Shown here: positions 1 through 64,000 of the stretch, one piece after another
Layout: each line of letters begins with the position of its first letter
Position numbering within the stretch: position 1 is the stretch's first letter
DNA from: a plasmid
Reading direction: 5' to 3' (one strand)
DNA length: 64,000 nt
Sequence record: NZ_CP082905.1
The notes under the pieces: model-generated
What the model was told of the DNA's origin: nothing
What the model saw: the letters and a program-made list of their open reading frames with translations, nothing else
The model's database searches: none
Made by a program: the position numbers and the translations under genes

Positions 1-257
1 GTGCAGCATGGGCCGCAACGTTGACGATATCGTCAATCAGCGTTAATATTGAACACAGTTAGCAGGTACAAGCAGCACCGTACAGGCAGCGGTCACCAGC
101 CGCGTCCGGTACAGAAAATTAACTCGGTTTACCAGACCGGGTTTTTTTTCGCCTCAAAGATGCCATTTCCGGCACAACTCAGATCCTATACGCATTCTGT
201 TTATTCCCCTAATTTTCACCGATGGTTTTTAGCGTCTCTTTACGCTTTTATACGCAA

Positions 258-283
258 TTCGGTAAAACGCCCATAAAACCGAA
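258..283. repeat. 26-bp palindromic site S1 (ttcggtaaaacgcc cataaaaccgaa); 12-2-12 layout resembling Hin/Gin hix/gix recombination sites
   Basis: Read directly; the left half-site ttcggtaaaacg is conserved in 6 copies, all in the same orientation. Confidence 0.6.
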
Positions 284-384
284 GCCCTTTCCGGCAGCAT
301 GTCCCTTCGGGTAGCTTTTATCTGAGTCTTTAACATAGCCCATGTGGTAGCCTGCACCGGTGGCTCTCAGAGAGGTTTATTCAA

Positions 385-603
385 TTGAAATGGTTCAAGA
401 TTTATAATCCTAAAAGTAAACAATGGCTTCAGCAAGATGAGGAAAATGGGAGATATGGCACTCGTATTATCTTCACACAGGATGAATCCCGTGCGGGGTT
501 CTGGTCTGAAACAGAAATCCGCTGGATGACCATCCCGCCAGGATCAGAACTTATTTCTTTCAGCCCGAGCCAGGAGGATATCCGATACCGGTATTGGGAA
601 TGA
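385..603 (+). CDS. small hypothetical cassette protein (72 aa), TTG start
   Basis: ORF with an agagg RBS 9 nt upstream; lies between sites S1 and S2. Confidence 0.4.
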   Translation: MKWFKIYNPKSKQWLQQDEENGRYGTRIIFTQDESRAGFWSETEIRWMTIPPGSELISFSPSQEDIRYRYWE

Positions 604-643
604 ACCAAACCGGTCAAGAGATCTTTATGCCTATTCGCCCTTG

Positions 644-669
644 TTCGGTAAAACGCCTATATTACCGAA
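644..669. repeat. 26-bp site S2 (ttcggtaaaacgcc tatattaccgaa)
   Basis: Read directly. Confidence 0.6.
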
Positions 670-696
670 CCGCAGCACTGTACAATGCCTGTCTCA

Positions 697-1344
697 TCAC
701 GCCTGATCTTCAGCTGCTGATTTACGTGCCCGTGCTGCAACACGGCTTGCGTATCTTTCCTTACGGCGTATCGCTGCTGCCGATTCGGATGCTCTTATTT
801 CTATTAAGCGTTTTCTGATGGCCTCTGCCGGATTGAACCCCTCTTCCCATGAGGTATGCCTGATGTTAAACGTCCGGCAAATATCTTCTGACAACTCGAC
901 CACATAAAGGCCATGCTTCGCATACAACTCCCGCCTCTTTGCGAAGTAAGCCGAAAAATCTGGGGGATCTTCAAAATACTCATCATCAAGATTGTCGAGT
1001 GTGTTGATGACCTGAATATGTTTAGATTCGATGCTGTGCAGCCGGTACAGCATATTAGTATTAAGGTATTTAAATTCGCCTTTTACCGCTGAGAGTTTTA
1101 GCTCTGGTTTATTATATTTCATTGACACATATTCCAACTCTTGGCTATATATACCATCATTGCTCGCAAGAAACTCACACTCGGAAATATATTTATCAAG
1201 AATAAAAACAAGCTGAACAATAATATATCTCTCTTCTTTTTTTCCTTTTTTTGTTTCCCAGACAAGCTCTTTGACTGCATTAAAAATCAGGGGTACTGCT
1301 ATCGCAGCCGCAGCCCCCAGTAATGTCCATGTTTCCTTTTCCAC
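697..1344 (-). CDS. membrane-anchored hypothetical protein (about 216 aa); proposed GTG start at 1344 with a GAGG RBS. The 273-aa track ORF extends N-terminally across site S3.
   Basis: AT-rich ORF with a TM helix LLGAAAAIAVPLIFNAV; GAGG lies 6 nt upstream of the GTG; it is the only minus-strand cassette in the array. Confidence 0.45.
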   Translation of the reverse strand: MEKETWTLLGAAAAIAVPLIFNAVKELVWETKKGKKEERYIIVQLVFILDKYISECEFLASNDGIYSQELEYVSMKYNKPELKLSAVKGEFKYLNTNMLYRLHSIESKHIQVINTLDNLDDEYFEDPPDFSAYFAKRRELYAKHGLYVVELSEDICRTFNIRHTSWEEGFNPAEAIRKRLIEIRASESAAAIRRKERYASRVAARARKSAAEDQA

Positions 1345-1445
1345 TGAAACCCTCGCCCATGCTGCAAGTATTCTTACCCTACAGTTTATACTGTACGACA
1401 GGATGGCCTGCTTAGCTTTTACCAAAGCTGACCTATCTCTCCGGA

Positions 1446-1471
1446 TTCGGTAAAACGCCAATTCTGCCGAA
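1446..1471. repeat. 26-bp site S3 (ttcggtaaaacgcc aattctgccgaa)
   Basis: Read directly. Confidence 0.55.
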
Positions 1472-1537
1472 CCGTGAAACGGCGCACGCTGCCGGCTATA
1501 ATTGCTGTCGCGATTCATTCACTAAAAGGAACAAATC

Positions 1538-1849
1538 TTGAAAACGGGATTAATTTCACTGAGCTTGCTGGCCGCCGTACTGCTTACCGGCTGCGATGCA
1601 GGCGCGCAGAGCCTTGAATGGTATAAGGCGCATGATAAGGAGCGAAACGCAAAAGTTGAAGAGTGTAAGAAAGCCTCGAATCCGCGTGGCACCGAAGACT
1701 GCCGTAACGCGATTGATGCTTCTGTTCGTGCTGGGGGCAATATTACACATAGCAAACCTAAAGAGTGGACTCTCGATGGTTCTAAGGGTTATCTGGGGAT
1801 AAGCCGCCGCGAGGCGGTTTTTTTACGCTCTTCTCCGGGCATTCGGTAA
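1538..1849 (+). CDS. small lipoprotein (lipobox LLTGC); possibly an entry-exclusion-type (TrbK-like) lipoprotein
   Basis: Signal peptide with an LTGC lipobox; Cys-containing mature region. The TrbK analogy is a weak recollection only. Confidence 0.45.
   Translation: MKTGLISLSLLAAVLLTGCDAGAQSLEWYKAHDKERNAKVEECKKASNPRGTEDCRNAIDASVRAGGNITHSKPKEWTLDGSKGYLGISRREAVFLRSSPGIR
1803..1827 (+). terminator. Rho-independent terminator (gccgccgcgaggcggttttttt)
   Basis: GC stem followed by a T7 run, immediately upstream of site S4. Confidence 0.7.
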
Positions 1850-1867
1850 AACGCCTATAAAACCGAA
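1842..1867. repeat. 26-bp site S4 (ttcggtaaaacgcc tataaaaccgaa), the most symmetric copy
   Basis: Read directly. Confidence 0.6.
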
Positions 1868-2236
1868 TTTGCCATGTAAACAAAAAATCCGCCCCAGTGG
1901 GACGGCCTAAAACGGTAAGCTGTTTTATGTCCCCAGGGGGACTTCATCTCCGATTAAAGAAAATTTTCGATTAGGGACAGTATAACTGTCACCAGATTAA
2001 TCACTGCCGTAATAAGCTCGATCATAACCCGCATCCTCATGCTGATGCGTGGCGTTTACCTACCTCCCGCCGTATATTCGCCCAGAAGGTTTCGGAACTC
2101 CGCTTTCGCTAAGAATGAAGTTAACCACACATATATTGCCCCCGGCCCAGGGATGCGACCCCCTTCGTCTGGGACTCCTTCCTTACAGCTCGTTCCCTCT
2201 GTTACCAAAAAATCAGTTCTAACTTAGGAGATTAAA

Positions 2237-2320
2237 ATGACTGATTACCGCAGTGTTGCGCGGTTTTTTACTGAAGCACTATATGGATTCATCTTAGCGA
2301 TGCGGAAGTATAAAGCGTAA
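2237..2320 (+). CDS. 27-aa peptide MTDYRSVARFFTEALYGFILAMRKYKA with a strong AGGAG RBS
   Basis: taggagattaaaATG context; flanked by a duplicated 23-bp motif gctaagaatgaagttaaccacac at about 2110 and 2381. Confidence 0.3.
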   Translation: MTDYRSVARFFTEALYGFILAMRKYKA

Positions 2321-2470
2321 GCACGACTTATCAAAGCGGGATTTGATAAGGTAGGTCATATGACGTACACTGAAAGAGCTAAGAATGAAGTTAACCACAC
2401 CGTTATGCCAGCCTGCGAAACTGACGTAACGGTAAGAAACCCTGCCCTAGAGCGGGGTTTCTGCCATCTG

Positions 2471-2497
2471 ACCGCCGCCAGGCGGTTTTTTTACGCC
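2471..2497 (+). terminator. Rho-independent terminator (accgccgccaggcggttttttt)
   Basis: GC stem followed by a T7 run, upstream of site S5. Confidence 0.7.
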
Positions 2498-2509
2498 CTT
2501 TTCCCGCCG

Positions 2510-2535
2510 TTCGGTAATACCTCAATCCTGCCGGA
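2510..2535. repeat. 26-bp site S5, degenerate (ttcggtaatacc tc aatcctgccgga)
   Basis: Read directly. Confidence 0.45.
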
Positions 2536-2664
2536 TGGTTCCCGCTGCGGCCTGTTGGTTCTGTTTTTCAAGGCTATTGTCGGGGCTACATTTAGTAATT
2601 TGAAAAACTCCACAAACTGATATGATTATCTTCATCTACCTAAGGCCAACACACAGAGCAAAAC

Positions 2665-3702
2665 GTGTCCATGCATAAATCAAAAGAACAAGTTGCAGAA
2701 ATATTGAGCGATTATTTTACTCTTTGTATTGCAATTGTGACTGAAGATTCTTCAGATTATCAAAAGCACGTTCTAACCTATCAATTTTCCCGGCAACAAG
2801 TCTTGGGGCTGGATAACGAGTTAATGCTCCCTAATTGGATTTTAGCCGCTGCAAGTATTCCTCTTTTAAAGTCTCATGTTGACTTACATGTTCAGGGGGG
2901 GGCGGGAAGTTGGGCCAGGAGACGAACTTATCTCCACTCAGTAATGGACACCATTCTGCAAACCTATAGAAATCCTGTAGCATCTAACTTTTCGCAGGCA
3001 ATGGCTGATGCTTTTAAAGCAGCTAAGTCTGCCCCACCTTCTTATCAAGACGCGGGATCATCTAACTTTTCGCAAGCAATGGCTGATGCTTTTAAAGCAG
3101 CTAAGTCTGATTCACCTTCTTATCAAGACGCGGGATCATTGCTTTTATCACAGCATGCTGAAAATTCACATAAATCCTCTTATGAACACCAGGGTAATGT
3201 CTCTTATCCATCTAAGCAACCGACAAGTGACAACATTCGTCAGGAAGAGTTAAAGCTGGGTATGTCTAATGCCGGAAGCCCAGACGTGGAAAGTAAAAAG
3301 AAGGTGTTTATAGTTCATGGCCATGATGAGCTGTTAAAAAATGAAGTATATGTTTTTCTGAGTCAGGAAGGCTATGAACCCATAATACTCCATCTTCAGG
3401 CAAATAAGGGATCAACCATCATTGAAAAGCTTGAAGAGAATATTGCAGACGTTTCGTTCGCCGTGATTTTATATACAGCATGTGATCAAGGTAAATCTTT
3501 TAAAGAGGCTGATTTGAAATCCCGTGCGCGTCAGAACGTTGTTTTTGAGCATGGGTATTTAATCTGTAAGCTTGGCAGAGAACGCGTGGCTGCCCTTAAA
3601 AGTGACGGTGTTGAAATACCTGGTGATCTCTCCGGGCTAATAACTATCCCAACGAGTAACTGGCAGTATGAACTCCTGAAAGAACTGAAAGCAGCCAATT
3701 GA
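2665..3702 (+). CDS. two-domain protein: novel N-terminal region with an internal 20-aa tandem repeat, plus a C-terminal TIR-like nucleotide-binding domain (PF10137-type, CAP12-like); candidate defence effector
   Basis: C-terminus carries KVFIVHGHDE, IILHLQANKGSTIIEKLE, FAVILYTACD, RARQNVVFEHGYLICKLGRERV and EIPGDLSGL, matching the TIR-like family signature as I recall it. An SNFSQAMADAFKAAKS..PSYQDAGS unit is duplicated (nt 2983-3048 and 3062-3127). Confidence 0.6.
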   Translation: MSMHKSKEQVAEILSDYFTLCIAIVTEDSSDYQKHVLTYQFSRQQVLGLDNELMLPNWILAAASIPLLKSHVDLHVQGGAGSWARRRTYLHSVMDTILQTYRNPVASNFSQAMADAFKAAKSAPPSYQDAGSSNFSQAMADAFKAAKSDSPSYQDAGSLLLSQHAENSHKSSYEHQGNVSYPSKQPTSDNIRQEELKLGMSNAGSPDVESKKKVFIVHGHDELLKNEVYVFLSQEGYEPIILHLQANKGSTIIEKLEENIADVSFAVILYTACDQGKSFKEADLKSRARQNVVFEHGYLICKLGRERVAALKSDGVEIPGDLSGLITIPTSNWQYELLKELKAAN

Positions 3703-3717
3703 AACAACAACCGGTAA

Positions 3718-3738
3718 CCGCCGCCAGGCGGTTTTTTT
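3718..3738 (+). terminator. Rho-independent terminator (ccgccgccaggcggttttttt)
   Basis: GC stem followed by a T run, upstream of site S6. Confidence 0.7.
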
Positions 3739-3755
3739 ACGCCCTTCTCCGGGCA

Positions 3756-3781
3756 TTCGGTAAAACCCTTATATTACCGAA
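3756..3781. repeat. 26-bp site S6 (ttcggtaaaacc ct tatattaccgaa)
   Basis: Read directly. Confidence 0.55.
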
Positions 3782-3900
3782 TCGCCCCGCTGCGGCGCTG
3801 AATACTATATGTTGTGCTTTTCCCAGCTGGCAGACATACGAGATATAGTGGTCTGACGGTCATCGCCGGGGCAGGCCGCGCCGGTTTTCCCGCTGCGCCG

Positions 3901-3936
3901 TTCGGTAAAACTCCGGCAGCGGAGGCTTTAACCGAA
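3901..3936. repeat. site S7 variant: the same half-sites separated by a 12-bp spacer (ttcggtaaaact ... tttaaccgaa)
   Basis: Read directly. Confidence 0.4.
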
Positions 3937-4023
3937 TGCGATTTACCGCCAGCGGAGTTTTTCTTCTTGTCTTTTTTCAGAATCATGTCGAGAAGCACTA
4001 ATCCTATTAGGATTATCAGGTGA

Positions 4024-4140
4024 GCCCTTATGACATGTACTAATACGGTCGGTTTCGTACATGTAGAATATAGCCTGTCCGAAAGTTAGTGTTTTTAATT
4101 TCGGACATGCGCTATAATAAGTACACCTATTTCGTACACA
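4024..4140. promoter_or_regulatory. res-like accessory site and promoter region of the recombinase gene (repeated tgtac/gtaca dyads: acatgtactaatacgg...tttcgtacatgt, tttcgtacaca)
   Basis: Imperfect inverted repeats of a TGTAC core immediately upstream of the serine recombinase, as in resolvase res sites. Confidence 0.4.
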
Positions 4141-4150
4141 AAATAACTAC

Positions 4151-4747
4151 ATGTCACGAGTCTTTGCCTACTGCAGGGTATCGACCCTCGAACAGAACAC
4201 TGAAAACCAGCGTCGTGAAATCGAAGCGGCCGGCTTTGCCATCAGACCCCAGCGACTGATTGAAGAGTACATAAGTGGTTCAGTCGCGGCTGCTGAACGC
4301 CCTGGATTTATGCGTCTCCTTGATCGAATGGAAAACGGGGACGTTTTAATCGTAACGAAGCTGGATCGCCTCGGGCGAAACGCCATGGATATCAGAAAAA
4401 CCGTTGAGCTACTTTCTGCGTCAGAAATACGGGTACACTGCCTGGCGCTGGGAGGGGTAGACCTCACCAGTCCGGCCGGAAAGATGACAATGCAGGTAAT
4501 CTCGGCGGTTGCTGAATTTGAGCGCGATCTGCTACTTGAACGTACACATGCTGGTATTGCGCGGGCTAAGGCATCCGGAAAGCGTTTCGGCCGCCCGCCG
4601 GCTCTGGATGACGAACAAAAGAAAGCGGTGTTCTTGCGTCTTAGTGAAGGGAAGAGTATCAGCGCGATCGCCCGCGAATTTGACACCACACGGCAGACCA
4701 TTTTAAGAGTGAAAGCGATAATGGAAGACGCTGATGCTCGTTCATGA
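4151..4747 (+). CDS. serine recombinase (resolvase/invertase family) with a C-terminal HTH
   Basis: N-terminal YCRVSTLEQ catalytic-Ser motif, an LDRLGR motif, 198 aa in total, C-terminal HTH. Confidence 0.85.
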
Positions 4748-4839
4748 GTTGCTTTTCTGCGTATGTCCGCTTTGTGCCATAAGCGGACGTTATTCCGATA
4801 ACAAAGAGCGGAACAACGAAGAATATAAATAGCTAAACT

Positions 4840-5724
4840 TCAGATTTTCAGTATATCAATGACGACTCTCAGTGCCGGCGACACATTGCGGTGAGGATAA
4901 TACAGGAATGAACCTTCCAGGCGCTGGCTGTAACGTGGCAACGCCCTGATAAGATTGCCTTGCTCTAAATCATCAGCGACCAGTTCCTCCGGGACATAAG
5001 CCAGCCCCAGCCCCAGTCTGGCTGCTTTTGCTTCCATGTAGCTGTCAGAAAAGGCCCACTGTCCTTGTGGTCGGTGCGTTATTTTTTTACCGTCCTGAAG
5101 GAGTTCCCACTGATAAAGGCTACCATCGGCAAACTGGTAGGCTATACAAGGATGAATCACTAAATCAGCCGGTGTTTGTGGAAAGCCATAGCGACGAAAA
5201 TGCTCGGGCGTAGCTACAACAACCATCTCCATGTCAGGTGTAATACGCACCGCGACCATGCCCTGTCCTACCTCCGGCCCCAGCCGCACGCCGGCATCAA
5301 ACCGCTCAGCGATAATATCGACGAACCGGCTTTCACTGATGAGTTCAAGCCTGATATCGGGGTAACGGTGCTTAAATAGCGCCAGCTTCGGTAAAAGAAC
5401 TTTATCAATAGCATGCTGGCTGGCATTGATGCGTACCGTACCGGACGGGGTATTCCGGTAATACGCCAGCGTGGCAAGACCCGTATCTAAAGCATCAAAT
5501 CCGGATTCTGTTGTCTGATACAGTTGCTCACCTGCCTGTGTTAACGACAGCCTGCGCGTAGTGCGAACCAGAAGCTGTATACCCAGCCTTTCTTCAAGTT
5601 CACGGACAGAACGACTAACGCCTGATTGTGCAAGTCCAAGACGATGTGCCGCTGCAGTGAAACTGCCCTCCCGCACCACCTGCATAAACAAGTAGAGCTC
5701 ATTATAGTTTTCCCGTTTTGCCAT
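4840..5724 (-). CDS. LysR-family transcriptional regulator
   Basis: N-terminal HTH (LYLFMQVVREGSFTAAAHRLGLAQSGVSRSVRELEERLG) and a LysR substrate-binding fold. Confidence 0.85.
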   Translation of the reverse strand: MAKRENYNELYLFMQVVREGSFTAAAHRLGLAQSGVSRSVRELEERLGIQLLVRTTRRLSLTQAGEQLYQTTESGFDALDTGLATLAYYRNTPSGTVRINASQHAIDKVLLPKLALFKHRYPDIRLELISESRFVDIIAERFDAGVRLGPEVGQGMVAVRITPDMEMVVVATPEHFRRYGFPQTPADLVIHPCIAYQFADGSLYQWELLQDGKKITHRPQGQWAFSDSYMEAKAARLGLGLAYVPEELVADDLEQGNLIRALPRYSQRLEGSFLYYPHRNVSPALRVVIDILKI

Positions 5725-5923
5725 TTGCGCGTCCTCAGAATATCTGGCCGCAAATGATGTCTGCTGCGGCCCTTCATTTATAACAATATGCTATTAATCC
5801 TAGCAATTTTTACCCTCTAATCAGCACTATTTCTGCTACCTATAATGAGCGCATTGCATCAAAGCACAGCAGTACTCTCCGTATGAAACCGGTACCTCAC
5901 TTTTCTTTTTCAGGGGAATTTAA

Positions 5924-7060
5924 ATGAATGTTTTCACCAGAAAGCTGACAGCCGCGCTACCCGCTACGCTGCTATGCGTATCATTAAGTGGAGTTACGAC
6001 AATGAGTTATGCTGACACATCTAATCCGAACTCGCCTGTTTCAATGGTAGAAAAATGGGATAAAACCTTTGCAGAGAGCGATAAGGTTGATCATCGCAAG
6101 GTGGCATTCCAGAACCGTTACGGGATCATATTAGTAGGGGATCTTTACATCCCCAAAAACCGGGGCGAACGTAAACTGGCTGCGATTGCATTAAGTGGTC
6201 CTTTCGGTGCGGTCAAAGAGCAATCAAGCGGCCTGTATGCACAGACCCTGGCCGAACAGGGATTTGTTGCGCTGGCATTCGATCCTTCTTACACGGGTGA
6301 AAGTGGTGGCTATCCGCGTAATGTCGCCTCTCCGGATATCAACACTGAGGACTTTAGCGCGGCGGTTGATTTCCTTGGATTACAAAAAGAGGTGGATCGC
6401 CATCGTATTGGATTACTCGGTATTTGCGGCTGGGGAGGCATGGCACTCAATGCGGCGGCGATGGATACACGCGTAAAAGCAGTTGCAACCAGCGTGATGT
6501 ACGACATGAGCCGGGCGATGGGACATGGCGTTGGTGATGGCAAAGACCGTTATTCAACAGCCGATCGCCGTGCCGTATTACAGTACCTGAACGAGCAGCG
6601 CTGGAAAGATGCTGAAAGCGGAACTATCGCCCGCGGTAGTCACGATATTAATGTGGATAAGAATGGCAGCGTAAGCGCTTCTGAGCGAATTCTGCCGGAA
6701 ACATTACCCGCGAATCCACACCCGGTACTGAAAGAGTTTTTTGATTATTACAGAATGCCACGCGGCTTCCATGGGCGTTCTGTTAACTCTAATGGCGCAT
6801 GGAATGCAACGATGCCCTTGTCGTTTATGAATATGCCGCTGCTTAGCTACGCAAATGAAATCACTATTCCTGTGTTGATTGTTACAGGTGAAAAAGCGCA
6901 CTCGCGCTATTTTGCAGAAGATGCCTACAAAGCGGTTGGCAGCACTGAAAAAGAGCTTGTGATCGTCCCCGGCGCAAACCACGTGGACTTATACGACAAC
7001 GCTGCAGGTAAGATCCCTTTTGCCAGGTTTGAACAGTTTTTCAAAACCAGCTTAAGGTAA
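5924..7060 (+). CDS. secreted alpha/beta hydrolase, dienelactone-hydrolase-like (Cys nucleophile elbow GICGWGG)
   Basis: Signal peptide; G-x-C-x-G-G motif; divergent from the LysR gene. Confidence 0.6.
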   Translation: MNVFTRKLTAALPATLLCVSLSGVTTMSYADTSNPNSPVSMVEKWDKTFAESDKVDHRKVAFQNRYGIILVGDLYIPKNRGERKLAAIALSGPFGAVKEQSSGLYAQTLAEQGFVALAFDPSYTGESGGYPRNVASPDINTEDFSAAVDFLGLQKEVDRHRIGLLGICGWGGMALNAAAMDTRVKAVATSVMYDMSRAMGHGVGDGKDRYSTADRRAVLQYLNEQRWKDAESGTIARGSHDINVDKNGSVSASERILPETLPANPHPVLKEFFDYYRMPRGFHGRSVNSNGAWNATMPLSFMNMPLLSYANEITIPVLIVTGEKAHSRYFAEDAYKAVGSTEKELVIVPGANHVDLYDNAAGKIPFARFEQFFKTSLR

Positions 7061-7416
7061 AAACGCAGCTCAGAATCGTTTAAAAGCCACCTGTAATACT
7101 CAGGTGGCTTTGACTCTGGATCTATCCCGACATGATGTTACATAGAATCCTTATAATATCGCACTTCATTCTCACCCACTCTCATCGTTATTACATGAAT
7201 AGCGTTTATTTCGTTTATGCCTGAAGAAGATCGGGCGCTATTCACAGGTCCTGATAATATTCATAATGCGTCATTAAACATCACAATAGATACAGGGGCG
7301 AGCCTGGCAGCAGAAGATAAATATTATGACAGGATACGCAATGGTATCCCGTCGATATTTCTACATTGTTCCGGTTTAATTGTTCCGATTTAACTTTTAT
7401 AACCGATCAGCGTCAG

Positions 7417-8550
7417 TTAAGGCTTAAGGATAACCTTCGTCCATCCCTCATCGCGATCGTCAAAGTGCTTATATCCCTCAGGCGCCTCAGCAAGTGAAAG
7501 ACGGTGTGAGATTATGCCGCCCGGGCTGGCTTTACCCTGATGGATCAGACGGGCCAGCTGACGATTATAGGCTTTGGCGTTCGCCTGGCCGGTGCGGATT
7601 GACTGTCCTTTAAGCCAAAAACTGCCGAAATCAAACGGCATCTTACCTTCTTTGGCAAGGTCTGATGCAGCTCCCGGATCCTGCGGGATAAACACGCCAA
7701 CCACACCAATTCCCCCGGTTGCTTTGGTTGATGCAACGAGGCTGTTCATAGTGACCGAATTATCTTCATGGCCATGTTTGTTACAGCACTGATAGCCCAC
7801 GCATTCACAGCCACAGTCAGTGCCGCGTCCGTCAGTTAAGTCGAGAATTCGTTGCACGGCTTCATCGCCGGTCGCATTGATGCCCGTCGCCCCCATTTTC
7901 TCTGCCAGCGCTAAACGGTCCTGGTGTGTATCCACTACAAATACCTGTGAAGCGCCTTTTATCATGGCTGAGTGTGCGGCCATCAGACCCACCGGCCCCG
8001 CGCCGTAAATGGCTACGCTTTCGCCAGGCTTTAATCCGGCGAGTTCTGTCGCATGCCAGCCGGTAGGGAAAATGTCAGAGAGCATCACATAATCATCTTC
8101 TTTTTCTACTGCGTCAGGCGGAAGCACCAGGCAGTTAAAGTCTGCAAAGGGGACCCGAAGCAGTTCCGCCTGACCACCCTCCCAGGAGCCCATTTCAGCA
8201 AAACCATAGGCCGCGCCCACAGCACCGGGATTGGTGGTGAGGCAAAAACCGGTCAGACCTTTTTCACAATTCTCGCAAAAACCGCATCCGACATTAAATG
8301 GCAGACAGACATAGTCACCGACCTTAACACGCTCCACTCCTGAGCCAATTTCAACCACCTCACCCAGGTTTTCGTGCCCCAAAATACGTCCCTGCTCAAA
8401 GCTGGTCCGACCCTCGTACATGTGCAAATCCGATCCACAAATATTGGTGGTGGTAATGCGGACAAGCACATCGGTGGGGCGAACAATTTTTGCATCCGGC
8501 ACGTCTTTAACTTTTACATCATAGGGACCGTTGTAAATAACTGCTTTCAT
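7417..8550 (-). CDS. fdhA: glutathione-independent formaldehyde dehydrogenase (Zn-dependent MDR alcohol dehydrogenase, FdhA-like)
   Basis: GHE..G Zn site, a Cys-rich structural Zn loop, GxGxxG Rossmann fold; start MKAVIYNG with an RBS (the track ORF is N-extended). Confidence 0.7.
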   Translation of the reverse strand: MKAVIYNGPYDVKVKDVPDAKIVRPTDVLVRITTTNICGSDLHMYEGRTSFEQGRILGHENLGEVVEIGSGVERVKVGDYVCLPFNVGCGFCENCEKGLTGFCLTTNPGAVGAAYGFAEMGSWEGGQAELLRVPFADFNCLVLPPDAVEKEDDYVMLSDIFPTGWHATELAGLKPGESVAIYGAGPVGLMAAHSAMIKGASQVFVVDTHQDRLALAEKMGATGINATGDEAVQRILDLTDGRGTDCGCECVGYQCCNKHGHEDNSVTMNSLVASTKATGGIGVVGVFIPQDPGAASDLAKEGKMPFDFGSFWLKGQSIRTGQANAKAYNRQLARLIHQGKASPGGIISHRLSLAEAPEGYKHFDDRDEGWTKVILKP

Positions 8551-8732
8551 GATCTTCTCCTGCTTGCGGCCGGAAAGGTGTGGCTGCCCTACCGGGTAAG
8601 TGTCAACTAAGTTTAGCTGCCATGATTGATAACGCAATCGACAGCAAGGCAATCGGGAGGTTTCTTATCGGATACGTTGAGGAATGCTGGCCGGGGATGA
8701 CGGTCAAAGACAGCCGGGAAAAGGTCAGGATC

Positions 8733-8891
8733 ATGCCGCATCAAGCCGAGCGGCAGCAGCCGGTAGCGTTGCGGGAATATTTGCGTAAAACAGTTATCAA
8801 TTATCGGCAGCAATCTCAGACGCAGCCTGAAGGTAAAGACCCGATTTATCAGAAAGATGATTTACCTTACACCCGGCCAGTTTTTGCCTGA
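8733..8891 (+). pseudogene. 3' fragment homologous to the C-terminal half of the 85-aa protein at 15015-15272
   Basis: PVALREYLRKTVINYRQQSQTQPEGKDPIYQKDDL versus PAGLREYFRERLQHYRSVALQFPKGTDSVYQKEE. Confidence 0.4.
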
Positions 8892-9028
8892 TTCACTGCC
8901 AGAACCTTCTCAGAGAGGCACTTCCCGTTAGATACAGAGGTCGCTAAAACCCTGGCCTCGCTGAGCCTGGCACCCTGGATATGGGTTGAACCGCTCCGGT
9001 TTTCCTGGAGAGTATTTTGCCTGAGTGA

Positions 9029-9916
9029 TCAGGCTGCCACATCCCGGTCATTCAGCGAAGCGTAATAGGCTTTTTCTGCCTCCACTGGCGGGATATATCC
9101 GGTCCGTTCCATCAATCGGTGATTATTGTACCAGTCCACCCATTTCAGCGTAGCCAGCTCAACATCCTGTCGGGTTTTCCAGCTTTGCCTGTGGATCACC
9201 TCCGCTTTGTACAACCCGTTGATACTTTCTGCCATCGCATTGTCATATGAGTCGCCCGTGCTGCCTGTTGAAGCCAGCAGCTCCGCGTCCTGCAGCCGTT
9301 GCGTGTACGCCAGTGACACATATTGCGAACCTTTGTCGCTGTGATGGATGGTACCGCTCGGGCGTCTGGCCCACAGCGCCTGCTCCAGTGCATCCAGCAC
9401 GAACGACGTTTCCATCGTGGATGAGACCCGCCAGCTCACGATAACACCGGCGAACACATCAATGATGAAGGCCACATATGCGAACCCCTGCCAGGTGCTG
9501 ACGTAGGTAAAATCGGCCACCCAAAGACTATCGGGCCGTTCAGCCACGAACTGCCGGTTCACCCGATCCTGCGGTGTTTCGGCTTTGTTGCTGCGGGTGG
9601 TTCTGACACTTTTGCCGCGTGTCACCCCACGTAGCTGCAGGGCTTTCATCAGGCGCTCAATGGTGCAGCGGGCAACGCCGACACCTTCACGTTTTAGCTG
9701 TCGCCAGACCTTACGCACACCGTAAACGCTGTAGTTTTCTTCGTATACGCGCTGTATCTCAGGTATCAGCACGGCATCGCGTTTATCCCGACTACTGCGT
9801 CGTTCAGGACACTTCCGGCGTTGCTGATGCCAGTAGTACGTTGACGGAGCAATATCCAGCTCATGACAGACTGGCCCGACCCCGTGTTCACCGCTCAGAT
9901 TTTCCAGAAGCGGCAT
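9029..9916 (-). CDS. IS3-family transposase OrfB (rve integrase core)
   Basis: DDE core motifs (HSDKGSQY..., YDNAMAESINGLYKAE). Confidence 0.85.
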   Translation of the reverse strand: MPLLENLSGEHGVGPVCHELDIAPSTYYWHQQRRKCPERRSSRDKRDAVLIPEIQRVYEENYSVYGVRKVWRQLKREGVGVARCTIERLMKALQLRGVTRGKSVRTTRSNKAETPQDRVNRQFVAERPDSLWVADFTYVSTWQGFAYVAFIIDVFAGVIVSWRVSSTMETSFVLDALEQALWARRPSGTIHHSDKGSQYVSLAYTQRLQDAELLASTGSTGDSYDNAMAESINGLYKAEVIHRQSWKTRQDVELATLKWVDWYNNHRLMERTGYIPPVEAEKAYYASLNDRDVAA

Positions 9917-10257
9917 TATTTTTTCCAGTGGCGGTCGAGCTCCGCCTGGGCAAAATACGCTGAAGCCTGACGCAGAATATCATTGCTGCGGCGCAGCTCG
10001 CGGACTTCCCGCTCCAGTTCTTTCAGACGCTGGCGTTCGCTGGCAGTCAGCGCATTCTGCTCATCATCAACGGGCTCCTGCTGACGGATCCAGATACGCA
10101 ATGTCTCGGGAGTGCAGCCGATCTTAGGGGCAATGGAGCAGATAGCGGCCCATTGTGAGTTGTAGGTATTCTGGTTTTCCAGAACCATACGAATAGCGCG
10201 TTGACGAACTTCAGGGGGAAATCGGTTATGTTTTGTCATCCTGGTTACCTCTCTCAA
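9916..10257 (-). CDS. IS3-family transposase OrfA (HTH)
   Basis: MTKHNRFPPEVRQRAIRMVLE..., leucine-zipper-like C-terminus, overlaps orfB. Confidence 0.8.
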   Translation of the reverse strand: MREVTRMTKHNRFPPEVRQRAIRMVLENQNTYNSQWAAICSIAPKIGCTPETLRIWIRQQEPVDDEQNALTASERQRLKELEREVRELRRSNDILRQASAYFAQAELDRHWKK

Positions 10258-10348
10258 AGAGTGTAGTCTCCAGGATTACCGGGGCGGTTCAGTCTCATGG
10301 TTATTTCCCCTGACAGGGAGTCAGGGGAAGTATCTTTATAGCCGGACG

Positions 10349-10747
10349 TCAGATGAACGTATAAGCCGTGATTTTGTTACCCGCAGGGTCTCGCAGGTAG
10401 GCTGCATAGGCTCCAAGGAGATGGTTGCGCGGGCCAGGCTGGCCTTCATCTTTCCCTCCGGCGGCAAGGCCGGCTGCGTGGAAAGCATCAACCTCTTCCG
10501 GACTTGCAGCTGCAAATCCAACAGTCACGCCGTTGGCCGATGGCGCTTCGCCATTGCCCGGACGTGCAATAATAAAGGCTGGCTTTTCGCGACCATAGAG
10601 TACCCAGCCGTTGCCAAACGGGCCGAGGTTGTTGATGCCAAGCGTTCCGAGTACAGCATCGTAAAAAGCAGCAGATGTTTCGACATCGGATGCACCGATG
10701 AACACGTGAGAAAAGATGTCATTACCAGAAATTACAGGTGTTGCCAT
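10349..10747 (-). CDS. VOC/glyoxalase-family protein
   Basis: Size and motif pattern of glyoxalase/bleomycin-resistance-fold proteins; it occupies the frmB position downstream of frmA. Confidence 0.55.
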   Translation of the reverse strand: MATPVISGNDIFSHVFIGASDVETSAAFYDAVLGTLGINNLGPFGNGWVLYGREKPAFIIARPGNGEAPSANGVTVGFAAASPEEVDAFHAAGLAAGGKDEGQPGPRNHLLGAYAAYLRDPAGNKITAYTFI

Positions 10748-10790
10748 GATTCATTTCCTTCAGTTTGTATTTGTTAAGGTCAGGGCGGGA

Positions 10791-11930
<1,140 letters not shown>

Positions 11931-12206
11931 CTATTTAAGATAGGCACGAACCAGTTCAATCGTATCGTCAACGGATTTACTGATTTCATGGCTGTAGCTG
12001 TCATTCTGGTCAAAGGTTTCCCGTATGTGGCTCTCCAGCACCTCTGCCATAAGACCGTTAGCTGCTCCGCGAACGGCAGCTATCTGCTGAAGAACGGAAC
12101 GGCATTCAGTGCCATTTTCAAGCGCTCTTTCCAGAGCATCAATCTGACCCCGAATGCGGCGAACCCGGGTAAGGACCTTTTTTTTCTCTTCAGGAGTACT
12201 GGGCAT
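11931..12206 (-). CDS. frmR: formaldehyde-responsive repressor FrmR (CsoR/RcnR family)
   Basis: 91-aa CsoR-like protein directly upstream of frmA. Confidence 0.8.
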
Positions 12207-12529
12207 TGTTTACCTCATCTTTTTTGATCTTAGATACTATAGTGGGGTATGTGCTTTTCGTCAACATATACCCCACCATAGTATAAAGGGTGGGGCAGAG
12301 AAAAAACACTGAGCGTTTTTTATTTATGATATAAATCATATTGTTAGTTAATTACTGGCTGTGATCCGGTCGGAAGGAAAGTTGCTACTAAAATGATATC
12401 TACGGATACGGAATTTGGTGCGTAGACAGTTCTGTTAAATTTCGCCAGATATTGGCTCTCTTTGATGGTCAAAAAATGAGCCTAACGTACAGTAATTTTC
12501 GATATCCAAACTGACCCCTAATTGAAGAT

Positions 12530-13486
12530 TTGAGGCTTCCCAACCCATCCATGCCCGTGGGGCGTGATCTTTTGGTCAGAGTCAGAGCGGTCGCGGTTAA
12601 TCCACGTGATCTGAAAAGCCGGCGAAACATAAGCCCTGTTGCAGGCAACCCGGTAGTTATGGGATACGACGCTTCCGGTGTTGTCGAAGCAACCGGCCCG
12701 GATGTAACGTTGTTCAGGCCTGGTGATCACATTTTCTATGCCGGTGTGCTCGATCGTCAGGGAGCCAACGCAGAGTTTCAGCTGGTTGACGAACGTATTA
12801 CGGGGATCAAGCCGGCAGCACTGAGTTTTGAAACTGCCGCGTCAATTCCCCTGACCGGTCTGACAGCCTGGGAAATGTTATTTGATCGTCTGCAGTTGTC
12901 AGTGAACGGCGAGGCTGATCAGACACTATTGATGCTTGGTGGTGCGGGCGGTGTCTCTTGTATGGCTATACAACTTGCGCGCATCCTGAGTCGGGTGAAC
13001 ATCATCGGGACAGCGTCACGGCAGGAGAGCGCCAGAGCAGTTCGCGGATTTGGTGCGCATTATGTTCTGGACCATTCTCGCGCGCTTGCGCCACAGGTTG
13101 CCAGCCTTGCTGGACTCCCTCCCATTACCCGGATTTTCTCGACGCATACTACGTCATCTGCCTGGGAAAATATGGCAGAAATCATTGCCCCACAAGGCCG
13201 TATCGGACTCATCGACGATCCTGAACCACTGGATCTGCGTTTGATCAAATTTAAAAGCGTTTCTGTTCACTGGGAGGCAATGTTTACCCGCCCAATGCAT
13301 GCTACTGCGGACATGTCTAAACAGCATGATATTCTTAACAAACTCTCATGCATGCTGGATTCCGGTAAGCTCAAACCTCCGTTGCTGGCAGAGTATGGCA
13401 GGCTGAATGCTAAAGCACTTCGCCGGGCTCATGAGGACATGGAAAATAAAAATGTGAACGGGAAAATTGTTTTTTCAGGGTTCTGA
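12530..13486 (+). CDS. zinc-binding dehydrogenase / quinone-oxidoreductase-family (MDR) protein
   Basis: MDR fold with an LGGAGGV nucleotide-binding motif. Confidence 0.6.
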   Translation: MRLPNPSMPVGRDLLVRVRAVAVNPRDLKSRRNISPVAGNPVVMGYDASGVVEATGPDVTLFRPGDHIFYAGVLDRQGANAEFQLVDERITGIKPAALSFETAASIPLTGLTAWEMLFDRLQLSVNGEADQTLLMLGGAGGVSCMAIQLARILSRVNIIGTASRQESARAVRGFGAHYVLDHSRALAPQVASLAGLPPITRIFSTHTTSSAWENMAEIIAPQGRIGLIDDPEPLDLRLIKFKSVSVHWEAMFTRPMHATADMSKQHDILNKLSCMLDSGKLKPPLLAEYGRLNAKALRRAHEDMENKNVNGKIVFSGF

Positions 13487-13700
13487 TGAACAGGCCTGTC
13501 AGAGTAAAAAAAGATTCGGGTTCAGCACAATGCTGAATTCTGTCTGGCTATAGAGTAAGAATCGTACCGGAATTGAGCATTTACCCTCAGTACCTGCGGA
13601 TGAAAAAGCAGTCTGCCCTGACATACTGAACAATCCCTTCTCATAAGATGCCTCTCTTTTGCTGTTTAAAGAGCTGACCAGTCCGGGCGGAGACTGACCT

Positions 13701-13724
13701 CGTTCCGCTTTCCAAGCGACCCCC
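13701..13724. repeat. partial Tn3-family terminal inverted repeat (GGGGGTCGCTTGGAAAGCGGAACG, outer end at 13724)
   Basis: Matches the GGGG..GAAAACGGAAAAT..ACGCTAAG pattern of Tn21/Tn1721-type 38-bp IRs. Confidence 0.5.
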
Positions 13725-13806
13725 TTGTTGAAAGTGCGACAAAAGAGATAGAGCGAATGACTATACTTCGCTCATAGCTGCCCGTCATGCCAGCTCAAAA
13801 AATAGG

Positions 13807-13844
13807 CTTAACGTAGGATATTTTCCGTTTTCCAAGCGGCCCCC
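13807..13844. repeat. 38-bp Tn3-family terminal IR (reverse complement GGGGGCCGCTTGGAAAACGGAAAATATCCTACGTTAAG)
   Basis: Close to the Tn21-family IR consensus. Confidence 0.7.
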
Positions 13845-13874
13845 ATAAAGCAGGGAACGGTAACAGCATCACTG

Positions 13875-14363
13875 ATGATGAAAAAGCTGGCAAGCTATCC
13901 GAAGCAGAATGGTCTGGCAAAGGCGCTGAGAGAGATTGGCCGCATCGAAAGGTCATTGTTTATGCTGGACTGGTTCAGGGATCCTTTACTGCGTCGACGC
14001 GTACAGGCGGGGCTGAATAAAGGTGAGGCTCGCAATGCCCTTGCGCGAGCGGTCTTTATGCATCGGCTGGGTGAAATCAGAGATCGGGGGCTGGAGAATC
14101 AGAGCTATCGAGCCAGCGGTCTGACGTTGCTGACTGCGGCGATCTCACTGTGGAATACGGTATATATAGAAAGAGCGATAGATTCTTTGAGACGAAAAGG
14201 GATCCCGATTAATGAGCAACTGATTACCCATCTGTCACCACTGGGATGGGAACATATCAACCTGAGCGGGGATTACGTCTGGAGAACGAACCTCAAACTG
14301 GGACAGGGTAAATACCGCGCATTACGCTCAGTGAATAGTAATGTGTACAAAAAACAGGCTTAG
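13875..14363 (+). pseudogene. tnpA: Tn3-family transposase TnpA, C-terminal 160-aa fragment
   Basis: [18 protein letters not shown]...[17 protein letters not shown] matches the Tn3 TnpA C-terminus; no N-terminus; bounded by IRs. Confidence 0.75.
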
Positions 14364-14396
14364 CGTAGGATAATTTCCGTTTTCCAAGCGGACCCC
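14359..14396. repeat. 38-bp Tn3-family terminal IR (reverse complement GGGGTCCGCTTGGAAAACGGAAATTATCCTACGCTAAG), right end of the tnpA remnant
   Basis: Sits immediately after the tnpA stop, as in intact Tn3-family elements. Confidence 0.7.
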
Positions 14397-14399
14397 AGG

Positions 14400-14974
14400 A
14401 AGGTCACCTCAGCGGCACGCTGCCGCTCGGTCAGGCCGCAGGTTTTCCGGCTCTGGACGTACCGGCAGATTTAATCAGTCGCCTGAACCGGAGTTTTGCC
14501 CGTGAGCTTGGCGACTGGCGGCGCGGACAGAAAGTCATGTTGATTGCCGAAACCGATCCGCCGGTGAAAAAATTCAGACAGCGTGACGGGAAACCTGTGC
14601 CGTACAGCACCTGCAGGGTTATCGATGCGGCCCTGATGACCGTCAGTGCCCGGTTTATTCCTCTCGACTCCTCCTGGGAGGGCGTGATCGAAGAAAAACT
14701 CTGGCAGGAGAAGCGGCATTTCATCAAGCCTCTGCGTTATGACGGCGAGGCGGACGTTTTCCCTGATTTTTTGCTGAAAGATGTGCCGGGCAGGGAGATT
14801 GTGCCGCTCGAAGTATTTGGTATGAACACGCCTGATTATCTCGCGCGTAAGGCGGTCAAGCTTGCACATTATCGCGAAGAATATGGCGAGGGGAACTGGT
14901 GGTGCTGGGACGCTTACACGGCAGGTGCTGCTAATAACATCCCGCCGTTTCCTGATAGCCAGCTCATAAAATAA
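14400..14974 (+). pseudogene. 5'-truncated ORF, cut by the Tn3-family end; its C-terminal region contains a possible PD-(D/E)xK-like motif
   Basis: The reading frame is open from the IR boundary with no start codon; 14537-14974 is only the ATG-containing tail. Confidence 0.4.
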
Positions 14975-15014
14975 GTCAGCCCGTGGCAGGGGAATTTCAT
15001 TCAAATCCCCGGGC

Positions 15015-15272
15015 TTATTTACTCTCTTCTTTCTGATAGACCGAATCGGTACCTTTTGGGAACTGCAGCGCGACAGATCGGTAGTGCTGCAGCCTTTCAC
15101 GGAAATATTCTCGCAGTCCAGCAGGCTGTTCCATTTCTGTCTGCTGTGGAATTACCGGCAAATTCAGACGTTCTTTATAAGCCACTCCGGAGGCTGCCAG
15201 GTCAACATTGATTTTATCCCGTTCTTCACTGGTACGGGCGGCAAGATTATGGCCAGTTTCAGTACGGTTCAT
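15015..15272 (-). CDS. hypothetical protein (85 aa); a truncated paralog lies at 8733-8891
   Basis: Translationally coupled to the upstream gene; homologous fragment elsewhere in the window. Confidence 0.45.
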   Translation of the reverse strand: MNRTETGHNLAARTSEERDKINVDLAASGVAYKERLNLPVIPQQTEMEQPAGLREYFRERLQHYRSVALQFPKGTDSVYQKEESK

Positions 15273-15628
15273 GATTTTGCGTCTTCATTGATATTAAAAA
15301 AACCAACTCTATCCGTTCTGCCATCAAGGGCACCAGGTAAAGGGAATAAGCCAAAAAAATCGTTGTAAACCAGTGGAATAATATGAGTTATATTAGTATC
15401 CAGCCCCAGATCCAGCATAGCCTGATACGCCTCCGTTCGGTTAGCAAACTCTTCAGCATATTCAGCATCAGATGAATAGATAGGCTCTCGTCTTTCGGTC
15501 TCATTTAAGGCAATAAAGGAGCGTCTTTCCGTATCAAACAGCGCAAATCCTACCACGCCAGCTATGTGGTCCTTTTCTAACTGTTGGTTAAGCAGTGCCA
15601 AATTTTTACGGGAAAATTTTGAGCTCAC
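15269..15628 (-). CDS. hypothetical protein (119 aa), first gene of a 2-gene operon
   Basis: ATGA overlap with the downstream 85-aa gene. Confidence 0.45.
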   Translation of the reverse strand: MSSKFSRKNLALLNQQLEKDHIAGVVGFALFDTERRSFIALNETERREPIYSSDAEYAEEFANRTEAYQAMLDLGLDTNITHIIPLVYNDFFGLFPLPGALDGRTDRVGFFNINEDAKS

Positions 15629-15699
15629 AATGTCCCCTTACAGTTATACAGCCGTTTCGTTATCCACTGGATAGAATAACAACAGGATCATATAGGCAT

Positions 15700-15871
15700 A
15701 AGTGTAGATCAACAAAGAATAAGATCTGACTGAACCCAGCAGGAATGCCCCTCTCAGGGGAACTCAATACACTATAGCGGGTGACCGATACACTGGAAAG
15801 GGTAATACATCCACTGTACAGGGTAGATAGTCCACTATACCGGGTGGAACTGCTCCACTGTCACGGGTAGT
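15700..15871. promoter_or_regulatory. iteron array / origin region of the RepFIB-like replicon (repeats of about ccactgtacagggta / ccactataccgggtg)
   Basis: At least five copies of a CCACTrTAC(A/C)GGGT(A/G) motif upstream of rep; more copies at 16795-16860. Confidence 0.7.
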
Positions 15872-16789
15872 ATGATAATACTGTCCACACCGGCGCTAAT
15901 GTTGAATAAATATATGGATAACAATAAGTTAGCTTTGGTTATAGAAGAAAAAACTAAAGATACAGGCGAAGTTATTCACCTGATACCTACACTACGTCAG
16001 ACTATCCAGCCCAAAGTCCTGTTGCGCTTAGGTGTGTTTGTTCCAACACTTAAATCTACTGGAAAGGGTGGCAGAAAAAACCACAGCATTGACGCAACAG
16101 AATCACTTTCACGCCTGTCCATTGTAGAGGGTGAAGGTTATGAGCAGATCCAGATTTATGGTCCACGCCTCGATATGGATACCGATTTTAAGGTCTGGGT
16201 CGGCATAATCTATGCGCTGTCTACGCTAAAAGTCGACAGTGAAAACCAGCTCATGGTTAATTTTGCTGATTTTGCAAAATATTGTGGCTTCGATACCAAA
16301 CGTATCGATCGGCAGCTTAAAATGCGTTTCGATGCATCTCTGACGCGGATATCCCGCACCAACATAAGCTTTGTGAAGCCCATACCCGGTACAGATGATC
16401 GAATAACCATTAACATGCATCTGGTCGAAAACACTTATTTTGACAGTAGCACGGGACAGATAGTCATTGTTCCTAACTCAAGGCTTAATACACTGTACAG
16501 GGTGGACGGTAAAACCAGACTGTATCTGAAGGCCCTACAAAAGCTTTCGCGCAAAGAGTCAGCCCAGGCACTGTACTTGTATCTGGCTGAACTGCCACCA
16601 ACGTTCTACCGGATTGGCTTTGATCGCCTACGTGAGCGTCTGCAACTGACCTCTCACCTGGGTAACCAGAACGCAACGGTTCGCAAAGCGCTGCAGCAAC
16701 TTAATGAAATTGGTTTTCTGGAATATACGGTCGAGAAAGAAGGAAAAGATTACGTTCTGAACATTCTCAAACGTAACACAAAATTATAA
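15872..16789 (+). CDS. repA: iteron-type replication initiator, Rep_3 family, RepFIB-like RepA
   Basis: VLLRLGVFVPTLKS, GPRLDMDTDFKVWVGII and RKESAQALY match IncFIB RepA / F RepE-family initiators. Confidence 0.85.
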   Translation: MIILSTPALMLNKYMDNNKLALVIEEKTKDTGEVIHLIPTLRQTIQPKVLLRLGVFVPTLKSTGKGGRKNHSIDATESLSRLSIVEGEGYEQIQIYGPRLDMDTDFKVWVGIIYALSTLKVDSENQLMVNFADFAKYCGFDTKRIDRQLKMRFDASLTRISRTNISFVKPIPGTDDRITINMHLVENTYFDSSTGQIVIVPNSRLNTLYRVDGKTRLYLKALQKLSRKESAQALYLYLAELPPTFYRIGFDRLRERLQLTSHLGNQNATVRKALQQLNEIGFLEYTVEKEGKDYVLNILKRNTKL

Positions 16790-16794
16790 AGCAC

Positions 16795-16860
16795 CCGGTA
16801 TAATGGATATCCACTATACCGGGCGTAATACCCGGTACAGTGGATATTATTTAACTAAGA
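16795..16860. repeat. downstream iterons of the RepFIB replicon (inverted pair ccactataccgggcg / cccggtacagtggat)
   Basis: Read directly. Confidence 0.6.
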
Positions 16861-16915
16861 CCAGTTCAGGCTACCTCATGAATCACCAGCGTTTCACAGG
16901 CACGTGAGACGGGGC

Positions 16916-16999
16916 TTATTTTAAGCGTTCCAGAACGATAATGATGATGGCCATTATCGGATGGATCAGCTTAAAGAAGAATAAAAGCTTATTGAGCAT
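16916..16999 (-). CDS. 27-aa hydrophobic peptide MLNKLLFFFKLIHPIMAIIIIVLERLK (possible type I toxin-like small protein); speculative
   Basis: Translated by hand; weak SD; no partner RNA was verified. Confidence 0.15.
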   Translation of the reverse strand: MLNKLLFFFKLIHPIMAIIIIVLERLK

Positions 17000-17341
17000 T
17001 TTTTCATCTCTTGCCGGGTAAGGTCCTTGCGCGAGTGCCTCTGGGTTACCCTTCGCGCCTGGTGCAACGGACCTACAGACGTCACACCTGACATACCTGG
17101 TTCAGGCTGGAACAGTTCACCGGTCCCCACCAGTTACCTGTTCTGGGATTTATTCCTAATAACAAAAAAATTTATTTACCCTAGTAATATCAGCAGGTTT
17201 CTTCCGGAAGCCTTACGCGTTATTTTGCCTTTCTTGAAAGCCAGTTTGCGATTCGTTATCCTTTAATGCACCTACAGACGTCACACCTGATTGATGGGAT
17301 GTCTAAAACAAAGCCGGTTCCCCAGCCAGGCTTTGAACTAA

Positions 17342-17363
17342 ACCCGCTACGGCGGGTTTTTTT
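17342..17363 (+). terminator. Rho-independent terminator (cccgctacggcgggttttttt)
   Basis: Perfect 7-bp GC stem followed by a T7 run. Confidence 0.6.
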
Positions 17364-18454
17364 ATACGTATAAGGTTGCTTTGTTGATAACCACTCCGGG
17401 CATAAGCGCTATATGTTGTGCTTGTTGTTTATAAAATAACAACATAGTGAGTATTCTAGTAATTAATCGCGTCTAAACAAGCCTTGATTTTCGCAAAGAA
17501 TTCGTGATCGCAAGGTGGTTAATTCCCTAAGTCCACGTTTCATAAAGCCAGCTAACTAAGTCAATTGTTTGAAAAAAAAACTTTAGAATTTGATCGAGCG
17601 CCTGGTTCTTGTGCATGTCGCTATTTTTTACGTTTCTGACAGGCTTTACCTTATGCGCGTAGCGCATGGGAAGGGACAAAGGCTGTTTCATGTCACGCTG
17701 ATGTCGAACGTCCCTGGAGACGCGCCGCAGGCGCCACAAAGCTATAAATTGCACAACTCCCACCACTCCCTGCAAAGCCTGACGGGCTTATCGCGATAAA
17801 TCAGGTTATCTAAGCCCTTTAGCCCCGGTGAGCGGGCTTAACGGCGCAGAGCGACGTTAAGGGCGTGATTTCCGGGGTCTTGTCCTCTGACGGCGTTTAA
17901 GGCCGTCAGAGGCTAGAGGCTTAGTTACATCATTCATTAAAGCCACTCCTGTTCCGGGCCGAAGGCCCGGGCGGGCGGGGCTTTTAATGGGTAGGGATAC
18001 GCTGATGTTACCGATATTTCCGATCCAGTTAACAGGCTTCTCTTCTTATGTTGTAACTAATATCATGCCCAACGCGAAGCGGTGGGAGGAACTTAATATC
18101 TGAGCGGCGCGGCCGTCAGGCCACTGCAAGCGAAGGCTACTTTTTTTTATTCACAATCTTACCGAAGATAAAGGATCACCATGCTACGTAAGTAAGCAGG
18201 GGATTAACTACAGGGTTTAGGAAGGTTTTGCGGGTTATGTGTTCTCTGTTTCCAGCTTTGTCCAGTTATTAGATTGCGGATTTATGTGGATAACCGGAAT
18301 GGAGGCCTAAAAAAAGACGCTGTCGCGTCCCGTATTTCCTTTTTTACTACTGTGAAACATTCGTAAGCTCAAAATACAGCCATTTTTATGAACCAGAACC
18401 AACGCCAAAAGCCCCAAAGAGGGGCATGATTTAGACAAAGTCTTTAGTGAACAG

Positions 18455-19501
18455 CTACGCTGGCGGTACGCCTGACTGGAAAAGCTCCATCTGGTACAGC
18501 TGTTGAATGGCCAGCTTTTCCAGCCGATCGGATGAGCAATAATAGGCTTCATCTGCCGACATGGATTTAAGAATATGTGTGGCCATCTCATGGACCTGAG
18601 CGTCCCACGGTAACTTCGCCAGTCTGTTGGCCCGTTTACGCTTTGCAGCCAGCTCGCGCCGGCGTTTGAGTGCCTGAGACGTCATTTTTTCTGCCCAGCG
18701 CCGGCGTGCAGCCTGTGGAGAAATGTCTTCATCCTCCGTCATTAGGCCCATTTCAATCAGCTGATGTCGTTCTTCGCTTCTTCTCAGTGCTTTTTCCTGC
18801 TCTTTTGCCAGTTTGACCAGATCGACGCCGAGTGCACGGAAACCTTTTTCTGTGATCCAGACGTATTTTGGTAACCATTGTTTAGCTGCACGGTCCCATT
18901 CCAGCTCACGCGATACATCAAGCAGACCAAACCTGATTTGCTCTTTGAGAAGGCGTGAAATCCGGGGAACCGTGATCTCCTGATCTTTAATCACATTACC
19001 CTTACTGTCTTTTGGGCTGAGTTCTCTGGCCAGTCGCGAAACACACATACCGACAGAATGCTTACCGGCATCACAGAAACTGATGAGAACAGGCCACATA
19101 GCATCCAGCAGGCGCTGTTTTTCGGGACGGAATGCGTATTTACGCCCCGCTTCAATGCGACCCTGAACATAGATTGGATGGCGGGACATATGAATGCGAA
19201 TCTGCGTGGTACCGGTCGCTTTATCCGTTTTTACGAGCCGGTTATAGGCGTAACCCAGCTGACCACCCAGCGTGCGGTAATGAGATGGCCGGAACCAGCG
19301 TGGATTTTCACACTTTGGCTTCGTGGAATGATTACCCCGCCGGCGCTTCGTTGGTTTTTTCAGCGGTAAGTGAACGGAATCGCCGCTTTCAGAAACCAGA
19401 AAGGAGGTAATTTCTCCGGCATCTACGCGTTGCCAGAAACGTACCTGCGCTTCTTCATCAAGCTGACTCCAGTGCACAGAGGCGTGATTTTTATCAGCCA
19501 T
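18455..19501 (-). CDS. repA1: IncFII-family replication initiator RepA1
   Basis: Architecture and motifs of the IncFII RepA family (348 aa, basic C-terminal tail); the adjacent upstream repA2/copB confirms the replicon type. Confidence 0.75.
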   Translation of the reverse strand: MADKNHASVHWSQLDEEAQVRFWQRVDAGEITSFLVSESGDSVHLPLKKPTKRRRGNHSTKPKCENPRWFRPSHYRTLGGQLGYAYNRLVKTDKATGTTQIRIHMSRHPIYVQGRIEAGRKYAFRPEKQRLLDAMWPVLISFCDAGKHSVGMCVSRLARELSPKDSKGNVIKDQEITVPRISRLLKEQIRFGLLDVSRELEWDRAAKQWLPKYVWITEKGFRALGVDLVKLAKEQEKALRRSEERHQLIEMGLMTEDEDISPQAARRRWAEKMTSQALKRRRELAAKRKRANRLAKLPWDAQVHEMATHILKSMSADEAYYCSSDRLEKLAIQQLYQMELFQSGVPPA

Positions 19502-19941
19502 TTAGCCGCTCCTTACCATGCTGAGCATAGTGACGAACGACATCATGATCGGAAAGAAATCGATTCAGAATTCCTTCACGCCTGGCAGAACCGATGAAAC
19601 GTAGAGAAGGGGTGTTTTTCTGGACGGAATTCCAGAATGAATTTTGCGCGTCAGCCATTCCTTCCTGCGCTTATGTTGCACAGAAGGAGTGAGCACAGAA
19701 GGTGTTGTCTTTTTCTGAGCATGAAACTATACTCCCCGTATAGAGCAACAGCTTCTATACAGTTAAGTGGACCCCGTTAATCTTTCGTCTCCGCCAAGAA
19801 ACATGAAGATTATCGGGGTTTTTGCTTTTCTGGCTCAGCTAAAATGCTGTTAAACCAGTTCCCTGCCACCTTACGGCGTGGCCAACCAGTAAATCCTGCT
19901 TATCCGTAATCTACCACTTCAAACTCAGTTCAGTAAAGGCT
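19502..19941 (-). promoter_or_regulatory. copA: IncFII control region: expected position of the copA antisense RNA, the repA leader peptide (tap) and the PrepA promoter
   Basis: Position between repA2 and repA1, as in R1/R100; the RNA structure was not verified. Confidence 0.4.
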
Positions 19942-20178
19942 TTACTCTAAAAGGCCTCGCTTTCTGAGCTCGTCCTCTATAAGTTTTTCAACAAACTGAG
20001 CCTGATTAACGCCTTCCCGTTTACACTCATTTATCATCAGATCTTTTAACGGGTTACGCACAAAAACCTTTATTTCTTTATGCGTTAGCCGTTTCCTGGC
20101 CACAGCGGCAAGCTGCTTTTCAGAATCCGTCATCCGTCTGACTTTTTTAGAGGAAGTAACCGTTTGATCACGCGGCAT
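19942..20178 (-). CDS. repA2: IncFII copy-number repressor RepA2/CopB
   Basis: [33 protein letters not shown]...[18 protein letters not shown] is near-identical in pattern to R100 RepA2. Confidence 0.85.
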
Positions 20179-20386
20179 TAGCGCTACCTCCAGAATGAGA
20201 TTTTCTGCAGGATAACACAGCTTTAAAAAAGTGGGTTTACATAATTTTGCCCAGCTATCCACTGGCGTCTGGACAGGATGAGCTTACGGAGTAAAGAATT
20301 TATTCTTTTAAAATGGTCGTGAATGGTCAGGATTTTCAATCCTGACCGTGAGGGACCGGCCAACCGCAGGGCGGCAGGCCGTTTGT

Positions 20387-20898
20387 TCATTCTGCTTTGC
20401 CGGTTACAAGCACGTTCATCAGCCCTAAATCTGAATACGCGTAGCGCAGCAGCTGCAGGCCGGCAAAGAACACTGCCGTGTTCAGAAAGGGCAGCAGCCA
20501 CAGGCTCATGTTGTGCATGGCCATGCCGGCCAGCGGTGGCATGATAAGCGCGCTCACACCCGTGGCCACAAACACAGCAGTCAGGTTTCGTCCGCGAGCA
20601 AAGCGTCCTTTTTCACGTCTCACCAGCTGCGGGTGCAGCAGAAGGGTCACGGGCATCATCCCGGGGCGGCTTTTCATTTCCCGGATACGTGCCGTTTCGG
20701 CGTCCGTCAGGTTATGTATACCTGAAAAGTCCTGAATAAATGCCTCCACCACGCTCTGCACGACCTCACTGCAGCGGGGCTCGCCCCCCCCTTACTCCAG
20801 CGTCGAAGCAGCGCGCCTTTAGCCCTGAATTCAGGCAGCCAGGCCATCAGCATCATCAGGGAAACGGCCGCAGTGGCCGCAATCAGCAGTAATGTCAT
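20387..20898 (-). pseudogene. membrane protein gene split into two frames (20707-20898 and 20387-20761) at a G8 homopolymer (plus-strand C8 at 20784-20791)
   Basis: Hand translation shows frame 2 opens immediately at the G tract; a +/-1 slip fuses the two ORFs into a protein of about 170 aa. Confidence 0.5.
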
Positions 20899-20903
20899 AG
20901 GGT

Positions 20904-23900
20904 CTACTCCAGCGTTTTTTGGGGTTTATGGCCAAACTCCGGCTCGGGTTCGCTGCGCTCATGGCGCATGACGTTTACTCCATCGTTCATCATCGTGGCG
21001 CGGTCTTCCCGCTCCGGCGACAGGTGATAGTCGCGGTAATCGAATGCCTCCTCTTCACGCAGCTCTTCCAGTGCCGCCGCAAGCGCAGCCTCGCGTTCGC
21101 TGTCCCTGTCATCCGGTGCGCTCCGCGCCTCATCGGGCATGACGGGTTCCGGCTCTTTCTCCTCCTGCTCCTGTGCCGCTTTAACGGCTTTCTCCAGCGC
21201 CTCGGCCTCGCGACGATCCAGCTCCTCACCCCCCGACTCTGCAGCTGCCGGCGCATTCCTGTCATCGTGACGCTCACTGTGTTCAGCCGCGAGCACCACC
21301 GGGCTGTCCGGGTTGTCCTTCATCAGCTGCAGCGCCTCAGCAATATCCGCGGCTTCCAGCACCTTTCCGTGCTTTTCCCCACGCTGCAGCACGATGCGGC
21401 TGCCGTCCGCTGCCCCTTCATAGTGAGCGGCAGAAAAATCCACTTCCCCGCTTGAGGGCGAAACGGGAACGTGCCAGTTGCCCCGCTGTCTTCCGTGCTC
21501 GTTAATAACCGGCCAGAGCATCTCCGGCGTTTTACCCGCCATAAACCGCGCATCCGCCGTCAGGTCCTGGTCAACCCGGTCCGCCAGTCGCGTCCCGGAC
21601 ACCGGCAGGCTTTTCTCCCATGCCTGCACCTCCCGTCCCGCACGCACGTCCTCCGCCCGCATCAGCACGTCGTGCACCGTCTGGCGCCGCCCGCTTTTGC
21701 TTTCAACCCGGTCGGCCCAGCCGGACAGGTTGTCGAAGTAGGTCTGAACGTGTTCTTTTGCCCTTGAGAGCTGCACATAGGTGCTGTCCAGGGCGGCCAT
21801 CATTTTGCGCGCCCCCTCTTCCCCGAACAGGCCAATCAGGTATTTTACTGACGCGCCCTGCGAGCTGTAGGTGGTGACGCCGTAGCCGTAGTCCAGATGA
21901 CGGTCGGCGTAACGCGCGGCCGGCTCAAATGACAGCTGACGGTCGCCGGTATCAAGCGTGATTTTTCCGTCCGCCGCAATGCCTGACACCACGGCCATGT
22001 CGCTGGCGCGCAGGTTGCGGTCGCGGTCGGTGGCCGTCAGGCGGATTTTTTCACCGGGGCTGATTTCCCTCGTCACCTCCTCAAATACCGCCACCTCTTC
22101 CTTGCGCAGTTCGGCAGGTCTGACCCAGCGGTCAGCGGCTCCGTCAAGCCCGGCCATGCGCACCACGCCGCTTTCTGCGTCTGTTTTGCCGATCCGGTAA
22201 TACTGTTCGCCCCGCTTAACCACTTTCCCCTCCTGCTCTTCCCAGAACGCCTGCCGCCCGAGGTCGGCATTACTGTTATTAATGCGCATCAGCAGCGGCA
22301 GCGTGACACCGTCACCCAGCGTGCCCTGCTCCCGAAGGCGCGCATGCACCGCCTCATTTATGGCCTGGCGATCGGCATTGAGCTCCGTCACGATAAGCGT
22401 GTTGTCACGCGCCTCCGCCGTGCGCCCGCTGTAATCGTCCGCAATAAGGCCGATGAGGTCCGGGCCCGTTTTCTCATCCGGACCGGTCTCCTCTTTTTCC
22501 ATTTTGCTGCCGTCCATCGTGCTGCTTTCCGGCACGTAGGCGCCCGGCTGGCGCGGCACGCTCTGCGGGCTGGTTTCGGCCGTTATCCGTACCGCCTCAC
22601 GCACGTTGCCGGCAATAACGGCCTCCACGGCAGGCTTCAGCGCGGGGATCTGACGCACGATTTCCTTCATCACCGCGACATCGGCCGCGCTGCGTTCAAG
22701 CGCCAGTGCAAAGGGCGCACCGGACTCCAGCGATTTCAGCTGGTCCTGGTCACCGCTCAGAACGGCGCGGCCGCCGCCTTCGGCGATCACGTTCATCAGC
22801 GAGGCCATCTGGGCGTTGCCGTTCATGGACGATTCATCGATGACAAAGAGGGTGTTTCGGAAGTCACGCGCCTGCCCGGCGGCCTGCCACTGGCTGCTTT
22901 CGCTGAGAAAGCTGGCGATGGTCTGCGAAGGAATGCCCGCGTCGGAAAGTTCACTGACGGCGCGGTGCGTGGGTGCCAGGCCGCGAATTTCCGGGCCGTC
23001 CGCCACGGCTGCCAGCGCCGCCGCCACGGTGCGGTACTGCGTGGTTTTCCCCACCCCGGCGTAACCCTGGATGGCGGTGAAGCGGTCGCGCGTGGTCAGG
23101 ATAAGGTTGCCCGCCCCGCGCTGCCCCTCCGTCAGGCCAGCCGCGTTCTCCTCACTCAGCCCCCCTGTCAGCAGCGGCTTCACGCTGTTTTTTCCTTCGG
23201 CGACGTGGCGCAGGATAGATACTTCGTTTTCAAAGTTTTCGCGCGAGATGTATCTGCCTGCCGCGCCCTGCTCCGCGCTGAGTTCAAAAATCTCGCCGCG
23301 CTGCACCAGGCGTGACAGCTCCTCCTGCGCACGATCGGGGGTTATGCTGCGGTCTGTACTGATAACGTTAGCCAGCACCCGGACCCCCGTGAACGTGACG
23401 TCCGTGCCGGCGGCTTTCTCAATGGCCAGGCGCATTACGCGCTCCGGCTGCGACATCCTGCGCGATTCCAGCTCGCGCAGCGCGTCGGTCAGGTCGCTTT
23501 CGCCCGAGAGCGACTTAATGCCCTGCGTCACGCTCACCACCGGGCGGTTTTCCTCCAGCCGGCGGCCGATGGTGACCTCGTCCAGCGGGGTGAAGGCGAT
23601 GACATTTGAGCCGCTGCGGCGCAGCATGTTGACGGTCGCGTCGTTCACTTCTTTGCCCGCCAGCACCGCCACCACGCTGCCCTCCGTGCGCCGCGTGGCA
23701 CCAAAGGACTCTGTATAGGCGTAATCGGCGTACAGCGGCGCGTTGCGGTCCAGCTTCACGCGCTCGCCTTTTGCGTTTTCCATCAGGATGACGTCCTTAA
23801 ACAGCCAGCGTCCCTCTTTCACACCGGTGACGGTCAGCCGCTCGCCGCTGCCGGCACGGCTGCCGAGCTCAGCCGTGGCGCGCAGCTGCTCGCCCTCTCG

Positions 23901-26024
23901 CAGCTCCAGCTTTTTCTCCCGGAACAGCCGGTAATGGCTGTCAATGCTGCTGATGCTGATCCCATGTTTCTGGCCCTTTTCGTCCGACACCGTCAGCAGG
24001 TTGTGACGCTCGCTGACGCCGGTAATGGTAAAAACCGACTTCTGCCCCGGCCCCTCGTGCTGCTCCAGCACCATGCCCGCGCGGTACACGCTGCGGTCGT
24101 TGCGGTTGGTGGCGTCCAGCCACACCGGCACCCGTACCGTGGCCTCACCCAGTACCCGTCCGAGCTGGCCCTCATCGGTCAGGATTTCCCGGGTGCGGGC
24201 CGTGAGCTGGTCGCGCGTGCGCGCGTTGCCCGCCTGCAGCGATACCGGACGCCCCAGCGCCTTTTCCTGGGCGTAGTAGCGCGCCGCCACGCTGAGCCGG
24301 TCTTCTACCGTGTCCTTCTGCACCATCGTCACGCGTACGTTTTCGGTTTTCGGGGTGGCGGTGAACTGCTTCACGCCCGCGCTGCTCAGCACTTCGGACG
24401 CAAAGCCCGCCGTTCGCCTGGCGTGCGTGTCGGTCACAAGCGTGGTGCCCTCCTGCTGCGCGGCCGCTTTCAGCACGTCGTGCAGCCCGGAGGTATTAAA
24501 CCGCTCAGCCTCCGCGACCAGCACCAGCGGACGTGCCGGCAGCTCAGCGGTTTTCATCTCCTCCGCCGTCATAAGCATCACACCGGGTTTATCCCCGAAG
24601 GTGGCCTGCTGGCGCTTTCGCGCAGCTCCGTCGGCCGCCACCACGATTAACGGACGTTTGTTTTCGCCGGCCATCGCCATGATGCTGCGGTTCAGATCGC
24701 TGATGAACTGCGTGCCGCCGCGCACATCGATGAGCGACACGGCACGATCGCCGTCAGCCACCTGCACCAGCACGCCCTTTTCTCCCGCCAGTGCCAGAAG
24801 CCCGCCGCGTTTCTCCGCAAGACCTGCGGCCAGCTGCGCCAGGCGCGCCTCGTCGCGGACGTGGGCTGCGGTGGTGAACAGCGTCTGGTTCTTGTCCACG
24901 GCGATCAGCTGACCGCGCCCGATGGCATTATCAATGGCACTGCGGGCCTGACCGTACACACCCGGCTCAACCGGGACGTGATTCAGCACGCTCGTCATCA
25001 CGTCGTCGTAGGTCACGCGCACGCTTTTTGAGGACAGGCGATCAATCGCCTCGCGCACCGCACCGTCCAGCAAGGAAGGTGTGGCCACCTTTTTCTCTTC
25101 ATTGGCGCTTTTTGCCTCCAGCGTCTGGCGGCGCGCCGCCACTTCCTGCCTGAACGTCTCCGCATCAAAACCGGTACCCTTCAGCACTGACTGCCAGTGT
25201 TCGCGCAGCGTTTCGGGATCTTCAAAATGTTTGGCCTGCCGGGAGTCGAGCGCAGCCATGCTCTTTTGCTTCGCCGTGGCGTTCTCGCCGACCAGATCGA
25301 CTATCTCTTGGCGGCGCGAGGAAAACGGCTTTACCGGCACGCCGGTGATGTCCCATTCGCCGCGCGGGCCGGTGTCTTCCGTCTGGTAGCCCGCCGGCTC
25401 AATAATGGAACGGAAATGGCCGCGATAGAGCGCGCCGATGCTGACCTGCTCGTTCCACACCACGTCGGTAAAGCCCTGTTTGCCGTTGATATCGGTGGAA
25501 AGGGTTTTCCAGCCGTTTTCCGAGAGCGTGGCGTTGGCAATGACCGCGTGCGTGTGCATCGCCGGGTCCAGGTTGCGGCTGGTATCGTGCATGAAGGTGG
25601 CAATTACCAGATTGCCGGTTTTCTCCATTTCGGTGATGCCGTCGGTCATGGTGCGCGTGGTGGCCAGCTTCTCCACCTCGTCCAGCGTGCGCCGCACCGC
25701 CTCTTTATGGGCATCCACCAGGAAGGTATCGCCGGTTACCAGCGCCAGTACCGACGCGCTTTTGGGCGCCGAGAACGTCAGGTCATAGCCCGGGCGGTGT
25801 TTATTAATCCCGCCCTCCATGCGACGCATGTCAGTGCCGTCCGGCAGCTGACCTTCCAGCACCGCCACGAAAGTATCGCGGTTTACCGGGCCTTCCAGGC
25901 CCAGGTTTTCCGCACCGGTGCCGTACCACTCCGTGGACTGCTCGCCGAGAAAGTAATAGTTATCTTCACTGGTATAGTAGGCGCCGGCCTTGCCGGCGTT
26001 TTTGACTGAAGAGACTGACAGCAT
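20904..26024 (-). CDS. traI: TraI relaxase-helicase (MobF)
   Basis: 1706 aa; N-terminal relaxase MLSVSSVKNAGKAGAYYTSEDNYY; RecD-like helicase motifs (GYAGVGKTT). Confidence 0.95.
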   Translation of the reverse strand: MLSVSSVKNAGKAGAYYTSEDNYYFLGEQSTEWYGTGAENLGLEGPVNRDTFVAVLEGQLPDGTDMRRMEGGINKHRPGYDLTFSAPKSASVLALVTGDTFLVDAHKEAVRRTLDEVEKLATTRTMTDGITEMEKTGNLVIATFMHDTSRNLDPAMHTHAVIANATLSENGWKTLSTDINGKQGFTDVVWNEQVSIGALYRGHFRSIIEPAGYQTEDTGPRGEWDITGVPVKPFSSRRQEIVDLVGENATAKQKSMAALDSRQAKHFEDPETLREHWQSVLKGTGFDAETFRQEVAARRQTLEAKSANEEKKVATPSLLDGAVREAIDRLSSKSVRVTYDDVMTSVLNHVPVEPGVYGQARSAIDNAIGRGQLIAVDKNQTLFTTAAHVRDEARLAQLAAGLAEKRGGLLALAGEKGVLVQVADGDRAVSLIDVRGGTQFISDLNRSIMAMAGENKRPLIVVAADGAARKRQQATFGDKPGVMLMTAEEMKTAELPARPLVLVAEAERFNTSGLHDVLKAAAQQEGTTLVTDTHARRTAGFASEVLSSAGVKQFTATPKTENVRVTMVQKDTVEDRLSVAARYYAQEKALGRPVSLQAGNARTRDQLTARTREILTDEGQLGRVLGEATVRVPVWLDATNRNDRSVYRAGMVLEQHEGPGQKSVFTITGVSERHNLLTVSDEKGQKHGISISSIDSHYRLFREKKLELREGEQLRATAELGSRAGSGERLTVTGVKEGRWLFKDVILMENAKGERVKLDRNAPLYADYAYTESFGATRRTEGSVVAVLAGKEVNDATVNMLRRSGSNVIAFTPLDEVTIGRRLEENRPVVSVTQGIKSLSGESDLTDALRELESRRMSQPERVMRLAIEKAAGTDVTFTGVRVLANVISTDRSITPDRAQEELSRLVQRGEIFELSAEQGAAGRYISRENFENEVSILRHVAEGKNSVKPLLTGGLSEENAAGLTEGQRGAGNLILTTRDRFTAIQGYAGVGKTTQYRTVAAALAAVADGPEIRGLAPTHRAVSELSDAGIPSQTIASFLSESSQWQAAGQARDFRNTLFVIDESSMNGNAQMASLMNVIAEGGGRAVLSGDQDQLKSLESGAPFALALERSAADVAVMKEIVRQIPALKPAVEAVIAGNVREAVRITAETSPQSVPRQPGAYVPESSTMDGSKMEKEETGPDEKTGPDLIGLIADDYSGRTAEARDNTLIVTELNADRQAINEAVHARLREQGTLGDGVTLPLLMRINNSNADLGRQAFWEEQEGKVVKRGEQYYRIGKTDAESGVVRMAGLDGAADRWVRPAELRKEEVAVFEEVTREISPGEKIRLTATDRDRNLRASDMAVVSGIAADGKITLDTGDRQLSFEPAARYADRHLDYGYGVTTYSSQGASVKYLIGLFGEEGARKMMAALDSTYVQLSRAKEHVQTYFDNLSGWADRVESKSGRRQTVHDVLMRAEDVRAGREVQAWEKSLPVSGTRLADRVDQDLTADARFMAGKTPEMLWPVINEHGRQRGNWHVPVSPSSGEVDFSAAHYEGAADGSRIVLQRGEKHGKVLEAADIAEALQLMKDNPDSPVVLAAEHSERHDDRNAPAAAESGGEELDRREAEALEKAVKAAQEQEEKEPEPVMPDEARSAPDDRDSEREAALAAALEELREEEAFDYRDYHLSPEREDRATMMNDGVNVMRHERSEPEPEFGHKPQKTLE

Positions 26025-26032
26025 GATTCACC

Positions 26033-28192
26033 TCAGTTGCGGTCCAGACCAAAATCCGCGTGTTTATGTTTAACCACATCCATAACCTGCAGCGGCCGCT
26101 CAGTTTCGCGCTCTGAAACCGGTGCTGGCGCAGGGCTGTCGGCTGCAGGAGCACGTGTGGGATCAGCAACAGGCGGCGGTAAGGCGGTAACCCGGCCGCC
26201 CTTCTCGTCCGGCGCTGACTGCGCTGAGGCCGTTTCGGCGGCGTTTGTCGCGCTTTCAGCCGGCGCCGCTGCGCTCTGCGCTCCCGCTGCGGCCTGAGCG
26301 CTTTCGGCTCCCTGCTCGTCTGCAGCGGTTGCTGCCGCGTCGCCAAACAGCCTGCCCACAATCTGGCCCGCCTGGTCATCGCTGGTTTCGCCCGCCAGCG
26401 TCGCCTCGATGTCCGGGTCAAACACATCTTCCACATCGCGGGGAATACGCCCCTCAGCGATTTCGCGGTAGGCTCTCCAGGTTAGCTTCATGCGCACCAC
26501 CGGCCACTCGCCCGGCAGAGTGATGTAGCACTCAAGGTCATTAAGGCTCTGCACGTCGGAATAGCTGACCAGGAACTCGTTCACCTCGTCTTTGGAGAAC
26601 TGCACGCCGTCGCGAATGATGTCGATGCCGTAGCTGTACTGGTCCTTGAACTTCTTATGGCGCTGCTCGCCAATCTCCTTCTGTACCCAGTCCGCAATCG
26701 AGCCACTGGGCGCACGGTAAAAGACGCGGGTGTTCAGCAGGTCCCAGATCGATTTAGCCGCATTGGTACCGTACGTCTCTTCCAGCTGCGGGAAGTTCTG
26801 CAGGCCGGCGACGGTACAGCCGCCGAACTTACGGCCCTCGGCGCAGAACTCCGGCAGAATGGGCAGTTTGTGCAGGGACGGCAGCTCGTCCAGGAAGATC
26901 CAGATGCGACGATTGCGGTCGGCCTTCAGGCCGAGAATGCCGGACATGGTCATATAGAGCCACGCGCTCAGTAGCGGCTTCAGCGCATTGTGGTTCTGGC
27001 CGTCGCTGGAGATAAAAATCCACGGATTGACGCCGCTTGCGTCTTCGGTGTGCAGCCAGTCGCGGATGTTAAACGGACGGCGCCCGCCCTGATCGAGCCC
27101 CTGCAGGTAACGCAGCGAGCGAACGTAGGTGGTGAGAATGGTGCGGATGGTCATCGCGGTTTTCTCGATGCTGCCGTCCACCAGGTTCGCCGCGTCTGTG
27201 CCTTCCAGGAACTGGCGCAGGTCCGCCAGGCTGATGGACATCAGCTTTTTCAGCAGCTCACCGATGCTGCGGTTCTTTTCGCGAGCCATGCGCCGGGCGG
27301 TGGCCACAAACAGCGAACGGGCCGACAGCACCCAGAACGGATCACTGCTGCCGCTGCTGTCGGGCAACAGCGAGGTGGCGAAGTTTTCAAAGTCGCCCAC
27401 CGTCCGGCACTCTTCCCAGAGGTCCCACGGTGCGCAGCGCGCATCGAACGGGTTGAGAATGAGATCTTTATCCTGACGGTAAAACGTCGGGATAAAGTTA
27501 TTGCCTTTGTCGTACACGATGACGCGATCGCCGCGCTCGCGAAGCTGGCGCAGAAGGTCGTTAAGCGCGGTACTCTTGCCCGACCCGACGGTACCGTGCA
27601 GGCCAAAATTCTGCATCTCGGAGTCTTTCAGGATATGCAGACCGCAGATGCTGAGCGGGGACATCACGCCGGCCTTTCTGAGCAGACGATTCACGACAGC
27701 AGGACTTGTCGCGAGAATACGGCCGCCGGTAAGCTCGCTCTCGCGCTGTTTAGCACCTTTGTTGCCCAGAAACCAGGTGATGGCCATAATGGCGGCGACG
27801 AAGGAGAACGCCGCAATGCCCCAGCCGTAAAACGCCGTGTCCTTGACGTGCTGGCCCATGAGCACAAAGTACGGATCGTTCATCACCTGCAGCGCCGTGT
27901 GTTTAAACGCCACCACCTCGCCGTTTGGCCGCTCAAAGTGAAAGGTCCAGCCGGACTGAGAGGGTCTGCCGGAGAGCTTCGACAGCGGCATGATGAACCA
28001 CTTAATCAGCCAGTAGGCGCTGCCGTGAATGAACTCCTGCAGCGTGAGCCGCAGGAGCATCCAAGAAAAGAATATCAGCACAGAAAAGAGCACAACCCAG
28101 TAGGAGGCGATATTCATGATCTGCACAAACATGCCGATCATGTATTTCATCACCTGGCCGCCCTGGGTGAAGTCGCGGGCGTTGAGGCTCAT
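26033..28192 (-). CDS. traD: TraD type IV coupling protein
   Basis: MSLNARDFTQGGQ N-terminus, TM helices, Walker A GTVGSGKS, acidic Q/P-rich C-terminus. Confidence 0.95.
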   Translation of the reverse strand: MSLNARDFTQGGQVMKYMIGMFVQIMNIASYWVVLFSVLIFFSWMLLRLTLQEFIHGSAYWLIKWFIMPLSKLSGRPSQSGWTFHFERPNGEVVAFKHTALQVMNDPYFVLMGQHVKDTAFYGWGIAAFSFVAAIMAITWFLGNKGAKQRESELTGGRILATSPAVVNRLLRKAGVMSPLSICGLHILKDSEMQNFGLHGTVGSGKSTALNDLLRQLRERGDRVIVYDKGNNFIPTFYRQDKDLILNPFDARCAPWDLWEECRTVGDFENFATSLLPDSSGSSDPFWVLSARSLFVATARRMAREKNRSIGELLKKLMSISLADLRQFLEGTDAANLVDGSIEKTAMTIRTILTTYVRSLRYLQGLDQGGRRPFNIRDWLHTEDASGVNPWIFISSDGQNHNALKPLLSAWLYMTMSGILGLKADRNRRIWIFLDELPSLHKLPILPEFCAEGRKFGGCTVAGLQNFPQLEETYGTNAAKSIWDLLNTRVFYRAPSGSIADWVQKEIGEQRHKKFKDQYSYGIDIIRDGVQFSKDEVNEFLVSYSDVQSLNDLECYITLPGEWPVVRMKLTWRAYREIAEGRIPRDVEDVFDPDIEATLAGETSDDQAGQIVGRLFGDAAATAADEQGAESAQAAAGAQSAAAPAESATNAAETASAQSAPDEKGGRVTALPPPVADPTRAPAADSPAPAPVSERETERPLQVMDVVKHKHADFGLDRN

Positions 28193-28365
28193 TGAAAATC
28201 CTTTATGTGGAAACAGTGGTAAACGTGCAGAGCTGCGGACAGGCGTATGCCAGGCAGGTAGCTGCGCGGGGTTTAATTACGGTGTGAACGTGCCCTGCTG
28301 GGCTGACGTGATATTCCGCCTCCTCCGCCAGACGCAGGGCGCGTCAGGCTGTGCGGCGGGCGGTC

Positions 28366-29283
28366 TCAGCGGTCTGAAACCTGAAACAGCGGCTGGTTAA
28401 TCTGGTACTCGACAAACTGCTTTTCGGCGCCAGAAAGGGCGCGAAAATGCGCGGAAAAACGACGGATACAGTTCATCAGGTTAGTGGTATTGGTAAAAAA
28501 CACCGGGCATACCGCGCGAACTTCCTGCAGCACGGGCTGAATGATCGACGTAAACGCATCGAGCTCCCCGGTTTCTTTCATGTCGCTTTCGATAAGCTCT
28601 TCATGCTCTGTAACCGGACACACCGTCACGCCCGGATAGGCGTAAAGCACACGCAGCGTGTCCGCGTAGTCGCGTACTTTGCAGTCAAAGGCGTCTTCCA
28701 GCGCCGGCAGGCGGTTGTTGCTTCTGGCAGGCGAAAGCAGCCGTTCAGGCTCCACGGTCGCGGCAGTATAGTATTCGGTCTGCTGCCGGATAATCCCGGC
28801 CGGGTCTGCGCGACGCCAGATAGCCGGTTCACGTACAGACGGCCTGTCGCCGGCATTCACGGTCAGGCGAGGCTGACAGGATGCGGGTATCCAGTTTTTC
28901 GTGAGGTCGGGAGCCTTATCCCGGAACGGCGTATTCCGGACGCCACTCCAGAGATGAATGACGTCCGTTGCCGCATCGTCTGCACCCACGATGTGCATAT
29001 GTACCCGGTGCAAAGACACATCGCCCTGCACGAACCAGCGGGTAATTACGGTAATATCCGTTACGTAAGTGTCCGTATTCAGCAGAATGCCGTGAATGGC
29101 CTTACGGCCTTTTTTACGGCAGACATAATGCAGGCGCTTATTTGGCGACGGGAACCGAACGGTAATATCTCTTTCAGCCTGCAGATGCAAACCCAGCTCA
29201 GGAATTTCGACATCAATTAAATCAACAGAGATATTTGAGTAGTTAAGAAAAAAAGAGGGGGTCAGATGAATTAGCATTATCAC
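28366..29283 (-). CDS. hypothetical cytoplasmic protein (305 aa) in the position normally held by traT
   Basis: No signal peptide or lipobox; no similarity to the TraT pattern as I recall it; sits between traS and traD. Confidence 0.5.
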   Translation of the reverse strand: MIMLIHLTPSFFLNYSNISVDLIDVEIPELGLHLQAERDITVRFPSPNKRLHYVCRKKGRKAIHGILLNTDTYVTDITVITRWFVQGDVSLHRVHMHIVGADDAATDVIHLWSGVRNTPFRDKAPDLTKNWIPASCQPRLTVNAGDRPSVREPAIWRRADPAGIIRQQTEYYTAATVEPERLLSPARSNNRLPALEDAFDCKVRDYADTLRVLYAYPGVTVCPVTEHEELIESDMKETGELDAFTSIIQPVLQEVRAVCPVFFTNTTNLMNCIRRFSAHFRALSGAEKQFVEYQINQPLFQVSDR

Positions 29284-29349
29284 CTCAAATCTTTAATTAA
29301 AGAAACATTGCCCGCCATTTTATGACGGGCCTAACGTGAAGATGGGCAA

Positions 29350-29883
29350 TTATCGATTTAAATTATCTTTTGCGGCGCTTAAAACACCAAATAAACCAGC
29401 CAACTGAAAGCGGGATATATCAAAATTAAAAGCGAGTGCAATAATCACTGTGGATAACAGAGATATACCTGCTAATGCTATGATATTTAATATTGAAAAG
29501 ACAGAAACCAACCCAGCCACAACTATGGCAGCAACCCAAACCAGATAGTAAACCTTTACTTTTTTGGTATAGATTCTCACTATCTCATACCTTTGCCCGG
29601 CGTCTTTAGGGAGCATGGAAAAAATCCGCCCATACCCACTCATAAATAAAGTAATAAATACCCAAAAAAATATTGATATTACCCCAACACCCTGCCAAAC
29701 CGTCTTAATGTACACATCGGTGTATATACAAGCAATGTAAAAGCAGAAATATATCAACGCAGGTAATAGTCCACCCTTAATGCTTTGAAAAACACCTGGA
29801 ACTACCGAATTTGACCTGGCAAGCTCTTCCGAGATTTGCCTCACCTCAAGTTTAATTTGATTATATGTGATACTCATACTCAA
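29350..29883 (-). CDS. traS: TraS-like entry-exclusion inner-membrane protein
   Basis: AT-rich, 177 aa, 4-5 TM helices, immediately downstream of traG. Confidence 0.6.
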   Translation of the reverse strand: MSMSITYNQIKLEVRQISEELARSNSVVPGVFQSIKGGLLPALIYFCFYIACIYTDVYIKTVWQGVGVISIFFWVFITLFMSGYGRIFSMLPKDAGQRYEIVRIYTKKVKVYYLVWVAAIVVAGLVSVFSILNIIALAGISLLSTVIIALAFNFDISRFQLAGLFGVLSAAKDNLNR

Positions 29884-29911
29884 ACCTCAATTTTAAATTA
29901 GTGACCATTGG

Positions 29912-32782
29912 TTACGGCTTTTTCTTTTGCTCATCAAGGAATTCTTTTGTCTTCTCATTTTTATTGAGCATATCATTAGCTTCTTTTGGGAGCCAATTCC
30001 CTTGAGCTTTATCAGCTGCAGTCTTTTCACGCTGATAATTTTGACCTGCTCGGCTAAATTCATCTTGTCTTTCATTTACTCCTGCCTGAGATTTAGCTTC
30101 ACCTGAATTCAGTTCCGTCTGTGCTTGGCTCGCTCTTTTATTCACGGCTGCACTTTGGGCCTCAACTTCTCCGCTCACATCTGTACGAATGCTGTTCTTG
30201 GCCACACCCGCTTTAATGCTCTGGTTTGCGCTGTTATATCCGCTACCAAACTGCGTACCTGCTGTATTCGCCGGTGCGCCCATACCTTCTCCCGTACTTC
30301 CTGAGTTGCGCGCATAATCACCATCAATACGCCCCTGAAGCTTCTCAGCAAAGAACTCCTGAACCAGACCGTCACGCTGTTTCTGAACGTTTTCATCTGA
30401 AGTATTGGTAAGAATGGTTTCGGCATTACCTGGCGAACGCTGCATTGCCCACTGCACAAACTGCTGCGTGTAGTTGTCGCGCGCGCCTGCGCTGAGCGTT
30501 TCGGTCTCAGAGGCCATCTTCTGCAGCTCATGCGTATGTGACTGGCTGGCAGTGTACTGCGCATATTTGCTGTCAGAGGTAGTGATGCCAGAGGAAATCT
30601 GGTTCATCAGGCCGGACGCGTTGTTATCAACGTGCTGTCCATTGTAAGTCGTGCTGTAGTTACGCAGCACGTCCATACCCTGACTGAAGTCCTGCGATTC
30701 GCGTGCAGAAATGGTCTGGGAGTTGTCGTTTCCTTTTTGTCCTCCCTGAGTAGTCTGTGATGTTGAACCTGTTCGCCCCGTTGTCTCAACCCCAGCATGC
30801 ACATCTGCTTTACCTGAAAAACCAGTTACGAGTTCAGCACCCTTTCCAAACAGATGCTTGCTGCTATCAACACCAGCCTGTACGCGCGCGCCACCATTAA
30901 CAGCCAGATCGCGCGATTTGTTTTCAAGCTCAGAGTACGCCTCATTAAGGGAGATATGGTTACGGGTCGCATAGTCCTGCGCCACATTCTGCATTTTGTT
31001 CACACGCTCGGCATCGGTCACGCTTAAGCCGGTTGAAGCTGAGAGCGTTTTCGAGTCGCTGTTGCCGAACTGCTCATGGAACTGTTTGAGCTGCGAGCCG
31101 GTTTCCTGCACCGAGTGGTTGTAACCCTGCGCCGCCATTTCGGTCTGTGCCATGCTGTCACGCACCGAGCGCTGCGCTGCGCTTGCCAGATTGCGGTCAA
31201 GGTGCAGATCGACCGGCAGCCGGCTGGTTGCACCTGATGCGTCATACACCGTCTGCCCCTCCTGCGTCATGGTGCGCATCGCCCCGTTACCCAGCTGCAT
31301 CGTGGTATTGCCCTCGCGGTATACACGGTTCAGGTCTGTTTTGTGCCCGTTAATGTTATCGAGCTGCACGTTACCCACGCTCATGTTGCCGGACGCCACC
31401 GCGCCGGAATCTGCGGCAGACGCGCTGCTGAGCGCGCTGCCCAGACTGGAGCTGAGACTCGCAAAGCCCTGGCCCAGCCCCGTGAAAAGACGGAATGCCA
31501 GGAACGGTATCGAGAGCATCAGCCAGCCTGCTATACCTGCCGTGGTGGTGCTGGTTTCCATCAGGCGGTTCATGTTGGACAGCGTCGGTCCCGTGGCGTG
31601 GAAGCTGTTCTGCGTGCTGTAGTTCACGGCAAAGTTAAAGATGGCGAACATCACCGGCCAGAGCATCAGGCTCCCCATAAAGTTCAGGTAGTTCTTGATA
31701 ACCGACCAGGCAATTTCCCGCACGTACAGCGCCAGCACCATCACCGGGAAGATGCAGATGCAGAACAGCAGCAATACCGTATGCAGCTGCGGCAGCACCT
31801 CCGTTGCGATGGTGTAGCTCACCGCATGCGACAGCCTGAGCTTCATCAGCGACTGCTCGGAGGCAATGTCCACCATCGAGGCGGTGTCGTTCATGCCCTT
31901 CACGTAGCTGTTCAGCCCGCGCCGCAGGCCCGCGACGGCGATGTTCTGCATCATGATGGTCTGCGCAGACTTACTGCTGTCAAAAAAGTATTCGTAAGAA
32001 CCCGCCAGCTGCTCGGCATAGACCGTCTGCGGCGCCCGGTTACCCGGCAGCATTCTGGCTGCATGATCCATAAAGGTTGCGCCGGTGTTGTTTCCCTGTG
32101 CCGTCAGCAGGGTTTTTAGTCGCGGTGCCGCCTCGCGGCACACCATGAATGTGGTGCCGGTACCATCACGCCAGTAGACGCCGCGCAGCGGGCTCGGGTT
32201 TTCAAATATCAGCGACGCGACGTCCTCTGACTCCATGACATCCTGCATGCTGTATTTTTGGTTCAGCATGATGTCCGGCACAACGCAATTTTTAGAAAAC
32301 TCCCCCATATTGTAGGTGAGCACCGGGTCACGGCTCTGAACAGTAAAGCTGTCCTGCATCAGCTTGCTGGCGAACAGCATGCCGGTTTTGGTATAAGACC
32401 GCTCATCCGGGAAGTGAAAAATATCTTCATAGCCTGTCGTGAGCGTATAGCCCGCGCCGGTAACAAGATACAGCGGCATCGCCAGGCCTACCGGCACATT
32501 ATCCACCCGCCCTATAGTATCCGGAGCGGTCAGATCGTTGACCACCACGGTGACCTTTGGCGTCAGCAACAGCGCGGTGACCAGCACGAACGTCATTCCC
32601 CACCCGAACATGGCGGTCATGTTATGCGTGCGCAGATAGGTCATTACGCAAAAAGCGATGCCCAGCATCTCCGCCACCCAGATTGTGCTGTGCCAGCCGC
32701 CGTTTTCCATCATGGTCGCCACGGCGTTAAGGCCCATCGTGATCATGCCACCGGAACTCACCACCCAGATATCAAGTGCCAT
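29912..32782 (-). CDS. traG: TraG (F-type mating-pair stabilisation / entry-exclusion determinant)
   Basis: 956 aa, N-terminal polytopic membrane domain, large periplasmic C-terminal domain; position and size match. Confidence 0.9.
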   Translation of the reverse strand: MALDIWVVSSGGMITMGLNAVATMMENGGWHSTIWVAEMLGIAFCVMTYLRTHNMTAMFGWGMTFVLVTALLLTPKVTVVVNDLTAPDTIGRVDNVPVGLAMPLYLVTGAGYTLTTGYEDIFHFPDERSYTKTGMLFASKLMQDSFTVQSRDPVLTYNMGEFSKNCVVPDIMLNQKYSMQDVMESEDVASLIFENPSPLRGVYWRDGTGTTFMVCREAAPRLKTLLTAQGNNTGATFMDHAARMLPGNRAPQTVYAEQLAGSYEYFFDSSKSAQTIMMQNIAVAGLRRGLNSYVKGMNDTASMVDIASEQSLMKLRLSHAVSYTIATEVLPQLHTVLLLFCICIFPVMVLALYVREIAWSVIKNYLNFMGSLMLWPVMFAIFNFAVNYSTQNSFHATGPTLSNMNRLMETSTTTAGIAGWLMLSIPFLAFRLFTGLGQGFASLSSSLGSALSSASAADSGAVASGNMSVGNVQLDNINGHKTDLNRVYREGNTTMQLGNGAMRTMTQEGQTVYDASGATSRLPVDLHLDRNLASAAQRSVRDSMAQTEMAAQGYNHSVQETGSQLKQFHEQFGNSDSKTLSASTGLSVTDAERVNKMQNVAQDYATRNHISLNEAYSELENKSRDLAVNGGARVQAGVDSSKHLFGKGAELVTGFSGKADVHAGVETTGRTGSTSQTTQGGQKGNDNSQTISARESQDFSQGMDVLRNYSTTYNGQHVDNNASGLMNQISSGITTSDSKYAQYTASQSHTHELQKMASETETLSAGARDNYTQQFVQWAMQRSPGNAETILTNTSDENVQKQRDGLVQEFFAEKLQGRIDGDYARNSGSTGEGMGAPANTAGTQFGSGYNSANQSIKAGVAKNSIRTDVSGEVEAQSAAVNKRASQAQTELNSGEAKSQAGVNERQDEFSRAGQNYQREKTAADKAQGNWLPKEANDMLNKNEKTKEFLDEQKKKP

Positions 32783-34152
32783 CAGTTACTCCCGAATTGA
32801 TAGTTCGACAGCACGCTGTCGGAGACGGATGAAGAAAGCTGCTGGCGCGTCTCGGACAGGCTGCGATCGTACTCAGCCAGTCCGTTCTGTTGCACCTGAA
32901 TGCGCGCGACGCGCTGGCTCAGCTCGTTACGCACCTGACGCAGGTTCTCGCGAAAATGCTTGTTCTCTTCTTCGGTATCGAGCGTGCCGGCGGCGCCGCT
33001 GGCGGCCACGTCAATCAGCCCGTTGATATAGGACATCACCATGTCGGCCGCGATGTACTCCGCCAGGCTGCTGACCACGCTCTGATCCATGCCCACCGAC
33101 GCCGAGTCGATGGTGTAACGCAGGATACGCACGCGGGTGCTGCTGATGAGCGCCTTCTCGCTTTCGGTCAGCGCCGTATCGCTGCGGGCCTTATCAAAAA
33201 TGTCGTTAAGCATGTCACGCACCCGGCCGGTCATGCCTTCGTCTTCCGACAGGGTCAGATTCGCAATGGTTGGCGACAGACAGGTGGTGTTGTCGTTACA
33301 GCGGTAGATTTTCTCGGTTCCGCCGTTCAGCAGCGTGTTAAACATCGACTCGCTGCCCCCGCGCGGCTGCAGGAATGTCGGGTTACCGTTCGCGTCATAA
33401 ATCACTGTGCCAACCATCGACATAATGAATTCCTTGAGTGCGCGGTCGTTGCTGAAGAACTGGTTCAGTTTTGTGAACGTTTCCCATGTCAGGTTGCGGT
33501 TACGCGGGATGCGCTTCTTCTCTTCGTCAGTCGCCTTGCTGAACACGCTGTTGGTTTCGCCACCGACACCGCAGCCCTGACGGGACGCCGCCCAGTCGGA
33601 AAACACATCGTGTTTGGTGCCGAGGTCCTGGCAGATTTGCGCGCTGGCCGCCTGCGTCTTTGGCCACAGGCCGCCGACGATGGACTGCGCGGCCTGACAG
33701 GTGGAAATATTCATGTTGTTGGTGTCCGCCGCAAGCTTCTGCAGGTAGTCCTTCACCGCCTTGCACTGCGGGCAGATGGTTTCGAGCCCGAGGTCAAAGG
33801 CGTAACCGGCAGCATTGCTGAGGATCTGCTTGCCCATGATTTTGATGCTGTCGCTGTTGATGAAGCTGAACGAGCCCAGATAGGCGTCGATGCCGCCGCA
33901 GCCCGACTTGATGTCCGGGAGCGTCACCGAAATCAGCTGAATATTGCGCACCGGCGTACGAATAAACAGGTTGCCACCGGTAAGGTAGCCCGCCGACTGC
34001 CCCTGCCACGCGGCCGCCTGCGTGTAGTTGCCTCCGCCGCCGCCCATCTCGTTAAAGAACTTGTTGATGTCGTTCTGCACGTCCGCACTCGCCGCAGCGG
34101 AGAACAGCAGACCGGCCACGATGCCGGCATTCAGCGTAAATTTGTTCATCAC
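32782..34152 (-). CDS. traH: TraH
   Basis: LPDI..GCGGIDAYLGSFSFIN and SCQAAQ motifs as in F TraH. Confidence 0.9.
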   Translation of the reverse strand: MMNKFTLNAGIVAGLLFSAAASADVQNDINKFFNEMGGGGGNYTQAAAWQGQSAGYLTGGNLFIRTPVRNIQLISVTLPDIKSGCGGIDAYLGSFSFINSDSIKIMGKQILSNAAGYAFDLGLETICPQCKAVKDYLQKLAADTNNMNISTCQAAQSIVGGLWPKTQAASAQICQDLGTKHDVFSDWAASRQGCGVGGETNSVFSKATDEEKKRIPRNRNLTWETFTKLNQFFSNDRALKEFIMSMVGTVIYDANGNPTFLQPRGGSESMFNTLLNGGTEKIYRCNDNTTCLSPTIANLTLSEDEGMTGRVRDMLNDIFDKARSDTALTESEKALISSTRVRILRYTIDSASVGMDQSVVSSLAEYIAADMVMSYINGLIDVAASGAAGTLDTEEENKHFRENLRQVRNELSQRVARIQVQQNGLAEYDRSLSETRQQLSSSVSDSVLSNYQFGSN

Positions 34153-34715
34153 AGCACCCCCAGACGCACGGCCAGCGCAAAGGATTCATCCAGGCGCTGC
34201 TTCAGCGCATCCTCACCCATTTCCCCCTGTGACAGCGGGATGGTCACCAGCGACTGCGTGTTGATAATGAAGTCGGTGGGGGTTGCCTGTGGCAGTTCGG
34301 CGAAGAAGTCCTTCAGAATAGCGTCGTTTACCGGCATAACGTTCGGGAACACCGCGTCGCCCTTGCCGTCAAAGCTGTAGACGAACACGCCGATGCCGGT
34401 CTGCTCAGACACTGACTTCAGGGTCGGGTTGAAACGGTGGCAGTAGGGGCAGTCAGATCGGACAAAATGCACGATCTGCCAGTGCCCCACATCCACACGG
34501 CGACCGTCGCTCAGGTGATACCACACCGGCTTCGTGGGCGCTTGCTGCTGCGCGCCCTGCGCCTTATTTGCAGACGCCTCTCTTTGTGGCTGCCTTTCCG
34601 CCGGCGCGTCCGCGCCCTCTTTCGCCTGCTCCAGGCGGGCAATGTCGTCAATCGTGCTGGCCGTCGCCAGTACCGGCGTAAACATCAGCAGTACGGCAAA
34701 GAGTTTCGAAATCAT
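34149..34715 (-). CDS. trbB: TrbB thioredoxin-like disulfide isomerase
   Basis: Signal peptide and a CPYC motif. Confidence 0.85.
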   Translation of the reverse strand: MISKLFAVLLMFTPVLATASTIDDIARLEQAKEGADAPAERQPQREASANKAQGAQQQAPTKPVWYHLSDGRRVDVGHWQIVHFVRSDCPYCHRFNPTLKSVSEQTGIGVFVYSFDGKGDAVFPNVMPVNDAILKDFFAELPQATPTDFIINTQSLVTIPLSQGEMGEDALKQRLDESFALAVRLGVL

Positions 34716-34718
34716 GGT

Positions 34719-35495
34719 TCAGTCCTCGGGCTGGAAATCGGTAACGATGTTGAGCATGCGCCTGGCCAGGTCATCCTGGGTGATGAAACCGTACGCCAGC
34801 GGCTGGTATTTCTTCGTGCGCGGCTCGACCAGGTAAATGGCCGGGAAGTGTTCGATCTTCATCTTCTCCGCCTGCCCGTTGTTCTGCCGGGTATCCGGCA
34901 GGTCGGGGCTCGCGCGCCCGTCGACGGTGACGGGGATAACGGTCAGGCCGTACTGCTCGCTGAACTCCTTCACCACCCCGCCGAGCCGGTTATCCAGTGG
35001 CTCGTTGCCGCGGTAGAAGAAAAACACGCCGTAGCGCTGGTTCACGTAGCGGATGGCCGCCTGCTGCTTCTGACGCTGCTCGGTGTACTGGATGTTGGCG
35101 GTGCCGTTGTAAAAAGGGTGCTTCAGGCTGTAGTCGAGCTCCGGGTTGTCCAGCAGTACCTTCTCCCAGCGCGAGGCGAACATGCTGGCCTGATTCACCA
35201 TCCAGTCCTGCACGATTTTGTAACGCCGGATGTTCTCGGTGGAGGGGTGCAGCATCGCCTCGTTCATCAGGTTGTCGCGAAACGCCTGCAGGCGCTTCAT
35301 CTTCTGCGTGGGCGTCTCCTGCGGCGGCGCGGGGGGCGGCGCGGGCGACTGCTCGTCCTCATCCTTCTTTACCGGCTCGTTGTACCAGTACCAGCCGACG
35401 GCCGGGTCGTAGTGGTAGCCGTCGGGCTTTTTTTCCTCTGCTGCGTGCAGCGGAAGTACCGCAAGCAGCAGCGTCAGGCCGATAAGTTTTCTCAC
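34719..35495 (-). CDS. traF: TraF (thioredoxin-fold pilus assembly protein)
   Basis: PLAYGFITQDDLARRMLNIVTDF matches the F TraF C-terminus. Confidence 0.9.
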   Translation of the reverse strand: MRKLIGLTLLLAVLPLHAAEEKKPDGYHYDPAVGWYWYNEPVKKDEDEQSPAPPPAPPQETPTQKMKRLQAFRDNLMNEAMLHPSTENIRRYKIVQDWMVNQASMFASRWEKVLLDNPELDYSLKHPFYNGTANIQYTEQRQKQQAAIRYVNQRYGVFFFYRGNEPLDNRLGGVVKEFSEQYGLTVIPVTVDGRASPDLPDTRQNNGQAEKMKIEHFPAIYLVEPRTKKYQPLAYGFITQDDLARRMLNIVTDFQPED

Positions 35496-35497
35496 GC

Positions 35498-37342
35498 TTA
35501 GTCTCCTGATTTGAGGCTGTTCCGGATGTCAGAGGTAATACGCTGGTTCAGTGCATCCTGATCGGGCAGTTTGATGTTGCTGTTGAGATCGTCGTAAAAA
35601 TCGCTGAAATCGATGTGGTCAAACTTAATGCCCTGCAGCTCAGCCACTTTTATTCCCCGGCAGTCCGGGCTTTCACCAGAACCGAAGCTGATACCCAGCT
35701 GGTCACGGCGCCCCTGCTCCTGCACAATGCGGGCGAGCTTGCTGTCGAAGACGCAGTAGCCCTCTTTCTTCTGCAGGCAGACCCCGAGCACCTTTTTCGA
35801 GCAGTAAGAGCCAACCTTCACGACCAGCTTTTTCTCCTTGCCGGTACCAATCTCTTTTTCCTCGGTATTGCAGTGCGCAAGTCCCACGTCCTGACCCCAG
35901 CCCCCGCTTTTGCAGCAGTTACTGAAGCCGGCCGCGCTCTTGCGACATGCCATTGCCTTGCCCGTAAAGGCCGTCACCGAATTGGGGTCCATGCCCGCGA
36001 AGTCTTTACCTGCCGCTGCGAGCGCAGCCAGCTGAGACACGGCGGCTTCAAAGTTCTGGTTCTGGCCCGCCTGCATCGCCGAGCAGCTGCCGTCCGAGCA
36101 GTAAAACTCCGAGCCGCAGATGTAGCCGGTGCTCTTTACGGTGTGTGCGCACTGGTAAGTCAGTTTGCTGTAAACACAAAGATTGCCGATTTTTTGGGTA
36201 CAGGTGCGTGTACCCTCACTGCAGTTCGGATCGTTGATGTACGCCTGACAGGTGTTGGTGTCGTCTTCAAAAATGTTCCACTGCGTGGTGTAGCCCCAGC
36301 AGTCGCTGTAAAGACTGTAGGCCTTGCCGCCGACGGTCACAGAGCGGGTGCCGCCCGGGTCGCTGCAGACCTCACTCATCTTCACGGCATCCCCCATATC
36401 TGCCGGGCAGCTGCTGGTCCACTGAAGCGTCGGTACAACCGTATCCCTGACAGCCTCCATCGGCAGGGTAATGCGCAGAACAATCCAGCCCTTTGTTATC
36501 AGCTGTATCATTCCCTCCCGGCCCTCATCGTAATGCCCGTCGGTGTTGTAGCGTATCCGCATGCTGATAACCTGACCTGCCTCGACCTGCTGAGAGGTGA
36601 TGCTGAAGGTGCCGGAATTGTTAATCTTTGTGCGGACCGTTTTTCCCATGACCTGGAAAGAATAATCAAGGCGATCGCCGTGCCAGCTACTGCTTCTCGG
36701 ATATAACAGTTCCCATGTCCCGCTGCTCACGGTGCCGCTTTCCGGTACTGTGACGTCGTACTGCACCCAGCCATCACTCATCCGTTTACCGGTTACGCTG
36801 CCGGCATTCAGCACCAGTTTCGTGCTGTACGTCTCGCGTGACCCCGTTGTCACGATGGTTGCCTTACGTGTACAGGCCTGTGTCAGGTTATTGGCCATTT
36901 CACAACGGTGTGTGGTGTACGTGGTTTTGTTCAGCTCCTGGGCCACGCACTGGCTGCCGTTCACGCCGGTAATGGCATTGGCGTTTTCCCGGATTTCGTC
37001 GCTGTACTTCATCATGTCGGAGTCATAGCTGAGCGTGTCCGCCGGGTTGTTCACATAGGATTCGCGCGCGGTTTGTCCGAGGTCGGACTCACTCAGTTCC
37101 GTCTGTCCCTTCACGTCGATGTTTGTGGACGTCTGTGTCGGGTCGCCGTACAGGGCGCGCTGCGGCGCGTCTGCGCTGTAATTCTCGAAATAACTGTTCG
37201 GGTTGGCGCTGGTTGTGCCGTCAGCGGCTCTGCCGGCGTTGATGCCTTCCTGATTTGAGGCATCCATCGACGCCGCCAGTGCGCCGGCAGACAGGCAGGT
37301 CAGCAGCAGGCCCTGCAGCAGGGTGCGGGTTGCTTTTTTCAT
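35498..37342 (-). CDS. traN: TraN (Cys-rich outer-membrane mating-pair stabilisation protein)
   Basis: 614 aa, signal peptide, many conserved Cys. Confidence 0.9.
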   Translation of the reverse strand: MKKATRTLLQGLLLTCLSAGALAASMDASNQEGINAGRAADGTTSANPNSYFENYSADAPQRALYGDPTQTSTNIDVKGQTELSESDLGQTARESYVNNPADTLSYDSDMMKYSDEIRENANAITGVNGSQCVAQELNKTTYTTHRCEMANNLTQACTRKATIVTTGSRETYSTKLVLNAGSVTGKRMSDGWVQYDVTVPESGTVSSGTWELLYPRSSSWHGDRLDYSFQVMGKTVRTKINNSGTFSITSQQVEAGQVISMRIRYNTDGHYDEGREGMIQLITKGWIVLRITLPMEAVRDTVVPTLQWTSSCPADMGDAVKMSEVCSDPGGTRSVTVGGKAYSLYSDCWGYTTQWNIFEDDTNTCQAYINDPNCSEGTRTCTQKIGNLCVYSKLTYQCAHTVKSTGYICGSEFYCSDGSCSAMQAGQNQNFEAAVSQLAALAAAGKDFAGMDPNSVTAFTGKAMACRKSAAGFSNCCKSGGWGQDVGLAHCNTEEKEIGTGKEKKLVVKVGSYCSKKVLGVCLQKKEGYCVFDSKLARIVQEQGRRDQLGISFGSGESPDCRGIKVAELQGIKFDHIDFSDFYDDLNSNIKLPDQDALNQRITSDIRNSLKSGD

Positions 37343-37397
37343 CTGGATTTCCGGTAATGGGGTGAAAACGGCCCGCCGCAGCGGGCAGTGGGATCAG

Positions 37398-37838
37398 TCA
37401 GGACTTGTTACGACAATCACCGCGTTCATTGATCATGCCCAGCGCCTGGTTCAGCGCCACGTTGCCGTACACGATGTCGAAGTGTTCGCCGCACTTCTTC
37501 ACCAGCGCCGGGACCTGCTTCACGCCGTAGCGGTCAAAGCGAACCGGGTCAATCTGCACGCCACGAACCCGGTAGGTGGTGACCATGTACATCATGTACT
37601 TCGCGGTCTGCTCCATGCTGTCGCCGACCAGTCCCCGGAAGTACACCGGGATGTCCCGCGCTTCGGCCGCCTTCATCAGGATGGCCAGCTCTTTTTCCGG
37701 CACCGAGGCGGACAGGAAGTAGGCCGTCTCGTTTTCCGTGCTACCGACCTGTGTGCCCTGCGGCGCGTCTTCGGCCCGTGTGGCCAGCGCCGCCGTAAGA
37801 CCGGCGACAAGCAGCAGCGTGTTGCGTGTTTTCCTCAT
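37398..37838 (-). CDS. trbC: TrbC
   Basis: Position between traN and traU; signal peptide; pattern of the TrbC C-terminal domain. Confidence 0.7.
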   Translation of the reverse strand: MRKTRNTLLLVAGLTAALATRAEDAPQGTQVGSTENETAYFLSASVPEKELAILMKAAEARDIPVYFRGLVGDSMEQTAKYMMYMVTTYRVRGVQIDPVRFDRYGVKQVPALVKKCGEHFDIVYGNVALNQALGMINERGDCRNKS

Positions 37839-37848
37839 ATGTCCTCGC

Positions 37849-38856
37849 TTAAAGCACGACGCAGTTGCGCTTTTTCCAGATGAGATAGCCGTAGTTCTTT
37901 TTGCTGTTCGGCATTTCCTTGCCGGTCTGCCACAGCATCACGTTGCGCCCGAACGGATGACACGCCGCCACGTCCGGGATGGTGTTCACCATCTGATAGC
38001 GGTAGCGGCTTTTCGGCATGATCGCAGACGGGTACTCGTAGCAGACGGCCGTGTTATAGGGCACGGTATCGAGGATGAGTCCCTCACGGTGCAGCTTGAA
38101 ATCCATGCGCTCAGAGAGCAGCGCCCCGCTGTTAAGCCCGCTGGACTCGTTCACAATGTTGCCGGTAAACGGGTACATTGAGCCGTGCGAGCCGGCACAC
38201 CAGAACAGCGCATCAATTGGCTTGCTCACCCCGGCCGCCACCGCGTCCGCCGCGCAGGCCATCTGCGCAATCGGGTTGGCAAACAGCATTACCTCCGGGT
38301 TCAGAAACAGCGCCAGGTTGTCATTCTGCCAGGTCGGGTCCAGCTCCGAGAGGTAGCCGATGTCATACTCCCCGCCCTGCATACACATCTCAGAGGTAAT
38401 GATGTTGAGCCAGGAGATCAGCGGGTACTTGTACCAGTGAACGTGATAGAACGTGCCCGGGTGCTCATTCGCCGTTTTCGTGCCGGTGCCTGTGCCGGTG
38501 TTCGGGATATTGATGTTAAAGCCGCCCATGTTCACCATGCAGCCCGGCGAGCGCGTCACGTCCGTCATCGCAAACGGCTCCCAGAAACCAATCGCGATGC
38601 CCGGACGCTCAAAAACGGGTGGCGGTGCCGGGCAGAACTGAATGGGCGATGACGGGTTTTCGGTATCCGGCAGCGACCCGGCTGACACCTGCACGCTGCC
38701 GATACTCATCGGGAACAGACACTCCCAGCACACGTCGGTGATGGGGTTAACCCAGCGCCCGTCACAGGTCAGGGAGGTATTGCCGCTGCTGTCAGCGGCC
38801 TGTGCCGGCTGGCAGCCCCACACCGCGAGCGCCAGTAAAAGCGTGCGCCAGACCAT
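37849..38856 (-). CDS. traU: TraU
   Basis: CDGRWVNPITDVCWECLFP... matches the F TraU signature; start trimmed to MVWRTLLLALAV. Confidence 0.9.
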   Translation of the reverse strand: MVWRTLLLALAVWGCQPAQAADSSGNTSLTCDGRWVNPITDVCWECLFPMSIGSVQVSAGSLPDTENPSSPIQFCPAPPPVFERPGIAIGFWEPFAMTDVTRSPGCMVNMGGFNINIPNTGTGTGTKTANEHPGTFYHVHWYKYPLISWLNIITSEMCMQGGEYDIGYLSELDPTWQNDNLALFLNPEVMLFANPIAQMACAADAVAAGVSKPIDALFWCAGSHGSMYPFTGNIVNESSGLNSGALLSERMDFKLHREGLILDTVPYNTAVCYEYPSAIMPKSRYRYQMVNTIPDVAACHPFGRNVMLWQTGKEMPNSKKNYGYLIWKKRNCVVL

Positions 38857-38857
38857 G

Positions 38858-39667
38858 TCAGCCCCCTGCGCCGCGCGCTTTTTCCACTGCCGCCTGCAGC
38901 GCCTGCAGGTCAGTCGCCCCCGGGATAACGCTGATATTCTCAGCGGTGGCACCCTTCACCGGCATCACGAAGAAAGCGGGCGTGCCCTGAATGCCGAGGC
39001 GTTTTGCAAGCGCGTTATTTTTCTCCAGCGCGGCGCCCATTGCCTCAACCTCTTCTTTCGGCGTGGCGGTCACGCCTGCCTTCACCGCCGCCTGGCGGAT
39101 ATCCTCATCCAGCAGCTTCCCTTCGTTGTGGCCGGTGGCATAGAGCGCGGCATGGTAGCGGTGGTACGCGTCGGCGCCGCCGTCTTTATAAACGGACAGG
39201 CCAACTTTCGCTGCCTGCACCGAGGCGGGCCAGCGGCTGCCAAAAATCGGCCACTCCTTATAGATGAAACGCACGTCCGGGTTCTGGCGGATGAACTGCT
39301 CCACGGTCGGGGCGACCTTCGCACAGTAGATGCACTGGTAGTCAAAGAACTGAATGACCGCGACATCGCCCTTCGGGTGCAGCACCGGCGAGGTGGGGTC
39401 ATTCAGCAGGGCGTCCTGATTTTCCAGCGCCGCGCCGGCGGCGGCGGTCATCTGTTTTTCCTGCGACTGTGCCTGCAACTTCTGGCTCATTTCGATCAGG
39501 ATTTCCGGGTGCGCGCGCAGGTAGTCTGCCGCGACCTCACCAATCTGCTGCTTCTGCGCGTCGCTGAAAGTGCTGGCTGCACCTGCAGCGGCGATCCCGG
39601 CAGTGTCAGCGGTGGCGTAGCCGGCCAGGCTCAGCATCAGGGCGGCGGCGAGGATGTGCTTTTTCAT
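38858..39667 (-). CDS. periplasmic thiol:disulfide interchange protein (DsbA/DsbC/ScsC-like) encoded inside the tra operon
   Basis: Signal peptide, a CIYC thioredoxin motif, and a DsbC-type N-terminal dimerisation region. Confidence 0.8.
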   Translation of the reverse strand: MKKHILAAALMLSLAGYATADTAGIAAAGAASTFSDAQKQQIGEVAADYLRAHPEILIEMSQKLQAQSQEKQMTAAAGAALENQDALLNDPTSPVLHPKGDVAVIQFFDYQCIYCAKVAPTVEQFIRQNPDVRFIYKEWPIFGSRWPASVQAAKVGLSVYKDGGADAYHRYHAALYATGHNEGKLLDEDIRQAAVKAGVTATPKEEVEAMGAALEKNNALAKRLGIQGTPAFFVMPVKGATAENISVIPGATDLQALQAAVEKARGAGG

Positions 39668-39678
39668 GTCTGGCTCCG

Positions 39679-40329
39679 TTAGCGGTCGGGAAGACCGAAT
39701 TCTGTAATAAGGAAGAGTTTTTGCCCCGGTGCCTGCTTCACTTCCGCAGGTACCTGCGTGATGCCGAATTTTTTCGTGATACTGCCGGTCTGGTCGAAGT
39801 ACACCCGGCTGCCGAGCGCTTCAGCGCTGTCGCGCACGTTGCCGTTGACCAGGATGATGCGAGAAGTCGTCGTGTGCGGCACCTGCTGCTTCATCCAGGT
39901 AATCTGCCGGTCGTCGTCGGCGTCGATGAAATACAGCGTCTCGTCAAACACCGGGATGACATCAAAGGGGTTCACCTTCTGCCCCTTATGCGCGAACACC
40001 ACGCCGTTGTGGTCGGCGATGTCGCGCTGCACCGTGAACGACGGGTCAAACAGGCGGCTGTGCGTCTCGCGCCCGGTGGTGAGTCCCGGCACCGGTGGCG
40101 GGCGCATCGCCTCGTCTTCAGCCTTTTGCTGCATCTCCCGCTCGATGTCGGCCTGCGACCGGCCCTCAAAGTGCTGCTTCAGGTTGTCTTTCAGGACGGC
40201 AATCAGGTTGCGCTCGCGGATGTCCCAGGTATCGCCGTACGTGCCGAGCTCAGCCGCGCCCGCGTGCAGGCTCAGCGTGGCGAGCAGCGCGCCGGCGGCA
40301 ATGCGCGCCAGCGGAGTTGCATGTTTCAT
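39679..40329 (-). CDS. traW: TraW
   Basis: AELGTYGDTWDIRE matches F TraW (ADLGTWGDLWPV); 216 aa. Confidence 0.9.
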   Translation of the reverse strand: MKHATPLARIAAGALLATLSLHAGAAELGTYGDTWDIRERNLIAVLKDNLKQHFEGRSQADIEREMQQKAEDEAMRPPPVPGLTTGRETHSRLFDPSFTVQRDIADHNGVVFAHKGQKVNPFDVIPVFDETLYFIDADDDRQITWMKQQVPHTTTSRIILVNGNVRDSAEALGSRVYFDQTGSITKKFGITQVPAEVKQAPGQKLFLITEFGLPDR

Positions 40330-40362
40330 CGGGGGGCTCCCGGTTGAGGTGATCGGGCAGGG

Positions 40363-40716
40363 TTATTGCTGCGGCGTCGCTTTCATCAGCTCAGCCAGGC
40401 GCGCCTGAATCTCCGGCGTGGCGTCCGGCAGGCCGGTAACGACAGCCGGGCTCACCAGAATGGCCGCGCCGCGTTCAGTGGCGTATTCCGCCGTTGCGGT
40501 GGTGACGCTGCGGTCAAAGCGCCTCAGCAGCGCCCTTCGCTGTTCGTCGGTGAGGTCCAGCTTCGCGCTCTGGCGGATCAGCGCATTGGTCGTGCCCTTC
40601 ATGTCGAACGTAACCAGCGTGGGCGGCTTCAGCCAGAAAAACCAGGCGGCCGCGCACGCCCCCACGCTCAGCACAACCGACAGGCTGCAGCCCGCCACAA
40701 GGTGTTTTGTATTCAA
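40363..40716 (-). CDS. trbI: TrbI
   Basis: 117 aa, single TM helix, position between traW and traC. Confidence 0.75.
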   Translation of the reverse strand: MNTKHLVAGCSLSVVLSVGACAAAWFFWLKPPTLVTFDMKGTTNALIRQSAKLDLTDEQRRALLRRFDRSVTTATAEYATERGAAILVSPAVVTGLPDATPEIQARLAELMKATPQQ

Positions 40717-43319
40717 AGTTGCATCTCCCGCAGCATGTTGATGATGTCGCGCTTGTGCGCATCGTTCTCGGCCATCTCAAACAGGATGTCCTTGATGTCC
40801 GCCCCCTCGCGCAGTCGTTTTTCGCGGTAGGTAAAGTCTTCACCTTTCGAGGAAAACAGTCCGTCGCTCAGCGGATCGAGAATGAGGCGGTGGAAGCTGG
40901 AAAATTCCCCGACGCTCAGCAGAAACGAGCTGTAGCGCGCCTTTTTCGCCGGCGGAAACTTGCGGATCATTTCCCACTCCAGCTCGTTAAACGCATGCGG
41001 CTCCTCCTTCTGGAAGGTGGTGAACGACTTGGCGTCCTGCATACAGGTGAACTTGAACGAGCTGTTGTCATAGGCCGCAAGCGCCGCCGTGGACAGGTTT
41101 TTATCGCGTATCGCCTGCGTGACCGTACCGTATGAGCCGTTGTGGCGGCGGGCGGTGCGGTAGCCCTCCTCGATAAAGTCCTTGATTTTGGTACTGGACC
41201 CGCCGAGCAGTTTCCACCCCTCGTCGATGATGTTCATCTTGCGCATGCTGCGCGGCGTGGTGTACATCATGTTCTCGTTCCAGATCATGATGCTGAACAG
41301 CACCGCTGACAGCAGGTCCTGCTGCTTGCGCAGGTCACCCAGCTCGGTGACCACGAACTGCAGGTCAGGCTTCAGCGTTGGCTCGGATGAGTTGAAGAAC
41401 CTGCCGTAGATCCCTCTGGTGCTGTACTTACTGAGCAGCGTGGTGATTTCGTCAATGCGCCCGCCAATCAGCGAAGAGTGTTCGCGGGTGATGGCCGCCT
41501 GCCTCGTCTTCAGGTAGTCAATGACGTGATCGATGCGCATGTCCTGCTGATACGTCGGCCATGATTCGGTAATGGCCTCCAGGATCATGGATTCATGTAC
41601 CTCATCCAGCAGGCCGTTGGGGCTTGCCAGAATGCACAGCTGGTCGCGGATGCGCTCGGCGGCAAGCGTAATGTCGGTGACGTTCGCAAACGGGTTAAAA
41701 CGCAGGTTTTCGCCGTTAATATAGGTGCCGCCGAGGCTGCTGCAGGCGGCTTTATAGGAGTCACCGATATCCTGCACCGCCACCGTACCGCCCTTGTCCA
41801 GCACTGAACGCGCGATGGAGTTGGCCAGCACCGATTTGCCCGCGCCCGAGGTACCGGACATAAACCAGTTGAAGTTAGTGTTCGGCAGGCTCTCGTCAAA
41901 CACGTCGATAAACGCGACCTGGTTGCGATAGCTCGGAATAAGAATGCCCGAGGCGCACAGCTTGTTATCCCCGATAACCGGCATCAGGTTCACCGCATGA
42001 AACGACTCCGATCGCTGTATGCCGCCGGTCTTGCGGCAGTCGTCGCGCAGCTTCTTGTTCACCATCGCAAACGGCAGCGTGGCCAGCAGGTTGCGCAGCT
42101 GCATAAAATCGGCGCGCACGAAGCGCAGCCCCTGCGCGGCGAAGGCGTTGCGCGTTTTTTCGGTGTAGCGCGACGTCAGATCGTCGTCATCCGGGCAGAA
42201 CAGCGTGATACCGTAGAAGTAGCTGGTCAGTGAGGTCTGGTTCGACAGCAGCCGCGCACGGGCATCTTTCCACTCGGCGTGCTGACGCGTGGTGGACGGG
42301 ATGTACTTGGCGTAACTGGTGTTCACGCGCGAGTCCAGCGCCAGAAAGCGGCTGTTCGCCTCGCCCTGGCTTTTCATCTGCTCCTCGGTGGTCAGCACCA
42401 TCGTGCAGATAAACGGGCAGGGTATGCCGTTGGTTGGCGACATCAGGTCCTGAATGATGTTGCCGTTCTGCCAGAGGTAATGCTCCTGCGGGTTGCGGTC
42501 CAGGTTAAGGTTCACCATGCGCGCCGCAAACGGTCTGTTTTTCGCATCACTGCCCTCGATGCGGATATGTGAGGGCTTTACCCGCCAGGACGTGGTGCGG
42601 TCCACGAACTGGGTGCTGAGGTCGGCCGCCGGATCATACTCGCAGTCATAACGATCAAGCCGCGCCGGGTCGTGGTTGAAGAACTCGCGCAGCACGCTGC
42701 TGAACTCCGCCACGCCGATAGCCGACGACCACAGGTCGGCGGCGTTGAGCGCGTTCAGCAGGTTACGTCGCACGTCGCGCACGCGGATCATATCGGTTTC
42801 GGTCAGGTGCTTCACCGGCATCGCCCAGATAAAAAACAGACGGTAGTCGCGAAGGGTCAGCGGATGATCCAGGCCGTTGCTGTAGGTATAGCGCGCGCCG
42901 TTCAGGAAAAAGCGGGCGGTGACGTCGTTGCACTCGTCCGCCCGGTGTCCCTTCCAGGCAAAATTTTTCAGGCCCTGCTCGACCTGCTCTTTCACTGCCC
43001 GGGTGGAGACCAGCATGACCTGCAGCGGAATATCGCGCGGGGCCACGTCGCGAAGCAGGTACTCCAGGCTTTCCGCCAGCTTCTCGTTGGCGCCGATCAG
43101 CGGCTGTGATTCCACCACAAAGCCCACCGACTCCTTGTTCACCCAGATCTGACTTTCGCTGTCGTAATCTTTATAGGGCAGCAGGTCGCGGATGTGCGGG
43201 TAGTCCATGTCCTGCAGCTTCTGGCGCGTTTCGTTCGTGGTGTCGCGCTCCCCCAGAATCCCCGCCACCGTCTCCACCACGTTCAGCGGGTCAAAGCGGA
43301 AGCCTTTCAGAAATTTCAT
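40713..43319 (-). CDS. traC: TraC (VirB4-family ATPase)
   Basis: 868 aa with Walker A GTSGAGKS. Confidence 0.95.
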   Translation of the reverse strand: MKFLKGFRFDPLNVVETVAGILGERDTTNETRQKLQDMDYPHIRDLLPYKDYDSESQIWVNKESVGFVVESQPLIGANEKLAESLEYLLRDVAPRDIPLQVMLVSTRAVKEQVEQGLKNFAWKGHRADECNDVTARFFLNGARYTYSNGLDHPLTLRDYRLFFIWAMPVKHLTETDMIRVRDVRRNLLNALNAADLWSSAIGVAEFSSVLREFFNHDPARLDRYDCEYDPAADLSTQFVDRTTSWRVKPSHIRIEGSDAKNRPFAARMVNLNLDRNPQEHYLWQNGNIIQDLMSPTNGIPCPFICTMVLTTEEQMKSQGEANSRFLALDSRVNTSYAKYIPSTTRQHAEWKDARARLLSNQTSLTSYFYGITLFCPDDDDLTSRYTEKTRNAFAAQGLRFVRADFMQLRNLLATLPFAMVNKKLRDDCRKTGGIQRSESFHAVNLMPVIGDNKLCASGILIPSYRNQVAFIDVFDESLPNTNFNWFMSGTSGAGKSVLANSIARSVLDKGGTVAVQDIGDSYKAACSSLGGTYINGENLRFNPFANVTDITLAAERIRDQLCILASPNGLLDEVHESMILEAITESWPTYQQDMRIDHVIDYLKTRQAAITREHSSLIGGRIDEITTLLSKYSTRGIYGRFFNSSEPTLKPDLQFVVTELGDLRKQQDLLSAVLFSIMIWNENMMYTTPRSMRKMNIIDEGWKLLGGSSTKIKDFIEEGYRTARRHNGSYGTVTQAIRDKNLSTAALAAYDNSSFKFTCMQDAKSFTTFQKEEPHAFNELEWEMIRKFPPAKKARYSSFLLSVGEFSSFHRLILDPLSDGLFSSKGEDFTYREKRLREGADIKDILFEMAENDAHKRDIINMLREMQL

Positions 43320-43326
43320 GCAGACC

Positions 43327-43878
43327 TCACATCAGAATGCCGCTCCAGTCACCGTGACTGGAGACGCTGTAAATGACCTCGCCCATGTGGACGTTGTTGT
43401 CAGGTGAGACGTAGGGTGCTATCCAGATGCGCGCCACGCCGTCAGGGCGGCGGAACGCAGCGGCAGGTTCAGGAAAGCAGTGCGCTGCGCTGCAGTACGC
43501 GGTCTGATCCGTGGTGGTGCGCAGCACGCCGTTTTCACGCGTAAACGGGCGGACCCCGCCGGTTGATGCCAGACGCACCGGAATGCCGTCATTCAGGCCG
43601 CTGCGGCGTGCCTGCGCGTCGGTCTGCGGGTCCAGACGAATGGTGCCGGTATCAATCAGGCGGTAGTCATCCAGGCGGATGCCTGCGCCGGTGAAGCCGT
43701 TCGGCGCAGTAGCTGCGGGCGCGTTCCCGCTGCTGCCCGCAGACATATCGTCGGCCTGCGACATCCAGACGCCGGAGTCTTTAGCGGGCTTGTCAAATTC
43801 AAAGTCTTCGTTCATGCCCGCGCAGCCGCTCAGCATGATGGCCAGCGCGCTGACCATAAAAGGATTCGCTTTAGTCAT
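43327..43878 (-). CDS. traV: TraV lipoprotein
   Basis: LSGC lipobox; position upstream of traC; start trimmed to MTKANPF. Confidence 0.8.
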   Translation of the reverse strand: MTKANPFMVSALAIMLSGCAGMNEDFEFDKPAKDSGVWMSQADDMSAGSSGNAPAATAPNGFTGAGIRLDDYRLIDTGTIRLDPQTDAQARRSGLNDGIPVRLASTGGVRPFTRENGVLRTTTDQTAYCSAAHCFPEPAAAFRRPDGVARIWIAPYVSPDNNVHMGEVIYSVSSHGDWSGILM

Positions 43879-44227
43879 GGTGTTCTCCATCAGCGCTGTC
43901 AGGTGAAAGCGCATCAATTTCGGTAAAGTCGATAAAGAGATCGCCGTTTTTGCCGCTGGTCCCGAGCCGGGACAGCATGTTCATCGCGAAGGTGTCGCCG
44001 GGAGCCACCTCCAGCAGGCGGCGCAGCGTTTCCCCGAACAGCGTGACGTAGCCGTCGTCCGGGATGAGGCCGGGTTTGCAGTAGAGCTTTTTGACGCCAA
44101 ATCCCAGCGCCTGCAGCCCCGGAATGCGGGCATCGGCGTCGCGTCCGAAGCAGTTAATCGTCCGTTCGGTAAAGACCATCCAGCCGCAGTGCTCTGCGTG
44201 ACGAAGCCGGATTTTCCTGTCCGTCAT
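43871..44227 (-). CDS. hypothetical soluble protein between traB and traV (the traP/trbD/trbG position)
   Basis: 118 aa, not membrane-like, translationally coupled to its neighbours. Confidence 0.4.
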   Translation of the reverse strand: MTDRKIRLRHAEHCGWMVFTERTINCFGRDADARIPGLQALGFGVKKLYCKPGLIPDDGYVTLFGETLRRLLEVAPGDTFAMNMLSRLGTSGKNGDLFIDFTEIDALSPDSADGEHHD

Positions 44228-45612
44228 TGCGCCACACCCTGCGGAGTCATGTTCCTCGCCTGCCCGCCGTTTGTCGGGGTCACAAAGTCATTCATGTTCA
44301 GGCGCGTCGCGTCACCGAGCTTGCCCACCAGGTCCGGCGGCAGGCCGCTGTTGCCCTGCTCGCGCGTTTGCGTGTCCTGCTGCTGGCCGCCGGCGCGCTG
44401 CTGCTCCTTCGCCAGCTTCGCGGCCTCTTCATCCTCAATAAACTTCGCGCGGAAGCCCTCGATAAACACCACCTCCACGCGGTTCGCCGCGCCAATCGGG
44501 ATAATCGGGTGATACTGCTCGGCGCGCTCGATGTAGTAGTCGGCCAGCTTGTCCGCTGCCTTGCCCACGCCGCCACCAATTGCCCCGCGCGCCACGTCCC
44601 CGCCGCTCACCGTGCTGGTTGCGCCAATGCCGGTGACCGTCTGGCCGACCTGCGAGGCGCTCTGCCCCAGCCCGCCCAGCGCACCGGCGGTAAACGCCAG
44701 ACCCAGAATCTTGCCGTTGCGCATTACCGGCACGCCCTTGATGCCGTTCTTGCCGTAGAAGGCGACGTGTCCCTTCACGGCCTGGTCGATGTGCTTGCCG
44801 TCAATGATGCAGGAGAGGCGCTGCAGCTGAACGATGGCGCGTTCGCTGGAGATGTCGCCGTAGGCCGCTGCCGTCACAAAGCAGTTATCCAGCTGCACCA
44901 TTTTGTTGTTGCCCGGCATGTGCGCCCTGCCCTTGAGCTTGAACTGCATCGGCACCAGGTTGTTCTCACCGCGCACCGAAGCGTTGGCGTCGGCCCCTTC
45001 AATGATGATGGCATCAGAGAACGTACCGGTCGGCACCCAGAACGAGGCGTCTTTGGTTTTTGGCTCAAACTGCGAATAATCGAACGTCTGGTTGTCGATC
45101 TGCCCGGTCTGCACCGGCGCGGGCGCAAACGAGTATTCCGTGCGCGGCGGCGTGTAGCCCGCGCCCTGCTGCGCCCCCTGCTGCGCGCCCTGTTGTGCCT
45201 GCTGACCGGCAGGCGCCTGCTTTTGCTGGTTCTGCTGATTTTTCAGCTGTTCCATCAGGTCGCTCACGTTCTGCTGCAGCGATTTGTTGTTGTTCATCAC
45301 ATCCGACATCTGGTCTTTCAGTGATTTGAAGTCTTTCTGCATAGCGGAAAGCTGCTCGCGCGCCTCCTTCTCGCGGTTCTGCGCGGTGACCAGCAGCGAG
45401 CCCTGTGCGGAACCGTCAAAGGCATTCACCACGCCCCCGCCGGTCAGGTCCGGCTCGGCGGTGGCCCTGTCCGGTTTTTCCTCTTTACCACCGGTGTGCC
45501 CGGCCGCGCCCCGGTTAGCCAGATAGAGCCCGCCGATGATCACAGCAGCGGCGGCCAGAATGATGCCAAACAGCCGGCGCTGCTTGCTGCGGACCAGCGT
45601 ATTAAGGTTCAT
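44224..45612 (-). CDS. traB: TraB (VirB10-like)
   Basis: TM anchor, Q/P-rich linker, VirB10 C-terminal domain. Confidence 0.9.
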   Translation of the reverse strand: MNLNTLVRSKQRRLFGIILAAAAVIIGGLYLANRGAAGHTGGKEEKPDRATAEPDLTGGGVVNAFDGSAQGSLLVTAQNREKEAREQLSAMQKDFKSLKDQMSDVMNNNKSLQQNVSDLMEQLKNQQNQQKQAPAGQQAQQGAQQGAQQGAGYTPPRTEYSFAPAPVQTGQIDNQTFDYSQFEPKTKDASFWVPTGTFSDAIIIEGADANASVRGENNLVPMQFKLKGRAHMPGNNKMVQLDNCFVTAAAYGDISSERAIVQLQRLSCIIDGKHIDQAVKGHVAFYGKNGIKGVPVMRNGKILGLAFTAGALGGLGQSASQVGQTVTGIGATSTVSGGDVARGAIGGGVGKAADKLADYYIERAEQYHPIIPIGAANRVEVVFIEGFRAKFIEDEEAAKLAKEQQRAGGQQQDTQTREQGNSGLPPDLVGKLGDATRLNMNDFVTPTNGGQARNMTPQGVAQ

Positions 45613-46327
45613 CCGGGCCTCCTTTCGTGCGGAACACGGTGATCACCGAGACCTTTGCCCCCGGCTCCAGCACGTCGAGCTGCGGATGAAACGCCACTGC
45701 CATGACGCCCGGGCTCCAGAAGTAGCGTTCGCTCAGACGAATACGCTGTGAGGAAAGGCTGGTAATGTCGGTGCGCACGATGCGCACCCGGTCGCCCTGC
45801 CACGCGGTGACCGGACGCAGCGAAAAGGCGCTTTCCACCGCTCCGCTCACCGGTACGTCGGTGTTTTTACTGAACACGTAGCCTGCCGGCTTCCGGTTGG
45901 TGATGAAGCGCCCGACCAGCCCGCTGATGAGCGCGCTGTAGGTGTCCTGCTTCTGTTCATACTCCCGCGCCTCTTCCGTACCCTTCACGTCGCGGTTATC
46001 CACCGTCAGGCTTAAGCCCGCACGTTTGCCCGGCGTCGCCTGTACCGAGAAGGCAAAACCGGACGCGGTCTGCACGAACATGGTGAACGGCTTGTCGGTC
46101 ACGGTAGAGAACACAATCGCGCCTTCCGGCGTGGGTGATTTGGCGCTCAGCACCCCCTGCGCCGCCTGCACGCTGAGGATACGGTCGTCATTAACGCGCA
46201 GGTAGTTCGGGTTGGTATTGCTCACGGCCGCGTTCACGCGGGCGCCGGGATTAAGCGTCAGCTGTTCGGCGTGGGCGCCGAAGACGGTCAGCAGCGCCAC
46301 GGCGCTGATTAGCAGGGATTTACGCAT
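45602..46327 (-). CDS. traK: TraK (secretin-like/VirB9-like)
   Basis: Signal peptide, 241 aa, position. Confidence 0.85.
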   Translation of the reverse strand: MRKSLLISAVALLTVFGAHAEQLTLNPGARVNAAVSNTNPNYLRVNDDRILSVQAAQGVLSAKSPTPEGAIVFSTVTDKPFTMFVQTASGFAFSVQATPGKRAGLSLTVDNRDVKGTEEAREYEQKQDTYSALISGLVGRFITNRKPAGYVFSKNTDVPVSGAVESAFSLRPVTAWQGDRVRIVRTDITSLSSQRIRLSERYFWSPGVMAVAFHPQLDVLEPGAKVSVITVFRTKGGPDEP

Positions 46328-46892
46328 CAGGAACCTCCAGGAAAGCGCTCCAGCAGAGACGGTTGTTGCGGGTGTCAGTGCGCAGGCGGTAGTGCTTCTT
46401 CACCGGCTTACCGTCATGCAGCCCATAGCTCAGCTGCAGATCGCCGGTAACATCCACGATGCCCCTGTCCGGCCAGACGCTGACGTCTTTGGGATAGAAC
46501 ACCGAGCCGCCGCTGTTGCCTTTCACGCGTGAGGCTTCATCAGCCAGCACACCTTTGAGTGATTTCTCCGCGCCGTCGCAGGCACCTGCCAGCAGCATTT
46601 CGTGGCTGGCTTCTGCATTTTTGTCGGAGATATTGAGGCGCAGGTTCAGCCACGCCAGCGCCATCAGGCGCAGGTAGCGGGCATCGCCGCGCTCGCCGGT
46701 AAAGCTGAACGGAGTGTCTGCGCCGTAAGGAACGATGATGGTCTGACGGTTATTGAGAAGCTGATTCATCAGCGCGCGGTTATCACTGTAAAGGCGCCAG
46801 CAGAGTATGAGCGCGAGGATTGCGATAACGAGCAGCACCAGAATAGCCACGGCCATATTGCGGTTTCCCGCCGAACGCAGCTTTAATTCCAT
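46320..46892 (-). CDS. traE: TraE (VirB5/8-like inner-membrane pilus assembly protein); the track ORF is N-extended and the start was set at MELKLRS
   Basis: 190 aa, N-terminal TM, position. Confidence 0.85.
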   Translation of the reverse strand: MELKLRSAGNRNMAVAILVLLVIAILALILCWRLYSDNRALMNQLLNNRQTIIVPYGADTPFSFTGERGDARYLRLMALAWLNLRLNISDKNAEASHEMLLAGACDGAEKSLKGVLADEASRVKGNSGGSVFYPKDVSVWPDRGIVDVTGDLQLSYGLHDGKPVKKHYRLRTDTRNNRLCWSAFLEVPDA

Positions 46893-46909
46893 GTTGTCTC
46901 CGGAGGGGG

Positions 46910-47206
46910 TCAGGCGACCCAGTGCCGTTTGTAGCTGTCTGGCAGGATGCTGATAAAGAAGCGCATCACTGAGGTGGGCAGGCACCAGTACGCAAGGTTG
47001 AGAAGATACTGAGAACCGCGGCCTTTCTTGAGATGACGAATTCCGACCACGGCAGCCAGGAGCGTGGGGCCGAAAATCCACATGTTGAGAAAAACTGCCA
47101 GCAGCGCCAGCGGCACATACAGGCAGAACTCATCAGGTGGCAGCCCCACGAAGCGCCTTTGCTCGGAAAACGTAGCCGCATAGGTATACCGGTCACGTTT
47201 TTCCAT
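46910..47206 (-). CDS. traL: TraL
   Basis: 98 aa two-TM protein immediately downstream of traA. Confidence 0.85.
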   Translation of the reverse strand: MEKRDRYTYAATFSEQRRFVGLPPDEFCLYVPLALLAVFLNMWIFGPTLLAAVVGIRHLKKGRGSQYLLNLAYWCLPTSVMRFFISILPDSYKRHWVA

Positions 47207-47215
47207 AAGCAGTCG

Positions 47216-47545
47216 TTAAGAAGGGATCACGTTAAAGGCGACGTTAACGAAAACCAGCAGCGCGGCGATGCTACCGAACAGCGCCAAGTTTTTGGTTTTG
47301 ATGTAGGTGAACGCGATGAATGCAATTTCCAGAATATAAAGGATGTAAACGACAGCTGAATTACTACCAAAGGTATCGTTAACATCAGTTTTGGCCCCGG
47401 CGAAGTAGTCTACGGCGTGGGCGGGCATGGCAGAAACAGCCAAGATCGCCAGTGCAGAGAACAACGCAGTCTTGTTCACTTTTTTCCACGCTACCGCCCC
47501 TGCCTTGCGGCAGTAATTTACACACGAAGAGAGAGTGCCCTTCAT
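47216..47545 (-). CDS. traA: TraA propilin, pED208/IncFV-like subtype
   Basis: Leader ...SAMPAHA followed by AVDYFAGAKTDVNDTFGSNSAVVYILYILEIAFIAFTYIKTKNL, resembling the pED208 pilin rather than the F pilin. Confidence 0.85.
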   Translation of the reverse strand: MKGTLSSCVNYCRKAGAVAWKKVNKTALFSALAILAVSAMPAHAVDYFAGAKTDVNDTFGSNSAVVYILYILEIAFIAFTYIKTKNLALFGSIAALLVFVNVAFNVIPS

Positions 47546-47828
47546 AGGATTTTTCCTCAGTTAGAGATATAATGATGAGTTGGTTAAACTATCTTTTGTT
47601 GCTGTCGGTATTACCTTAAGTCAAATTACTGTTGTGCCGGTTACGCCTCCTTTACATATCTGTGGTATCGCAGCAGAAACTTACGTTTTCCTGACGGGTT
47701 GACGTTTTTTTACGCTTCCGGATCGCATGCTTCAATTTAAGTTATTGGTCTTACTGATCAATTTCATTTATCGTGATGGTGAGAATTTTCGCTTGTCTCA
47801 CTAACTGGCTGAATGGAAAAGAAAAATT
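47546..47828. promoter_or_regulatory. divergent promoter region between traA (minus strand) and the 442-aa multi-HTH gene (plus strand)
   Basis: 284-bp AT-rich intergenic region; no traY ORF present. Confidence 0.5.
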
Positions 47829-49157
47829 ATGGCTGACACTGCCGACCTGGTTGTTCTTGTCGCCGATCCGGCGGGCTTTGCGGCTGAATTTTTTAGGATA
47901 AATCATGAGGTACCCTTAACTGTCCTGCTTAATGAAGCCCTGTTTCATTACAGGCGCGACCCCGGCTGGTTTGAAGTCATCGTCAGAGACAACCGCTACT
48001 ATGCCTGCCAGCTCGTCACGATTCCCCTGCTCGTATTTATTAAAAAACGCGTTCCCGCCAGGCAACTACAGGCAGCTGCGGAACGAACGCTCGCGCAACT
48101 GAGCATGTATTCAGATACCGCTGATCCGGACGCCTGGATAATGATAAATGCGAATTTTTTCTCCCCCCTTCCCCGTCCCTGCGTAAACCTCTGGCAGGCT
48201 CGTAAATTAAAGAACAGCCTGGAAAAGGCGATATTTACCGATGCGGGTGAATACGCCGGACCGGAAAAAAAGCCTGCACTGCCGGCGGTTAAAAATACCG
48301 CGGAGGCTGCTGATGAAAATGTACCCACGACGCAGAGAAAAAGAAAAAACGGCCCCGACGCGGAGAAAGTCATGGCGCGCGTTATGCTTGGCTGGCGCGT
48401 CAGGGATATATGTGAAGAACAAAACTGCTCTGAAGCCTACGTTTATAACCTGATTAAAAAACGCAAGGGAAAATCCGCGATGGATTACCGCTGGAAGCAG
48501 TGGGAACTGATTTCAGCCATGTATCATGCTGAACCAAAGATGACGCTGGAAGAAATTGAAAAGGCCTGCGGGGTAACGCGGGCGGGAATTTATCATGCAA
48601 TAAGAAAAATAGCAGAGCGTGATGGAAAAGAAATTACGCCCCGTGAGAGAGAAAAAAAACTGACACCGGAAGACGTCGAGACGATAAAACAAAAATTAAG
48701 CCAGGGCATGCTCAGGAAAGATATTCTTTCCGAATACCGTATTTCGGCAGAAACGCTCATCAGATACATAGGCACACGCGATGAGCACAGGGTAATATCC
48801 GGTGACCTCAAAGAGGTTGCGGTGCGACTGCGGATTCAGGGTAAAACGCTCCAGCAGACTGCTGATATTCTCGGTGTGAACCTTGACTGGGTAAAAAAAG
48901 CGTGGAGAGAAAAAAAGGATTCGCCTGTTATTAAAGAAAAACGCGTCAAGTATGATAATCGCAATGTGCTCTCAAAACGCGACCGCGATCAGGCTGTGAA
49001 TGCTGTTCTGCGTGACGGACATACACGCAAGCAGATTTATACGCAGTACGGAATTAATGCACTCACGCTGCGGCGCTATATAAGAGATGCACAAAAAAGA
49101 GAGACAGAAGCATTAAAAGAAGAGGAAAAAGATTCAGACCAGCATAATGAAAAGTAA
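47829..49157 (+). CDS. 442-aa protein with an unknown N-terminal domain and five tandem HTH-like repeats; candidate transfer regulator occupying the traJ/traY locus in reversed orientation
   Basis: Long ORF in AT-rich DNA; repeated units such as ICEEQNCSEAYVYNLIKKRKG, LEEIEKACGVTRAGIYHAIRKIAER, RKDILSEYRISAETLIRYIG, LQQTADILGVNLDWVKKAWREK, RKQIYTQYGINALTLRRYIRDAQK. Confidence 0.6.
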   Translation: MADTADLVVLVADPAGFAAEFFRINHEVPLTVLLNEALFHYRRDPGWFEVIVRDNRYYACQLVTIPLLVFIKKRVPARQLQAAAERTLAQLSMYSDTADPDAWIMINANFFSPLPRPCVNLWQARKLKNSLEKAIFTDAGEYAGPEKKPALPAVKNTAEAADENVPTTQRKRKNGPDAEKVMARVMLGWRVRDICEEQNCSEAYVYNLIKKRKGKSAMDYRWKQWELISAMYHAEPKMTLEEIEKACGVTRAGIYHAIRKIAERDGKEITPREREKKLTPEDVETIKQKLSQGMLRKDILSEYRISAETLIRYIGTRDEHRVISGDLKEVAVRLRIQGKTLQQTADILGVNLDWVKKAWREKKDSPVIKEKRVKYDNRNVLSKRDRDQAVNAVLRDGHTRKQIYTQYGINALTLRRYIRDAQKRETEALKEEEKDSDQHNEK

Positions 49158-49202
49158 AGAGTTATGCCTGACGCAATACAGAAAGCATCAGGCACCTGAT
49201 AA

Positions 49203-49604
49203 TTATTTAAAATATTCCTGCAGTTTCCCTGCCACGCGCTCATTGACAGCTTTTAACCACTCAGGCTCAAGGATCATTTCGTTTTTAATGACTTTAGCAG
49301 GATCGACGGTTTCCTTCTGAATGCCAAAAATGGCGTCAGTTATAAAACCGCTGACCAGAACGTTCTTGGCGATAAATTCCAGCTTCTGGTCCAGCGTCTT
49401 TTCTGAAGTGTCCTTGCTGATTTTATTTTCATAAACGCGAAGTCCCAGCTTAAACATCTCCATGATAAAAGCTGACCGGTTCGCCGTTTCGCGTGACTCT
49501 CCGTCTTCAAGCTTCTTTTCAACGTGTGCATCAACCTTTTCTATAAGTGAAAAGGGAACGGTAAGATTGACGCGATTACTTTTGGGTGTGTTCTGCTCTG
49601 ACAT
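49203..49604 (-). CDS. traM: TraM (RHH oriT-binding relaxosome protein)
   Basis: VNLTVPFSLIEKVDAHVEKK...SAFIMEMFKLGLRVYE parallels F TraM; it is adjacent to oriT. Confidence 0.85.
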   Translation of the reverse strand: MSEQNTPKSNRVNLTVPFSLIEKVDAHVEKKLEDGESRETANRSAFIMEMFKLGLRVYENKISKDTSEKTLDQKLEFIAKNVLVSGFITDAIFGIQKETVDPAKVIKNEMILEPEWLKAVNERVAGKLQEYFK

Positions 49605-50017
49605 ATATTTTGCCTCATAACCTGATATTAGAGCGAACCGTAACCGGATGACCGGGCGACGGATTGTTCATGCTGCATGAGAAAATAAACTCAACGCACC
49701 CACTTTTCAAGTAACCACAAAGTAACAACAAAGGGCTTCAACAGTGTCTGCACAGACACTTCTAAGTTCAAATATTAGTAAGTACTTGTTTTTAATAGCA
49801 GCACTTCGCAGTTACTTACAAGGAACTATTAAAGCACTATAAAGTTTCTTTGAAGAAATTTCGTTATGGGCTAAAATTTCTACGATTTACAACTAACTAA
49901 CTGATATTAAATAATTAAAACCGCAAAAATAAATTTGCGAGTGGTGTGTAAAATCCCACTTCTTATGATATTATTGAGTTAATAAGCACCCCCGAACTTT
50001 TCAAATCAGGAGCCGCT
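49605..50017. other. oriT: oriT region: nic-like core GCGAGTGGTGTGTAAAATCCCAC (about 49936-49958), an 18-bp perfect palindrome AGTGTCTGCACAGACACT (49743-49760), A-tracts
   Basis: Resembles the F-family nic region (TTTGCGTGGGGTGTGGTGCTTT); lies between traM and orf169. Confidence 0.7.
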
Positions 50018-50518
50018 ATGCGTTTATTTATACACGCTGCAGCCCTGCTGGCTACAGGCATTTTCTCAGCCAGCGTGAATGCGGACTGTTTTATTAAAGC
50101 CGGTGAATGGTATTCCATTGATCCGGACTACCTGCGTGCTATCGCATGGCAGGAATCCCGCTACAATCCTGCCGCCATAAATACGAACAAAACCAAAGAC
50201 GGAAAGCCCGGCAGCAGCGATTACGGCATCATGCAGATTAATTCGGTGACCATGCGCGGATTACAGAAAGAATATCCCGGCCTCAGTAAAGAAAAGCTCC
50301 TCAGCGATCCGTGCCTGAATATTTTCATCGGTGCCATGCTGCTGCGCCGTAACTTCAATCAGTACGGCACAACGTGGCTGGCAGTGGGAATGTATAATGC
50401 GGGAATGAAAAATATTCCGGTGACGATCAAGAACCGGTATAACTATGCGATGATTATCGACGCACATTATAAGGCCATCAAGGCGGGTAAAATCCCACGT
50501 ACGGCAATCAACGGATGA
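50018..50518 (+). CDS. lytic transglycosylase (orf169 / gene X / P19 family)
   Basis: Signal peptide and SLT-domain motifs (AIAWQESRYNP, GIMQIN, AYNAG). Confidence 0.9.
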   Translation: MRLFIHAAALLATGIFSASVNADCFIKAGEWYSIDPDYLRAIAWQESRYNPAAINTNKTKDGKPGSSDYGIMQINSVTMRGLQKEYPGLSKEKLLSDPCLNIFIGAMLLRRNFNQYGTTWLAVGMYNAGMKNIPVTIKNRYNYAMIIDAHYKAIKAGKIPRTAING

Positions 50519-50777
50519 ATGATTAAAATCCTTATTACGGACTGCATTACTTTTTTTCTTCTGTGCCTGTGCTGGTTTAAATCCGTCAATGCAGTCTGCG
50601 CACAGAATTAACCGTTCCCGGTTCAATGCCGGGTACGGTCAACATGAGTAACGCCCCTGATGTTTTACCGCGCCGTGCAGGAAGAGTTTGCACCGGTTTT
50701 TATTTATTTGTCACCGGTTCAATACCGGTGACGGATAACAGGCCCCAAAAAAATGGAGCCATCCGGCCCCGTGCTGT

Positions 50778-51632
50778 TTATGCTTTCATTTCAGAAAGTA
50801 TTCTGTTTATTTCACCGTGAACGCCCTGACTGTGCCAGAAGCAATCCCGGCCGACCCGGTACAGTTCGCCCGATTTAAATCGTGCCAGCGTAATTTCCTC
50901 TCCCTCCAGGCTGCTGCCATATTTTTTAGCGATGGTATCCACCGCTTTTTGTTTCATGGCATCGGAATAATTTCTGTCAGTAAAGACATAACCCACTCCG
51001 CCGAAAATACGATTAAAGGGAGACGCACTGGAAACAGACATATCCTGCATGGGATCGAAATAGCTGTCTTTATACTTATCAGTGACAGATTTAACTTCCT
51101 CCTCCGTAGGTCCGTCTGTCCAGATAACGCTTACGCTGTCATAACTGCGCTTGCGAACGGAAAATTTAATGCCCGGAAACTTCGCCTTAAGTTCCCTGCG
51201 TATATTTGACGTGACCTGTACCGCGCCGTTTTTATCCTGCGAAAGCGAAGCATATTCTGGTGCCGTTTTCAGACGCTGACATTCCGCTTCATATTTGCGG
51301 GCTTCTTCCTCCCGCGCCTGCTTTTTACGGCGTTCTTCTGCCTCTGCCTGTTTTACGATGCGCGTCGTTTCTTTACCGCTTTTTATTTCCGGGAATATGC
51401 TCCACTGTTTCCCGTAAAGGATACTTTCAGGCAGCGCGCGCGATATTCCGCCGCTCTCGAATGCAATGTCAAATGTCGCATTCCCGCCGTACGAAACGCA
51501 TCCCGAAAGTGAACCCACTGACGCCGGTTTCTGCTCGCCGTGGATCGCAAAAATCACACCCCGTCCGCGATTGTAAAGAACTGTGCTGACAACCTGCCCC
51601 ACAACCAGAGACTGCGCATTCTGTATTTTCAT
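50778..51632 (-). CDS. hypothetical leading-region protein (284 aa) with a coiled-coil/charged central segment
   Basis: ORF only. Confidence 0.4.
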   Translation of the reverse strand: MKIQNAQSLVVGQVVSTVLYNRGRGVIFAIHGEQKPASVGSLSGCVSYGGNATFDIAFESGGISRALPESILYGKQWSIFPEIKSGKETTRIVKQAEAEERRKKQAREEEARKYEAECQRLKTAPEYASLSQDKNGAVQVTSNIRRELKAKFPGIKFSVRKRSYDSVSVIWTDGPTEEEVKSVTDKYKDSYFDPMQDMSVSSASPFNRIFGGVGYVFTDRNYSDAMKQKAVDTIAKKYGSSLEGEEITLARFKSGELYRVGRDCFWHSQGVHGEINRILSEMKA

Positions 51633-51698
51633 ATCAGTTTCCCTTAATGCTGATGAAAGAGAGGCGCGACCCGTTTTCTTCCGGGCCGCAGGACATTT

Positions 51699-52289
51699 TC
51701 AGAACGGGATATCGTTTAAGGTGGTATCAGCGGCACCGGCAGTTACCTGAATGTCTTGCGCAGGATTCAGGGCGCTTTCCAGTGAGATGATGCCGCGTGC
51801 GACGTCGCTGGCCTGGTAATAATCAAGCCCTGCATCACACGCTGCATGAAACCTGTCGAAAAACTTTTTCGCCTCTTCCGCCATTACTGAGGAGGAGCGC
51901 CGTATATACTCCCGGCAGGCGTCCTGCCATGAGGCAGTGCGGTAATAAATTTGTCCCCGGCTGGCAATGATGTAACGTTCCGCAGAGATGTCGCCCACGT
52001 CGTACAGCGCCGTCATGCCACGGGCTGAACTCGTCAGACGCGGCAGCGCGCGATGTCCCGCCGCCAGTAATGCCGCCACTTCAGTTTCATCGAGCAACAG
52101 CACATCTGCGCCATAACTGCCGTTTCGCGTCGGATAGTGCTTTCCCTTTGCAGGCGTGGCGTTTTCATTCCCTGCGTCAGTGTTATGCCAGCGGGTGCGC
52201 AGATCGTTCGCGCTGACGCAGATTTTCTGGCCTTTAACCCATGTTTTGGAAGCTTCTGAAGCGGCGATGTTGACGTTCTGTGTGTTCAT
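51699..52289 (-). CDS. hypothetical leading-region protein (196 aa) with the shared N-terminal leader MNTQNVNIAASEASKTW
   Basis: Starts inside repeat R1. Confidence 0.5.
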   Translation of the reverse strand: MNTQNVNIAASEASKTWVKGQKICVSANDLRTRWHNTDAGNENATPAKGKHYPTRNGSYGADVLLLDETEVAALLAAGHRALPRLTSSARGMTALYDVGDISAERYIIASRGQIYYRTASWQDACREYIRRSSSVMAEEAKKFFDRFHAACDAGLDYYQASDVARGIISLESALNPAQDIQVTAGAADTTLNDIPF

Positions 52290-52897
52290 GCTGGTTCTCC
52301 TCTCAGGTGGTTAATCATGTTTCGGTGAGTTCCTCGCGGCAGAGGGCAAGTAAGCGGCGTCAGGCGGGCAGTGCAAGGGCGCCGCAGGCGTGCATTTCAC
52401 CCTTGCGCTGAACGAATGACGTTGCTACGACCAGCCCTCCGCGGGGAACCATCCGGAACATGAAGGCACCGTTCGTGAGGACAGCATGAACACACCCCGG
52501 ACGTCTCCGACGGCCGGTCCTTACAGGTTGCCGCGCAGCGGTAACCTGCAGAAGCGCCAGCGTCAGCTGGCTGCAGGGGTTGACCTGGCCCTTGCCATCA
52601 GACCCTAGCCGGCAGGCCCGGAACGCTTGCGGTCCGGCGGAGCTTACCGGCTTTGCCGGTTAGCGCAGTGGGGCTGACGACCCGGCAACGCCGGGGAGCC
52701 GAAGGTGGCCATTACGCAGTGGATGTTTTTGACCTTCAGTCAGTGAAAGACAAAGAAGCAGCTGCAGCGCAGGAAGCGAAGAGAGAAGACCATGAGACAG
52801 CACCCCGGAGAGAGAAAGCGCAGGCGAAGGGAGAGAGACGGTGCGTCAGCACCGTCTTTTCCCGGCCCGCAGGGCCGCCGGGTTTTAGCGGTGTTTA
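52240..52897 (-). repeat. leading-region repeat R1 (Frpo/ssi-like ssDNA promoter candidate, includes the RBS and first 17 codons)
   Basis: 658 bp; about 95% identical to R2; hairpin cagtgcaaggg..cccttgcgctg; a TTGACC motif. Confidence 0.6.
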
Positions 52898-52977
52898 CCG
52901 GACAGGATGCCCTGCCCGGAGCTGATGCATAACGTTTTAGCTTGGGTATACCGGCGCCCCGATCGGCGCCGTTATGG

Positions 52978-53280
52978 CTAAAAATCGAACCCGGCAGCCT
53001 TCGCCAGTTTAATGAATTTTTTATAATGCGCTGCGCTTACCGGGCAGATGTGTCTCCCGTCTCGCTGCGTACCTGTGCTGACTGCATAGCTATAGGCTTC
53101 ATTCATTTTTTCCGGGTAGCATTTCCGGAATTCTTTCAATTTTTTCAGAGAACTGAACTCATAAATCTCAAAGTCTGCGTGATCCCCTGCCTTACTCCCC
53201 TCAGCCAGTAAAATTTTTGGGTATTCATTCCATGTTTTGGAAGCTTCTGAAGCGGCGGTGTTGACGTTCTGTGTGTTCAT
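52978..53280 (-). CDS. hypothetical leading-region protein (100 aa) with the leader MNTQNVNTAASEASKTW
   Basis: Starts inside repeat R2. Confidence 0.45.
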   Translation of the reverse strand: MNTQNVNTAASEASKTWNEYPKILLAEGSKAGDHADFEIYEFSSLKKLKEFRKCYPEKMNEAYSYAVSTGTQRDGRHICPVSAAHYKKFIKLAKAAGFDF

Positions 53281-53899
53281 GCTGGTTCTCCTCTCAGGTG
53301 ATTAATTCATGTTTCGGTGAGTTCCTCGCGGCAGAGGGCAAGTAAGCGGCGTCAGGCGGGCAGTGCAAGGGCGCCGCAGGCGTGCATTTCACCCTTGCAC
53401 TGAACGAATGACGTTGCTACGACCAGCCCTCCGCGGGGAACCATCCGGAACATGAAGGCACCGTTCGTGAGGACAGCATGAACACACCCCGGACGTCTCC
53501 GACGGCCGGTCCTTACAGGTTGCCGCGCAGCGGTAACCTGCAGAAGCGCCAGCGCCAGCTGGCTGCAGGGGTTGACCTGGCCCTTGCCATCAGACCCTAG
53601 CCGGCAGGCCCGAAACGCCGCTTCTGGCGGTTCGGCGAAGCTTACCGGCCCTGCCGGTTAGCGCAGTGGGGCTGACGACCCGGCAACGCCGGGGAGCCGA
53701 AGGTGGCCATCACGACGTTGACTTTTTTGACCTTCAGTCAGTGAAAAACAGAGAAGCAGCTGCAGCACAGCAGGATTAACAGCAGCAGGAAGCGAAGAGA
53801 GAAGACTGTGAGACAGCGCCCCGGAGAGAGAAAGCGCAGGCGAAGGGAGAGAGACGGTGCGTCAGCACCGTCTTTACCCGGTCCGCAGGGCTGCCCGCC
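53231..53899 (-). repeat. leading-region repeat R2 (Frpo/ssi-like)
   Basis: Perfect 11-bp IR cagtgcaaggg/cccttgcactg, and a second long near-palindrome. Confidence 0.6.
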
Positions 53900-53955
53900 G
53901 TTCAGCCGCCGGTGAATGCAGCTGCAGGGCCATAAACGGCCCCGCCCTTGTTGCG

Positions 53956-54321
53956 TTACATTTCCTCCAGTTCTGCCTGATAGTGCATTTCTGCCATGCT
54001 GACCAGCGATGCAAATGTTACCTCCCCGCCCGTTATGCCTTCCTGCCCGCACAGGTGCATCAGGTTGGCTATCAGATCCTGAACGGCGGTATATGCATCC
54101 TCTCCCCGACCATCAAGCCCGGTTCGCCTGGCAAAGATCCATAACGCTTCAGCCGCGACCGTTGCCCGATCTGTGTTACCCCAGATAAGCGCCGGACTTT
54201 CTGTGCCTTCAGCCATTGCGGCAATCTCTTTTATGGTGCTCATGGTTACCGGCTCGTGGTTATCGTTCTGTTCAGGGTTTACTGTTGTGGTATCTGTCGG
54301 TAAAGTTGACTGTGTAGACAC
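53956..54321 (-). CDS. hypothetical protein (121 aa) downstream of the RadC-like gene
   Basis: ORF only; holds the position of an antitoxin-like gene in prophage yee/yfj modules, but no recognisable similarity. Confidence 0.35.
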   Translation of the reverse strand: MSTQSTLPTDTTTVNPEQNDNHEPVTMSTIKEIAAMAEGTESPALIWGNTDRATVAAEALWIFARRTGLDGRGEDAYTAVQDLIANLMHLCGQEGITGGEVTFASLVSMAEMHYQAELEEM

Positions 54322-54524
54322 ATTGATCTCCTGTTTTGTGGTCAGTGTTTCTCTGATGCCCCGGCTTCGTCGTGGATACCAGGGGCGGAATCTGGCAGGG
54401 TTAACCCCCTGCCTTTTTTCTGTCCGTTACTCCGGCTTGTATGCCATGAGGGTGATCACGCGCCCCCCCGTACCGGCAAACATATTCTCCAGCGGCTCTG
54501 ACCAGCTGTACTCCCAGCCCGGCA

Positions 54525-55088
54525 TCAGACAAGCCCCTTTCTGGCCATTGATACGGCCTCATTACCTGCCACGATGATGTGATCGATGACCCGCACAGCG
54601 ACCAGCTCAAGCGCTTTTTTCAGGCGTACGGTGATTTGCACGTCTGCGCGGGAGGGTTCGGTACTGAATGAGGGATGGTTATGACTCAGGATCACCGCTG
54701 CAGCGTTCAGCCGCAGGGCTGCGCGAACCACTTCACGGGGATGAATTTCGGTTGATGCAATGCTGCCAATAAATAACTCTTCATAAGCAATCAGCTGATG
54801 CTGGTTGTTCAGAAACGCAACAGCAAAGGTTTCTCTTTCACGTCCGGCTAGTTTTGCCCGGAAAAATTCCTCTGACACTTCTAATGATTCAAAGACGGTG
54901 CCTGCCGGGTAACGGAAATCGACTGCCCGCGTTGCTTCTGTAAGGATCTGGCTGACAGAGGCCATAACATAATTCCCCTGCGTGTCCCGGACGTGCAGGT
55001 GACTGAAAAAGCTGATATTGCCTCCCACTGTTTCCAGCGCGGTTTCTTCTGATTCTGAAAAACTGGTAATGATGCTCTGCTGTGGCAT
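54525..55088 (-). CDS. RadC-like JAB/MPN domain protein (YeeS/YkfG family)
   Basis: HNHPS motif (ILSHNHPSFSTEPSRADVQ); start trimmed to MPQQSII. Confidence 0.8.
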   Translation of the reverse strand: MPQQSIITSFSESEETALETVGGNISFFSHLHVRDTQGNYVMASVSQILTEATRAVDFRYPAGTVFESLEVSEEFFRAKLAGRERETFAVAFLNNQHQLIAYEELFIGSIASTEIHPREVVRAALRLNAAAVILSHNHPSFSTEPSRADVQITVRLKKALELVAVRVIDHIIVAGNEAVSMARKGLV

Positions 55089-55138
55089 ATTGCGTCTCCC
55101 GTGTGACTGGCTGTTATATTTTCCGGCTTTACCGGCTG

Positions 55139-55348
55139 TCAGCTTTCGCTTATCAGAACGAAAAACCGGTGCCGCTGATCGAGTAAAAACTCCCGTGCCT
55201 GCCCGCTTATTCCCGGTCGTGCGGCTTCGGCGGTATAGCGGTTGTAGGTGATGCATTCCGCTCCGGTCATAACGTGGCCGGTGTATGTCACGTATCCTGC
55301 CTGCAGCGGATTTTTCAGCGCGGCCGCCAATCGTTCCTGTGTATTCAT
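55139..55348 (-). CDS. small DUF987-like protein (YeeT/YkfH-like, 69 aa)
   Basis: Size and position between the antirestriction-like and RadC-like genes, as in yeeT-yeeS or yfjX-yfjY modules. Confidence 0.45.
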   Translation of the reverse strand: MNTQERLAAALKNPLQAGYVTYTGHVMTGAECITYNRYTAEAARPGISGQAREFLLDQRHRFFVLISES

Positions 55349-55394
55349 TGCTTTCTCCTGTTTCCCCTGCAGCGTGCTGCAGGGGAATGAATCA

Positions 55395-55973
55395 TTAACC
55401 TTTCAGGCGGGAAAACTGCCAGTGACAGAACGGGCTGTATTCATCTGCTTTCGGCAGGCTGGCCTGCGCATATTTTTTCAGTCCCTCATGTTCTGACCAG
55501 AACAATTCCAGCGCCGCCACGTTAAGCAGTCCCGCTGACTTATATACATTGGTGGTCTGATATTCGTTGAGCTCCACATACTCTTCGTCGCCGATGGGGT
55601 TTGCTGAATGCACGACACGGGTTTCATAGGTTTCCGGTGCCGCGCCAGCTTTGGGTGCAAACACGGCAACGGTAATGAGGAGCTTTTCATGCGGGTTAAT
55701 CAGCATAAGATCTGTTGTGGAGCGGTAACTCCCCGTATCAAATGAAGCCTCGTCCCGTGTAAACGTCGCCGCCGCCAGGTACTCCAGATGCATTTTAAAA
55801 TCGCTGCGCAGCGCTGCGGTATTCACGTTGAACTGCGGATAATCGACGTAAAAAAGATTGCGACGAAAGGCGCGGCGTATAGCCTCATAGCTGATATCTT
55901 CTGCGGGTTTTGTCGTTGAAAATGATGATTCTTTAGATTCTGAAGCCGTGGTGTTGACGTTCTGCTGTGACAT
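55395..55973 (-). CDS. antirestriction-family protein (YfjX/YubI-like) with the leader MSQQNVNTTASESKESS
   Basis: Position at the head of a RadC module, as in CP4-57 yfjX; the family assignment is by recall only. Confidence 0.45.
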   Translation of the reverse strand: MSQQNVNTTASESKESSFSTTKPAEDISYEAIRRAFRRNLFYVDYPQFNVNTAALRSDFKMHLEYLAAATFTRDEASFDTGSYRSTTDLMLINPHEKLLITVAVFAPKAGAAPETYETRVVHSANPIGDEEYVELNEYQTTNVYKSAGLLNVAALELFWSEHEGLKKYAQASLPKADEYSPFCHWQFSRLKG

Positions 55974-56445
55974 GTTGTTTCTCCTGTTCAGGGTTAAGTG
56001 ATGTTTCTCTGAGTTCCTCGCCGTGAGGGCAGAACAGGCGACCGGGCATCAGGCTGAACGCAGGGGGAAACGGCAAAGCCGCAGCCCGCAGGGACCGGGT
56101 GCAGACGTTTAGCTGTGCGACCCTTGCGTGAAGACGCCCGGGTGCCAGGTTTCTGCACGGCGAAGGGGCTCAGGGGAACAAAACAGGACAACAGGTGATG
56201 AACAGGGTACAGCCCCGGAACGGCACACCACGGTGCCGGTCCGGTCCTTACAGGCTGCCGCCTCGCGGCGGCCTGCAGACGCGCCGGCGCCAGCCGGCTG
56301 CACGGGGGTTGACCTGGCCGTTGCCATCAGACCCTAGCCGGCAGGCCCGGAACGCGACGCGGTCCGGCGAAGCTTACCGGCTCAGCCGGTTAGCGCAGTG
56401 GGGCTTGACGACCCGGCTGTGCCGGGGAGCCGGAGGGGGCCACAG
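55924..56445 (-). repeat. leading-region repeat R3 (variant 2, Frpo/ssi-like)
   Basis: Shares the MSQQNVNTTASES leader and the upstream roughly 470 bp with R5 and R6. Confidence 0.6.
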
Positions 56446-57510
56446 AATTTTTGATTTTAATGTCCGCTATGTTCCAGAAGCGGAAGTTGGGATGCCAGAG
56501 ACTCTCTAAAAGTGGATGGTTCTTTTTAGGGAAACGTACAGTGGCGGCAGGCATGATAGAGCTGATAAGCTATGTATAGAGTTAAAAATTCATTTAATCG
56601 CGAGATAATAATCAAATTATGAAAAGAATTATTCCTGATAAAAATTGGTGGGATAACGAGAGTCATAATCGAAATGCTGCAACAGTTTGTCCATACGCTA
56701 ATTCGCATAGCTGCCCTCGATATCATTACAGTGTAGTTCTGCTTAAACGTATTAACATGATAGCGGGCATAACGGATAAAAAAGAGGAGGAGTTGAGTGA
56801 GTATTGGGAAAGAACTAAATTTTCATCTTTATGTGATGAAGAAACCCCCTCGGTTTATTCCAATGAAAATGGCGGCGTTTCATCAATCATTAACTTTTGC
56901 CCTGAAATATCATATAAGTATTTTTACTATTATGCTGATTACATGTGTAAATATGTCGATGGAATTGATCAAGATTCAGGCGTACGCATTGCGGAAAAAG
57001 AAAATTTAAAAAATGACTGGAAGTATTCATGGATGGAAGTTCATCCTAGATTTTATTTGGATTGCGATGTATTTAATCATGTTAAACTGTTTAATGAAAC
57101 TTTGGGAAATGATTACCTAAAAAGATTGCATCCCAATATTGTTCAGCAAATAAGTAGAATGAATAATTGTTTAGATTCCAATGACCCGGCAGGAGCGTTG
57201 CACGCTGCCTCTAACATTTTAGAAACAATGGCGAAAGATATTTCTCAAAATCCAAATGTATCAAATCAATCACTGGGTGGTTTTTTTGAGCAATTCAAGA
57301 AAAATTCAAGCTTACCTGATAACCTTATTGATGCGATTAAAGATATTTACAATTTGCGTAACAGATTACCTACTGCTGGACACGGAAGTCTGGACAAGCC
57401 TGAATTGACTATGGCAGATGCTATAGCTATTGCTGCATTGACAAAAGCGATATTAGAAATTGAATATCGAAGCAAGGCCATCTAATAAGTCAAATTCATT
57501 AACGCTTCAA
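56446..57510. other. AT-rich island inserted into the repeat array
   Basis: Sharp GC drop; it removes the promoter-proximal half of repeat R4. Confidence 0.6.
56619..57485 (+). CDS. Abi_C-like (abortive-infection C-terminal domain) protein, 288 aa
   Basis: C-terminal LHAASNILETMAKDI...IYNLRNRLPTAGHGS resembles the RN..aHG signature of the Abi_C domain; the gene is AT-rich and on the strand opposite all other leading genes. Confidence 0.5.
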   Translation: MKRIIPDKNWWDNESHNRNAATVCPYANSHSCPRYHYSVVLLKRINMIAGITDKKEEELSEYWERTKFSSLCDEETPSVYSNENGGVSSIINFCPEISYKYFYYYADYMCKYVDGIDQDSGVRIAEKENLKNDWKYSWMEVHPRFYLDCDVFNHVKLFNETLGNDYLKRLHPNIVQQISRMNNCLDSNDPAGALHAASNILETMAKDISQNPNVSNQSLGGFFEQFKKNSSLPDNLIDAIKDIYNLRNRLPTAGHGSLDKPELTMADAIAIAALTKAILEIEYRSKAI

Positions 57511-57777
57511 TTCCCCAGCGCGGGACCTTTCTCGGCAAAGAGCATGCACGCGACGGCGATCAAACAAAGCAGTGCCGGCGAAGCCGTATACTTCAGCCTT
57601 GCTTTTTCCAGGCGAGGGGGCGAAACCCGGCCCTCCGCGAGAGAGCCGCTGAGAGATGCCACCGATAAAAGAGGGAATGCATACACCCGGCGCGCCATTG
57701 AGGCGTGACGATAGTAAAGTGATGGCAGACTTATGTCGTCAAGGTGAGGCCGCGGGCGTCAGCCCGCTGAGGCAGTT

Positions 57778-58099
57778 GGTCATTAAAGCCATCAGACCCA
57801 AGCCGGCAGGCCCGGAACGCCACGCGGTCCGGCGGAGCTTACCGGCGCCAGCCGGTTAGCGCAGTGGGGCTGACGACCCGGCTGTGCCGGGGAGCCGGAG
57901 GGGGCCATCAGGATATTGATGCTTTTGACCTTCAATGCGCGAAACCCGGTGACGCAGCTGCATTACAGCAGAAAGATTAACAGCAGCAGGAAGCGAAGAG
58001 AGAAGACTGTGAGACAGCGCCCCGGAGAGAGAAAGCGCAGGCGAAGGGAGAGAGGCGGTGCGTCAGCACCGTCTTTACCCGGCCCGCAGGGCCGCCCGC
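57778..58099 (-). repeat. leading-region repeat R4, distal half only; the proximal half is replaced by the AT-rich island
   Basis: Aligns to R1/R2 positions about 52585-52897. Confidence 0.55.
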
Positions 58100-58158
58100 T
58101 TTTCTCGCGTGGCCAGAGTCTGCAGCAAGCCGGACAGGCTGCGCCCGGCTTAACAGGT

Positions 58159-58890
58159 TCAGGGACGGAACGTCAGCAGTACGGGCAGCGCAAACCGGTC
58201 GGTCATCCTGCTGAATGCGCTCAGCTCACCGGCCAGAATGCTGATATCGAGCATCACGCGCCACAGCGGCTCGCCGTACCACTCCAGCGGATCGATATGG
58301 CGGCATGACACAAACCGCTTCAGCCACGCCAGTATCAGCGACAGAAGATCGCTTTCAAAAATATCCCGCGCCTGCCAGTGCGCATACCATCCTCCCACCG
58401 TCTGCGGCGTGTAAAACGCCAGCTCCAGCGCAGCCTGCGCCAGCCGGTTCTGATAGCGCCTGCGCTTCTGCTCGCGCTCCCGGCTCTCCCGGTTCTGCGC
58501 CCTGCTCTGACGCAGCGTTAAGCGCTTTTCCCGACGCTCCGTGAAACGGACGGCGGTCAGCGGAAACAGCCTTGAGCCGGTATCCTGCGACAGCGGCGCA
58601 GGGCAGCGCTCGCCGCGTGAGGCAATAAGCGTATCGAGCGCAGCCAGGTATTCCCGCGCAGGCGGCGCAGAGCGATCACCGGGTGTGTATTCAGGCATGA
58701 CCCGGCGCAGCTGATCAGCCTTAATGGTGCGTGTCCCGCAGTAATGGCGCATAAAGGCACTGGCGTAGGGGTGCGCGCCGCGCGCCGCTCTGCCCTGCAG
58801 GCGCTTTTCAACCTCGGCAACGGCCAGGCTGATGGCAAAGGTGTACGGGCAGGCGGGAACGATTGAAAGGTGCCGGGGAATGGTATTCAT
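58159..58890 (-). CDS. psiA: PsiA-like protein (plasmid SOS inhibition locus protein A)
   Basis: 243 aa; an AHPYASAFMRHYCG motif resembling the PsiA YPYAGAFFR region as I recall it; leading-region position. Confidence 0.5.
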   Translation of the reverse strand: MNTIPRHLSIVPACPYTFAISLAVAEVEKRLQGRAARGAHPYASAFMRHYCGTRTIKADQLRRVMPEYTPGDRSAPPAREYLAALDTLIASRGERCPAPLSQDTGSRLFPLTAVRFTERREKRLTLRQSRAQNRESREREQKRRRYQNRLAQAALELAFYTPQTVGGWYAHWQARDIFESDLLSLILAWLKRFVSCRHIDPLEWYGEPLWRVMLDISILAGELSAFSRMTDRFALPVLLTFRP

Positions 58891-58941
58891 CAGGTTTCCT
58901 CCTTGTCTGTAGTGACCGCCCGGACGGGCGGTCTGCCGCTG

Positions 58942-60939
58942 TCAGCCTTCGCTGCCCGTTTCGTCTTCGCTGCCGTTTTCCGTCACTGCAGGCTGCAGGG
59001 GTTTCATCCATGCAGGCACCCAGCGGGCATCTTTCATCACCTCTTCAGCAAATTCAGCGGCGTCTCCCTTCTTCATCTTTTCCGCATCGCTGGCATTACC
59101 CGTTTTACCGGCCTCCTTCAGCGCCCCGGTAATCTGCTCTTTGCTCATGCGTTTAAAGAAGCCCTCAGCGCCCGGCTGCCACCAGTCGGCCAGGTCAAAG
59201 CCCAGCGCCATTTCCAGCGTATCGAGGTTACTGGTCTGGCTGCGACCATAAATGCGCTCCTGGAAGCTGCACACCGCCGTGGCGCTGCAAAATCCCAGCA
59301 GCCCCAGCACGTCCCCCGTGCTCCAGCCCATCAGCCAGCGGAAGTCCTGCGACCAGTCTTCTGGGAGTTTCGCCTCCCACTGCGCCTTCTGCTCCTGAAT
59401 GAACTGCCAGGCCTTTGTATCTTCCTTTGCGGTCGTCCCGGCAATCAGCGCGGAACTGTTGTCCGTAAGGCTGATTTTCATCGGGGTTCCGTCATAGTTG
59501 CGGTGGCTGAAGGTGCTGCGGCACAACGTCCAGGTCAGCATGGCAAGCGCGATGTCCGGCTTCGTACTCAGCGCCGCCTGTACCGCCAGTGAACGTTCGC
59601 ACGACATCGAGCGAACCAGCGTGGCGGAGTAGTCTTCGGAAAGCGTCTGCAGGTCTTCCTTATTTCCGGGCTTCGCCTTCTTCGGCAGGTCGGCCTGACG
59701 CTGCACCCCGCGCTGAATAAAGCAGCTGCCGCGCTCAAAGCAGACCAGCGCCCCGGTTTTGTCCTTGTCCGCGCCTGCCCAGCTGCGCTTCAGCCCCGTT
59801 TCTTCCAGCGCGGCAACCTGCTTTTTCAGCTGCGCAACCAGCGCGTCGTCGTCGCTGAGTTTCACCCGGGCGCGAAGTTCGCTCAGCTCTTTATCTTCCT
59901 CCGGCGTCAGCTCCGGGCAGCGCTCCGGCAGCAGGTAATACGTTTTTTTCACCTCGCTGCTCCAGCTGTGCAGACGGCTGTCCATTCTGACTTCAGCCCA
60001 GGCAAACCCTTCTTCTTTCTCGACGGCGGCGGCAATCTGCTGGAGCTTTTCAAGCGTCAGCTGCTCAACCAGCGCCGTATCGATATAGCCCTCGTCTTCA
60101 TCGCTAAACAGGTCGGTGCGAATGGTTCCGCCCGCCGCGAGATAGGCATCTTTACCGATAAAAGCGAACTTTAGTGAGTGGCTAATCGCCGTCTCAGTGG
60201 AGGTGATTAGCTTACGGATGATTTCAGCGGAGGCGTTGTAATACCCCGAGGCCTGTTCCCATACCTCCAGTTGACGCTCATGCGTGTCAGCCAGCGCCAG
60301 CGCCTGACACTGATCGATCGTGATGCTATCGGCGGCCAGCTCGTCAAGAATGGCGGGTGCCAGGCCAGTCAGCTTCAGGCAGCGCTGAACGTGGCGTGAG
60401 CTGTAGCCCATGAGGTCGCCAATCTGCGCTGGTGTTTTGCCCTCGTCTGCCAGCGCCTGAAAACCGGCGATCTGCTCGGCAGGGTGCATATCCTCACGCT
60501 CGCCGTTTTCGACCATTGAAGCCGCCCGCGCCAGCTCCTCAGTGACGCGCTTGACCGGGATGGGCTGATCGGGCTGATACACGCCCTGCGAAACGAGCAG
60601 CTGCATCGCGGTAAGACGGCGCCCACCGCAGGCCACGCCCAGCATCCCGTCAGCCATATCGTGCGCGATCAGGTTATGCAGCAGCCCGACGTTTTTAATG
60701 GTGGCGGCAAGCGACTCGATACGTGACCGGACGTAGATCTTACTGCGCACGTTGAGAGGTGAAATCATCAGTCGCGAGAGTGGGATCATCTCGATGTCGA
60801 TTTTCTCCAGTGCCTGCTCTACCGCCGCTGCTGCAGCTTTGTCAGCTTTCGCTTTCGCGGGACGACGCGTTTTTTTTGTTTTTAAAGATGATGATTCTTC
60901 AGATTCTGAAGCCGTGGTGTTGACGTTCTGCTGTGACAT
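58942..60939 (-). CDS. ParB-like nuclease domain protein (large leading-region ParB/Srx-fold protein) with the leader MSQQNVNTTASESEESS
   Basis: ParB N-terminal domain (LSRLMISPLNVR..., GGRRL, HVQRCLKL) in a protein of about 665 aa. Confidence 0.8.
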   Translation of the reverse strand: MSQQNVNTTASESEESSSLKTKKTRRPAKAKADKAAAAAVEQALEKIDIEMIPLSRLMISPLNVRSKIYVRSRIESLAATIKNVGLLHNLIAHDMADGMLGVACGGRRLTAMQLLVSQGVYQPDQPIPVKRVTEELARAASMVENGEREDMHPAEQIAGFQALADEGKTPAQIGDLMGYSSRHVQRCLKLTGLAPAILDELAADSITIDQCQALALADTHERQLEVWEQASGYYNASAEIIRKLITSTETAISHSLKFAFIGKDAYLAAGGTIRTDLFSDEDEGYIDTALVEQLTLEKLQQIAAAVEKEEGFAWAEVRMDSRLHSWSSEVKKTYYLLPERCPELTPEEDKELSELRARVKLSDDDALVAQLKKQVAALEETGLKRSWAGADKDKTGALVCFERGSCFIQRGVQRQADLPKKAKPGNKEDLQTLSEDYSATLVRSMSCERSLAVQAALSTKPDIALAMLTWTLCRSTFSHRNYDGTPMKISLTDNSSALIAGTTAKEDTKAWQFIQEQKAQWEAKLPEDWSQDFRWLMGWSTGDVLGLLGFCSATAVCSFQERIYGRSQTSNLDTLEMALGFDLADWWQPGAEGFFKRMSKEQITGALKEAGKTGNASDAEKMKKGDAAEFAEEVMKDARWVPAWMKPLQPAVTENGSEDETGSEG

Positions 60940-61545
60940 GTTGTTTCTCCCGTGTGGTTGCATGTGATGTTTCTCCGAGTTCCTCGCCGTGAGGGCAGAA
61001 CAGGCGACCGGGCATCAGGCTGAACGCAGGGGGAAACGGCAAGGCCGCAGCCCGCAGGGACCGGGCGCCGCCGTTTAGCTGTGCGACCCTTGCGTGAAGA
61101 CGCCCGGGTGGCAGGTTTCTGCACGGCGAAGGGATTCGGGAAACGAAACAGAACGCGGAAGGATGAACAGGGCACAGCCCCGGAACGGCACACCACGGTG
61201 CCGGGCCGGTCCTTACAGGTTGCCGCGCAGCGGCAGCCTGCAGAAGCGCCGGCGCCAGCCGGCTGCAGGGGTTGACCTGGCCCTTGCCATCAGACCCAAG
61301 CCGGCAGGCCCGGAACGCCATGCGGTCCGGCGGAGCTTACCGGCTCTGCCGGTTAGCGCAGTGGGGCTCGACGACCCGGCATCGCCGGGGAGCCGGAGGT
61401 GGCCATCAGGATGTTGACGTTTATGACCCTGAGAGGAAGTAAGTTCGCGAAGCAGCTGCCGCACAGCAGAAGCCGCAACAGCAGCAGGAAGCGAAGAGAG
61501 AAGACCATGAGACAGCGCCCAGGAGAGAGAAAGCGCAGGCAAAAG
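60890..61545 (-). repeat. leading-region repeat R5 (variant 2, Frpo/ssi-like)
   Basis: Read directly. Confidence 0.6.
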
Positions 61546-61664
61546 CAGAATAACCGCCGTGGCGGCGCAGCCGCCGCAGCCGTTATCAGCGGCCATTGAC
61601 GTTTGCGGCCTCAGCTGTCGGCACAAATCCGGCCCCGCGTGCGCGGAACCGGCGATACTTTCTG

Positions 61665-62228
61665 TCAGACATCAATGCGGACAATCATCGTGGAAACGTC
61701 TGTGTATGCGAATGCCCCGCATGGAAGCACCTCCTGATGCGTTGCAATATGCTTAAATTCCCGCTGCTGGCGCGGACCATTTGCGCAGACCGCTACAAGG
61801 TTACCGCCCGGCGCCAGCATTTTTAGCGCATGCCGGATATGTTTCAGATCCTCACAGTGGCGGAAAGGTGGATTCATTAAAATCCGATCATAAACGGCCT
61901 GCGGGGCGCAGCTCAGGAAATCCGCGCAGGTTACGGGCACCTCCGGAAATGTGTCTTTAAGATGCTGCGCCAGCGCCGCGTTCATTTCCACACATTCACA
62001 GCGGACCGCAGGCACGGCGGCAAGTACGGCGCGCAGAATGGCACCCGTTCCCGCGCTGGGCTCCAGCACCCGGTTTCCTGGCCGGATATCGGCAAGGGTG
62101 ACAAGCTTCTGACACACCGGATCTGACGAAACAAACAGTTGCGTGTCAGCATGTACCCGGGCGACGGGCTGCATACTGCTGAGTTTCTGTTGCATCTGCG
62201 CAATTCGCGCGCTGAGTTCGGTTCGCAT
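61665..62228 (-). CDS. small SAM-dependent methyltransferase with an NPPF catalytic motif; candidate orphan DNA amino-methyltransferase, though an rRNA methyltransferase fold is possible
   Basis: Motif I VLEPSAGTG and motif IV NPPF; 187 aa. Confidence 0.6.
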   Translation of the reverse strand: MRTELSARIAQMQQKLSSMQPVARVHADTQLFVSSDPVCQKLVTLADIRPGNRVLEPSAGTGAILRAVLAAVPAVRCECVEMNAALAQHLKDTFPEVPVTCADFLSCAPQAVYDRILMNPPFRHCEDLKHIRHALKMLAPGGNLVAVCANGPRQQREFKHIATHQEVLPCGAFAYTDVSTMIVRIDV

Positions 62229-62320
62229 TTTTTTTCTCCCATGCCGGCGCTTGCCGGCATGCTTTGTATAGCTATTTGTATATGCACAATTTCCCCGGCC
62301 ACGCCGGGGAGCCTGGTTTG

Positions 62321-63694
62321 TCAGCGCGGCACCTCTACTGTCTTCATATCGGTGATATACACCGGCGACAGGGTGTAACCCGTGGACATGACGCGGCGTA
62401 TCCGGTAAGCCTTGTGATCGTCACCGGCCGCAATGCCCTTCACCTGTTTAAAATCGGCGTGCTTTTTGCTCCATTCCTCCTTTGTCATGCTTACGAAGCC
62501 CTCACCCGGGTAGTTAACGATCGGCGGACGCTTCGCGGCCGCCTTAGCCGCTTTTGCCTCCTCTGCGCTGGGCGCCTTATATTCGGTGATGCGATCGGGC
62601 GTGATGGTGGTTGTGGCGCCTTCCCGACCCATGAATGAATATTCCGGGGTGACCAGCGAGCTGATTTTTCCGCCGCTGCGGTTTACGCGGATGATGGTCA
62701 GCCACTCACCGCGACTTTTTACCTGGCCGCCCGGCACCATTTCGGTATCTGAGGCCAGCACGCCGCCGTGCTCGTCCAGCATGGCGCGCTCGTAGGCAAT
62801 GCGGTTGCGGTAGTGCGCTGTCCAGCGGCTTAACCGTGTGATGGTGCGTTCATGACAGGGAATGCAGATATCCCGCGCCTGCTCAGCGGTAATAATGTCC
62901 TCTTCGAGGGCAGACCAGATGCTGCGGCTGCCTTCGTACTGGCTTTTTTCCGGCGGGCGCGGGTACTTCTCCAGGGTAAAGCAGCAGTGAAGGTGATCAA
63001 CGTTCGCTATGACAAGAGCCATCGCGCGGTTAAGGTTTTCAGATGACCAGAGTTTGATAAATTTCTGACAGTCCTGCAGGCGGCGATCTGCCTTGCGCAA
63101 ATCGGCCTCAATCTTTTTGATGCGGCGCCAGCGCACGTCCGGGCGCTCTTTGTAAGCCGCGTGACGCAGCGAGGCCTCTGCGCGGCGCTCCCAGTATTCT
63201 GACGTTTCAAACAGGTTTACGGCGCGGCGCATGCCGTTCTCAATTTTCTGCGCGTGCTTACGCGCGCGGCGCTCGCTGTGGTGCCCAACCAGAATTGGCT
63301 GACCGAAAGGAACAGCCGAAGCCAGGCTGTCCACGGCGGCCAGCACCTGCCCTGACTCGGCTGCGCGCTTTTCGCTGTACTCTTCAAAACGTTCCGCGCG
63401 CTCCTCCTGGCGGTCAAACAGCGTCTGATCTTCGTCTTCAATTTCGCCCGCCAGTTCGATTAGCAGGTCTTCCCGATCGGGCGTCCACATTGGCGCCACA
63501 AAAAGTGCCTGGCGCGGCGCGTATTTAAAGCCCGCATCTTTAACACGTTGATACGTATCCTCATCCAGACGGTGCAGCGAATACAGGCGCAGCTTGTTAT
63601 CATCCGGTGAATACGTTGCACGGTAGTTTTCGCGTTTAAAAAAAGATGATTCTTTAGATTCTGAAGCCGTGGTGTTGACGTTCTGCTGTGACAT
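62321..63694 (-). CDS. hypothetical leading-region protein (457 aa) with the leader MSQQNVNTTASESKESS
   Basis: Starts inside repeat R6. Confidence 0.5.
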   Translation of the reverse strand: MSQQNVNTTASESKESSFFKRENYRATYSPDDNKLRLYSLHRLDEDTYQRVKDAGFKYAPRQALFVAPMWTPDREDLLIELAGEIEDEDQTLFDRQEERAERFEEYSEKRAAESGQVLAAVDSLASAVPFGQPILVGHHSERRARKHAQKIENGMRRAVNLFETSEYWERRAEASLRHAAYKERPDVRWRRIKKIEADLRKADRRLQDCQKFIKLWSSENLNRAMALVIANVDHLHCCFTLEKYPRPPEKSQYEGSRSIWSALEEDIITAEQARDICIPCHERTITRLSRWTAHYRNRIAYERAMLDEHGGVLASDTEMVPGGQVKSRGEWLTIIRVNRSGGKISSLVTPEYSFMGREGATTTITPDRITEYKAPSAEEAKAAKAAAKRPPIVNYPGEGFVSMTKEEWSKKHADFKQVKGIAAGDDHKAYRIRRVMSTGYTLSPVYITDMKTVEVPR

Positions 63695-64000
63695 GTTGTT
63701 TCTCCTGTTCAGGGTTAAGTGATGTTTCTCTGAGTTCCTCGCCGTGAGGGCAGAACAGGCGACCGGGCATCAGGCTGAACGCAGGGGGAAACGGCAAAGC
63801 CGCAGCCCGCAGGGACCGGGTGCAGACGTTTAGCTGTGCGACCCTTGCGTGAAGACGCCCGGGTGCCAGGTTTCTGCACGGCGAAGGGGCTCAGGGGAAC
63901 AAAACAGGACAACAGGTGATGAACAGGGTACAGCCCCGGAACGGCACACCACGGTGCCGGTCCGGTCCTTACAGGCTGCCGCCTCGCGGCGGCCTGCAGA
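63645..64000 (-). repeat. leading-region repeat R6 (variant 2), truncated by the window end
   Basis: Identical to R3 over the visible length. Confidence 0.6.

Follow-up and report, generated by a model that had tools for sequence, protein, structure and literature searches.

The closest described counterparts of the locus analysed here are the ResD/rfsF region of F and related plasmids, the pdif modules of Acinetobacter plasmids and the CUP repeats of IncN plasmids. In pdif modules, the 28-bp XerC-6-XerD sites that flank resistance genes are served by host Xer enzymes and their orientation usually alternates. In IncI1 and IncR plasmids, rfsF has been reported as the point at which neighboring sets of variable genes are exchanged (PMC8004404, PMC9412624, PMC12310702). 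For the IncN CUP elements, which are repeated upstream of genes, homologous recombination between copies is documented and provides a precedent (PMC3490853, PMC5371602). In F, the pif phage-exclusion region is bracketed by two rfsF-type palindromes, and AGATCCGAAAA-CCCCAA-GTTACGGATCT begins at nt 45922; rfsF was equated with this F palindrome via a coordinate in one paper and a verbal description in another. Here we describe an array of short direct repeats in a 64-kb stretch of plasmid DNA (the window); the rfsF region in F-type plasmids is homologous to these sites. An earlier note on this DNA knew of no described serine-recombinase cassette platform of this kind; the claim that nothing similar is described does not stand, as rfsF is an already reported exchange point and the array is a variant of that known hot spot. 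The probable, if far from assured, explanation is that the 26-bp repeats are rfsF variants and that modules were stacked at an rfsF-type locus now without its own tyrosine recombinase.

Sites, terminators and cargo of the array

Six 26-bp sites and one 36-bp variant at 3901 are found on the plus strand of the window, all directly repeated: S1 (258..283; TTCGGTAAAACGCCCATAAAACCGAA, central 6 bp CGCCCA); S2 (644..669; TTCGGTAAAACGCCTATATTACCGAA), between two convergent ORFs; S3 (1446..1471; TTCGGTAAAACGCCAATTCTGCCGAA); S4 (1842..1867; TTCGGTAAAACGCCTATAAAACCGAA), which shares the centre CGCCTA with S2; the degenerate S5 (2510..2535; TTCGGTAATACCTCAATCCTGCCGGA, then the A-type right flank CCCGCTGCGGC); S6 (3756..3781; TTCGGTAAAACCCTTATATTACCGAA), which is site A of a complete rfsF-type module; and S7 (3901..3936), its site B, with the arms TTCGGTAAAA...TAACCGAA of the other sites and a longer centre containing an internal hairpin. 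S1-S6 and their common direction had been correctly recognized earlier, and S7 is added to them. The pattern TTCGGT-N15-CCGAA with at most one mismatch yields 11 strand-hits in the 64-kb window versus 1.55 expected, with 11 reached in 0 of 100 shuffles; all hits fall inside 258-3781, and the pattern search recovered no further copy in the other 60 kb. The consensus of 21 distinct copies from 12 loci is TTCGGTAAAAC-S-CC-N-AT-W-N-T-R-CCGAA, where the invariance of positions 1-8 is partly by construction since they served as the search key. What remains of the 26-bp palindrome with 12-2-12 geometry originally proposed is its outer 6 bp (TTCGGT...ACCGAA), to which the true palindrome is limited; 12-2-12 is one drawing of the site, and 11-6-11, with one flanking base counted on each side, fits equally.

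Three of the sites come after near-identical terminators, whose terminator-like hairpins (1806-1818, 2470-2487 and 3716-3733) are each followed by T7ACGCC. These are T1 (1806..1825, +; GCCGCGAGGCGGT and a T run, within a repeated terminator-linker-site unit of about 75 bp), T2 (2470..2494, +) and T3 (3716..3740, +). The terminator-linked sites start 16 bp past the T run and 23 bp past the stem; the spacing of 10-20 bp given before is thus right when counted from the former and not from the latter.

The five upstream intervals hold one transcription unit each. Most of these units are defence or competition genes, the terminator-linker-site unit often stands at the end, and the ORF content of the intervals agrees with the earlier description of one small gene per interval. 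The 72-aa ORF of interval S1-S2 (385..603, +) has no Pfam, NCBIfam or PADLOC match. The minus-strand ORF at 697..1518 matches the PADLOC single-gene defence candidate PDC-S67 (E 6.6e-31, residues 74-256), and it probably has its true start downstream of S3, at about 1350 or a lower coordinate. It is followed by a gene for an EexN-family (IncN-type entry exclusion) lipoprotein (1538..1849, +; NF033894, E 6.4e-16), which is an orphan here, at a distance from the F-like transfer genes. A type-I-toxin-like module (1868..2469, minus strand) combines a 28-aa hydrophobic ORF (1954-2040, minus strand), a minus-strand terminator (1905-1889) and a direct repeat at 2107 and 2384; it is kept in IncN and MOBC plasmids and matched no Rfam family. 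Interval S4-S5 also includes a 27-aa ORF (2237-2320), and the last cargo gene codes for a TIR-domain protein of the CAP12/Pycsar type (2665..3702, +), the PADLOC candidate PDC-S35. The cargo consists mostly of such defence candidates, along with the entry-exclusion lipoprotein and the type-I-toxin-like module; across the arrays, defence-type PADLOC matches comprise PDC-S67, PDC-S35, HEC-09 and PsyrT/ShosT-like proteins. The GC content is 36-45% inside the cargo versus about 50% at the boundaries, so that the AT-richness previously attributed to the cargo is correct in direction, but only modest.

The rfsF-type module and the boundaries of homology

The module at 3756-3968 displays the order site A, CAGCTG-centred core, site B and hairpin. 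Its core (3804..3851) comprises ACTATATGTTGTG ... CAGCTG (3824-3829) ... GATATAGTGG with quasi-palindromic flanks, and the 3' arm of the hairpin with its T run (3946..3968, +) pairs with AAAACTCCG inside site B, the centre of which is too long for a conventional core site. The segment 3745-3972 is collinear with DNA upstream of tyrosine recombinase genes in plasmids L001 and L105, and the gene in such relatives starts about 60-100 bp beyond the hairpin. Equivalent modules of L008 and L020 align with it too, as does the region upstream of ccdAB-resD in the F-type plasmid L101; CAGCTG and the motifs on either side of it do not vary among the six aligned relatives, of which L101 is one. A ResD-family tyrosine recombinase gene directly follows the terminal site pair in L001, L002, L105, L003 and L004, the last two showing the same site A/site B pair in front of the gene; in other plasmids the pair adjoins IncN/IncR iterons. 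The centre CCCCAA of the F site recurs in an IncN site (L005 1848; TTCGGTAAAA-CCCCAA-TTTTTCCGAA), and the left linker TTCTCCGG is common to the F site and these sites. The L001-type recombinase (WP_053389860.1) shows 41% identity to F ResD over 259 aa, and the arms follow the recombinase clade, with GATCCG accompanying the F-type enzymes and TTCGGT those of L001, L105 and L003. The pOXA-48-type, Hafnia and IncX1 homologues of ResD, at 44-47% identity, lack a recognizable site in the 2.5-6 kb upstream.

More than 330 Enterobacterales plasmids (IncN, IncR, MOBC, MOBP and Pantoea/Erwinia) carry the same sites, with unrelated genes between them. Direct arrays comprise four sites in IncN, four in IncR (cargo HNH, DUF4238-like and NYN) and three in the Pantoea plasmid L020 (cargo a PRTase pair); the search of other plasmids suggested by the earlier note thereby recovered different genes between the same sites. 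In the five plasmids with a cognate tyrosine recombinase only sites A and B are present, and arrays of three to seven sites are found in replicons without such a gene nearby. About 190 plasmids carry the IncR array with 100% identity, that of IncN is similarly fixed, and no recent rearrangement event was seen at the arrays.

Homology between plasmids begins and ends at site units. That between the window and L003 stops at 271, where the conserved left half of S1 ends, and in the eexN modules of L006 and L007 it starts at 1441 and 1446 (matches 1441-1858 and 1446-1888). The NYN module of L008 matches L021 site to site, the interval from S5 to T3 with the TIR gene is absent from the otherwise collinear L001, and in the comparison of L020 with IncN the insert is bordered by a site plus 13 bp. 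In an E. coli chromosomal island (L111), site A is reduced to its right half (TATATTACCGAA), which the core and site B follow, with the half-site junction at or near the site middle. At the F-type locus, the left homology ends cluster at the left edge of the palindrome or inside it (query 150-155, 168-172 and 191-195), as read from sampled rows among 4070 plasmids with this locus.

These observations suggest a mechanism in which the sites would be core targets of ResD-family plasmid tyrosine resolvases, with two arms of about 10-11 bp that form an imperfect inverted repeat (ATTCGGTAAAA / TTTTACCGAAY-type) on either side of a 6-bp centre, C-S-C-C-N-A, whose asymmetry gives each site its direction. 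The segment 3756-3968 would represent one complete resolution locus, behind which relatives directly carry a resD-like gene. Modules might have been stacked at this locus by recombination at or beside rfsF-type sites, with a site copy left at each junction. ResD-type enzymes would bind and cut these sites, and the modules may have been stacked site-specifically, although homologous recombination could also account for the stacking; central 6-bp segments that differ by 1-3 nt may in turn block recombination for most site pairs. A serine resolvase with its own res site appears now to occupy the position that the tyrosine recombinase gene has in relatives. The 64-kb window encodes no ResD homologue or cognate tyrosine recombinase and hence nothing able to act in cis on the sites; given the serine resolvase in place of the missing gene, the array is probably frozen as long as no matching ResD-type enzyme is provided in trans.

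Alternative explanations for the repeats

A rather unlikely but serious alternative is that the repeats are boundary sequences (terminator, linker and relic rfsF palindrome) that act as mere homology patches for RecA-dependent recombination, with passive growth and shrinkage of the array and palindromes devoid of present function. The joint of the TIR indel between the window and L001 (about 91% identity) lies in a 30-bp identical terminator segment to the left of the palindrome, which fits homologous recombination as well as anything. Such patches would also be consistent with the decay of several copies (S5, the L001 copy at about 6040 and those in L006, L007 and L021), the fixation of arrays within the IncN and IncR lineages, the lack of a cognate recombinase in cis and the precedent of the CUP repeats. 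However, the arms and the C-S-CC-N-A centre are kept across 21 distinct copies amid unrelated flanks and cargo, half-site junctions are at or near the site middle (L111 and the L003 boundary in S1), breakpoints at the F-type locus cluster at the palindrome and a patch of 26 bp offers little length for efficient RecA recombination.

The sites might also be operators of one DNA-binding protein, possibly a ResD-type repressor, that co-regulates the small genes. Lane et al. are said to have found in 1986 that the D protein (ResD) of F represses transcription besides resolving dimers; moreover, S1, S3 and S5 lie 60-150 bp upstream of plus-strand ORFs, a promoter-like site (1474-1502, 10/12 matches) is directly 3' of S3, and CUP elements join a regulator site and a promoter at each operon. 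Yet S2 and the site at L008 8158 sit between convergent genes, where a promoter is needless, the orientation of the sites is constant whatever strand the cargo gene uses, and no candidate regulator protein common to the window and the IncN, IncR or MOBC loci was found. Further, the exact site pattern gave only nine isolated matches in species-representative genomes, none from Enterobacterales records. This option, raised in the earlier note, is accordingly not favored and appears improbable.

The third alternative involves the 198-aa small serine recombinase (4151..4747, +; Resolvase and HTH_7), preceded by a res-like region (4044..4145, +) of TTTCGTACA repeats and a TGTCCGAAA-N-TTTCGGACA dyad. 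More than 200 plasmids carry a module with 96-99% identity to the gene and its dyads (4029-4792), the homology starting at 4029-4050, and in the two that were inspected (L103 and L104) no TTCGGT site is present within 6-8 kb of this module. Gene and res form a separate module, the enzyme does not look cognate to the sites, and the partnership originally claimed is not supported. That this enzyme excises, captures or exchanges cassettes at hix/gix-like 12-2-12 sites is very improbable, for despite the short gap of about 215 bp between the last site and its gene (3936 to 4151), its nearly equal closeness to Gin invertase (4m6f, E 2.6e-27) and gamma-delta resolvase (1gdt, E 1.2e-23) and the agreement of the left half TTCGGTAAAACG at 8/12 positions with the hixL half-site TTCTTGAAAACC, the right half-site is unlike the left beyond the outer 6 bp, all sites are direct and none inverted, arrays elsewhere adjoin tyrosine recombinase genes or iterons, and the sites are homologous to rfsF. 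The notion of a cassette platform hence survives insofar as the sites mark module boundaries and the content varies between plasmids, but without its serine recombinase.

Comparison with known systems

Like the hix/gix sites of Hin/Gin, the repeats are 26 bp long with an A tract in their left half, but they are direct rather than inverted, their right half is asymmetric and their pairing with a serine recombinase is not conserved. Integron cassettes (IntI, attI, attC) are likewise direct arrays of mostly single-gene units ending in a conserved, terminator-like imperfect palindrome, with a tyrosine recombinase implicated; in contrast, this locus lacks an IntI-type integrase, the attC R''/L''/L'/R' architecture and a common Pc promoter, its genes lie on either strand and free circular cassettes are not in evidence. 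The IncN CUP regulon also has direct intergenic repeats that start successive small operons in a plasmid accessory region, with documented deletions and inversions between them, and CUP5, upstream of ardB, contains the rfsF core motif. CUPs are, however, G+C-rich, several hundred bp long and furnished with an ArdK site and promoter; the TTCGGT palindrome is absent from them, and no ArdK homologue is encoded in the window. Like pdif modules (PMC5790767), the array has short core sites of the plasmid-resolution type that bound accessory modules in varied plasmid contexts, but its sites have another sequence to which, as judged by eye, the Xer arm consensus does not fit, and they are all direct and linked to a plasmid-encoded ResD-type enzyme.

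ResD/rfsF, as known from F, related IncF, IncI1 and IncR plasmids, differs in its arms (GATCCG/CGGATC in F, TTCGGT/ACCGAA here), in having one or two sites rather than up to seven direct ones with single-gene modules, and in its recombinase, to which the cognate enzymes of the present sites are only 41-47% identical and whose gene has no counterpart in the window. Both nevertheless have imperfect inverted arms around a 6-bp centre (CCCCAA or CSCCNA), the left linker of the F site, and a collinear arrangement of site, CAGCTG core and second site upstream of a ResD-family gene in relatives. In both, too, the neighboring variable region is rich in phage-defence genes (pif in F; pifA/ibfA in IncI1), and rfsF is itself reported as an exchange point.

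Repeats of the window and their probable identity as rfsF-type sites

Sequence reading combined with pattern searches of the window established six 26-bp repeats, S1 (258-283), S2 (644-669), S3 (1446-1471), S4 (1842-1867), the degenerate S5 (2510-2535) and S6 or site A (3756-3781), with CGCCCA, CGCCTA, CGCCAA, CGCCTA, CCTCAA and CCCTTA as their respective central 6-mers, and a 36-bp seventh variant, S7 or site B (3901-3936). All lie in direct orientation on the + strand, and the palindromy of the 26-bp site is confined to its outer 6 bp. The six sites listed in an earlier note on this DNA are thereby recovered in full, and ORF reading bears out its list of the genes between them. The pattern TTCGGT-N15-CCGAA with at most one mismatch gave 11 strand-hits, all in the array region, against 1.55 expected, a number attained by none of the shuffled sequences; pattern searches found no comparable site in the remaining 60 kb of the window. 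The consensus of 21 distinct copies from 12 loci is TTCGGTAAAAC-S-CC-N-AT-W-N-T-R-CCGAA, in which positions 1-8 belonged to the search pattern and are therefore invariant partly by construction. S4, S5 and S6 are preceded by near-identical terminator-like hairpins, T1 (1806-1818), T2 (2470-2487) and T3 (3716-3733), each joined to its site by a conserved linker (T7ACGCCCTTCTCCGGGCA). At the left end, a conserved non-coding stretch (1-176) closes with a strong terminator (121-143) and shares 91-94% identity with DNA that carries no annotation in plasmids of Pantoea and Erwinia, and positions 89-271 are 74% identical to the region before site A in Klebsiella plasmids of the type of L003.

The segment 3745-3972 comprises site A, a core of the form ACTATATGTTGTG...CAGCTG...GATATAGTGG, site B, and a hairpin with a T run. 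This layout is collinear with four TTCGGT-type modules, namely those of the MOBC plasmids L001 and L105, where they lie upstream of tyrosine recombinase genes, of the IncR-type L008 and of the Pantoea ananatis plasmid L020. The DNA that precedes ccdAB-resD in the F-type plasmid L101 aligns as well, CAGCTG and its flanking motifs being invariant in that alignment. The counterpart of the repeat in F is the palindrome AGATCCGAAAA-CCCCAA-GTTACGGATCT, whose first base is F nt 45922, and which we equate with rfsF by its published coordinate and description. The rfsF site has been described as a 6-8-bp spacer between imperfect inverted repeats of 10-14 bp (PMC5587640), which fits both the F palindrome and the TTCGGT sites under an 11-6-11 reading, (A)TTCGGTAAAA-CSCCNA-WNTRCCGAA(Y), that is true of the 21 distinct copies. 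The F site shares the left linker TTCTCCGG and an AAAA-CCCCAA centre, the six central bases CCCCAA of F being found unchanged in one IncN copy (L005, 1848).

The recombinases encoded beside TTCGGT-type modules are full-length homologues of ResD, the tyrosine recombinase acting at rfsF: the L001-type enzyme (WP_053389860.1) is 41% identical to F ResD, that of L105 is 75% and that of the MOBP plasmid L003 (WP_323839798.1) is 47% identical to the L001 enzyme, and the arm sequence of the sites follows the recombinase clade. A ResD-family gene adjoins the sites in L001, L002, L003, L004 and L105, and tblastn found no such homologue encoded in the 64-kb window, which therefore holds the site part of the system only. 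Given the homology of the window to the rfsF region of F, we regard the repeats as rfsF-type sites and 3756-3968 as a complete rfsF-type locus from which the recombinase gene was lost or replaced, both with fairly high confidence.

F carries a second rfsF-type palindrome, GATCCGAAAAAAGGTAAAACCGGAAC, with one mismatch, 4.8 kb upstream and in the same orientation (5092-5117 and 9924-9949 of the F locus L110, i.e. F nt ~41091 and 45923); by our own estimate its chance expectation is ~2e-4 in 10.4 kb. Between the two palindromes lie the pif phage-exclusion region and two more genes. In another plasmid locus, L108, two F-type palindromes surround a RES-toxin module, and in IncI1 and IncR plasmids switches of neighbouring gene sets and insertions at rfsF have been reported (PMC8004404, PMC9412624, PMC12310702). 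As a separate observation, relatives carry between site A and the core an inverted DnaA-box-like pair, TTATCCAC.../...GTGGATAA, that is absent from the window (L003 8375-8400; L004 ~8075-8110; L105 ~8725-8760; the chromosomal locus L111 ~5870-5900); it recalls oriV-1 beside rfsF in F. The CUP element before ardB in the IncN plasmid L100 (9820-9866) carries the rfsF core motif ACTATATGTAGTG...CAGCTG...TATATAGTG, a block thus common to the CUP regulon and the rfsF-type locus.

Distribution of the sites and boundaries of the modules

The 79-bp terminator-linker-site unit has matches in 336 PLSDB records, among which representatives of each plasmid type were inspected. The IncN plasmid pKPC_FCF/3SP (L005, L100) has four direct sites (1848, 3650, 3699 and 4357) between two iteron clusters, separating a SEC-C-domain gene pair and a toxin-like module equivalent to window 1868-2469. 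The IncR-type L008 also has four direct sites, with HNH endonuclease, DUF4238-like and NYN genes between them, in an array that is 100% identical across ~190 plasmids, and L020 has three, the first two of which enclose a ComF-like phosphoribosyltransferase gene pair. These arrays of other genes are what the earlier note had proposed to look for, namely conserved sites elsewhere with varying content. The MOBC plasmids of 35-56 kb (L001, L002, L004, L105) and the MOBP plasmid L003 possess two sites only, A and B, directly upstream of the gene for a tyrosine recombinase of ~225-255 aa. In E. coli the module was found in 37 of 5426 genomes, at 33 plasmid and 5 chromosomal places. Scans for the exact site pattern gave 9 isolated matches in GTDB species representatives, 70 in JGI metagenomes and 8 in IMG/VR, in each case in unrelated taxa, at about the chance number, and with neither arrays nor the terminator context; the phage collection held no match. 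These chance-level hits elsewhere lead us to conclude that the element is restricted to plasmids of Enterobacterales and to a few integrated elements.

When window 1-4800 was compared with the retrieved loci by pairwise BLAST, homology started at 1441 or 1446 (S3), 1799-1804 (T1), 2446 or 2472 (T2), 3715-3718 (T3) and 3754 (S6), and it stopped at 271 (end of the left half of S1), 1858-1869 (S4), 2520-2551 (S5 with its short flank on the right), 3781-3783 (S6) and 3962-3977 (where the hairpin past site B ends). Module boundaries in these alignments coincide with the site units. The eexN module, partly as a pseudogene, occurs with different neighbours in three further Erwiniaceae plasmids, the NYN module of the IncR array recurs from site to site in an Erwinia plasmid, and comparison of L020 with IncN reveals an insert bounded on either side by a site plus 13 bp. 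Among sampled rows of the 4070 plasmids that match the F-type locus, the left-hand limits of homology are grouped at the palindrome, either on its left edge or inside it (query positions 150-155, 168-172 and 191-195). In E. coli NCTC11023 (L111), an integrated element forming a chromosomal island beside guaA has lost the left half of site A and keeps its right half (TATATTACCGAA), followed by the DnaA-box pair, a degenerate core, site B and the hairpin (5800-6100); this half-site module lies downstream of a SMEK-domain gene, the junction falling in the middle of the 26-bp site. Relative to L001, whose flanks are 91% identical, the window carries an additional S5-TIR-terminator segment. The joint of this TIR indel, the only reasonably recent one examined, lies in a 30-bp identical terminator segment outside the palindrome. 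In both the IncN and the IncR lineage the array is fixed, several site copies are decaying, and no recent precise excision was seen among the sampled rows of IncN and IncR relatives.

Cargo of the arrays

The ORF at 697-1518 (- strand) matches the PADLOC defence candidate PDC-S67 (E 6.6e-31), and the TIR protein matches both PDC-S35 (E 2e-63) and the Pfam family CAP12-PCTIR_TIR. The N-terminal part of the TIR protein contains a tandem duplication of ~26 aa (SNFSQAMADAFKAAKS..PSYQDAGS, twice; window 2980-3140). In the other arrays, the IncR NYN protein matches HEC-09 and the phosphoribosyltransferase of L020 matches PsyrT/ShosT. An isolated module (1538-1849) encodes an entry-exclusion lipoprotein of the IncN-type EexN family, which is an orphan here, the transfer genes of the plasmid being F-like (MOBF, TraI); pseudogenised eexN copies are found in non-conjugative Pantoea and Duffyella plasmids (L006, L007). 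The segment 1868-2469 looks like a type I toxin-antitoxin module: it contains a 28-aa hydrophobic ORF (1954-2040, - strand), a terminator (1905-1889, - strand) and two directly repeated copies of a 23-bp sequence, GCTAAGAATGAAGTTAACCACAC (2107 and 2384), and it is conserved in the IncN plasmid L005 (~3725-4310) and the MOBC plasmid L001 (~6050-6660). It matched no Rfam or NCBIfam family, and a search of window 1-6000 against Rfam with E up to 1 returned no family, so that no known RNA explains either the site units or this module. With its defence candidates, EexN and a toxin-like module, the array is thus a small island of defence and competition genes next to a resolution site, comparable to pif beside rfsF in F.

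Recombination, competing readings and known systems

The loci display homology to rfsF, a conserved module architecture, adjacency of resD-like genes in the relatives, and variable cargo bounded by sites. A ResD-type enzyme would bind both arms of the site and exchange strands within the asymmetric 6-bp centre. Sites on different replicons might recombine, most of the resulting cointegrate then being lost, or recombination might involve secondary sites; either route could leave a module flanked by site copies, and repeated events of this kind would build an array. For tyrosine recombinases, differences in the central 6-mer should limit recombination between most pairs of sites; the differing centres might accordingly stabilise the array, S2 and S4 being the exception. 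With no ResD-type enzyme encoded in the 64 kb, the array is probably inert and would need such an enzyme in trans to recombine. A broader, tentative and in our judgment rather doubtful proposal is that several plasmid groups share a cassette system for defence genes, made up of ResD-type resolvases and rfsF-type sites. Single-gene modules, each with a terminator-linker-site element at the 3' end, would be taken up at the resolution locus and accumulate there as a stack; centre differences of 1-3 bases would make most neighbouring sites heterospecific, so that an array might be stable yet exchangeable with a matching site on another replicon, with the recombinase possibly coming in trans from a co-resident plasmid.

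Since the TIR joint lies outside the palindrome, the arrays are fixed and site copies are decaying, site-specific and homologous stacking both appear possible from the alignments. A reading of the sites as simple operators, bound by one regulator, is argued against by their orientation, which is constant irrespective of the strand of the cargo, and by the convergent genes that flank S2 in the window and site 8158 in L008. Moreover, apart from cargo and transfer genes, the window and the other site-bearing loci have no protein in common, be it ArdK, KorA, StbA or another plasmid regulator. Base-pairing of the palindrome as a hairpin was suggested by CTCGGT...ACCGAG in the plasmid locus L021 and TTCGGG...CCCGAA in L003; these are the only two compensated cases, and several copies are non-compensated. 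A promoter reading, in which positions 15-20 resemble a -10 hexamer, is dismissed as no acceptable -35 lies at the right spacing on either strand, the sole promoter found in the scan following S3.

The earlier note had regarded the adjacent 198-aa serine recombinase (4151-4747) as the partner of the sites. This assignment is not supported: the res-like dyads and the gene (4029-4792) form a separate module, 96-99% identical in >200 Klebsiella, Pantoea and other plasmids by megablast of window 1-4800 against PLSDB, and in that search no record covered the rest of the region together with it. The copy in Pantoea soli (L103) is 99% identical, and neither there nor in Citrobacter (L104) is there a TTCGGT-type site within 6-8 kb. 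As the module occurs without the sites elsewhere, its position beside the array does not reflect a conserved association. The protein itself is a generic small serine recombinase, similarly close to Gin and gamma-delta resolvase. A Hin/Gin-type invertase system, in which two inverted 26-bp sites with symmetric 12-bp half-sites enclose an invertible segment and the cognate invertase stays associated with them, is further rejected on the direct orientation of all sites, whose halves are symmetric in the outer 6 bp only, and on the site-free copies of the recombinase module in L103 and L104. We also observed a second repeated hairpin, GTCCGCT-N8-AGCGGAC, often followed by GTTAT, recurring at module junctions (window 4765-4793 and 56462-56485; L103 8716, 15092 and 15134; L104 9669; L005 ~1806; L008 ~7925; L020 ~8665 and 10325), among them one directly downstream of the serine recombinase gene, one next to the first IncN site and one behind the IncR HNH gene; the left-flank homology of IncN and IncR breaks within it.

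Should rfsF-type sites indeed bound modules that can be exchanged, phage-defence and exclusion genes would have a general point of entry in the multimer-resolution locus of common Enterobacterales plasmids (IncF, IncI1, IncN, IncR and relatives), with a logic like that of integrons or Acinetobacter pdif modules and a different, very widespread recombinase family (tblastn found homologues in at least 5000 PLSDB plasmids). It would explain the variable defence-rich regions beside rfsF in F (pif) and IncI1 and supply a simple sequence signature for locating such islands. Site-specific capture, if shown, would raise the interest considerably; were the sites relics and the stacking homologous, the result would be a tidy anatomy of plasmid mosaicism and little more.

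In the literature, the site sequence on both strands retrieved only unrelated primers in full text, and open-access full text yielded no description of rfsF-type site arrays around single defence genes, which counts as weak evidence. An integron, defined by an IntI integrase, attI and attC sites and cassettes that share one orientation behind Pc, is rejected, there being no tyrosine recombinase in the window and cargo genes on both strands, and the L001-type enzyme scoring far below the cut-offs for integron integrases. In IncN CUP regulons each operon begins at its 5' end with a repeat of several hundred bp that contains an ArdK site and a promoter, and the plasmid itself encodes ArdK; the CUP copies of pKPC_FCF/3SP have no TTCGGT site, and the window encodes no ArdK homologue. 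In Xer sites (cer/dif/pdif) a 6-8-bp centre separates XerC and XerD arms of 11 bp each, with conserved inner CATAA/TTATG; compared by eye with the dif/cer consensus, the inner arms here are A/T runs instead. Nor does any host-factor site (Xer, CRP, Fis, IHF, DnaA, CpxR and others) seem to fit. Thus, conceptual parallels exist with Acinetobacter pdif modules, IncN CUP regulons and integrons, but the array is a member of none of them. The closest known system is ResD/rfsF: the window lacks its adjacent recombinase gene but possesses its features at the level of the sites.

What the first reader, a model, noticed from the sequence alone, without database searches (positions are those of the whole stretch)
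2665..3702. Cassette-borne protein with a C-terminal TIR-like (PF10137-type) domain and an internally duplicated sensor-like N-terminus: candidate single-gene defence effector
The last roughly 120 aa carry the string of motifs (VFIVHGHDE .. IILHLQANKGSTIIEKLE .. FAVILYTACD .. RARQNVVFEHGYLICKLGRERV .. EIPGDLSGL) that I associate with the TIR-like nucleotide-binding domain of CBASS CAP12 / Pycsar-type NADase effectors. It is fused to a roughly 230-aa N-terminal region of no recognisable family. That region contains an exact 20-aa tandem duplication (SNFSQAMADAFKAAKS-x-PSYQDAGS, twice) and a low-complexity linker. The gene is a stand-alone cassette bounded by terminator plus 26-bp site modules. 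There is no adjacent cyclase, so it does not look like a canonical CBASS or Pycsar operon. That points to an orphan or new architecture.
Basis: partly seen in the sequence, partly recalled or inferred. Interest (0 to 1): 0.75.

Follow-up and report, generated by a model that had tools for sequence, protein, structure and literature searches.

The report
Plasmid cassette encoding stand-alone TIR NADase
This is a real, intact gene for a stand-alone TIR-type NAD-degrading protein of a family already listed as a candidate anti-phage defence, so the gene is fairly ordinary; the array of swappable gene cassettes it sits in may be the more interesting feature.

Summary
The ORF is real, but it most likely starts at ATG 2671 (343 aa), not GTG 2665. 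Its C-terminus is a confident PF10137 CAP12/Pycsar-type TIR domain (E=3.8e-37). It keeps every NADase active-site residue that I could map from the TIR-STING structure. The whole protein matches PADLOC candidate single-gene system PDC-S35 (E=2e-63). An identical protein is annotated in Mixta.

The N-terminus is not a duplicated sensor. It is a conserved helical bundle of about 100 aa with no recognisable relatives, found only fused to this TIR. After it comes a disordered, hypervariable linker. The 78-nt (26-aa) tandem duplication lies in that linker and occurs only in this allele.

No cyclase, STING, SAVED, cNMP-binding or ThsA partner is present.

The cassette claim holds. Terminator plus 26-bp site modules flank the gene. 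One related plasmid lacks exactly this unit, and another has it in a different order. Neighbouring cassettes elsewhere carry CBASS, BstA and PDC-S67.

Most likely function: a single-protein abortive-infection NADase, activated when TIR domains are clustered through the N-domain, as in SpbK or E. coli TIR-V/IX. This is untested.

Verdict: a new member of a known kind, of modest interest. The cassette array deserves separate follow-up.

The parts
2470..2493 (+). Terminator-like hairpin (GACCGCCGCCAGGCGGTT + T-run) ending the preceding cassette; first half of the left boundary module
   Evidence: (terminator scan), family D2, alignment
2510..2535 (+). Degenerate copy of the 26-bp site (TTCGGTAATACCTCAATCCTGCCGGA, 3 mismatches); left boundary of the TIR cassette
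   Evidence: aligns with the intact site upstream of the TIR gene in L011
2600..2629 (+). Cassette-internal sigma-70-like promoter (TTGAAA - 18 nt - GATTAT)
   Evidence: This stretch down to the ATG is conserved in three different contexts (window, L011/L012, L013), while the sequence further upstream diverges
2671..3702 (+). GC is 41.7% against 54.7% for the window
2671..2970 (+). N-terminal conserved helical-bundle domain (residues 1-100) with motif GGxGSWxRRRxY; invariant P54, W56, G77, G79, R84
   Evidence: conservation; pLDDT about 90-93, five helices; no family or specific fold relative; only 17 representatives in 1.84 billion proteins
2971..3291 (+). Disordered S/A/K/Q-rich linker (residues 101-207), hypervariable in sequence and in length (33-107 aa) among homologues
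   Evidence: pLDDT <50 for 104-206; 20% pairwise identity
2981..3136 (+). Tandem 2 x 78-nt in-frame duplication (26-aa unit SNFSQAMADAFKAAKS[AP/DS]PSYQDAGS) inside the linker; specific to this allele
   Evidence: D4, 95%; 74/78; absent from P0002-P0042
3301..3654 (+). PF10137 CAP12/Pycsar-type TIR domain (residues 213-330 in 345-aa numbering)
   Evidence: E=3.8e-37; Foldseek matches to TIR-STING 9lmq/7un8, SARM1 TIR
3547..3549 (+). Codon of the predicted catalytic glutamate (E295 in 345-aa numbering, E293 in 343-aa numbering) in NVVFEHG; aligns with SfSTING E84
   Evidence: alignment with 7un8; E84 catalytic; R78, N80, F6, D110 in the pocket; invariant
3716..3739 (+). Intrinsic-terminator-like hairpin 14 nt after the stop codon
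   Evidence: conserved after the TIR gene in L011, L012 and L013
3756..3781 (+). 26-bp site TTCGGTAAAACCCTTATATTACCGAA; right boundary of the TIR cassette
   Evidence: pSC7-KPC has a single module here and lacks the gene
258..1867 (+). Upstream part of the same array: sites at 258-283, 644-669, 1446-1471 and 1842-1867, all in the same orientation. They bound three small cassettes (72-aa ORF; PDC-S67-like gene 697-1341 on the minus strand; 103-aa lipoprotein-like ORF)
3901..3936 (+). Extended 'terminal' site TTCGGTAAAAC-TCCGGCAGCGGAGGC-TTTAACCGAA; always the last site of such arrays
   Evidence: (same element ends the arrays in L001, L010, L011, L013; also L076)
4151..4747 (+). Small serine recombinase (Resolvase + HTH_7) next to the array. 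Its own res-like inverted repeat (TGTCCGAAA...TTTCGGACA) is at 4076-4107
   Evidence: Homology of the resolvase module in other plasmids starts at 4029/4050 and excludes the 26-bp sites. L002 has a 99% identical resolvase and no sites upstream of it

Best explanation
The gene encodes a single-protein abortive-infection-type defence effector made of three parts. The first is a 100-aa N-terminal helical bundle. The second is a long flexible linker. The third is a C-terminal TIR NADase of the CAP12/Pycsar (PF10137) clade.

Shown here: the TIR domain is intact and keeps the catalytic Glu (E295). It also keeps the equivalents of SfSTING F6, R78, N80 and D110. In SfSTING, D110 is supplied by the neighbouring TIR domain, so the active site forms only when TIR domains pack together.

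Inferred: in uninfected cells the protein is inactive. During infection the N-domain binds a multimeric phage component, or self-associates in response to a trigger. The flexible linker then lets the tethered TIR domains pack head-to-tail and complete the composite active site. NAD+ is hydrolysed, and the infected cell stops supporting phage growth.

The gene is expressed from its own promoter. It travels as a discrete cassette (promoter, gene, terminator, 26-bp site) within a plasmid-borne array of cassettes that elsewhere carry CBASS, BstA and other defence candidates.
For: - PF10137 match, E=3.8e-37.
- PADLOC PDC-S35 match, E=2e-63, plus weaker hits to CBASS TIR effector and PycTIR models.
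- The closest solved relatives by sequence and by fold are the TIR domains of TIR-STING (9lmq, 7un8); PycTIR matches by sequence only, and SARM1 by fold only.
- The residues aligned to SfSTING F6, R78, N80, E84 and D110 are invariant in 26 homologues.
- Domain layout from the AlphaFold model: confident N-bundle, disordered linker, confident TIR.
- The N-domain occurs only fused to this TIR and evolves faster than it: 43% against 66% pairwise identity. The linker is at 20% and varies from 33 to 107 aa.
- No partner gene is conserved across five different contexts.
- Neighbouring cassettes or islands carry defence genes: PDC-S67 in the window; CBASS in L011 and L052; BstA in L141; Abi_2 and DpnII in IncX plasmids.
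- Low GC (41.7% against 54.7%) indicates horizontal acquisition.
- Precedent: SpbK is activated by TIR clustering on a portal dodecamer (PMC12847820). E. coli single-protein TIR-V, VI and IX are triggered by portal or tail-fibre proteins (PMC11350192).
Against: - There is no experimental evidence for this protein or for PDC-S35. A search of the paper library for PDC-S35 found nothing.
- Only 12 of 32 E. coli TIR candidates tested by Wang et al. protected against phage, so TIR plus context does not guarantee defence.
- Whether the product is NAD+ depletion or a signalling nucleotide cannot be read from the sequence.
Confidence: 0.6

Rival explanations
1. Orphan CBASS/Pycsar effector. The protein would be activated in trans by a cyclic (oligo)nucleotide made by a cyclase encoded elsewhere, for example by a CBASS cassette of the same array type.
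For: The TIR belongs to the clade used by Cap12 and PycTIR. In L011 a CD-NTase + Cap15 cassette lies in the same array, separated from the TIR cassette by one small cassette.
Against: No STING, SAVED or cNMP-binding domain was found. Pfam finds nothing in the N-terminal 210 aa, and the N-domain is a small helical bundle. NCBIfam Cap12 models score 32 bits against a 450-bit cut-off. The CBASS cassettes in L011 and L052 carry their own Cap15 effector and are separate cassettes. No cyclase was found near the gene or among the window ORFs scanned, nor in L013 or the IncX contexts.
Confidence: 0.06
2. Signal-producing TIR (Thoeris-like). The protein would make a cADPR-type or other NAD-derived messenger for an effector encoded elsewhere, rather than depleting NAD+ itself.
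For: Bacterial TIRs can act either way, and SpbK makes N1-cADPR in addition to ADPR. A 367-aa paralogue on an IncI-gamma plasmid sits directly upstream of a DUF4238 gene. Wang et al. report a validated TIR system that contains DUF4238.
Against: No ThsA-like or other conserved neighbour occurs in any context of the 343-aa-type protein. The cassette holds one gene. PF10137-clade TIRs characterised so far are NAD+-depleting effectors. PF08937 (the ThsB type) does not match, and PF13676 only reaches E=0.17.
Confidence: 0.1
3. Not anti-phage. The protein would be a plasmid-benefit NADase or TIR protein used for plasmid addiction, plasmid-plasmid competition, or interference with eukaryotic host TIR signalling (Tcp-like).
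For: PF10137-type TIR genes occur in 1146 of 72,556 plasmid records, mostly Klebsiella and Escherichia, about half of them on conjugative plasmids. The gene lies between the partition locus and the resolvase of a plasmid.
Against: There is no signal peptide or secretion context and no antitoxin-like partner in the cassette. The array partners are phage-defence genes. The Tcp-type TIR model (PF13676) is not matched significantly.
Confidence: 0.12
4. Decaying or non-functional allele. The linker duplication would mark a gene drifting towards pseudogenisation.
For: The 78-nt duplication is unique to this allele.
Against: The duplication is in frame and lies in a region whose length already varies from 33 to 107 aa. 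All conserved residues of both domains are intact. An identical protein is found on 13 contigs from several samples. The promoter and terminator are intact.
Confidence: 0.04

Closest known systems
PADLOC 'phage defence candidate' PDC-S35 (single-gene candidate system)
   Same: Five PDC-S35 HMMs match at E=2e-63 to 2e-35. They cover the linker end plus the whole TIR domain. The locus is also a single gene.
   Different: The PDC-S35 models do not cover the conserved 100-aa N-domain (best match starts at residue 133). PDC-S35 is a computational candidate, and I found no published validation.
Cap12 / TIR-STING (CBASS effector; SfSTING, PDB 7un8, 9lmq)
   Same: Same TIR clade (PF10137). It is the best structural and sequence match among solved structures. 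The residues equivalent to F6, R78, N80, E84 and the trans-acting D110 are conserved. It probably shares the rule that the NADase switches on only when TIR domains pack together.
   Different: No STING domain, no cyclic-dinucleotide receptor, no CD-NTase operon. The domain order is reversed (TIR is C-terminal here). The NCBIfam Cap12 score is far below the cut-off.
SpbK of Bacillus subtilis ICEBs1 (single-protein TIR abortive infection)
   Same: Working analogy: an N-terminal non-catalytic domain plus a C-terminal TIR NADase, encoded as one gene on a mobile element. It is activated by clustering on a multimeric phage protein (the portal YonE).
   Different: No detectable sequence relationship of the N-domains. 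SpbK did not appear among the sequence or fold matches. The trigger of the present protein is unknown.
E. coli single-protein TIR-V, TIR-VI, TIR-IX (Wang et al. 2024, PMC11350192)
   Same: Single proteins with a C-terminal TIR and dissimilar N-termini. Anti-phage activity is validated and depends on the TIR active site. Triggers are portal or tail-fibre proteins.
   Different: Identity with any of them could not be tested because no sequences were available. That survey used chromosomal DNA only, whereas this family is plasmid-borne.
Integron gene cassettes / Acinetobacter pdif modules (for the genomic setting)
   Same: One-gene or few-gene units are each bounded by a short conserved recombination-type site. 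All sites point the same way whatever the gene orientation. Units are present, absent or reordered between replicons, and their cargo is rich in defence genes.
   Different: There is no IntI integrase, no attC-type folded site and no Pc promoter; each cassette has its own promoter and terminator. The site is a 26-bp imperfect palindrome with a conserved central CC. The recombinase is unidentified: arrays lie next to serine resolvases in some plasmids and a tyrosine recombinase in others.

Membership tests
Pfam PF10137 (CAP12/Pycsar effector TIR domain) | Score above the curated gathering threshold of the family HMM | tested here: met
   127.3 bits against a 24.7-bit cut-off, E=3.8e-37, residues 213-330 covering profile positions 1-117 of 119
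Catalytically competent TIR NADase | Flavodoxin-like TIR fold, with the catalytic Glu on helix alphaC and the NAD+ pocket residues | tested here: met
   Foldseek matches to TIR-STING (E=1e-5) and SARM1 TIR. E295, R289, N291, F215 and D321 align with SfSTING E84, R78, N80, F6 and D110 and are invariant in the family
Catalytically competent TIR NADase | Measured NAD+ hydrolysis | not testable with these tools
   Needs a biochemical assay
CBASS Cap12 (TIR-STING) | STING cyclic-dinucleotide-binding domain fused to the TIR | tested here: not met
   No STING or other Pfam domain outside the TIR. NCBIfam Cap12 equivalogs score 31.9 and 24.8 bits against a 450-bit cut-off. The N-domain is a helical bundle
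CBASS Cap12 (TIR-STING) | Operon with a CD-NTase | tested here: not met
   No CD-NTase in the cassette or within about 8 kb. None among ten further window ORFs scanned
Pycsar PycTIR | Adjacent pyrimidine cyclase (PycC) and a cNMP-responsive architecture | tested here: not met
   The PADLOC PycTIR model matches only the TIR part, weakly (E=1.8e-8). PDB PycTIR 8jsj scores E=0.2. No cyclase neighbour
Thoeris ThsB | TIR of the PF08937/PF13676 type, encoded next to a ThsA effector | tested here: not met
   PF08937 is not matched; PF13676 reaches E=0.17, below threshold. No ThsA-like neighbour in any context
PADLOC PDC-S35 | Match to the PDC-S35 HMMs in a single-gene locus | tested here: met
   PDLC05005 at E=2.2e-63 and four further PDC-S35 models. 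Single-gene cassette
Validated anti-phage defence system | Reduced plating of phage when the gene is present, and loss of the effect on active-site mutation | not testable with these tools
   No published test of this family was found. Analogous single-protein TIR systems have been validated
Site-bounded mobile gene cassette (integron-like unit) | The same unit is present or absent, or reordered, between replicons, with breakpoints at the conserved sites | tested here: met
   pSC7-KPC joins window 1801-2551 to 3717-3966 through one module and has no TIR gene. L011 has the order TIR then cassette D, whereas the window has cassette D then TIR. L013 has TIR then PBECR2. In L141 the TIR gene lies between two sites
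Site-bounded mobile gene cassette (integron-like unit) | A dedicated recombinase that excises and inserts cassettes at the site | tested here: inconclusive
   Arrays abut a serine resolvase (window, L013, L011, L009) or a tyrosine recombinase (L001, L144-L146). A 99% identical resolvase occurs without sites upstream of it. The resolvase module's homology boundary excludes the sites

The most novel reading that the evidence does not exclude
The TIR gene would be one cargo of a cassette system on Enterobacterales plasmids that appears to be undescribed. In this system, self-contained units (promoter, gene(s), terminator) are each bounded by a 26-bp imperfect palindrome (TTCGGTAAAAC-SCC-N7-CCGAA, with a conserved central CC). 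All sites face the same way, and the array ends in a 36-bp extended site next to the plasmid's multimer-resolution recombinase. Site-specific recombination would shuffle the units and so build and exchange defence repertoires (TIR/PDC-S35, PDC-S67, CBASS-Cap15, BstA, PBECR2, PRTase pairs) between IncN, IncU-like, F-like and Pantoea/Erwinia/Mixta plasmids. It would be a functional analogue of integrons without IntI or attC.
Probability: 0.3. Interest if true: 0.75.

Novelty: new member of a known kind. Interest (0 to 1): 0.38.

Why it matters
The gene adds one more stand-alone TIR NADase to a growing class. Two things make it useful. It pairs a well-understood effector clade (the Cap12/PycTIR TIR, whose active site forms only on oligomerisation) with a tiny, taxonomically narrow N-domain and a naturally length-variable linker. 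That makes it a compact system for asking how a single protein couples phage sensing to TIR clustering.

The setting may matter more. If the 26-bp-site cassette array is a real site-specific exchange system, it would explain how conjugative plasmids of clinical Enterobacterales assemble and swap defence genes. It would also give a sequence signature for mining new defence cassettes.

Tried and rejected
- Rfam scan of window 1-5000 at E<=0.1 found nothing, so the repeated modules and the non-coding-looking cassette D are not a known RNA family.
- Pfam on seven diverse N-domains at E<=10 gave only noise.
- A profile search with the N-domain against 1.84 billion representatives was meant to find it fused to other effectors. 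It found only the same N-domain + TIR proteins, fragments, and a few low-complexity false positives such as a LysM protein.
- Literature searches for the site sequence, for PDC-S35, and for an integron-like resolvase-linked cassette system returned nothing relevant. The small-serine-recombinase/defence association is published (PMC13552941), but that paper contains none of the searched terms 'recombination site', 'terminator' or 'inverted repeat', and its only uses of 'cassette' refer to resistance cassettes and SCCmec.
- IncN CUP elements were considered for the repeats and rejected. CUPs lie in the ardK regulon on the other side of repA and act as promoter/ArdK-operator elements.
- The resolvase's own res site was considered as the source of the 26-bp sites and rejected. 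The res-like inverted repeat at 4076-4107 has a different half-site arrangement (my reading of the sequence), and the conserved resolvase module starts at 4029/4050.
- XerCD/dif-like sites were compared by eye. They share only a GGTAAA core with the cer XerD arm, which is not convincing.
The more specific terminator+site pattern on metagenomes worked.
- Mapping the protein to Wang et al.'s TIR-V/VI/IX failed because no supplementary sequences were held.
Full report
**Observation.** The ORF at 2665-3702 (+) exists. The first in-frame ATG is at 2671. NCBI's identical protein ('MULTISPECIES: TIR domain-containing protein [Mixta]') is 343 aa. All 25 aligned homologues begin at the equivalent Met. 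In locus L011 the GTG is GTA while the ATG is kept. I therefore take 2671 as the start. The gene has 41.7% GC in a window of 54.7%.

**TIR domain.** Pfam gives PF10137 (CAP12-PCTIR_TIR) at E=3.8e-37, 127 bits against a 24.7-bit threshold, over residues 213-330. PF13676 is not significant (E=0.17) and PF08937 is absent.
- The nearest solved sequences are the TIR domains of TIR-STING/Cap12 (9lmq E=1e-5; 7un8 E=4e-3) and PycTIR (8jsj, E=0.2).
- An AlphaFold2 model built on 26 homologues has a confident C-terminal alpha/beta domain. Its best Foldseek matches are TIR-STING (E=1e-5 to 7e-4), followed by SARM1, TLR and other TIR domains.
- Morehouse et al. define the SfSTING NADase pocket as F6, W33, F37, L47, S10, R78, N80 and the catalytic E84, completed by D110 from the opposing TIR (PMC9402430).
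- In the HMMER alignment to 7un8 (chain numbering offset 8), F6, R78, N80, E84 and D110 align with F215, R289, N291, E295 and D321 in 345-aa numbering. All five are invariant in the family alignment (F213, R287, N289, E293 and D319 in 343-aa numbering).
- The enzyme therefore looks competent. Like SfSTING, it probably needs TIR-TIR packing to complete its active site. The conservation is shown; the packing requirement is inferred.

**N-terminal region.**
- Residues 1-100 form a conserved five-helix bundle (pLDDT 88-98). It carries the motif GGxGSWxRRRxY and invariant P54, W56, G77, G79 and R84.
- A profile of the domain, searched against 1.84 billion representative proteins, found 17 hits, of which 10 were below 1e-10. 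Every full-length hit I checked carries the same N-domain plus a PF10137 TIR. The other strong hits are short proteins or fragments, and the weak tail is unrelated (for example a LysM protein). The domain is narrow and dedicated to this TIR.
- Residues 101-207 are predicted disordered (pLDDT <50) and rich in S, A, K and Q. They are hypervariable: 20% pairwise identity and 33-107 aa in length, against 43% for the N-domain and 66% for the TIR.
- The tandem duplication is 2 x 78 nt (2981-3058 and 3059-3136), with 74/78 nt and 24/26 aa identical. It lies wholly in this linker and is absent from every homologue. The closest ones are exactly 26 aa shorter. It is a recent in-frame linker expansion, not a duplicated sensor module.

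**Classification.**
- PADLOC-DB models of the single-gene 'phage defence candidate' PDC-S35 match at E=2e-63. I found no paper that tests PDC-S35. Some other PDC candidates have been tested, with mixed results.
- NCBIfam Cap12 equivalogs are far below their cut-off.
- The gene has no cyclase, STING, SAVED, cNMP-binding or ThsA-like partner. The identical contig L003 shows a Y-family DNA polymerase (IMS/ImpB-type) gene, the StbA/StbB partition genes, small ORFs, the TIR gene, a resolvase, LysR and a hydrolase. Ten further mid-size window ORFs have no CD-NTase or Pycsar cyclase hits.
- No neighbour is conserved among the homologues' contexts: a metagenomic plasmid L011, Erwinia L013, E. coli IncX plasmids L014-L018 and metagenome L141.
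- A more distant 367-aa paralogue has an extra N-terminal extension, the N-domain at 38% identity and the TIR at 58%. It sits directly upstream of a DUF4238 gene on an IncI-gamma plasmid. DUF4238 is itself a validated defence protein (PMC9122126) and occurs in one of Wang et al.'s validated TIR systems.
- PF10137-type TIR genes occur in 1146 of 72,556 plasmid records.

**Cassette setting.**
- The 26-bp element TTCGGTAAAAC-N9-ACCGAA occurs at 258, 644, 1446, 1842, 2510 (degenerate) and 3756, always on the + strand, against 0.26 matches expected by chance.
- A 36-bp extended variant lies at 3901.
- Three of the sites (1842, 2510, 3756) are preceded by the hairpin CCGCCGCSAGGCGG followed by a T-run.
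- The TIR unit has its own promoter-like site at 2600-2629. From about 75 nt upstream of the ATG through the terminator and site, it is conserved in three different neighbourhoods, while the sequence outside diverges.
- Klebsiella plasmid pSC7-KPC matches window 1801-2551 and 3717-3966, joined through a single module. It lacks exactly the TIR cassette.
- The order of units differs between replicons. In L011 it is TIR, cassette D, terminal site. In the window it is cassette D, TIR, terminal site. In L013 it is TIR, PBECR2, terminal site. In L141 a 75%-identical TIR gene again lies between two sites.
- Other cassettes bounded by the same sites carry CD-NTase + Cap15 (L011 and L052; in L052 only Cap15 was identified by Pfam), BstA (L141), a ComF-family gene with a partner gene (L010), a weakly PsyrT-like ORF pair (L141), SEC-C + hypothetical (IncN pKPC_FCF3SP), DUF2971, DUF2441 and, in the window itself, a PDC-S67 match at 697-1341 on the minus strand.
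- In 31 metagenomic loci, 69 of 70 sites share the orientation of their array, and the central positions 13-14 are C in 65/70 and 58/70 sites.
- This pattern fits site-specific cassette exchange. The recombinase is unresolved. Arrays abut serine resolvases in some replicons and a tyrosine recombinase in others. A 99% identical resolvase exists without any sites upstream of it. The conserved resolvase-plus-res module begins only at 4029/4050.
- Homologous recombination between the 65-90-bp modules is a weaker alternative. It is disfavoured because minus-strand cassettes share only the site of about 26-37 bp.
- An association of small serine recombinases with defence genes has been published (PMC13552941). 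I found no description of these sites.

**Mechanism.** The best-supported model is a single-protein abortive-infection NADase.
- The N-domain would recruit or cluster the protein in response to infection. The flexible linker would let the TIR domains pack. The composite active site (E295 plus D321 in trans) would form, and NAD+ would be consumed.
- Shown: domain identities, conserved catalytic residues, single-gene organisation, and defence-rich mobile context.
- Inferred by analogy: the trigger, the clustering step and the outcome. The analogies are TIR-STING filaments, SpbK activated on the portal dodecamer, and E. coli TIR-V/VI/IX triggered by portal or tail-fibre proteins.
- Caveat: only 12 of 32 E. 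coli TIR candidates protected in Wang et al.'s screen.
- Rivals, all less likely for the reasons given in their entries: a trans-activated orphan CBASS/Pycsar effector, a Thoeris-like signal producer, a non-defence plasmid function, and a decaying allele.

**Verdict.** It is not a new architecture in the catalogue sense, because the family is already PADLOC PDC-S35 and is annotated in NCBI. It is a new member of a known kind, and interest is modest. The most novel element uncovered is the cassette array itself, which deserves its own analysis.

Noticed in passing
window 258-3936 (sites at 258, 644, 1446, 1842, 2510, 3756; extended site 3901-3936); also L001, L009, L010, L011, L013, L052, L141-L171: An array of co-oriented 26-bp imperfect palindromes (TTCGGTAAAAC-SCC-N7-CCGAA, conserved central CC) bounds self-contained gene cassettes. 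Cassettes are present, absent or reordered between plasmids of Mixta, Erwinia, Pantoea, Klebsiella (IncU-like) and IncN. The cargo includes CBASS, BstA, PDC-S35, PDC-S67 and PBECR2. The recombinase is unidentified, and I found no published description.
   Followed up: partly
window 697-1341 (minus strand): The neighbouring cassette encodes a 214-aa protein that matches PADLOC single-gene candidate PDC-S67 (E=3e-31) and has no Pfam family. The longer ORF call (to 1518) runs across the site at 1446, so the shorter start is more likely.
   Followed up: partly
window 1868-2509: 'Cassette D' has no convincing ORF. It is 91-94% identical in pSC7-KPC and L011 and moves as a unit. It contains an exact 23-nt direct repeat (2108-2130 and 2378-2400), a minus-strand terminator-like hairpin at 1905-1889, and a 27-codon ORF (2237-2320) behind a strong AGGAG ribosome-binding site. 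It could be a small toxin/RNA module. There is no Rfam match.
   Followed up: no
window 3901-3936; L001 5850, L010 6183, L011 9726, L013 10007, L076 3814: A 36-bp extended version of the site, with a GC-rich palindromic spacer (CTCCGGSARCGGAGGS), is always the last site of an array. It faces the backbone recombinase gene, reminiscent of a primary (attI-like) site.
   Followed up: partly
window 4029-4150: The likely res region of the 198-aa serine resolvase. It has the inverted repeat TGTCCGAAA-N14-TTTCGGACA (4076-4107) and repeated TTTCGTACA motifs. It is conserved together with the resolvase gene in hundreds of plasmids and differs from the 26-bp cassette sites.
   Followed up: partly
L011 5091-6840; L052 2526-4986: Compact CBASS operons with a Cap15 membrane effector are each carried as a single cassette between two 26-bp sites, on the strand opposite to the array direction. 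In L011 the partner is a Pfam-identified CD-NTase. In L052 the adjacent 374-aa ORF is only a probable CD-NTase (no Pfam hit), and a 219-aa ORF follows it.
   Followed up: partly
L140 6695-8988 (Salmonella IncI-gamma plasmid p171-CMY-98k): A 367-aa paralogue (extra N-terminal extension + the same N-domain + TIR) lies directly upstream of a DUF4238 gene. This may be the TIR+DUF4238 two-gene system validated in E. coli by Wang et al. 2024. That would make the window protein a partner-less relative of a validated system.
   Followed up: partly
L014-L018 8001-8924 (E. coli IncX-type plasmids): A 37%-identical full-length homologue (P0039, indexed in 141 blocks of the assembly collection) sits after the topoisomerase III, Hha and H-NS genes. 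It is in the variable region together with Abi_2, a DpnII-type endonuclease and a resolvase, but there are no 26-bp sites.
   Followed up: partly
window 1538-1849: A 103-aa ORF with a lipoprotein-type signal sequence (LLTGC) forms its own small cassette. It has no Pfam or PADLOC match, and its reading frame runs into the downstream terminator.
   Followed up: no
window 20904-47081: A long run of large minus-strand ORFs (1706, 719, 956, 456, 614, 868 aa) looks like an F-type conjugative transfer region. Together with the StbAB partition genes just upstream of the window (L003), this suggests the window is part of a conjugative Mixta plasmid. This is inferred from ORF sizes only and was not checked.
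   Followed up: no

Follow-up and report, generated by a model that had tools for sequence, protein, structure and literature searches.

F-like plasmids serve as the principal model of conjugation control, and in the classical ones (F, R1 and pSLT) traJ is co-directional with the tra operon and is controlled by FinP and FinO. The locus considered here raises the question of how such a plasmid governs its transfer genes when the place between traM and traA is taken by a single gene on the opposite strand, encoding a 442-aa protein with several helix–turn–helix (HTH) units. The original prediction, made for 64 kb of plasmid DNA (NZ_CP082905.1; hereafter the window, meaning the whole stretch analysed), named this protein as the obvious candidate for the master activator or repressor of the operon. 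Comparative sequence analysis leads us to the view that it is most probably a plasmid-specific regulator of tra transcription.

A single divergent gene between traM and traA

The window carries a transfer region of the F-like (MOBF12/MPF-F) type, as judged by matches to Tra_M, TraL and TraA, by the TraA-L-E-K-B-V-C order taken from relatives, and by the N-terminal 300 aa of TraI, which are about 52% identical to classical TraI; the oriT region, in addition, holds a sequence resembling the F nic site (see below). The tra operon begins with traA (47216..47545, minus strand), which encodes a TraA-like pilin (TIGR02758, E = 5.5e-12; relatives are annotated as pilin TraA), continues with TraL (46910..47206, minus strand) and, according to the ORF map, spans about 26.6 kb through traI at 20904. 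On the other side lie traM (49203..49604, minus strand; Pfam Tra_M, 43.6 bits, cut-off 27.7), the oriT region and a gene for an SLT transglycosylase (50018..50518, plus strand). The gene of the multi-HTH protein occupies 47829..49157 on the plus strand and starts with ATG. It is convergent with traM, whose stop codon lies 45 bp away as originally stated, while the gap to traA measures 283 bp (47546–47828), one less than had been given. Between the convergent stop codons an inverted repeat, TGCCTGACGC-N10-GCATCAGGCA (49165..49194), would form a hairpin that is possibly a bidirectional terminator.

That the long plus-strand ORF is a real gene is borne out by homologues of 39–100% identity and by a dN/dS ratio of 0.14–0.18, indicative of purifying selection. 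The family is small, with 71 clusters out of 5.8 billion; almost all of these come from Erwiniaceae, and the carriers are F-like conjugative plasmids of a small lineage in Pantoea, Mixta and Erwinia. The intact loci examined, down to protein identities of about 40%, all show the order traA (minus), about 283 bp of spacer, the putative regulator (plus), traM (minus), oriT and the SLT gene (plus). In PLSDB, this type of TraM (at least 68% identity) is found in 11 plasmids, and the multi-HTH gene in precisely those 11. One further locus (L029) has lost its tra operon; its multi-HTH gene is 5′-truncated and frameshifted, and traM, oriT and the SLT gene are intact. The pseudogene argument for a link with tra thus comes from this one locus. 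A plasmid of Pantoea alhagi has a near-identical TraI; it is a deletion derivative devoid of the region.

The absence of traJ and traY from the interval between traM and traA holds up: apart from the opposite-strand gene, only short ORFs antisense to it are present on the minus strand. When the complete set of 990 stop-to-stop ORFs in the window was searched by phmmer (--max), the queries F TraJ, F TraY and Serratia TraY returned nothing better than E = 0.96, the best hit of F TraJ (E = 5.2) being on an unrelated ORF; in comparison, F TraM found the TraM of the window at 3.6e-6. Nor did Pfam and NCBIfam give a TraJ match, or Pfam a TraY match, compared with a score of 103 bits for Serratia TraY itself. 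The original prediction had been made subject to there being no conventional traJ elsewhere; none was found within the 64 kb searched, which may be less than the whole plasmid. A small TraY-like gene hidden in the traA spacer was also considered, but the ORFs there are all of 51 aa or less and the one that was compared (47727..47804) is not conserved. Rfam gave no match to FinP or the traJ 5′UTR in the window at E ≤ 1, and no FinO or other FinOP-type inhibition system was detected. The search for other known RNAs yielded only a chance snoRNA-type match below the gathering score.

An orphan domain followed by five HTH units

The protein had been described as an unknown 170-aa N-domain followed by five units of about 40 aa. 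In the AlphaFold2 model (mean pLDDT 75), an alpha/beta domain comprises aa 1–141 (47829..48251) and is followed by a disordered, poorly conserved linker at aa 142–175 (48252..48353; pLDDT <50 at 142–173; mean pairwise identity 0.14). The orphan status of the N-domain therefore stands, while its size has to be corrected to about 141 folded residues plus some 30 residues of linker. We detected no sequence or fold relative of residues 1–141, the domain being confined to the family, and a PAS fold was looked for there without a match. Its invariant residues are L30, R43, G46, W47, C60, P66, P100, I104 and P113.

The remainder of the protein consists of five three-helix units, modelled at 178–213, 217–265, 280–314, 325–362 and 383–439. 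Unit 1 (aa 176–214, 48354..48470; helices 178–186, 191–198 and 202–213) matches Pfam HTH_28/HTH_29 at 181–214; unit 2 (aa 215–268, 48471..48632; helices 217–232, 240–247 and 251–265) is tied by hhalign to unit 1 (89% probability) and unit 4 (83%); unit 3 (aa 278–316, 48660..48776; helices 280–291, 296–302 and 307–314) matches HTH_7 at 274–313; unit 4 (aa 322–364, 48792..48920; helices 325–336, 341–348 and 352–362) matches HTH_23 at 331–361; and unit 5 (aa 380–421, 48966..49091) is recognized by its invariant columns and by hhalign to unit 3 (96%). Pfam scores, obtained on different stretches, exceed the cut-offs for HTH_23 (43 vs 24.6 bits), HTH_7 (39.2 vs 23.8), HTH_28 (33.4 vs 25) and HTH_29 (28.5 vs 28.1), and together with the modelled fold they place the units among the three-helix HTH domains of the resolvase/IS630-transposase type. 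All five are connected by profile–profile comparison at 83–96% probability; this is the only method by which their relationship is seen, self-BLAST having found no internal repeats. The number of five is thus confirmed, while the uniform length of 40 aa gives way to a range of 39–54 aa. With full-length Foldseek only low-confidence matches were obtained, because the domains are flexibly linked. Other HTH_7/23 arrays exist, some of them fused to what by eye appear to be HNH-nuclease motifs.

The fifth unit is the most conserved segment of the protein (mean pairwise identity 0.82, as compared with about 0.57 for units 1–4). In an alignment of 27 sequences, Y407, G408, N410 and L412–I418 are invariant and I409 and A411 nearly so, giving the signature YG(I)N(A)LTLRRYI.

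The divergent control region

The region shared by traA and the multi-HTH gene (47546..47828), defined by its length and its conserved blocks, is 283 bp long in 14 of 20 loci and 276–294 bp in the others, though the proteins are only 40% identical. This conservation agrees with the claim that the two genes share a divergent control region. Its most prominent element is a 7-N5-7 palindrome, ATTGGTC-TTACT-GATCAAT in the window (47744..47762), which is nearly invariant in the 20 loci. The form found in relatives, ATTGATC-N5-GATCAAT, contains two GATC (Dam) sites; the window copy carries a mismatch (ATTGGTC), and in one locus (L024) both arms are changed with symmetry kept (ATCGATC-N5-GATCGAT). 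Each of the 20 related loci has a single copy of the core TGATC-N5-GATC, 70–84 bp upstream of the regulator ATG; the F, Serratia and Klebsiella loci have none. In the window the palindrome, about 76 bp upstream of the ATG, is the sole close match, with none in oriT. We consider it a candidate operator.

Twelve bp from the palindrome, an invariant TTCAA (CTTCAAT, 47730..47736) provides a third ATTGA-type half-site; ATTGA/TCAAT occurs at least twice per locus, with a mean of 3.1. On the minus strand the same TTCAA also reads as a −35-like TTGAAG, so that the half-site and the −35 calls are not independent. Seventeen nt from TTGAAG lies a −10-like TAAAAA (47707..47712, minus strand; GCGTAA is invariant), which lacks the final T of the −10 hexamer and where the promoter scan makes no call; TTGAAG-17-TAAAAA may at best be a weak candidate for a promoter towards traA. 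Two more blocks are conserved: GAGATATAATGAT (consensus GGGATATAATGAT; 47564..47576), which contains a perfect TATAAT on the plus strand and adjoins the traA ribosome-binding site, and GCCTCCTTTAC (47645..47655), which reads AAGGAGG on the minus strand with no start codon after it.

In the four divergent loci scanned, no near-consensus sigma-70 promoter towards traA was found, although the same scan does call such promoters in the oriT region. The lack of a strong traA-ward promoter fits dependence on an activator. For the presumed traA leader, conserved RNA folding was considered and rejected (RNAalifold consensus −3.9 kcal/mol, negligible covariation). No covariation of the HTH recognition helices with variants of the palindrome could be demonstrated, because the palindrome is too invariant.

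Proposed role and alternative explanations

We incline, if only just, to the view that the multi-HTH protein is a sequence-specific, autoregulated transcription factor that took over the TraJ/TraY slot in an F-like (MOBF12) lineage of Erwiniaceae. The support for a master regulator is circumstantial: it comes from the strict synteny, the constant spacer, the invariant palindrome, the absence of a consensus promoter towards traA in four loci and the decay of the gene in L029, and is consistent with, rather than decisive for, the role originally proposed. The protein would bind an operator cluster in the 283-bp region, composed of the 19-bp palindrome ATTGATC-N5-GATCAAT and the adjacent TCAAT half-site, at about 190–215 bp upstream of the traA start codon and about 76 bp ahead of the regulator ATG. 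The invariant half-sites would most likely be read by the near-invariant HTH5, which would pair the best-conserved part of the protein with an invariant DNA target, and the other four units may make additional, lineage-specific contacts along the AT-rich spacer. Binding would activate or de-silence the weak, non-consensus promoter of the 26.6-kb traA-to-traI operon and would also limit the protein's own divergent promoter; the sign of regulation is probably that of an activator or anti-silencer. The orphan N-domain may serve oligomerization or receive a signal or partner, and, given the two GATC sites of the operator, binding may respond to the state of Dam methylation. Against a regulator of this kind, a 7-N5-7 palindrome needs only two HTHs, leaving the five units unaccounted for, and it could equally serve a host factor; the mismatch in the window copy also counts against it.

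It is tempting to speculate further, although we would give such a model rather limited credence, that one polypeptide with five HTHs and an orphan sensor or oligomerization domain replaced both TraJ and TraY, and that it forms a complex of fixed geometry over the 283-bp spacer, reading alternately oriented ATTGA half-sites together with other blocks as a Dam-sensitive switch of the tra operon.

A regulator transcribed divergently from a conjugation operon is often a repressor. The protein might be a fertility inhibitor that binds the same DNA target (the palindrome and the half-sites flanking it), shuts both divergent promoters and is relieved through the N-domain, in the manner of Rco of pLS20 or PrgX of pCF10. 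This is conceivable but unlikely. The candidate operator does lie between the two divergent genes, and in one locus (L005) the palindrome sits within the spacer of a plus-strand promoter-like TTGATT-17-GATAAT, a typical position for a repressor; moreover, as no FinOP-type system is detectable, another brake on transfer would be expected. However, the four loci scanned offer no near-consensus traA-ward promoter on which a repressor could act, the palindrome lies upstream of the best minus-strand −35/−10 candidate and not over it, and the same slot holds activators in other F-like groups (PMC5102898).

Alternatively, the protein could be an accessory or architectural component of the relaxosome that replaces TraY and binds and bends oriT for nicking by TraI, perhaps besides controlling the promoter. 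In F, TraY works at oriT as well as at the PY promoter; TraY is absent here and kept in a sister lineage with a different regulatory cassette, and five HTHs on flexible linkers, as modelled, would suit the wrapping of long DNA. The oriT region (49605..50017) contains TTTGCGAGTGGTGTGT (49934–49949), which we take to resemble the F nic sequence, and AGTAAC repeats (for example at 49710–49715 and 49721–49726). In 19 of 19 loci the repeat, G(T/C)AAC, covaries with residue 13 of TraM, located in a beta-strand. We therefore assign the repeats, on this comparative evidence, to TraM and not to the multi-HTH protein; no other binder is needed, and the five HTHs can be discounted as their readers. Since, in addition, the palindrome is confined to the traA-side spacer and L029 keeps oriT, traM and the SLT gene intact next to a decayed multi-HTH gene, a relaxosome role appears improbable.

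We attach equally little weight to the possibility that the palindrome is a host-factor or Dam/SeqA-type site and that the multi-HTH protein acts on other plasmid or chromosomal genes. This would account for a palindrome core that stays invariant while homologues of the protein drift apart to 40% identity, for the two GATC sites within it and for a symmetry that needs just a simple dimer. Against it, HTH5 is almost invariant too, the palindrome is found at a fixed distance from the regulator start in every locus of the family, and it is missing from the Serratia, Klebsiella and F loci despite the similar global regulators of their hosts; to our knowledge, no enterobacterial global regulator has a consensus that matches it.

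Finally, a transposase remnant or domesticated fragment with IS630/IS3-type HTHs, inserted by chance and without a role in transfer, is suggested by the label 'transposase-like protein' given by JGI to some family members and by weak NCBIfam matches to the N-terminal HTHs of IS630, IS1, IS3, IS21, IS481 and IS66, but is largely refuted, and in our estimation very improbable, since the IS630 match reaches 23.6 bits against a cut-off of 100 over about 50 residues (profile positions 3–49 of 299), the protein ends after HTH5 with no DDE domain, the N-domain is unique to the family, and position, spacer and purifying selection are maintained throughout it.

Comparison with known systems

The presumed regulator resembles TraJ of F, R1 and pSLT in its location, with traM on one side and the first pilus genes on the other, in being, by prediction, a plasmid-specific DNA-binding protein and in the expected control of one long tra operon from a region that is AT-rich and has weak promoters. 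It differs from TraJ in strand, being opposite to the operon, in the lack of detectable FinP and FinO, and in sequence, phmmer finding no similarity. TraJ combines an N-terminal PAS dimerization domain with one C-terminal LuxR-type HTH (PMC5102898); the present protein has an orphan alpha/beta domain and five units of the HTH_23/HTH_7 type.

Like TraY of F and EntFR, it is encoded just upstream of traA and is, by prediction, a DNA-binding protein. EntFR, of group D (Enterobacter, Pantoea and Erwinia), is the described replacement of TraJ in other F-like plasmids of Erwiniaceae and Enterobacter (PMC5102898); group D plasmids were not found by tblastn with the TraM of the present lineage. TraY and EntFR, however, are small ribbon–helix–helix (RHH) proteins encoded on the operon strand, whereas this one is of 442 aa and divergent, and its DNA-binding part is all-helical in the model and does not belong to the RHH/TraY class. 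With neither a PAS domain nor an RHH, an architecture unlike both TraJ and TraY, as had been proposed, is confirmed.

Other plasmids, too, have a divergent regulator at this locus. The closest plasmids outside the lineage, Serratia pSMC2 and Klebsiella pKPN-b0b (TraM 52–57% identical), carry at the same place a divergent cassette with a BetR-HTH/receiver protein and a hybrid histidine kinase. Its transcription likewise leads away from the pilus genes, and it is presumably a regulatory module, but it is non-homologous, comprises four genes, constitutes a two-component system and is accompanied by TraY. Homology between its HTH protein and the multi-HTH protein was looked for and there is none. 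We found no description of the multi-HTH family in the literature on Pantoea conjugation regulators, tandem-HTH conjugation proteins or this two-component cassette.

Several three-helix HTHs within one polypeptide are also found in Cbp1 of Sulfolobus, in the double HTH of AraC/MarA-type proteins and in other tandem arrays, which read extended DNA targets with several units. Among natural proteins of solved structure, Cbp1 (PDB 2lvs, deposited as CRISPR repeat binding protein) gives the closest sequence match (E = 0.0023; local Foldseek probability 0.97). The similarity is nevertheless generic to the HTH fold, and none of these proteins has the N-domain, the context or the five-unit arrangement. 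Membership in AraC/XylS is not supported, HTH_AraC scoring 15.4 bits vs a cut-off of 26.6 and the Foldseek resemblance being local with E > 0.2.

In Gram-positive bacteria, Rco of pLS20 and PrgX of pCF10 are divergent regulators of conjugation with operators in the shared intergenic region; both act as repressors, and their anti-repressor or peptide inputs are known. They share with the present system the divergence of regulator and conjugation operon but belong to unrelated protein families and hosts.

Significance

It is already known that F-like plasmids swap regulatory modules such as TraJ, TraJV and EntFR between lineages and keep the machinery (PMC5102898). The locus would add a sixth, undescribed regulatory solution, distinctive in its five-HTH architecture, its N-domain without detectable relative, its opposite orientation and the lack of TraY. 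If a complex of fixed geometry were indeed formed over the spacer, the protein would represent a new class of conjugation master regulator and its input domain a new fold. The scope is narrow and the family small; its practical relevance lies in gene flow among Pantoea, Mixta and Erwinia associated with plants, insects and humans. With one gene, a 283-bp region and one palindrome, the compact system appears tractable for the study of how tandem HTH arrays read DNA and of how a 27-kb operon can be switched without TraJ, TraY and FinOP.

The multi-HTH gene and its setting

The gene for the putative 442-aa regulator (47829..49157, plus strand) lies, as originally predicted, between traM (49203..49604, minus strand; Pfam Tra_M, 43.6 bits) and the TraA-type pilin gene (47216..47545, minus strand), which is followed by TraL, TraE, TraK, TraB and onward to TraD and TraI (1706 aa; 20904..26024, minus strand). 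These minus-strand neighbours are all parts of an F-type transfer region. The multi-HTH gene and traM are convergent, with 45 bp (as had been stated) and a hairpin between their stop codons; the start of the multi-HTH gene lies 283 bp from traA rather than 284 bp. Apart from such small corrections, the original observation is confirmed. Over its first 300 residues, TraI shares ~52% identity with classical F-type TraI, which marks the system as a deep-branching F-like (MOBF12) one. A contig of Mixta sp. Marseille-Q2659 is nearly identical to the window, its regulator protein being 99% identical.

TraJ and TraY, whose genes had been reported missing, indeed have no homologue anywhere in the window, in a search that does detect TraM. 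Neither FinP nor a traJ leader RNA was detected, no FinO-type domain turned up in a scan of ten further window ORFs, including six downstream of traI, and the stretch 13875-19501 showed no recognisable traX- or finO-type gene. The latter stretch, beyond traI, carries a Tn3 transposase fragment (13875-14363) and replication initiator genes of the Rep3 type (15872-16789) and IncFII RepA-like type (18455-19501).

The G+C content is ~57-66% in the tra structural genes (21000-47000) and 40-49% across the regulator gene, traM and oriT (47000-50000), a contrast consistent with a control region that evolves separately and may be targeted by H-NS. In the leading region, a protein with LPD30 and LPD29 (large polyvalent protein associated) domains (50778-51632, minus strand) is conserved beside SLT in several relatives (L006, L029). 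Two further minus-strand ORFs (51699-52289 and 52978-53280) share a near-identical start of 17 residues (MNTQNVN-I/T-AASEASKTW) before diverging; this may be a common 5′ module or signal.

Architecture of the protein

Four Pfam HTH families exceed gathering scores, each on a different stretch of the C-terminal half. An AlphaFold2 model built with a 27-sequence alignment comprises a folded alpha/beta N-domain (strands at residues 7-11, 17-21, 48-52, 55-62 and 102-107; helices at 27-39, 64-74, 78-90 and 121-133), a disordered linker (residues 142-173, pLDDT <50) and five three-helix units, the fifth preceded by one additional helix. BLAST self-comparison revealed no internal repeats; profile-profile comparison linked the five units at 83-96% probability, which identifies them as one kind of HTH, and on this similarity they probably arose by duplication. 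The five tandem HTH units originally proposed are borne out. Mean pairwise identity is highest in HTH5 (0.82), followed by HTH1-4 (about 0.57), the N-domain (0.43) and the linker (0.14). The HTH5 recognition helix, NALTLRRYI, is nearly invariant, with no change at N410 or L412-I418 and almost none at A411.

The N-domain is an orphan. A separate model of it is confident (pLDDT 85, pTM 0.79), and it has no match in Pfam, NCBIfam, PHROGs or PADLOC, nor any with E <0.2 among viral models (Foldseek). Among 1.84 billion representative proteins searched exhaustively with HMMER, only five full-length cluster representatives were recovered, the remaining matches being generic multi-HTH proteins aligned from residue about 120 on; an N-domain-only profile retrieves nothing but fragments of the regulator family. 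Of the 170-aa N-domain originally described, the lack of known relatives stands, while its extent as a single domain does not, given the disordered linker.

oriT repeats and TraM

The region between traM and the SLT transglycosylase gene (50018..50518, plus strand) is the oriT region (49605-50017), with an F-like nic sequence, TTTGCGAGTGGTGTGT, and many G(T/C)AAC repeats at ~11-bp phasing. Across the loci compared (within L001-L024), residue 13 of TraM (encoded at about 49566-49568), in the N-terminal beta-strand, is Asn in 14/14 GTAAC-repeat loci and Tyr or Ala (NRV-Y/A-LT) in the five GCAAC-repeat loci (L003, L006, L009, L013, L024). Residue 9, Ser versus Arg, tends to accompany AGTAAC versus GGTAAC. 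The covariation points to the repeats as TraM binding sites and to residue 13 as a putative specificity determinant. The array was accordingly rejected as the target of the five HTHs.

The control region and the proposed role of the regulator

The spacer between traA and the regulator is 283 bp long in 14 of 20 loci and 276-294 bp in the others, and contains several conserved blocks. The most striking is a 7-N5-7 palindrome, ATTGATC-N5-GATCAAT (47744-47762), with a third half-site, TCAAT, 12 bp to its left within an invariant CTTCAA. In Erwinia typographi (L024) both arms are altered and symmetry is preserved (ATCGATC-N5-GATCGAT). At 47748 the window departs from 19 other loci in having G for A (ATTGGTC versus ATTGATC), so that only one of two GATC sites is left; the window and the 99%-identical Mixta contig also differ at 47729 (GCATGCTTCAA versus GCATACTTCAA), beside the invariant TTCAA. 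Both could be regulatory mutations, changing, for example, repression or activation. Two strongly conserved blocks are unexplained: GGGATATAATGAT (47564-47576), beside the traA ribosome-binding site, with a perfect TATAAT on the plus strand ~20 nt from the traA start codon, and GCCTCCTTTAC (47645-47655), with AAGGAGG on the minus strand and no start codon after it. Conserved RNA structure found no support in the presumed traA leader.

Circumstantial evidence now backs the original interpretation of the protein as master activator or repressor of the tra operon, which is plausible but still an inference. On balance, we lean towards an autoregulated transcription factor acting on the tra operon through the conserved palindrome cluster. 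The orphan N-domain would serve as an oligomerisation or input module, and control might be sensitive to Dam. The best traA-ward promoter candidate, TTGAAG-17 nt-TAAAAA on the minus strand, has a -10 hexamer without its last T; a consensus scan that does call oriT-region promoters found no traA-ward promoter in the window and three divergent relatives. In one related locus (L005), a plus-strand promoter-like site holds the palindrome in its spacer. An activator or anti-silencer is more likely than a repressor, which we regard as unlikely.

That the protein is a relaxosome component resembling TraY is improbable. In a 76-kb metagenomic contig (L029), a repA fragment replaces the traA side, traA and traL are gone, and the regulator (4001-5170) is a frameshifted pseudogene without its first 24 codons; traM, oriT and SLT are intact. 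This single case is more in keeping with a function linked to the tra operon than with one in oriT processing. Separately, Pantoea alhagi pPALTYR11Z (L028) retains TraD and a TraI N-terminus 98.7% identical to that of the window, the remaining T4SS and the traM-regulator locus being replaced beside an IS3 element; it is a deletion derivative.

We consider it similarly improbable that the palindrome serves a host factor and that the protein acts at other sites. The core of the palindrome, TGATC-N5-GATC, is present once per locus in 20 related loci, 70-84 bp upstream of the regulator ATG, and not in F, Serratia or Klebsiella loci.

A transposase remnant is hardly credible; the gene is under purifying selection (dN/dS 0.14-0.18 against six relatives).

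Comparison with other F-like plasmids

The regulator family comprises 71 clusters among 5.8 billion, and its named members come from Pantoea, Mixta or Erwinia, except for one genome labelled Enterobacter. Source annotations of family members read 'hypothetical', 'helix-turn-helix domain-containing' or 'transposase-like'. The order traA(-), spacer, regulator(+), traM(-), oriT, SLT(+) is the same in all intact loci examined, to about 40% identity. In PLSDB, 11 complete plasmids have this TraM type (>=68% identity), and exactly these 11 have the regulator gene. Tandem HTH arrays are already known from Cbp1 (PDB 2lvs) and AraC-type double HTHs. Arrays of four to eight HTH_7/23-type units recur in unrelated proteins of mobile-element-derived appearance (P0081, P0103, P0109, P0114), two of which have HNH-nuclease-like motifs by eye.

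At this locus, the regulator of F-like plasmids differs by group: group A has TraJ with FinOP, group C has TraJV, unrelated to TraJ, and group D (Enterobacter, Pantoea, Erwinia) has the double ribbon-helix-helix protein EntFR, with none recognised in groups B and E (Fernandez-Lopez et al., PMC5102898). The 442-aa protein matches neither TraJ, TraJV nor EntFR, and group D plasmids were not detected with TraM of its lineage. The nearest outside lineage, with TraM 52-57% identical, comprises Serratia marcescens pSMC2 and many Klebsiella plasmids, dozens of them clinical. It keeps TraY and carries, between traM and traY (L025, pSMC2, 5435-9471; also L026, Klebsiella pKPN-b0b), a four-gene cassette non-homologous to the regulator, encoding a BetR-HTH/receiver protein, two unknowns and a hybrid histidine kinase. 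Neither this two-component cassette nor the multi-HTH regulator was described in the literature searched. Since the cassette is also divergent, such orientation is not unique to the regulator family. The presence of different modules at the same place makes this slot a hot spot for module replacement.
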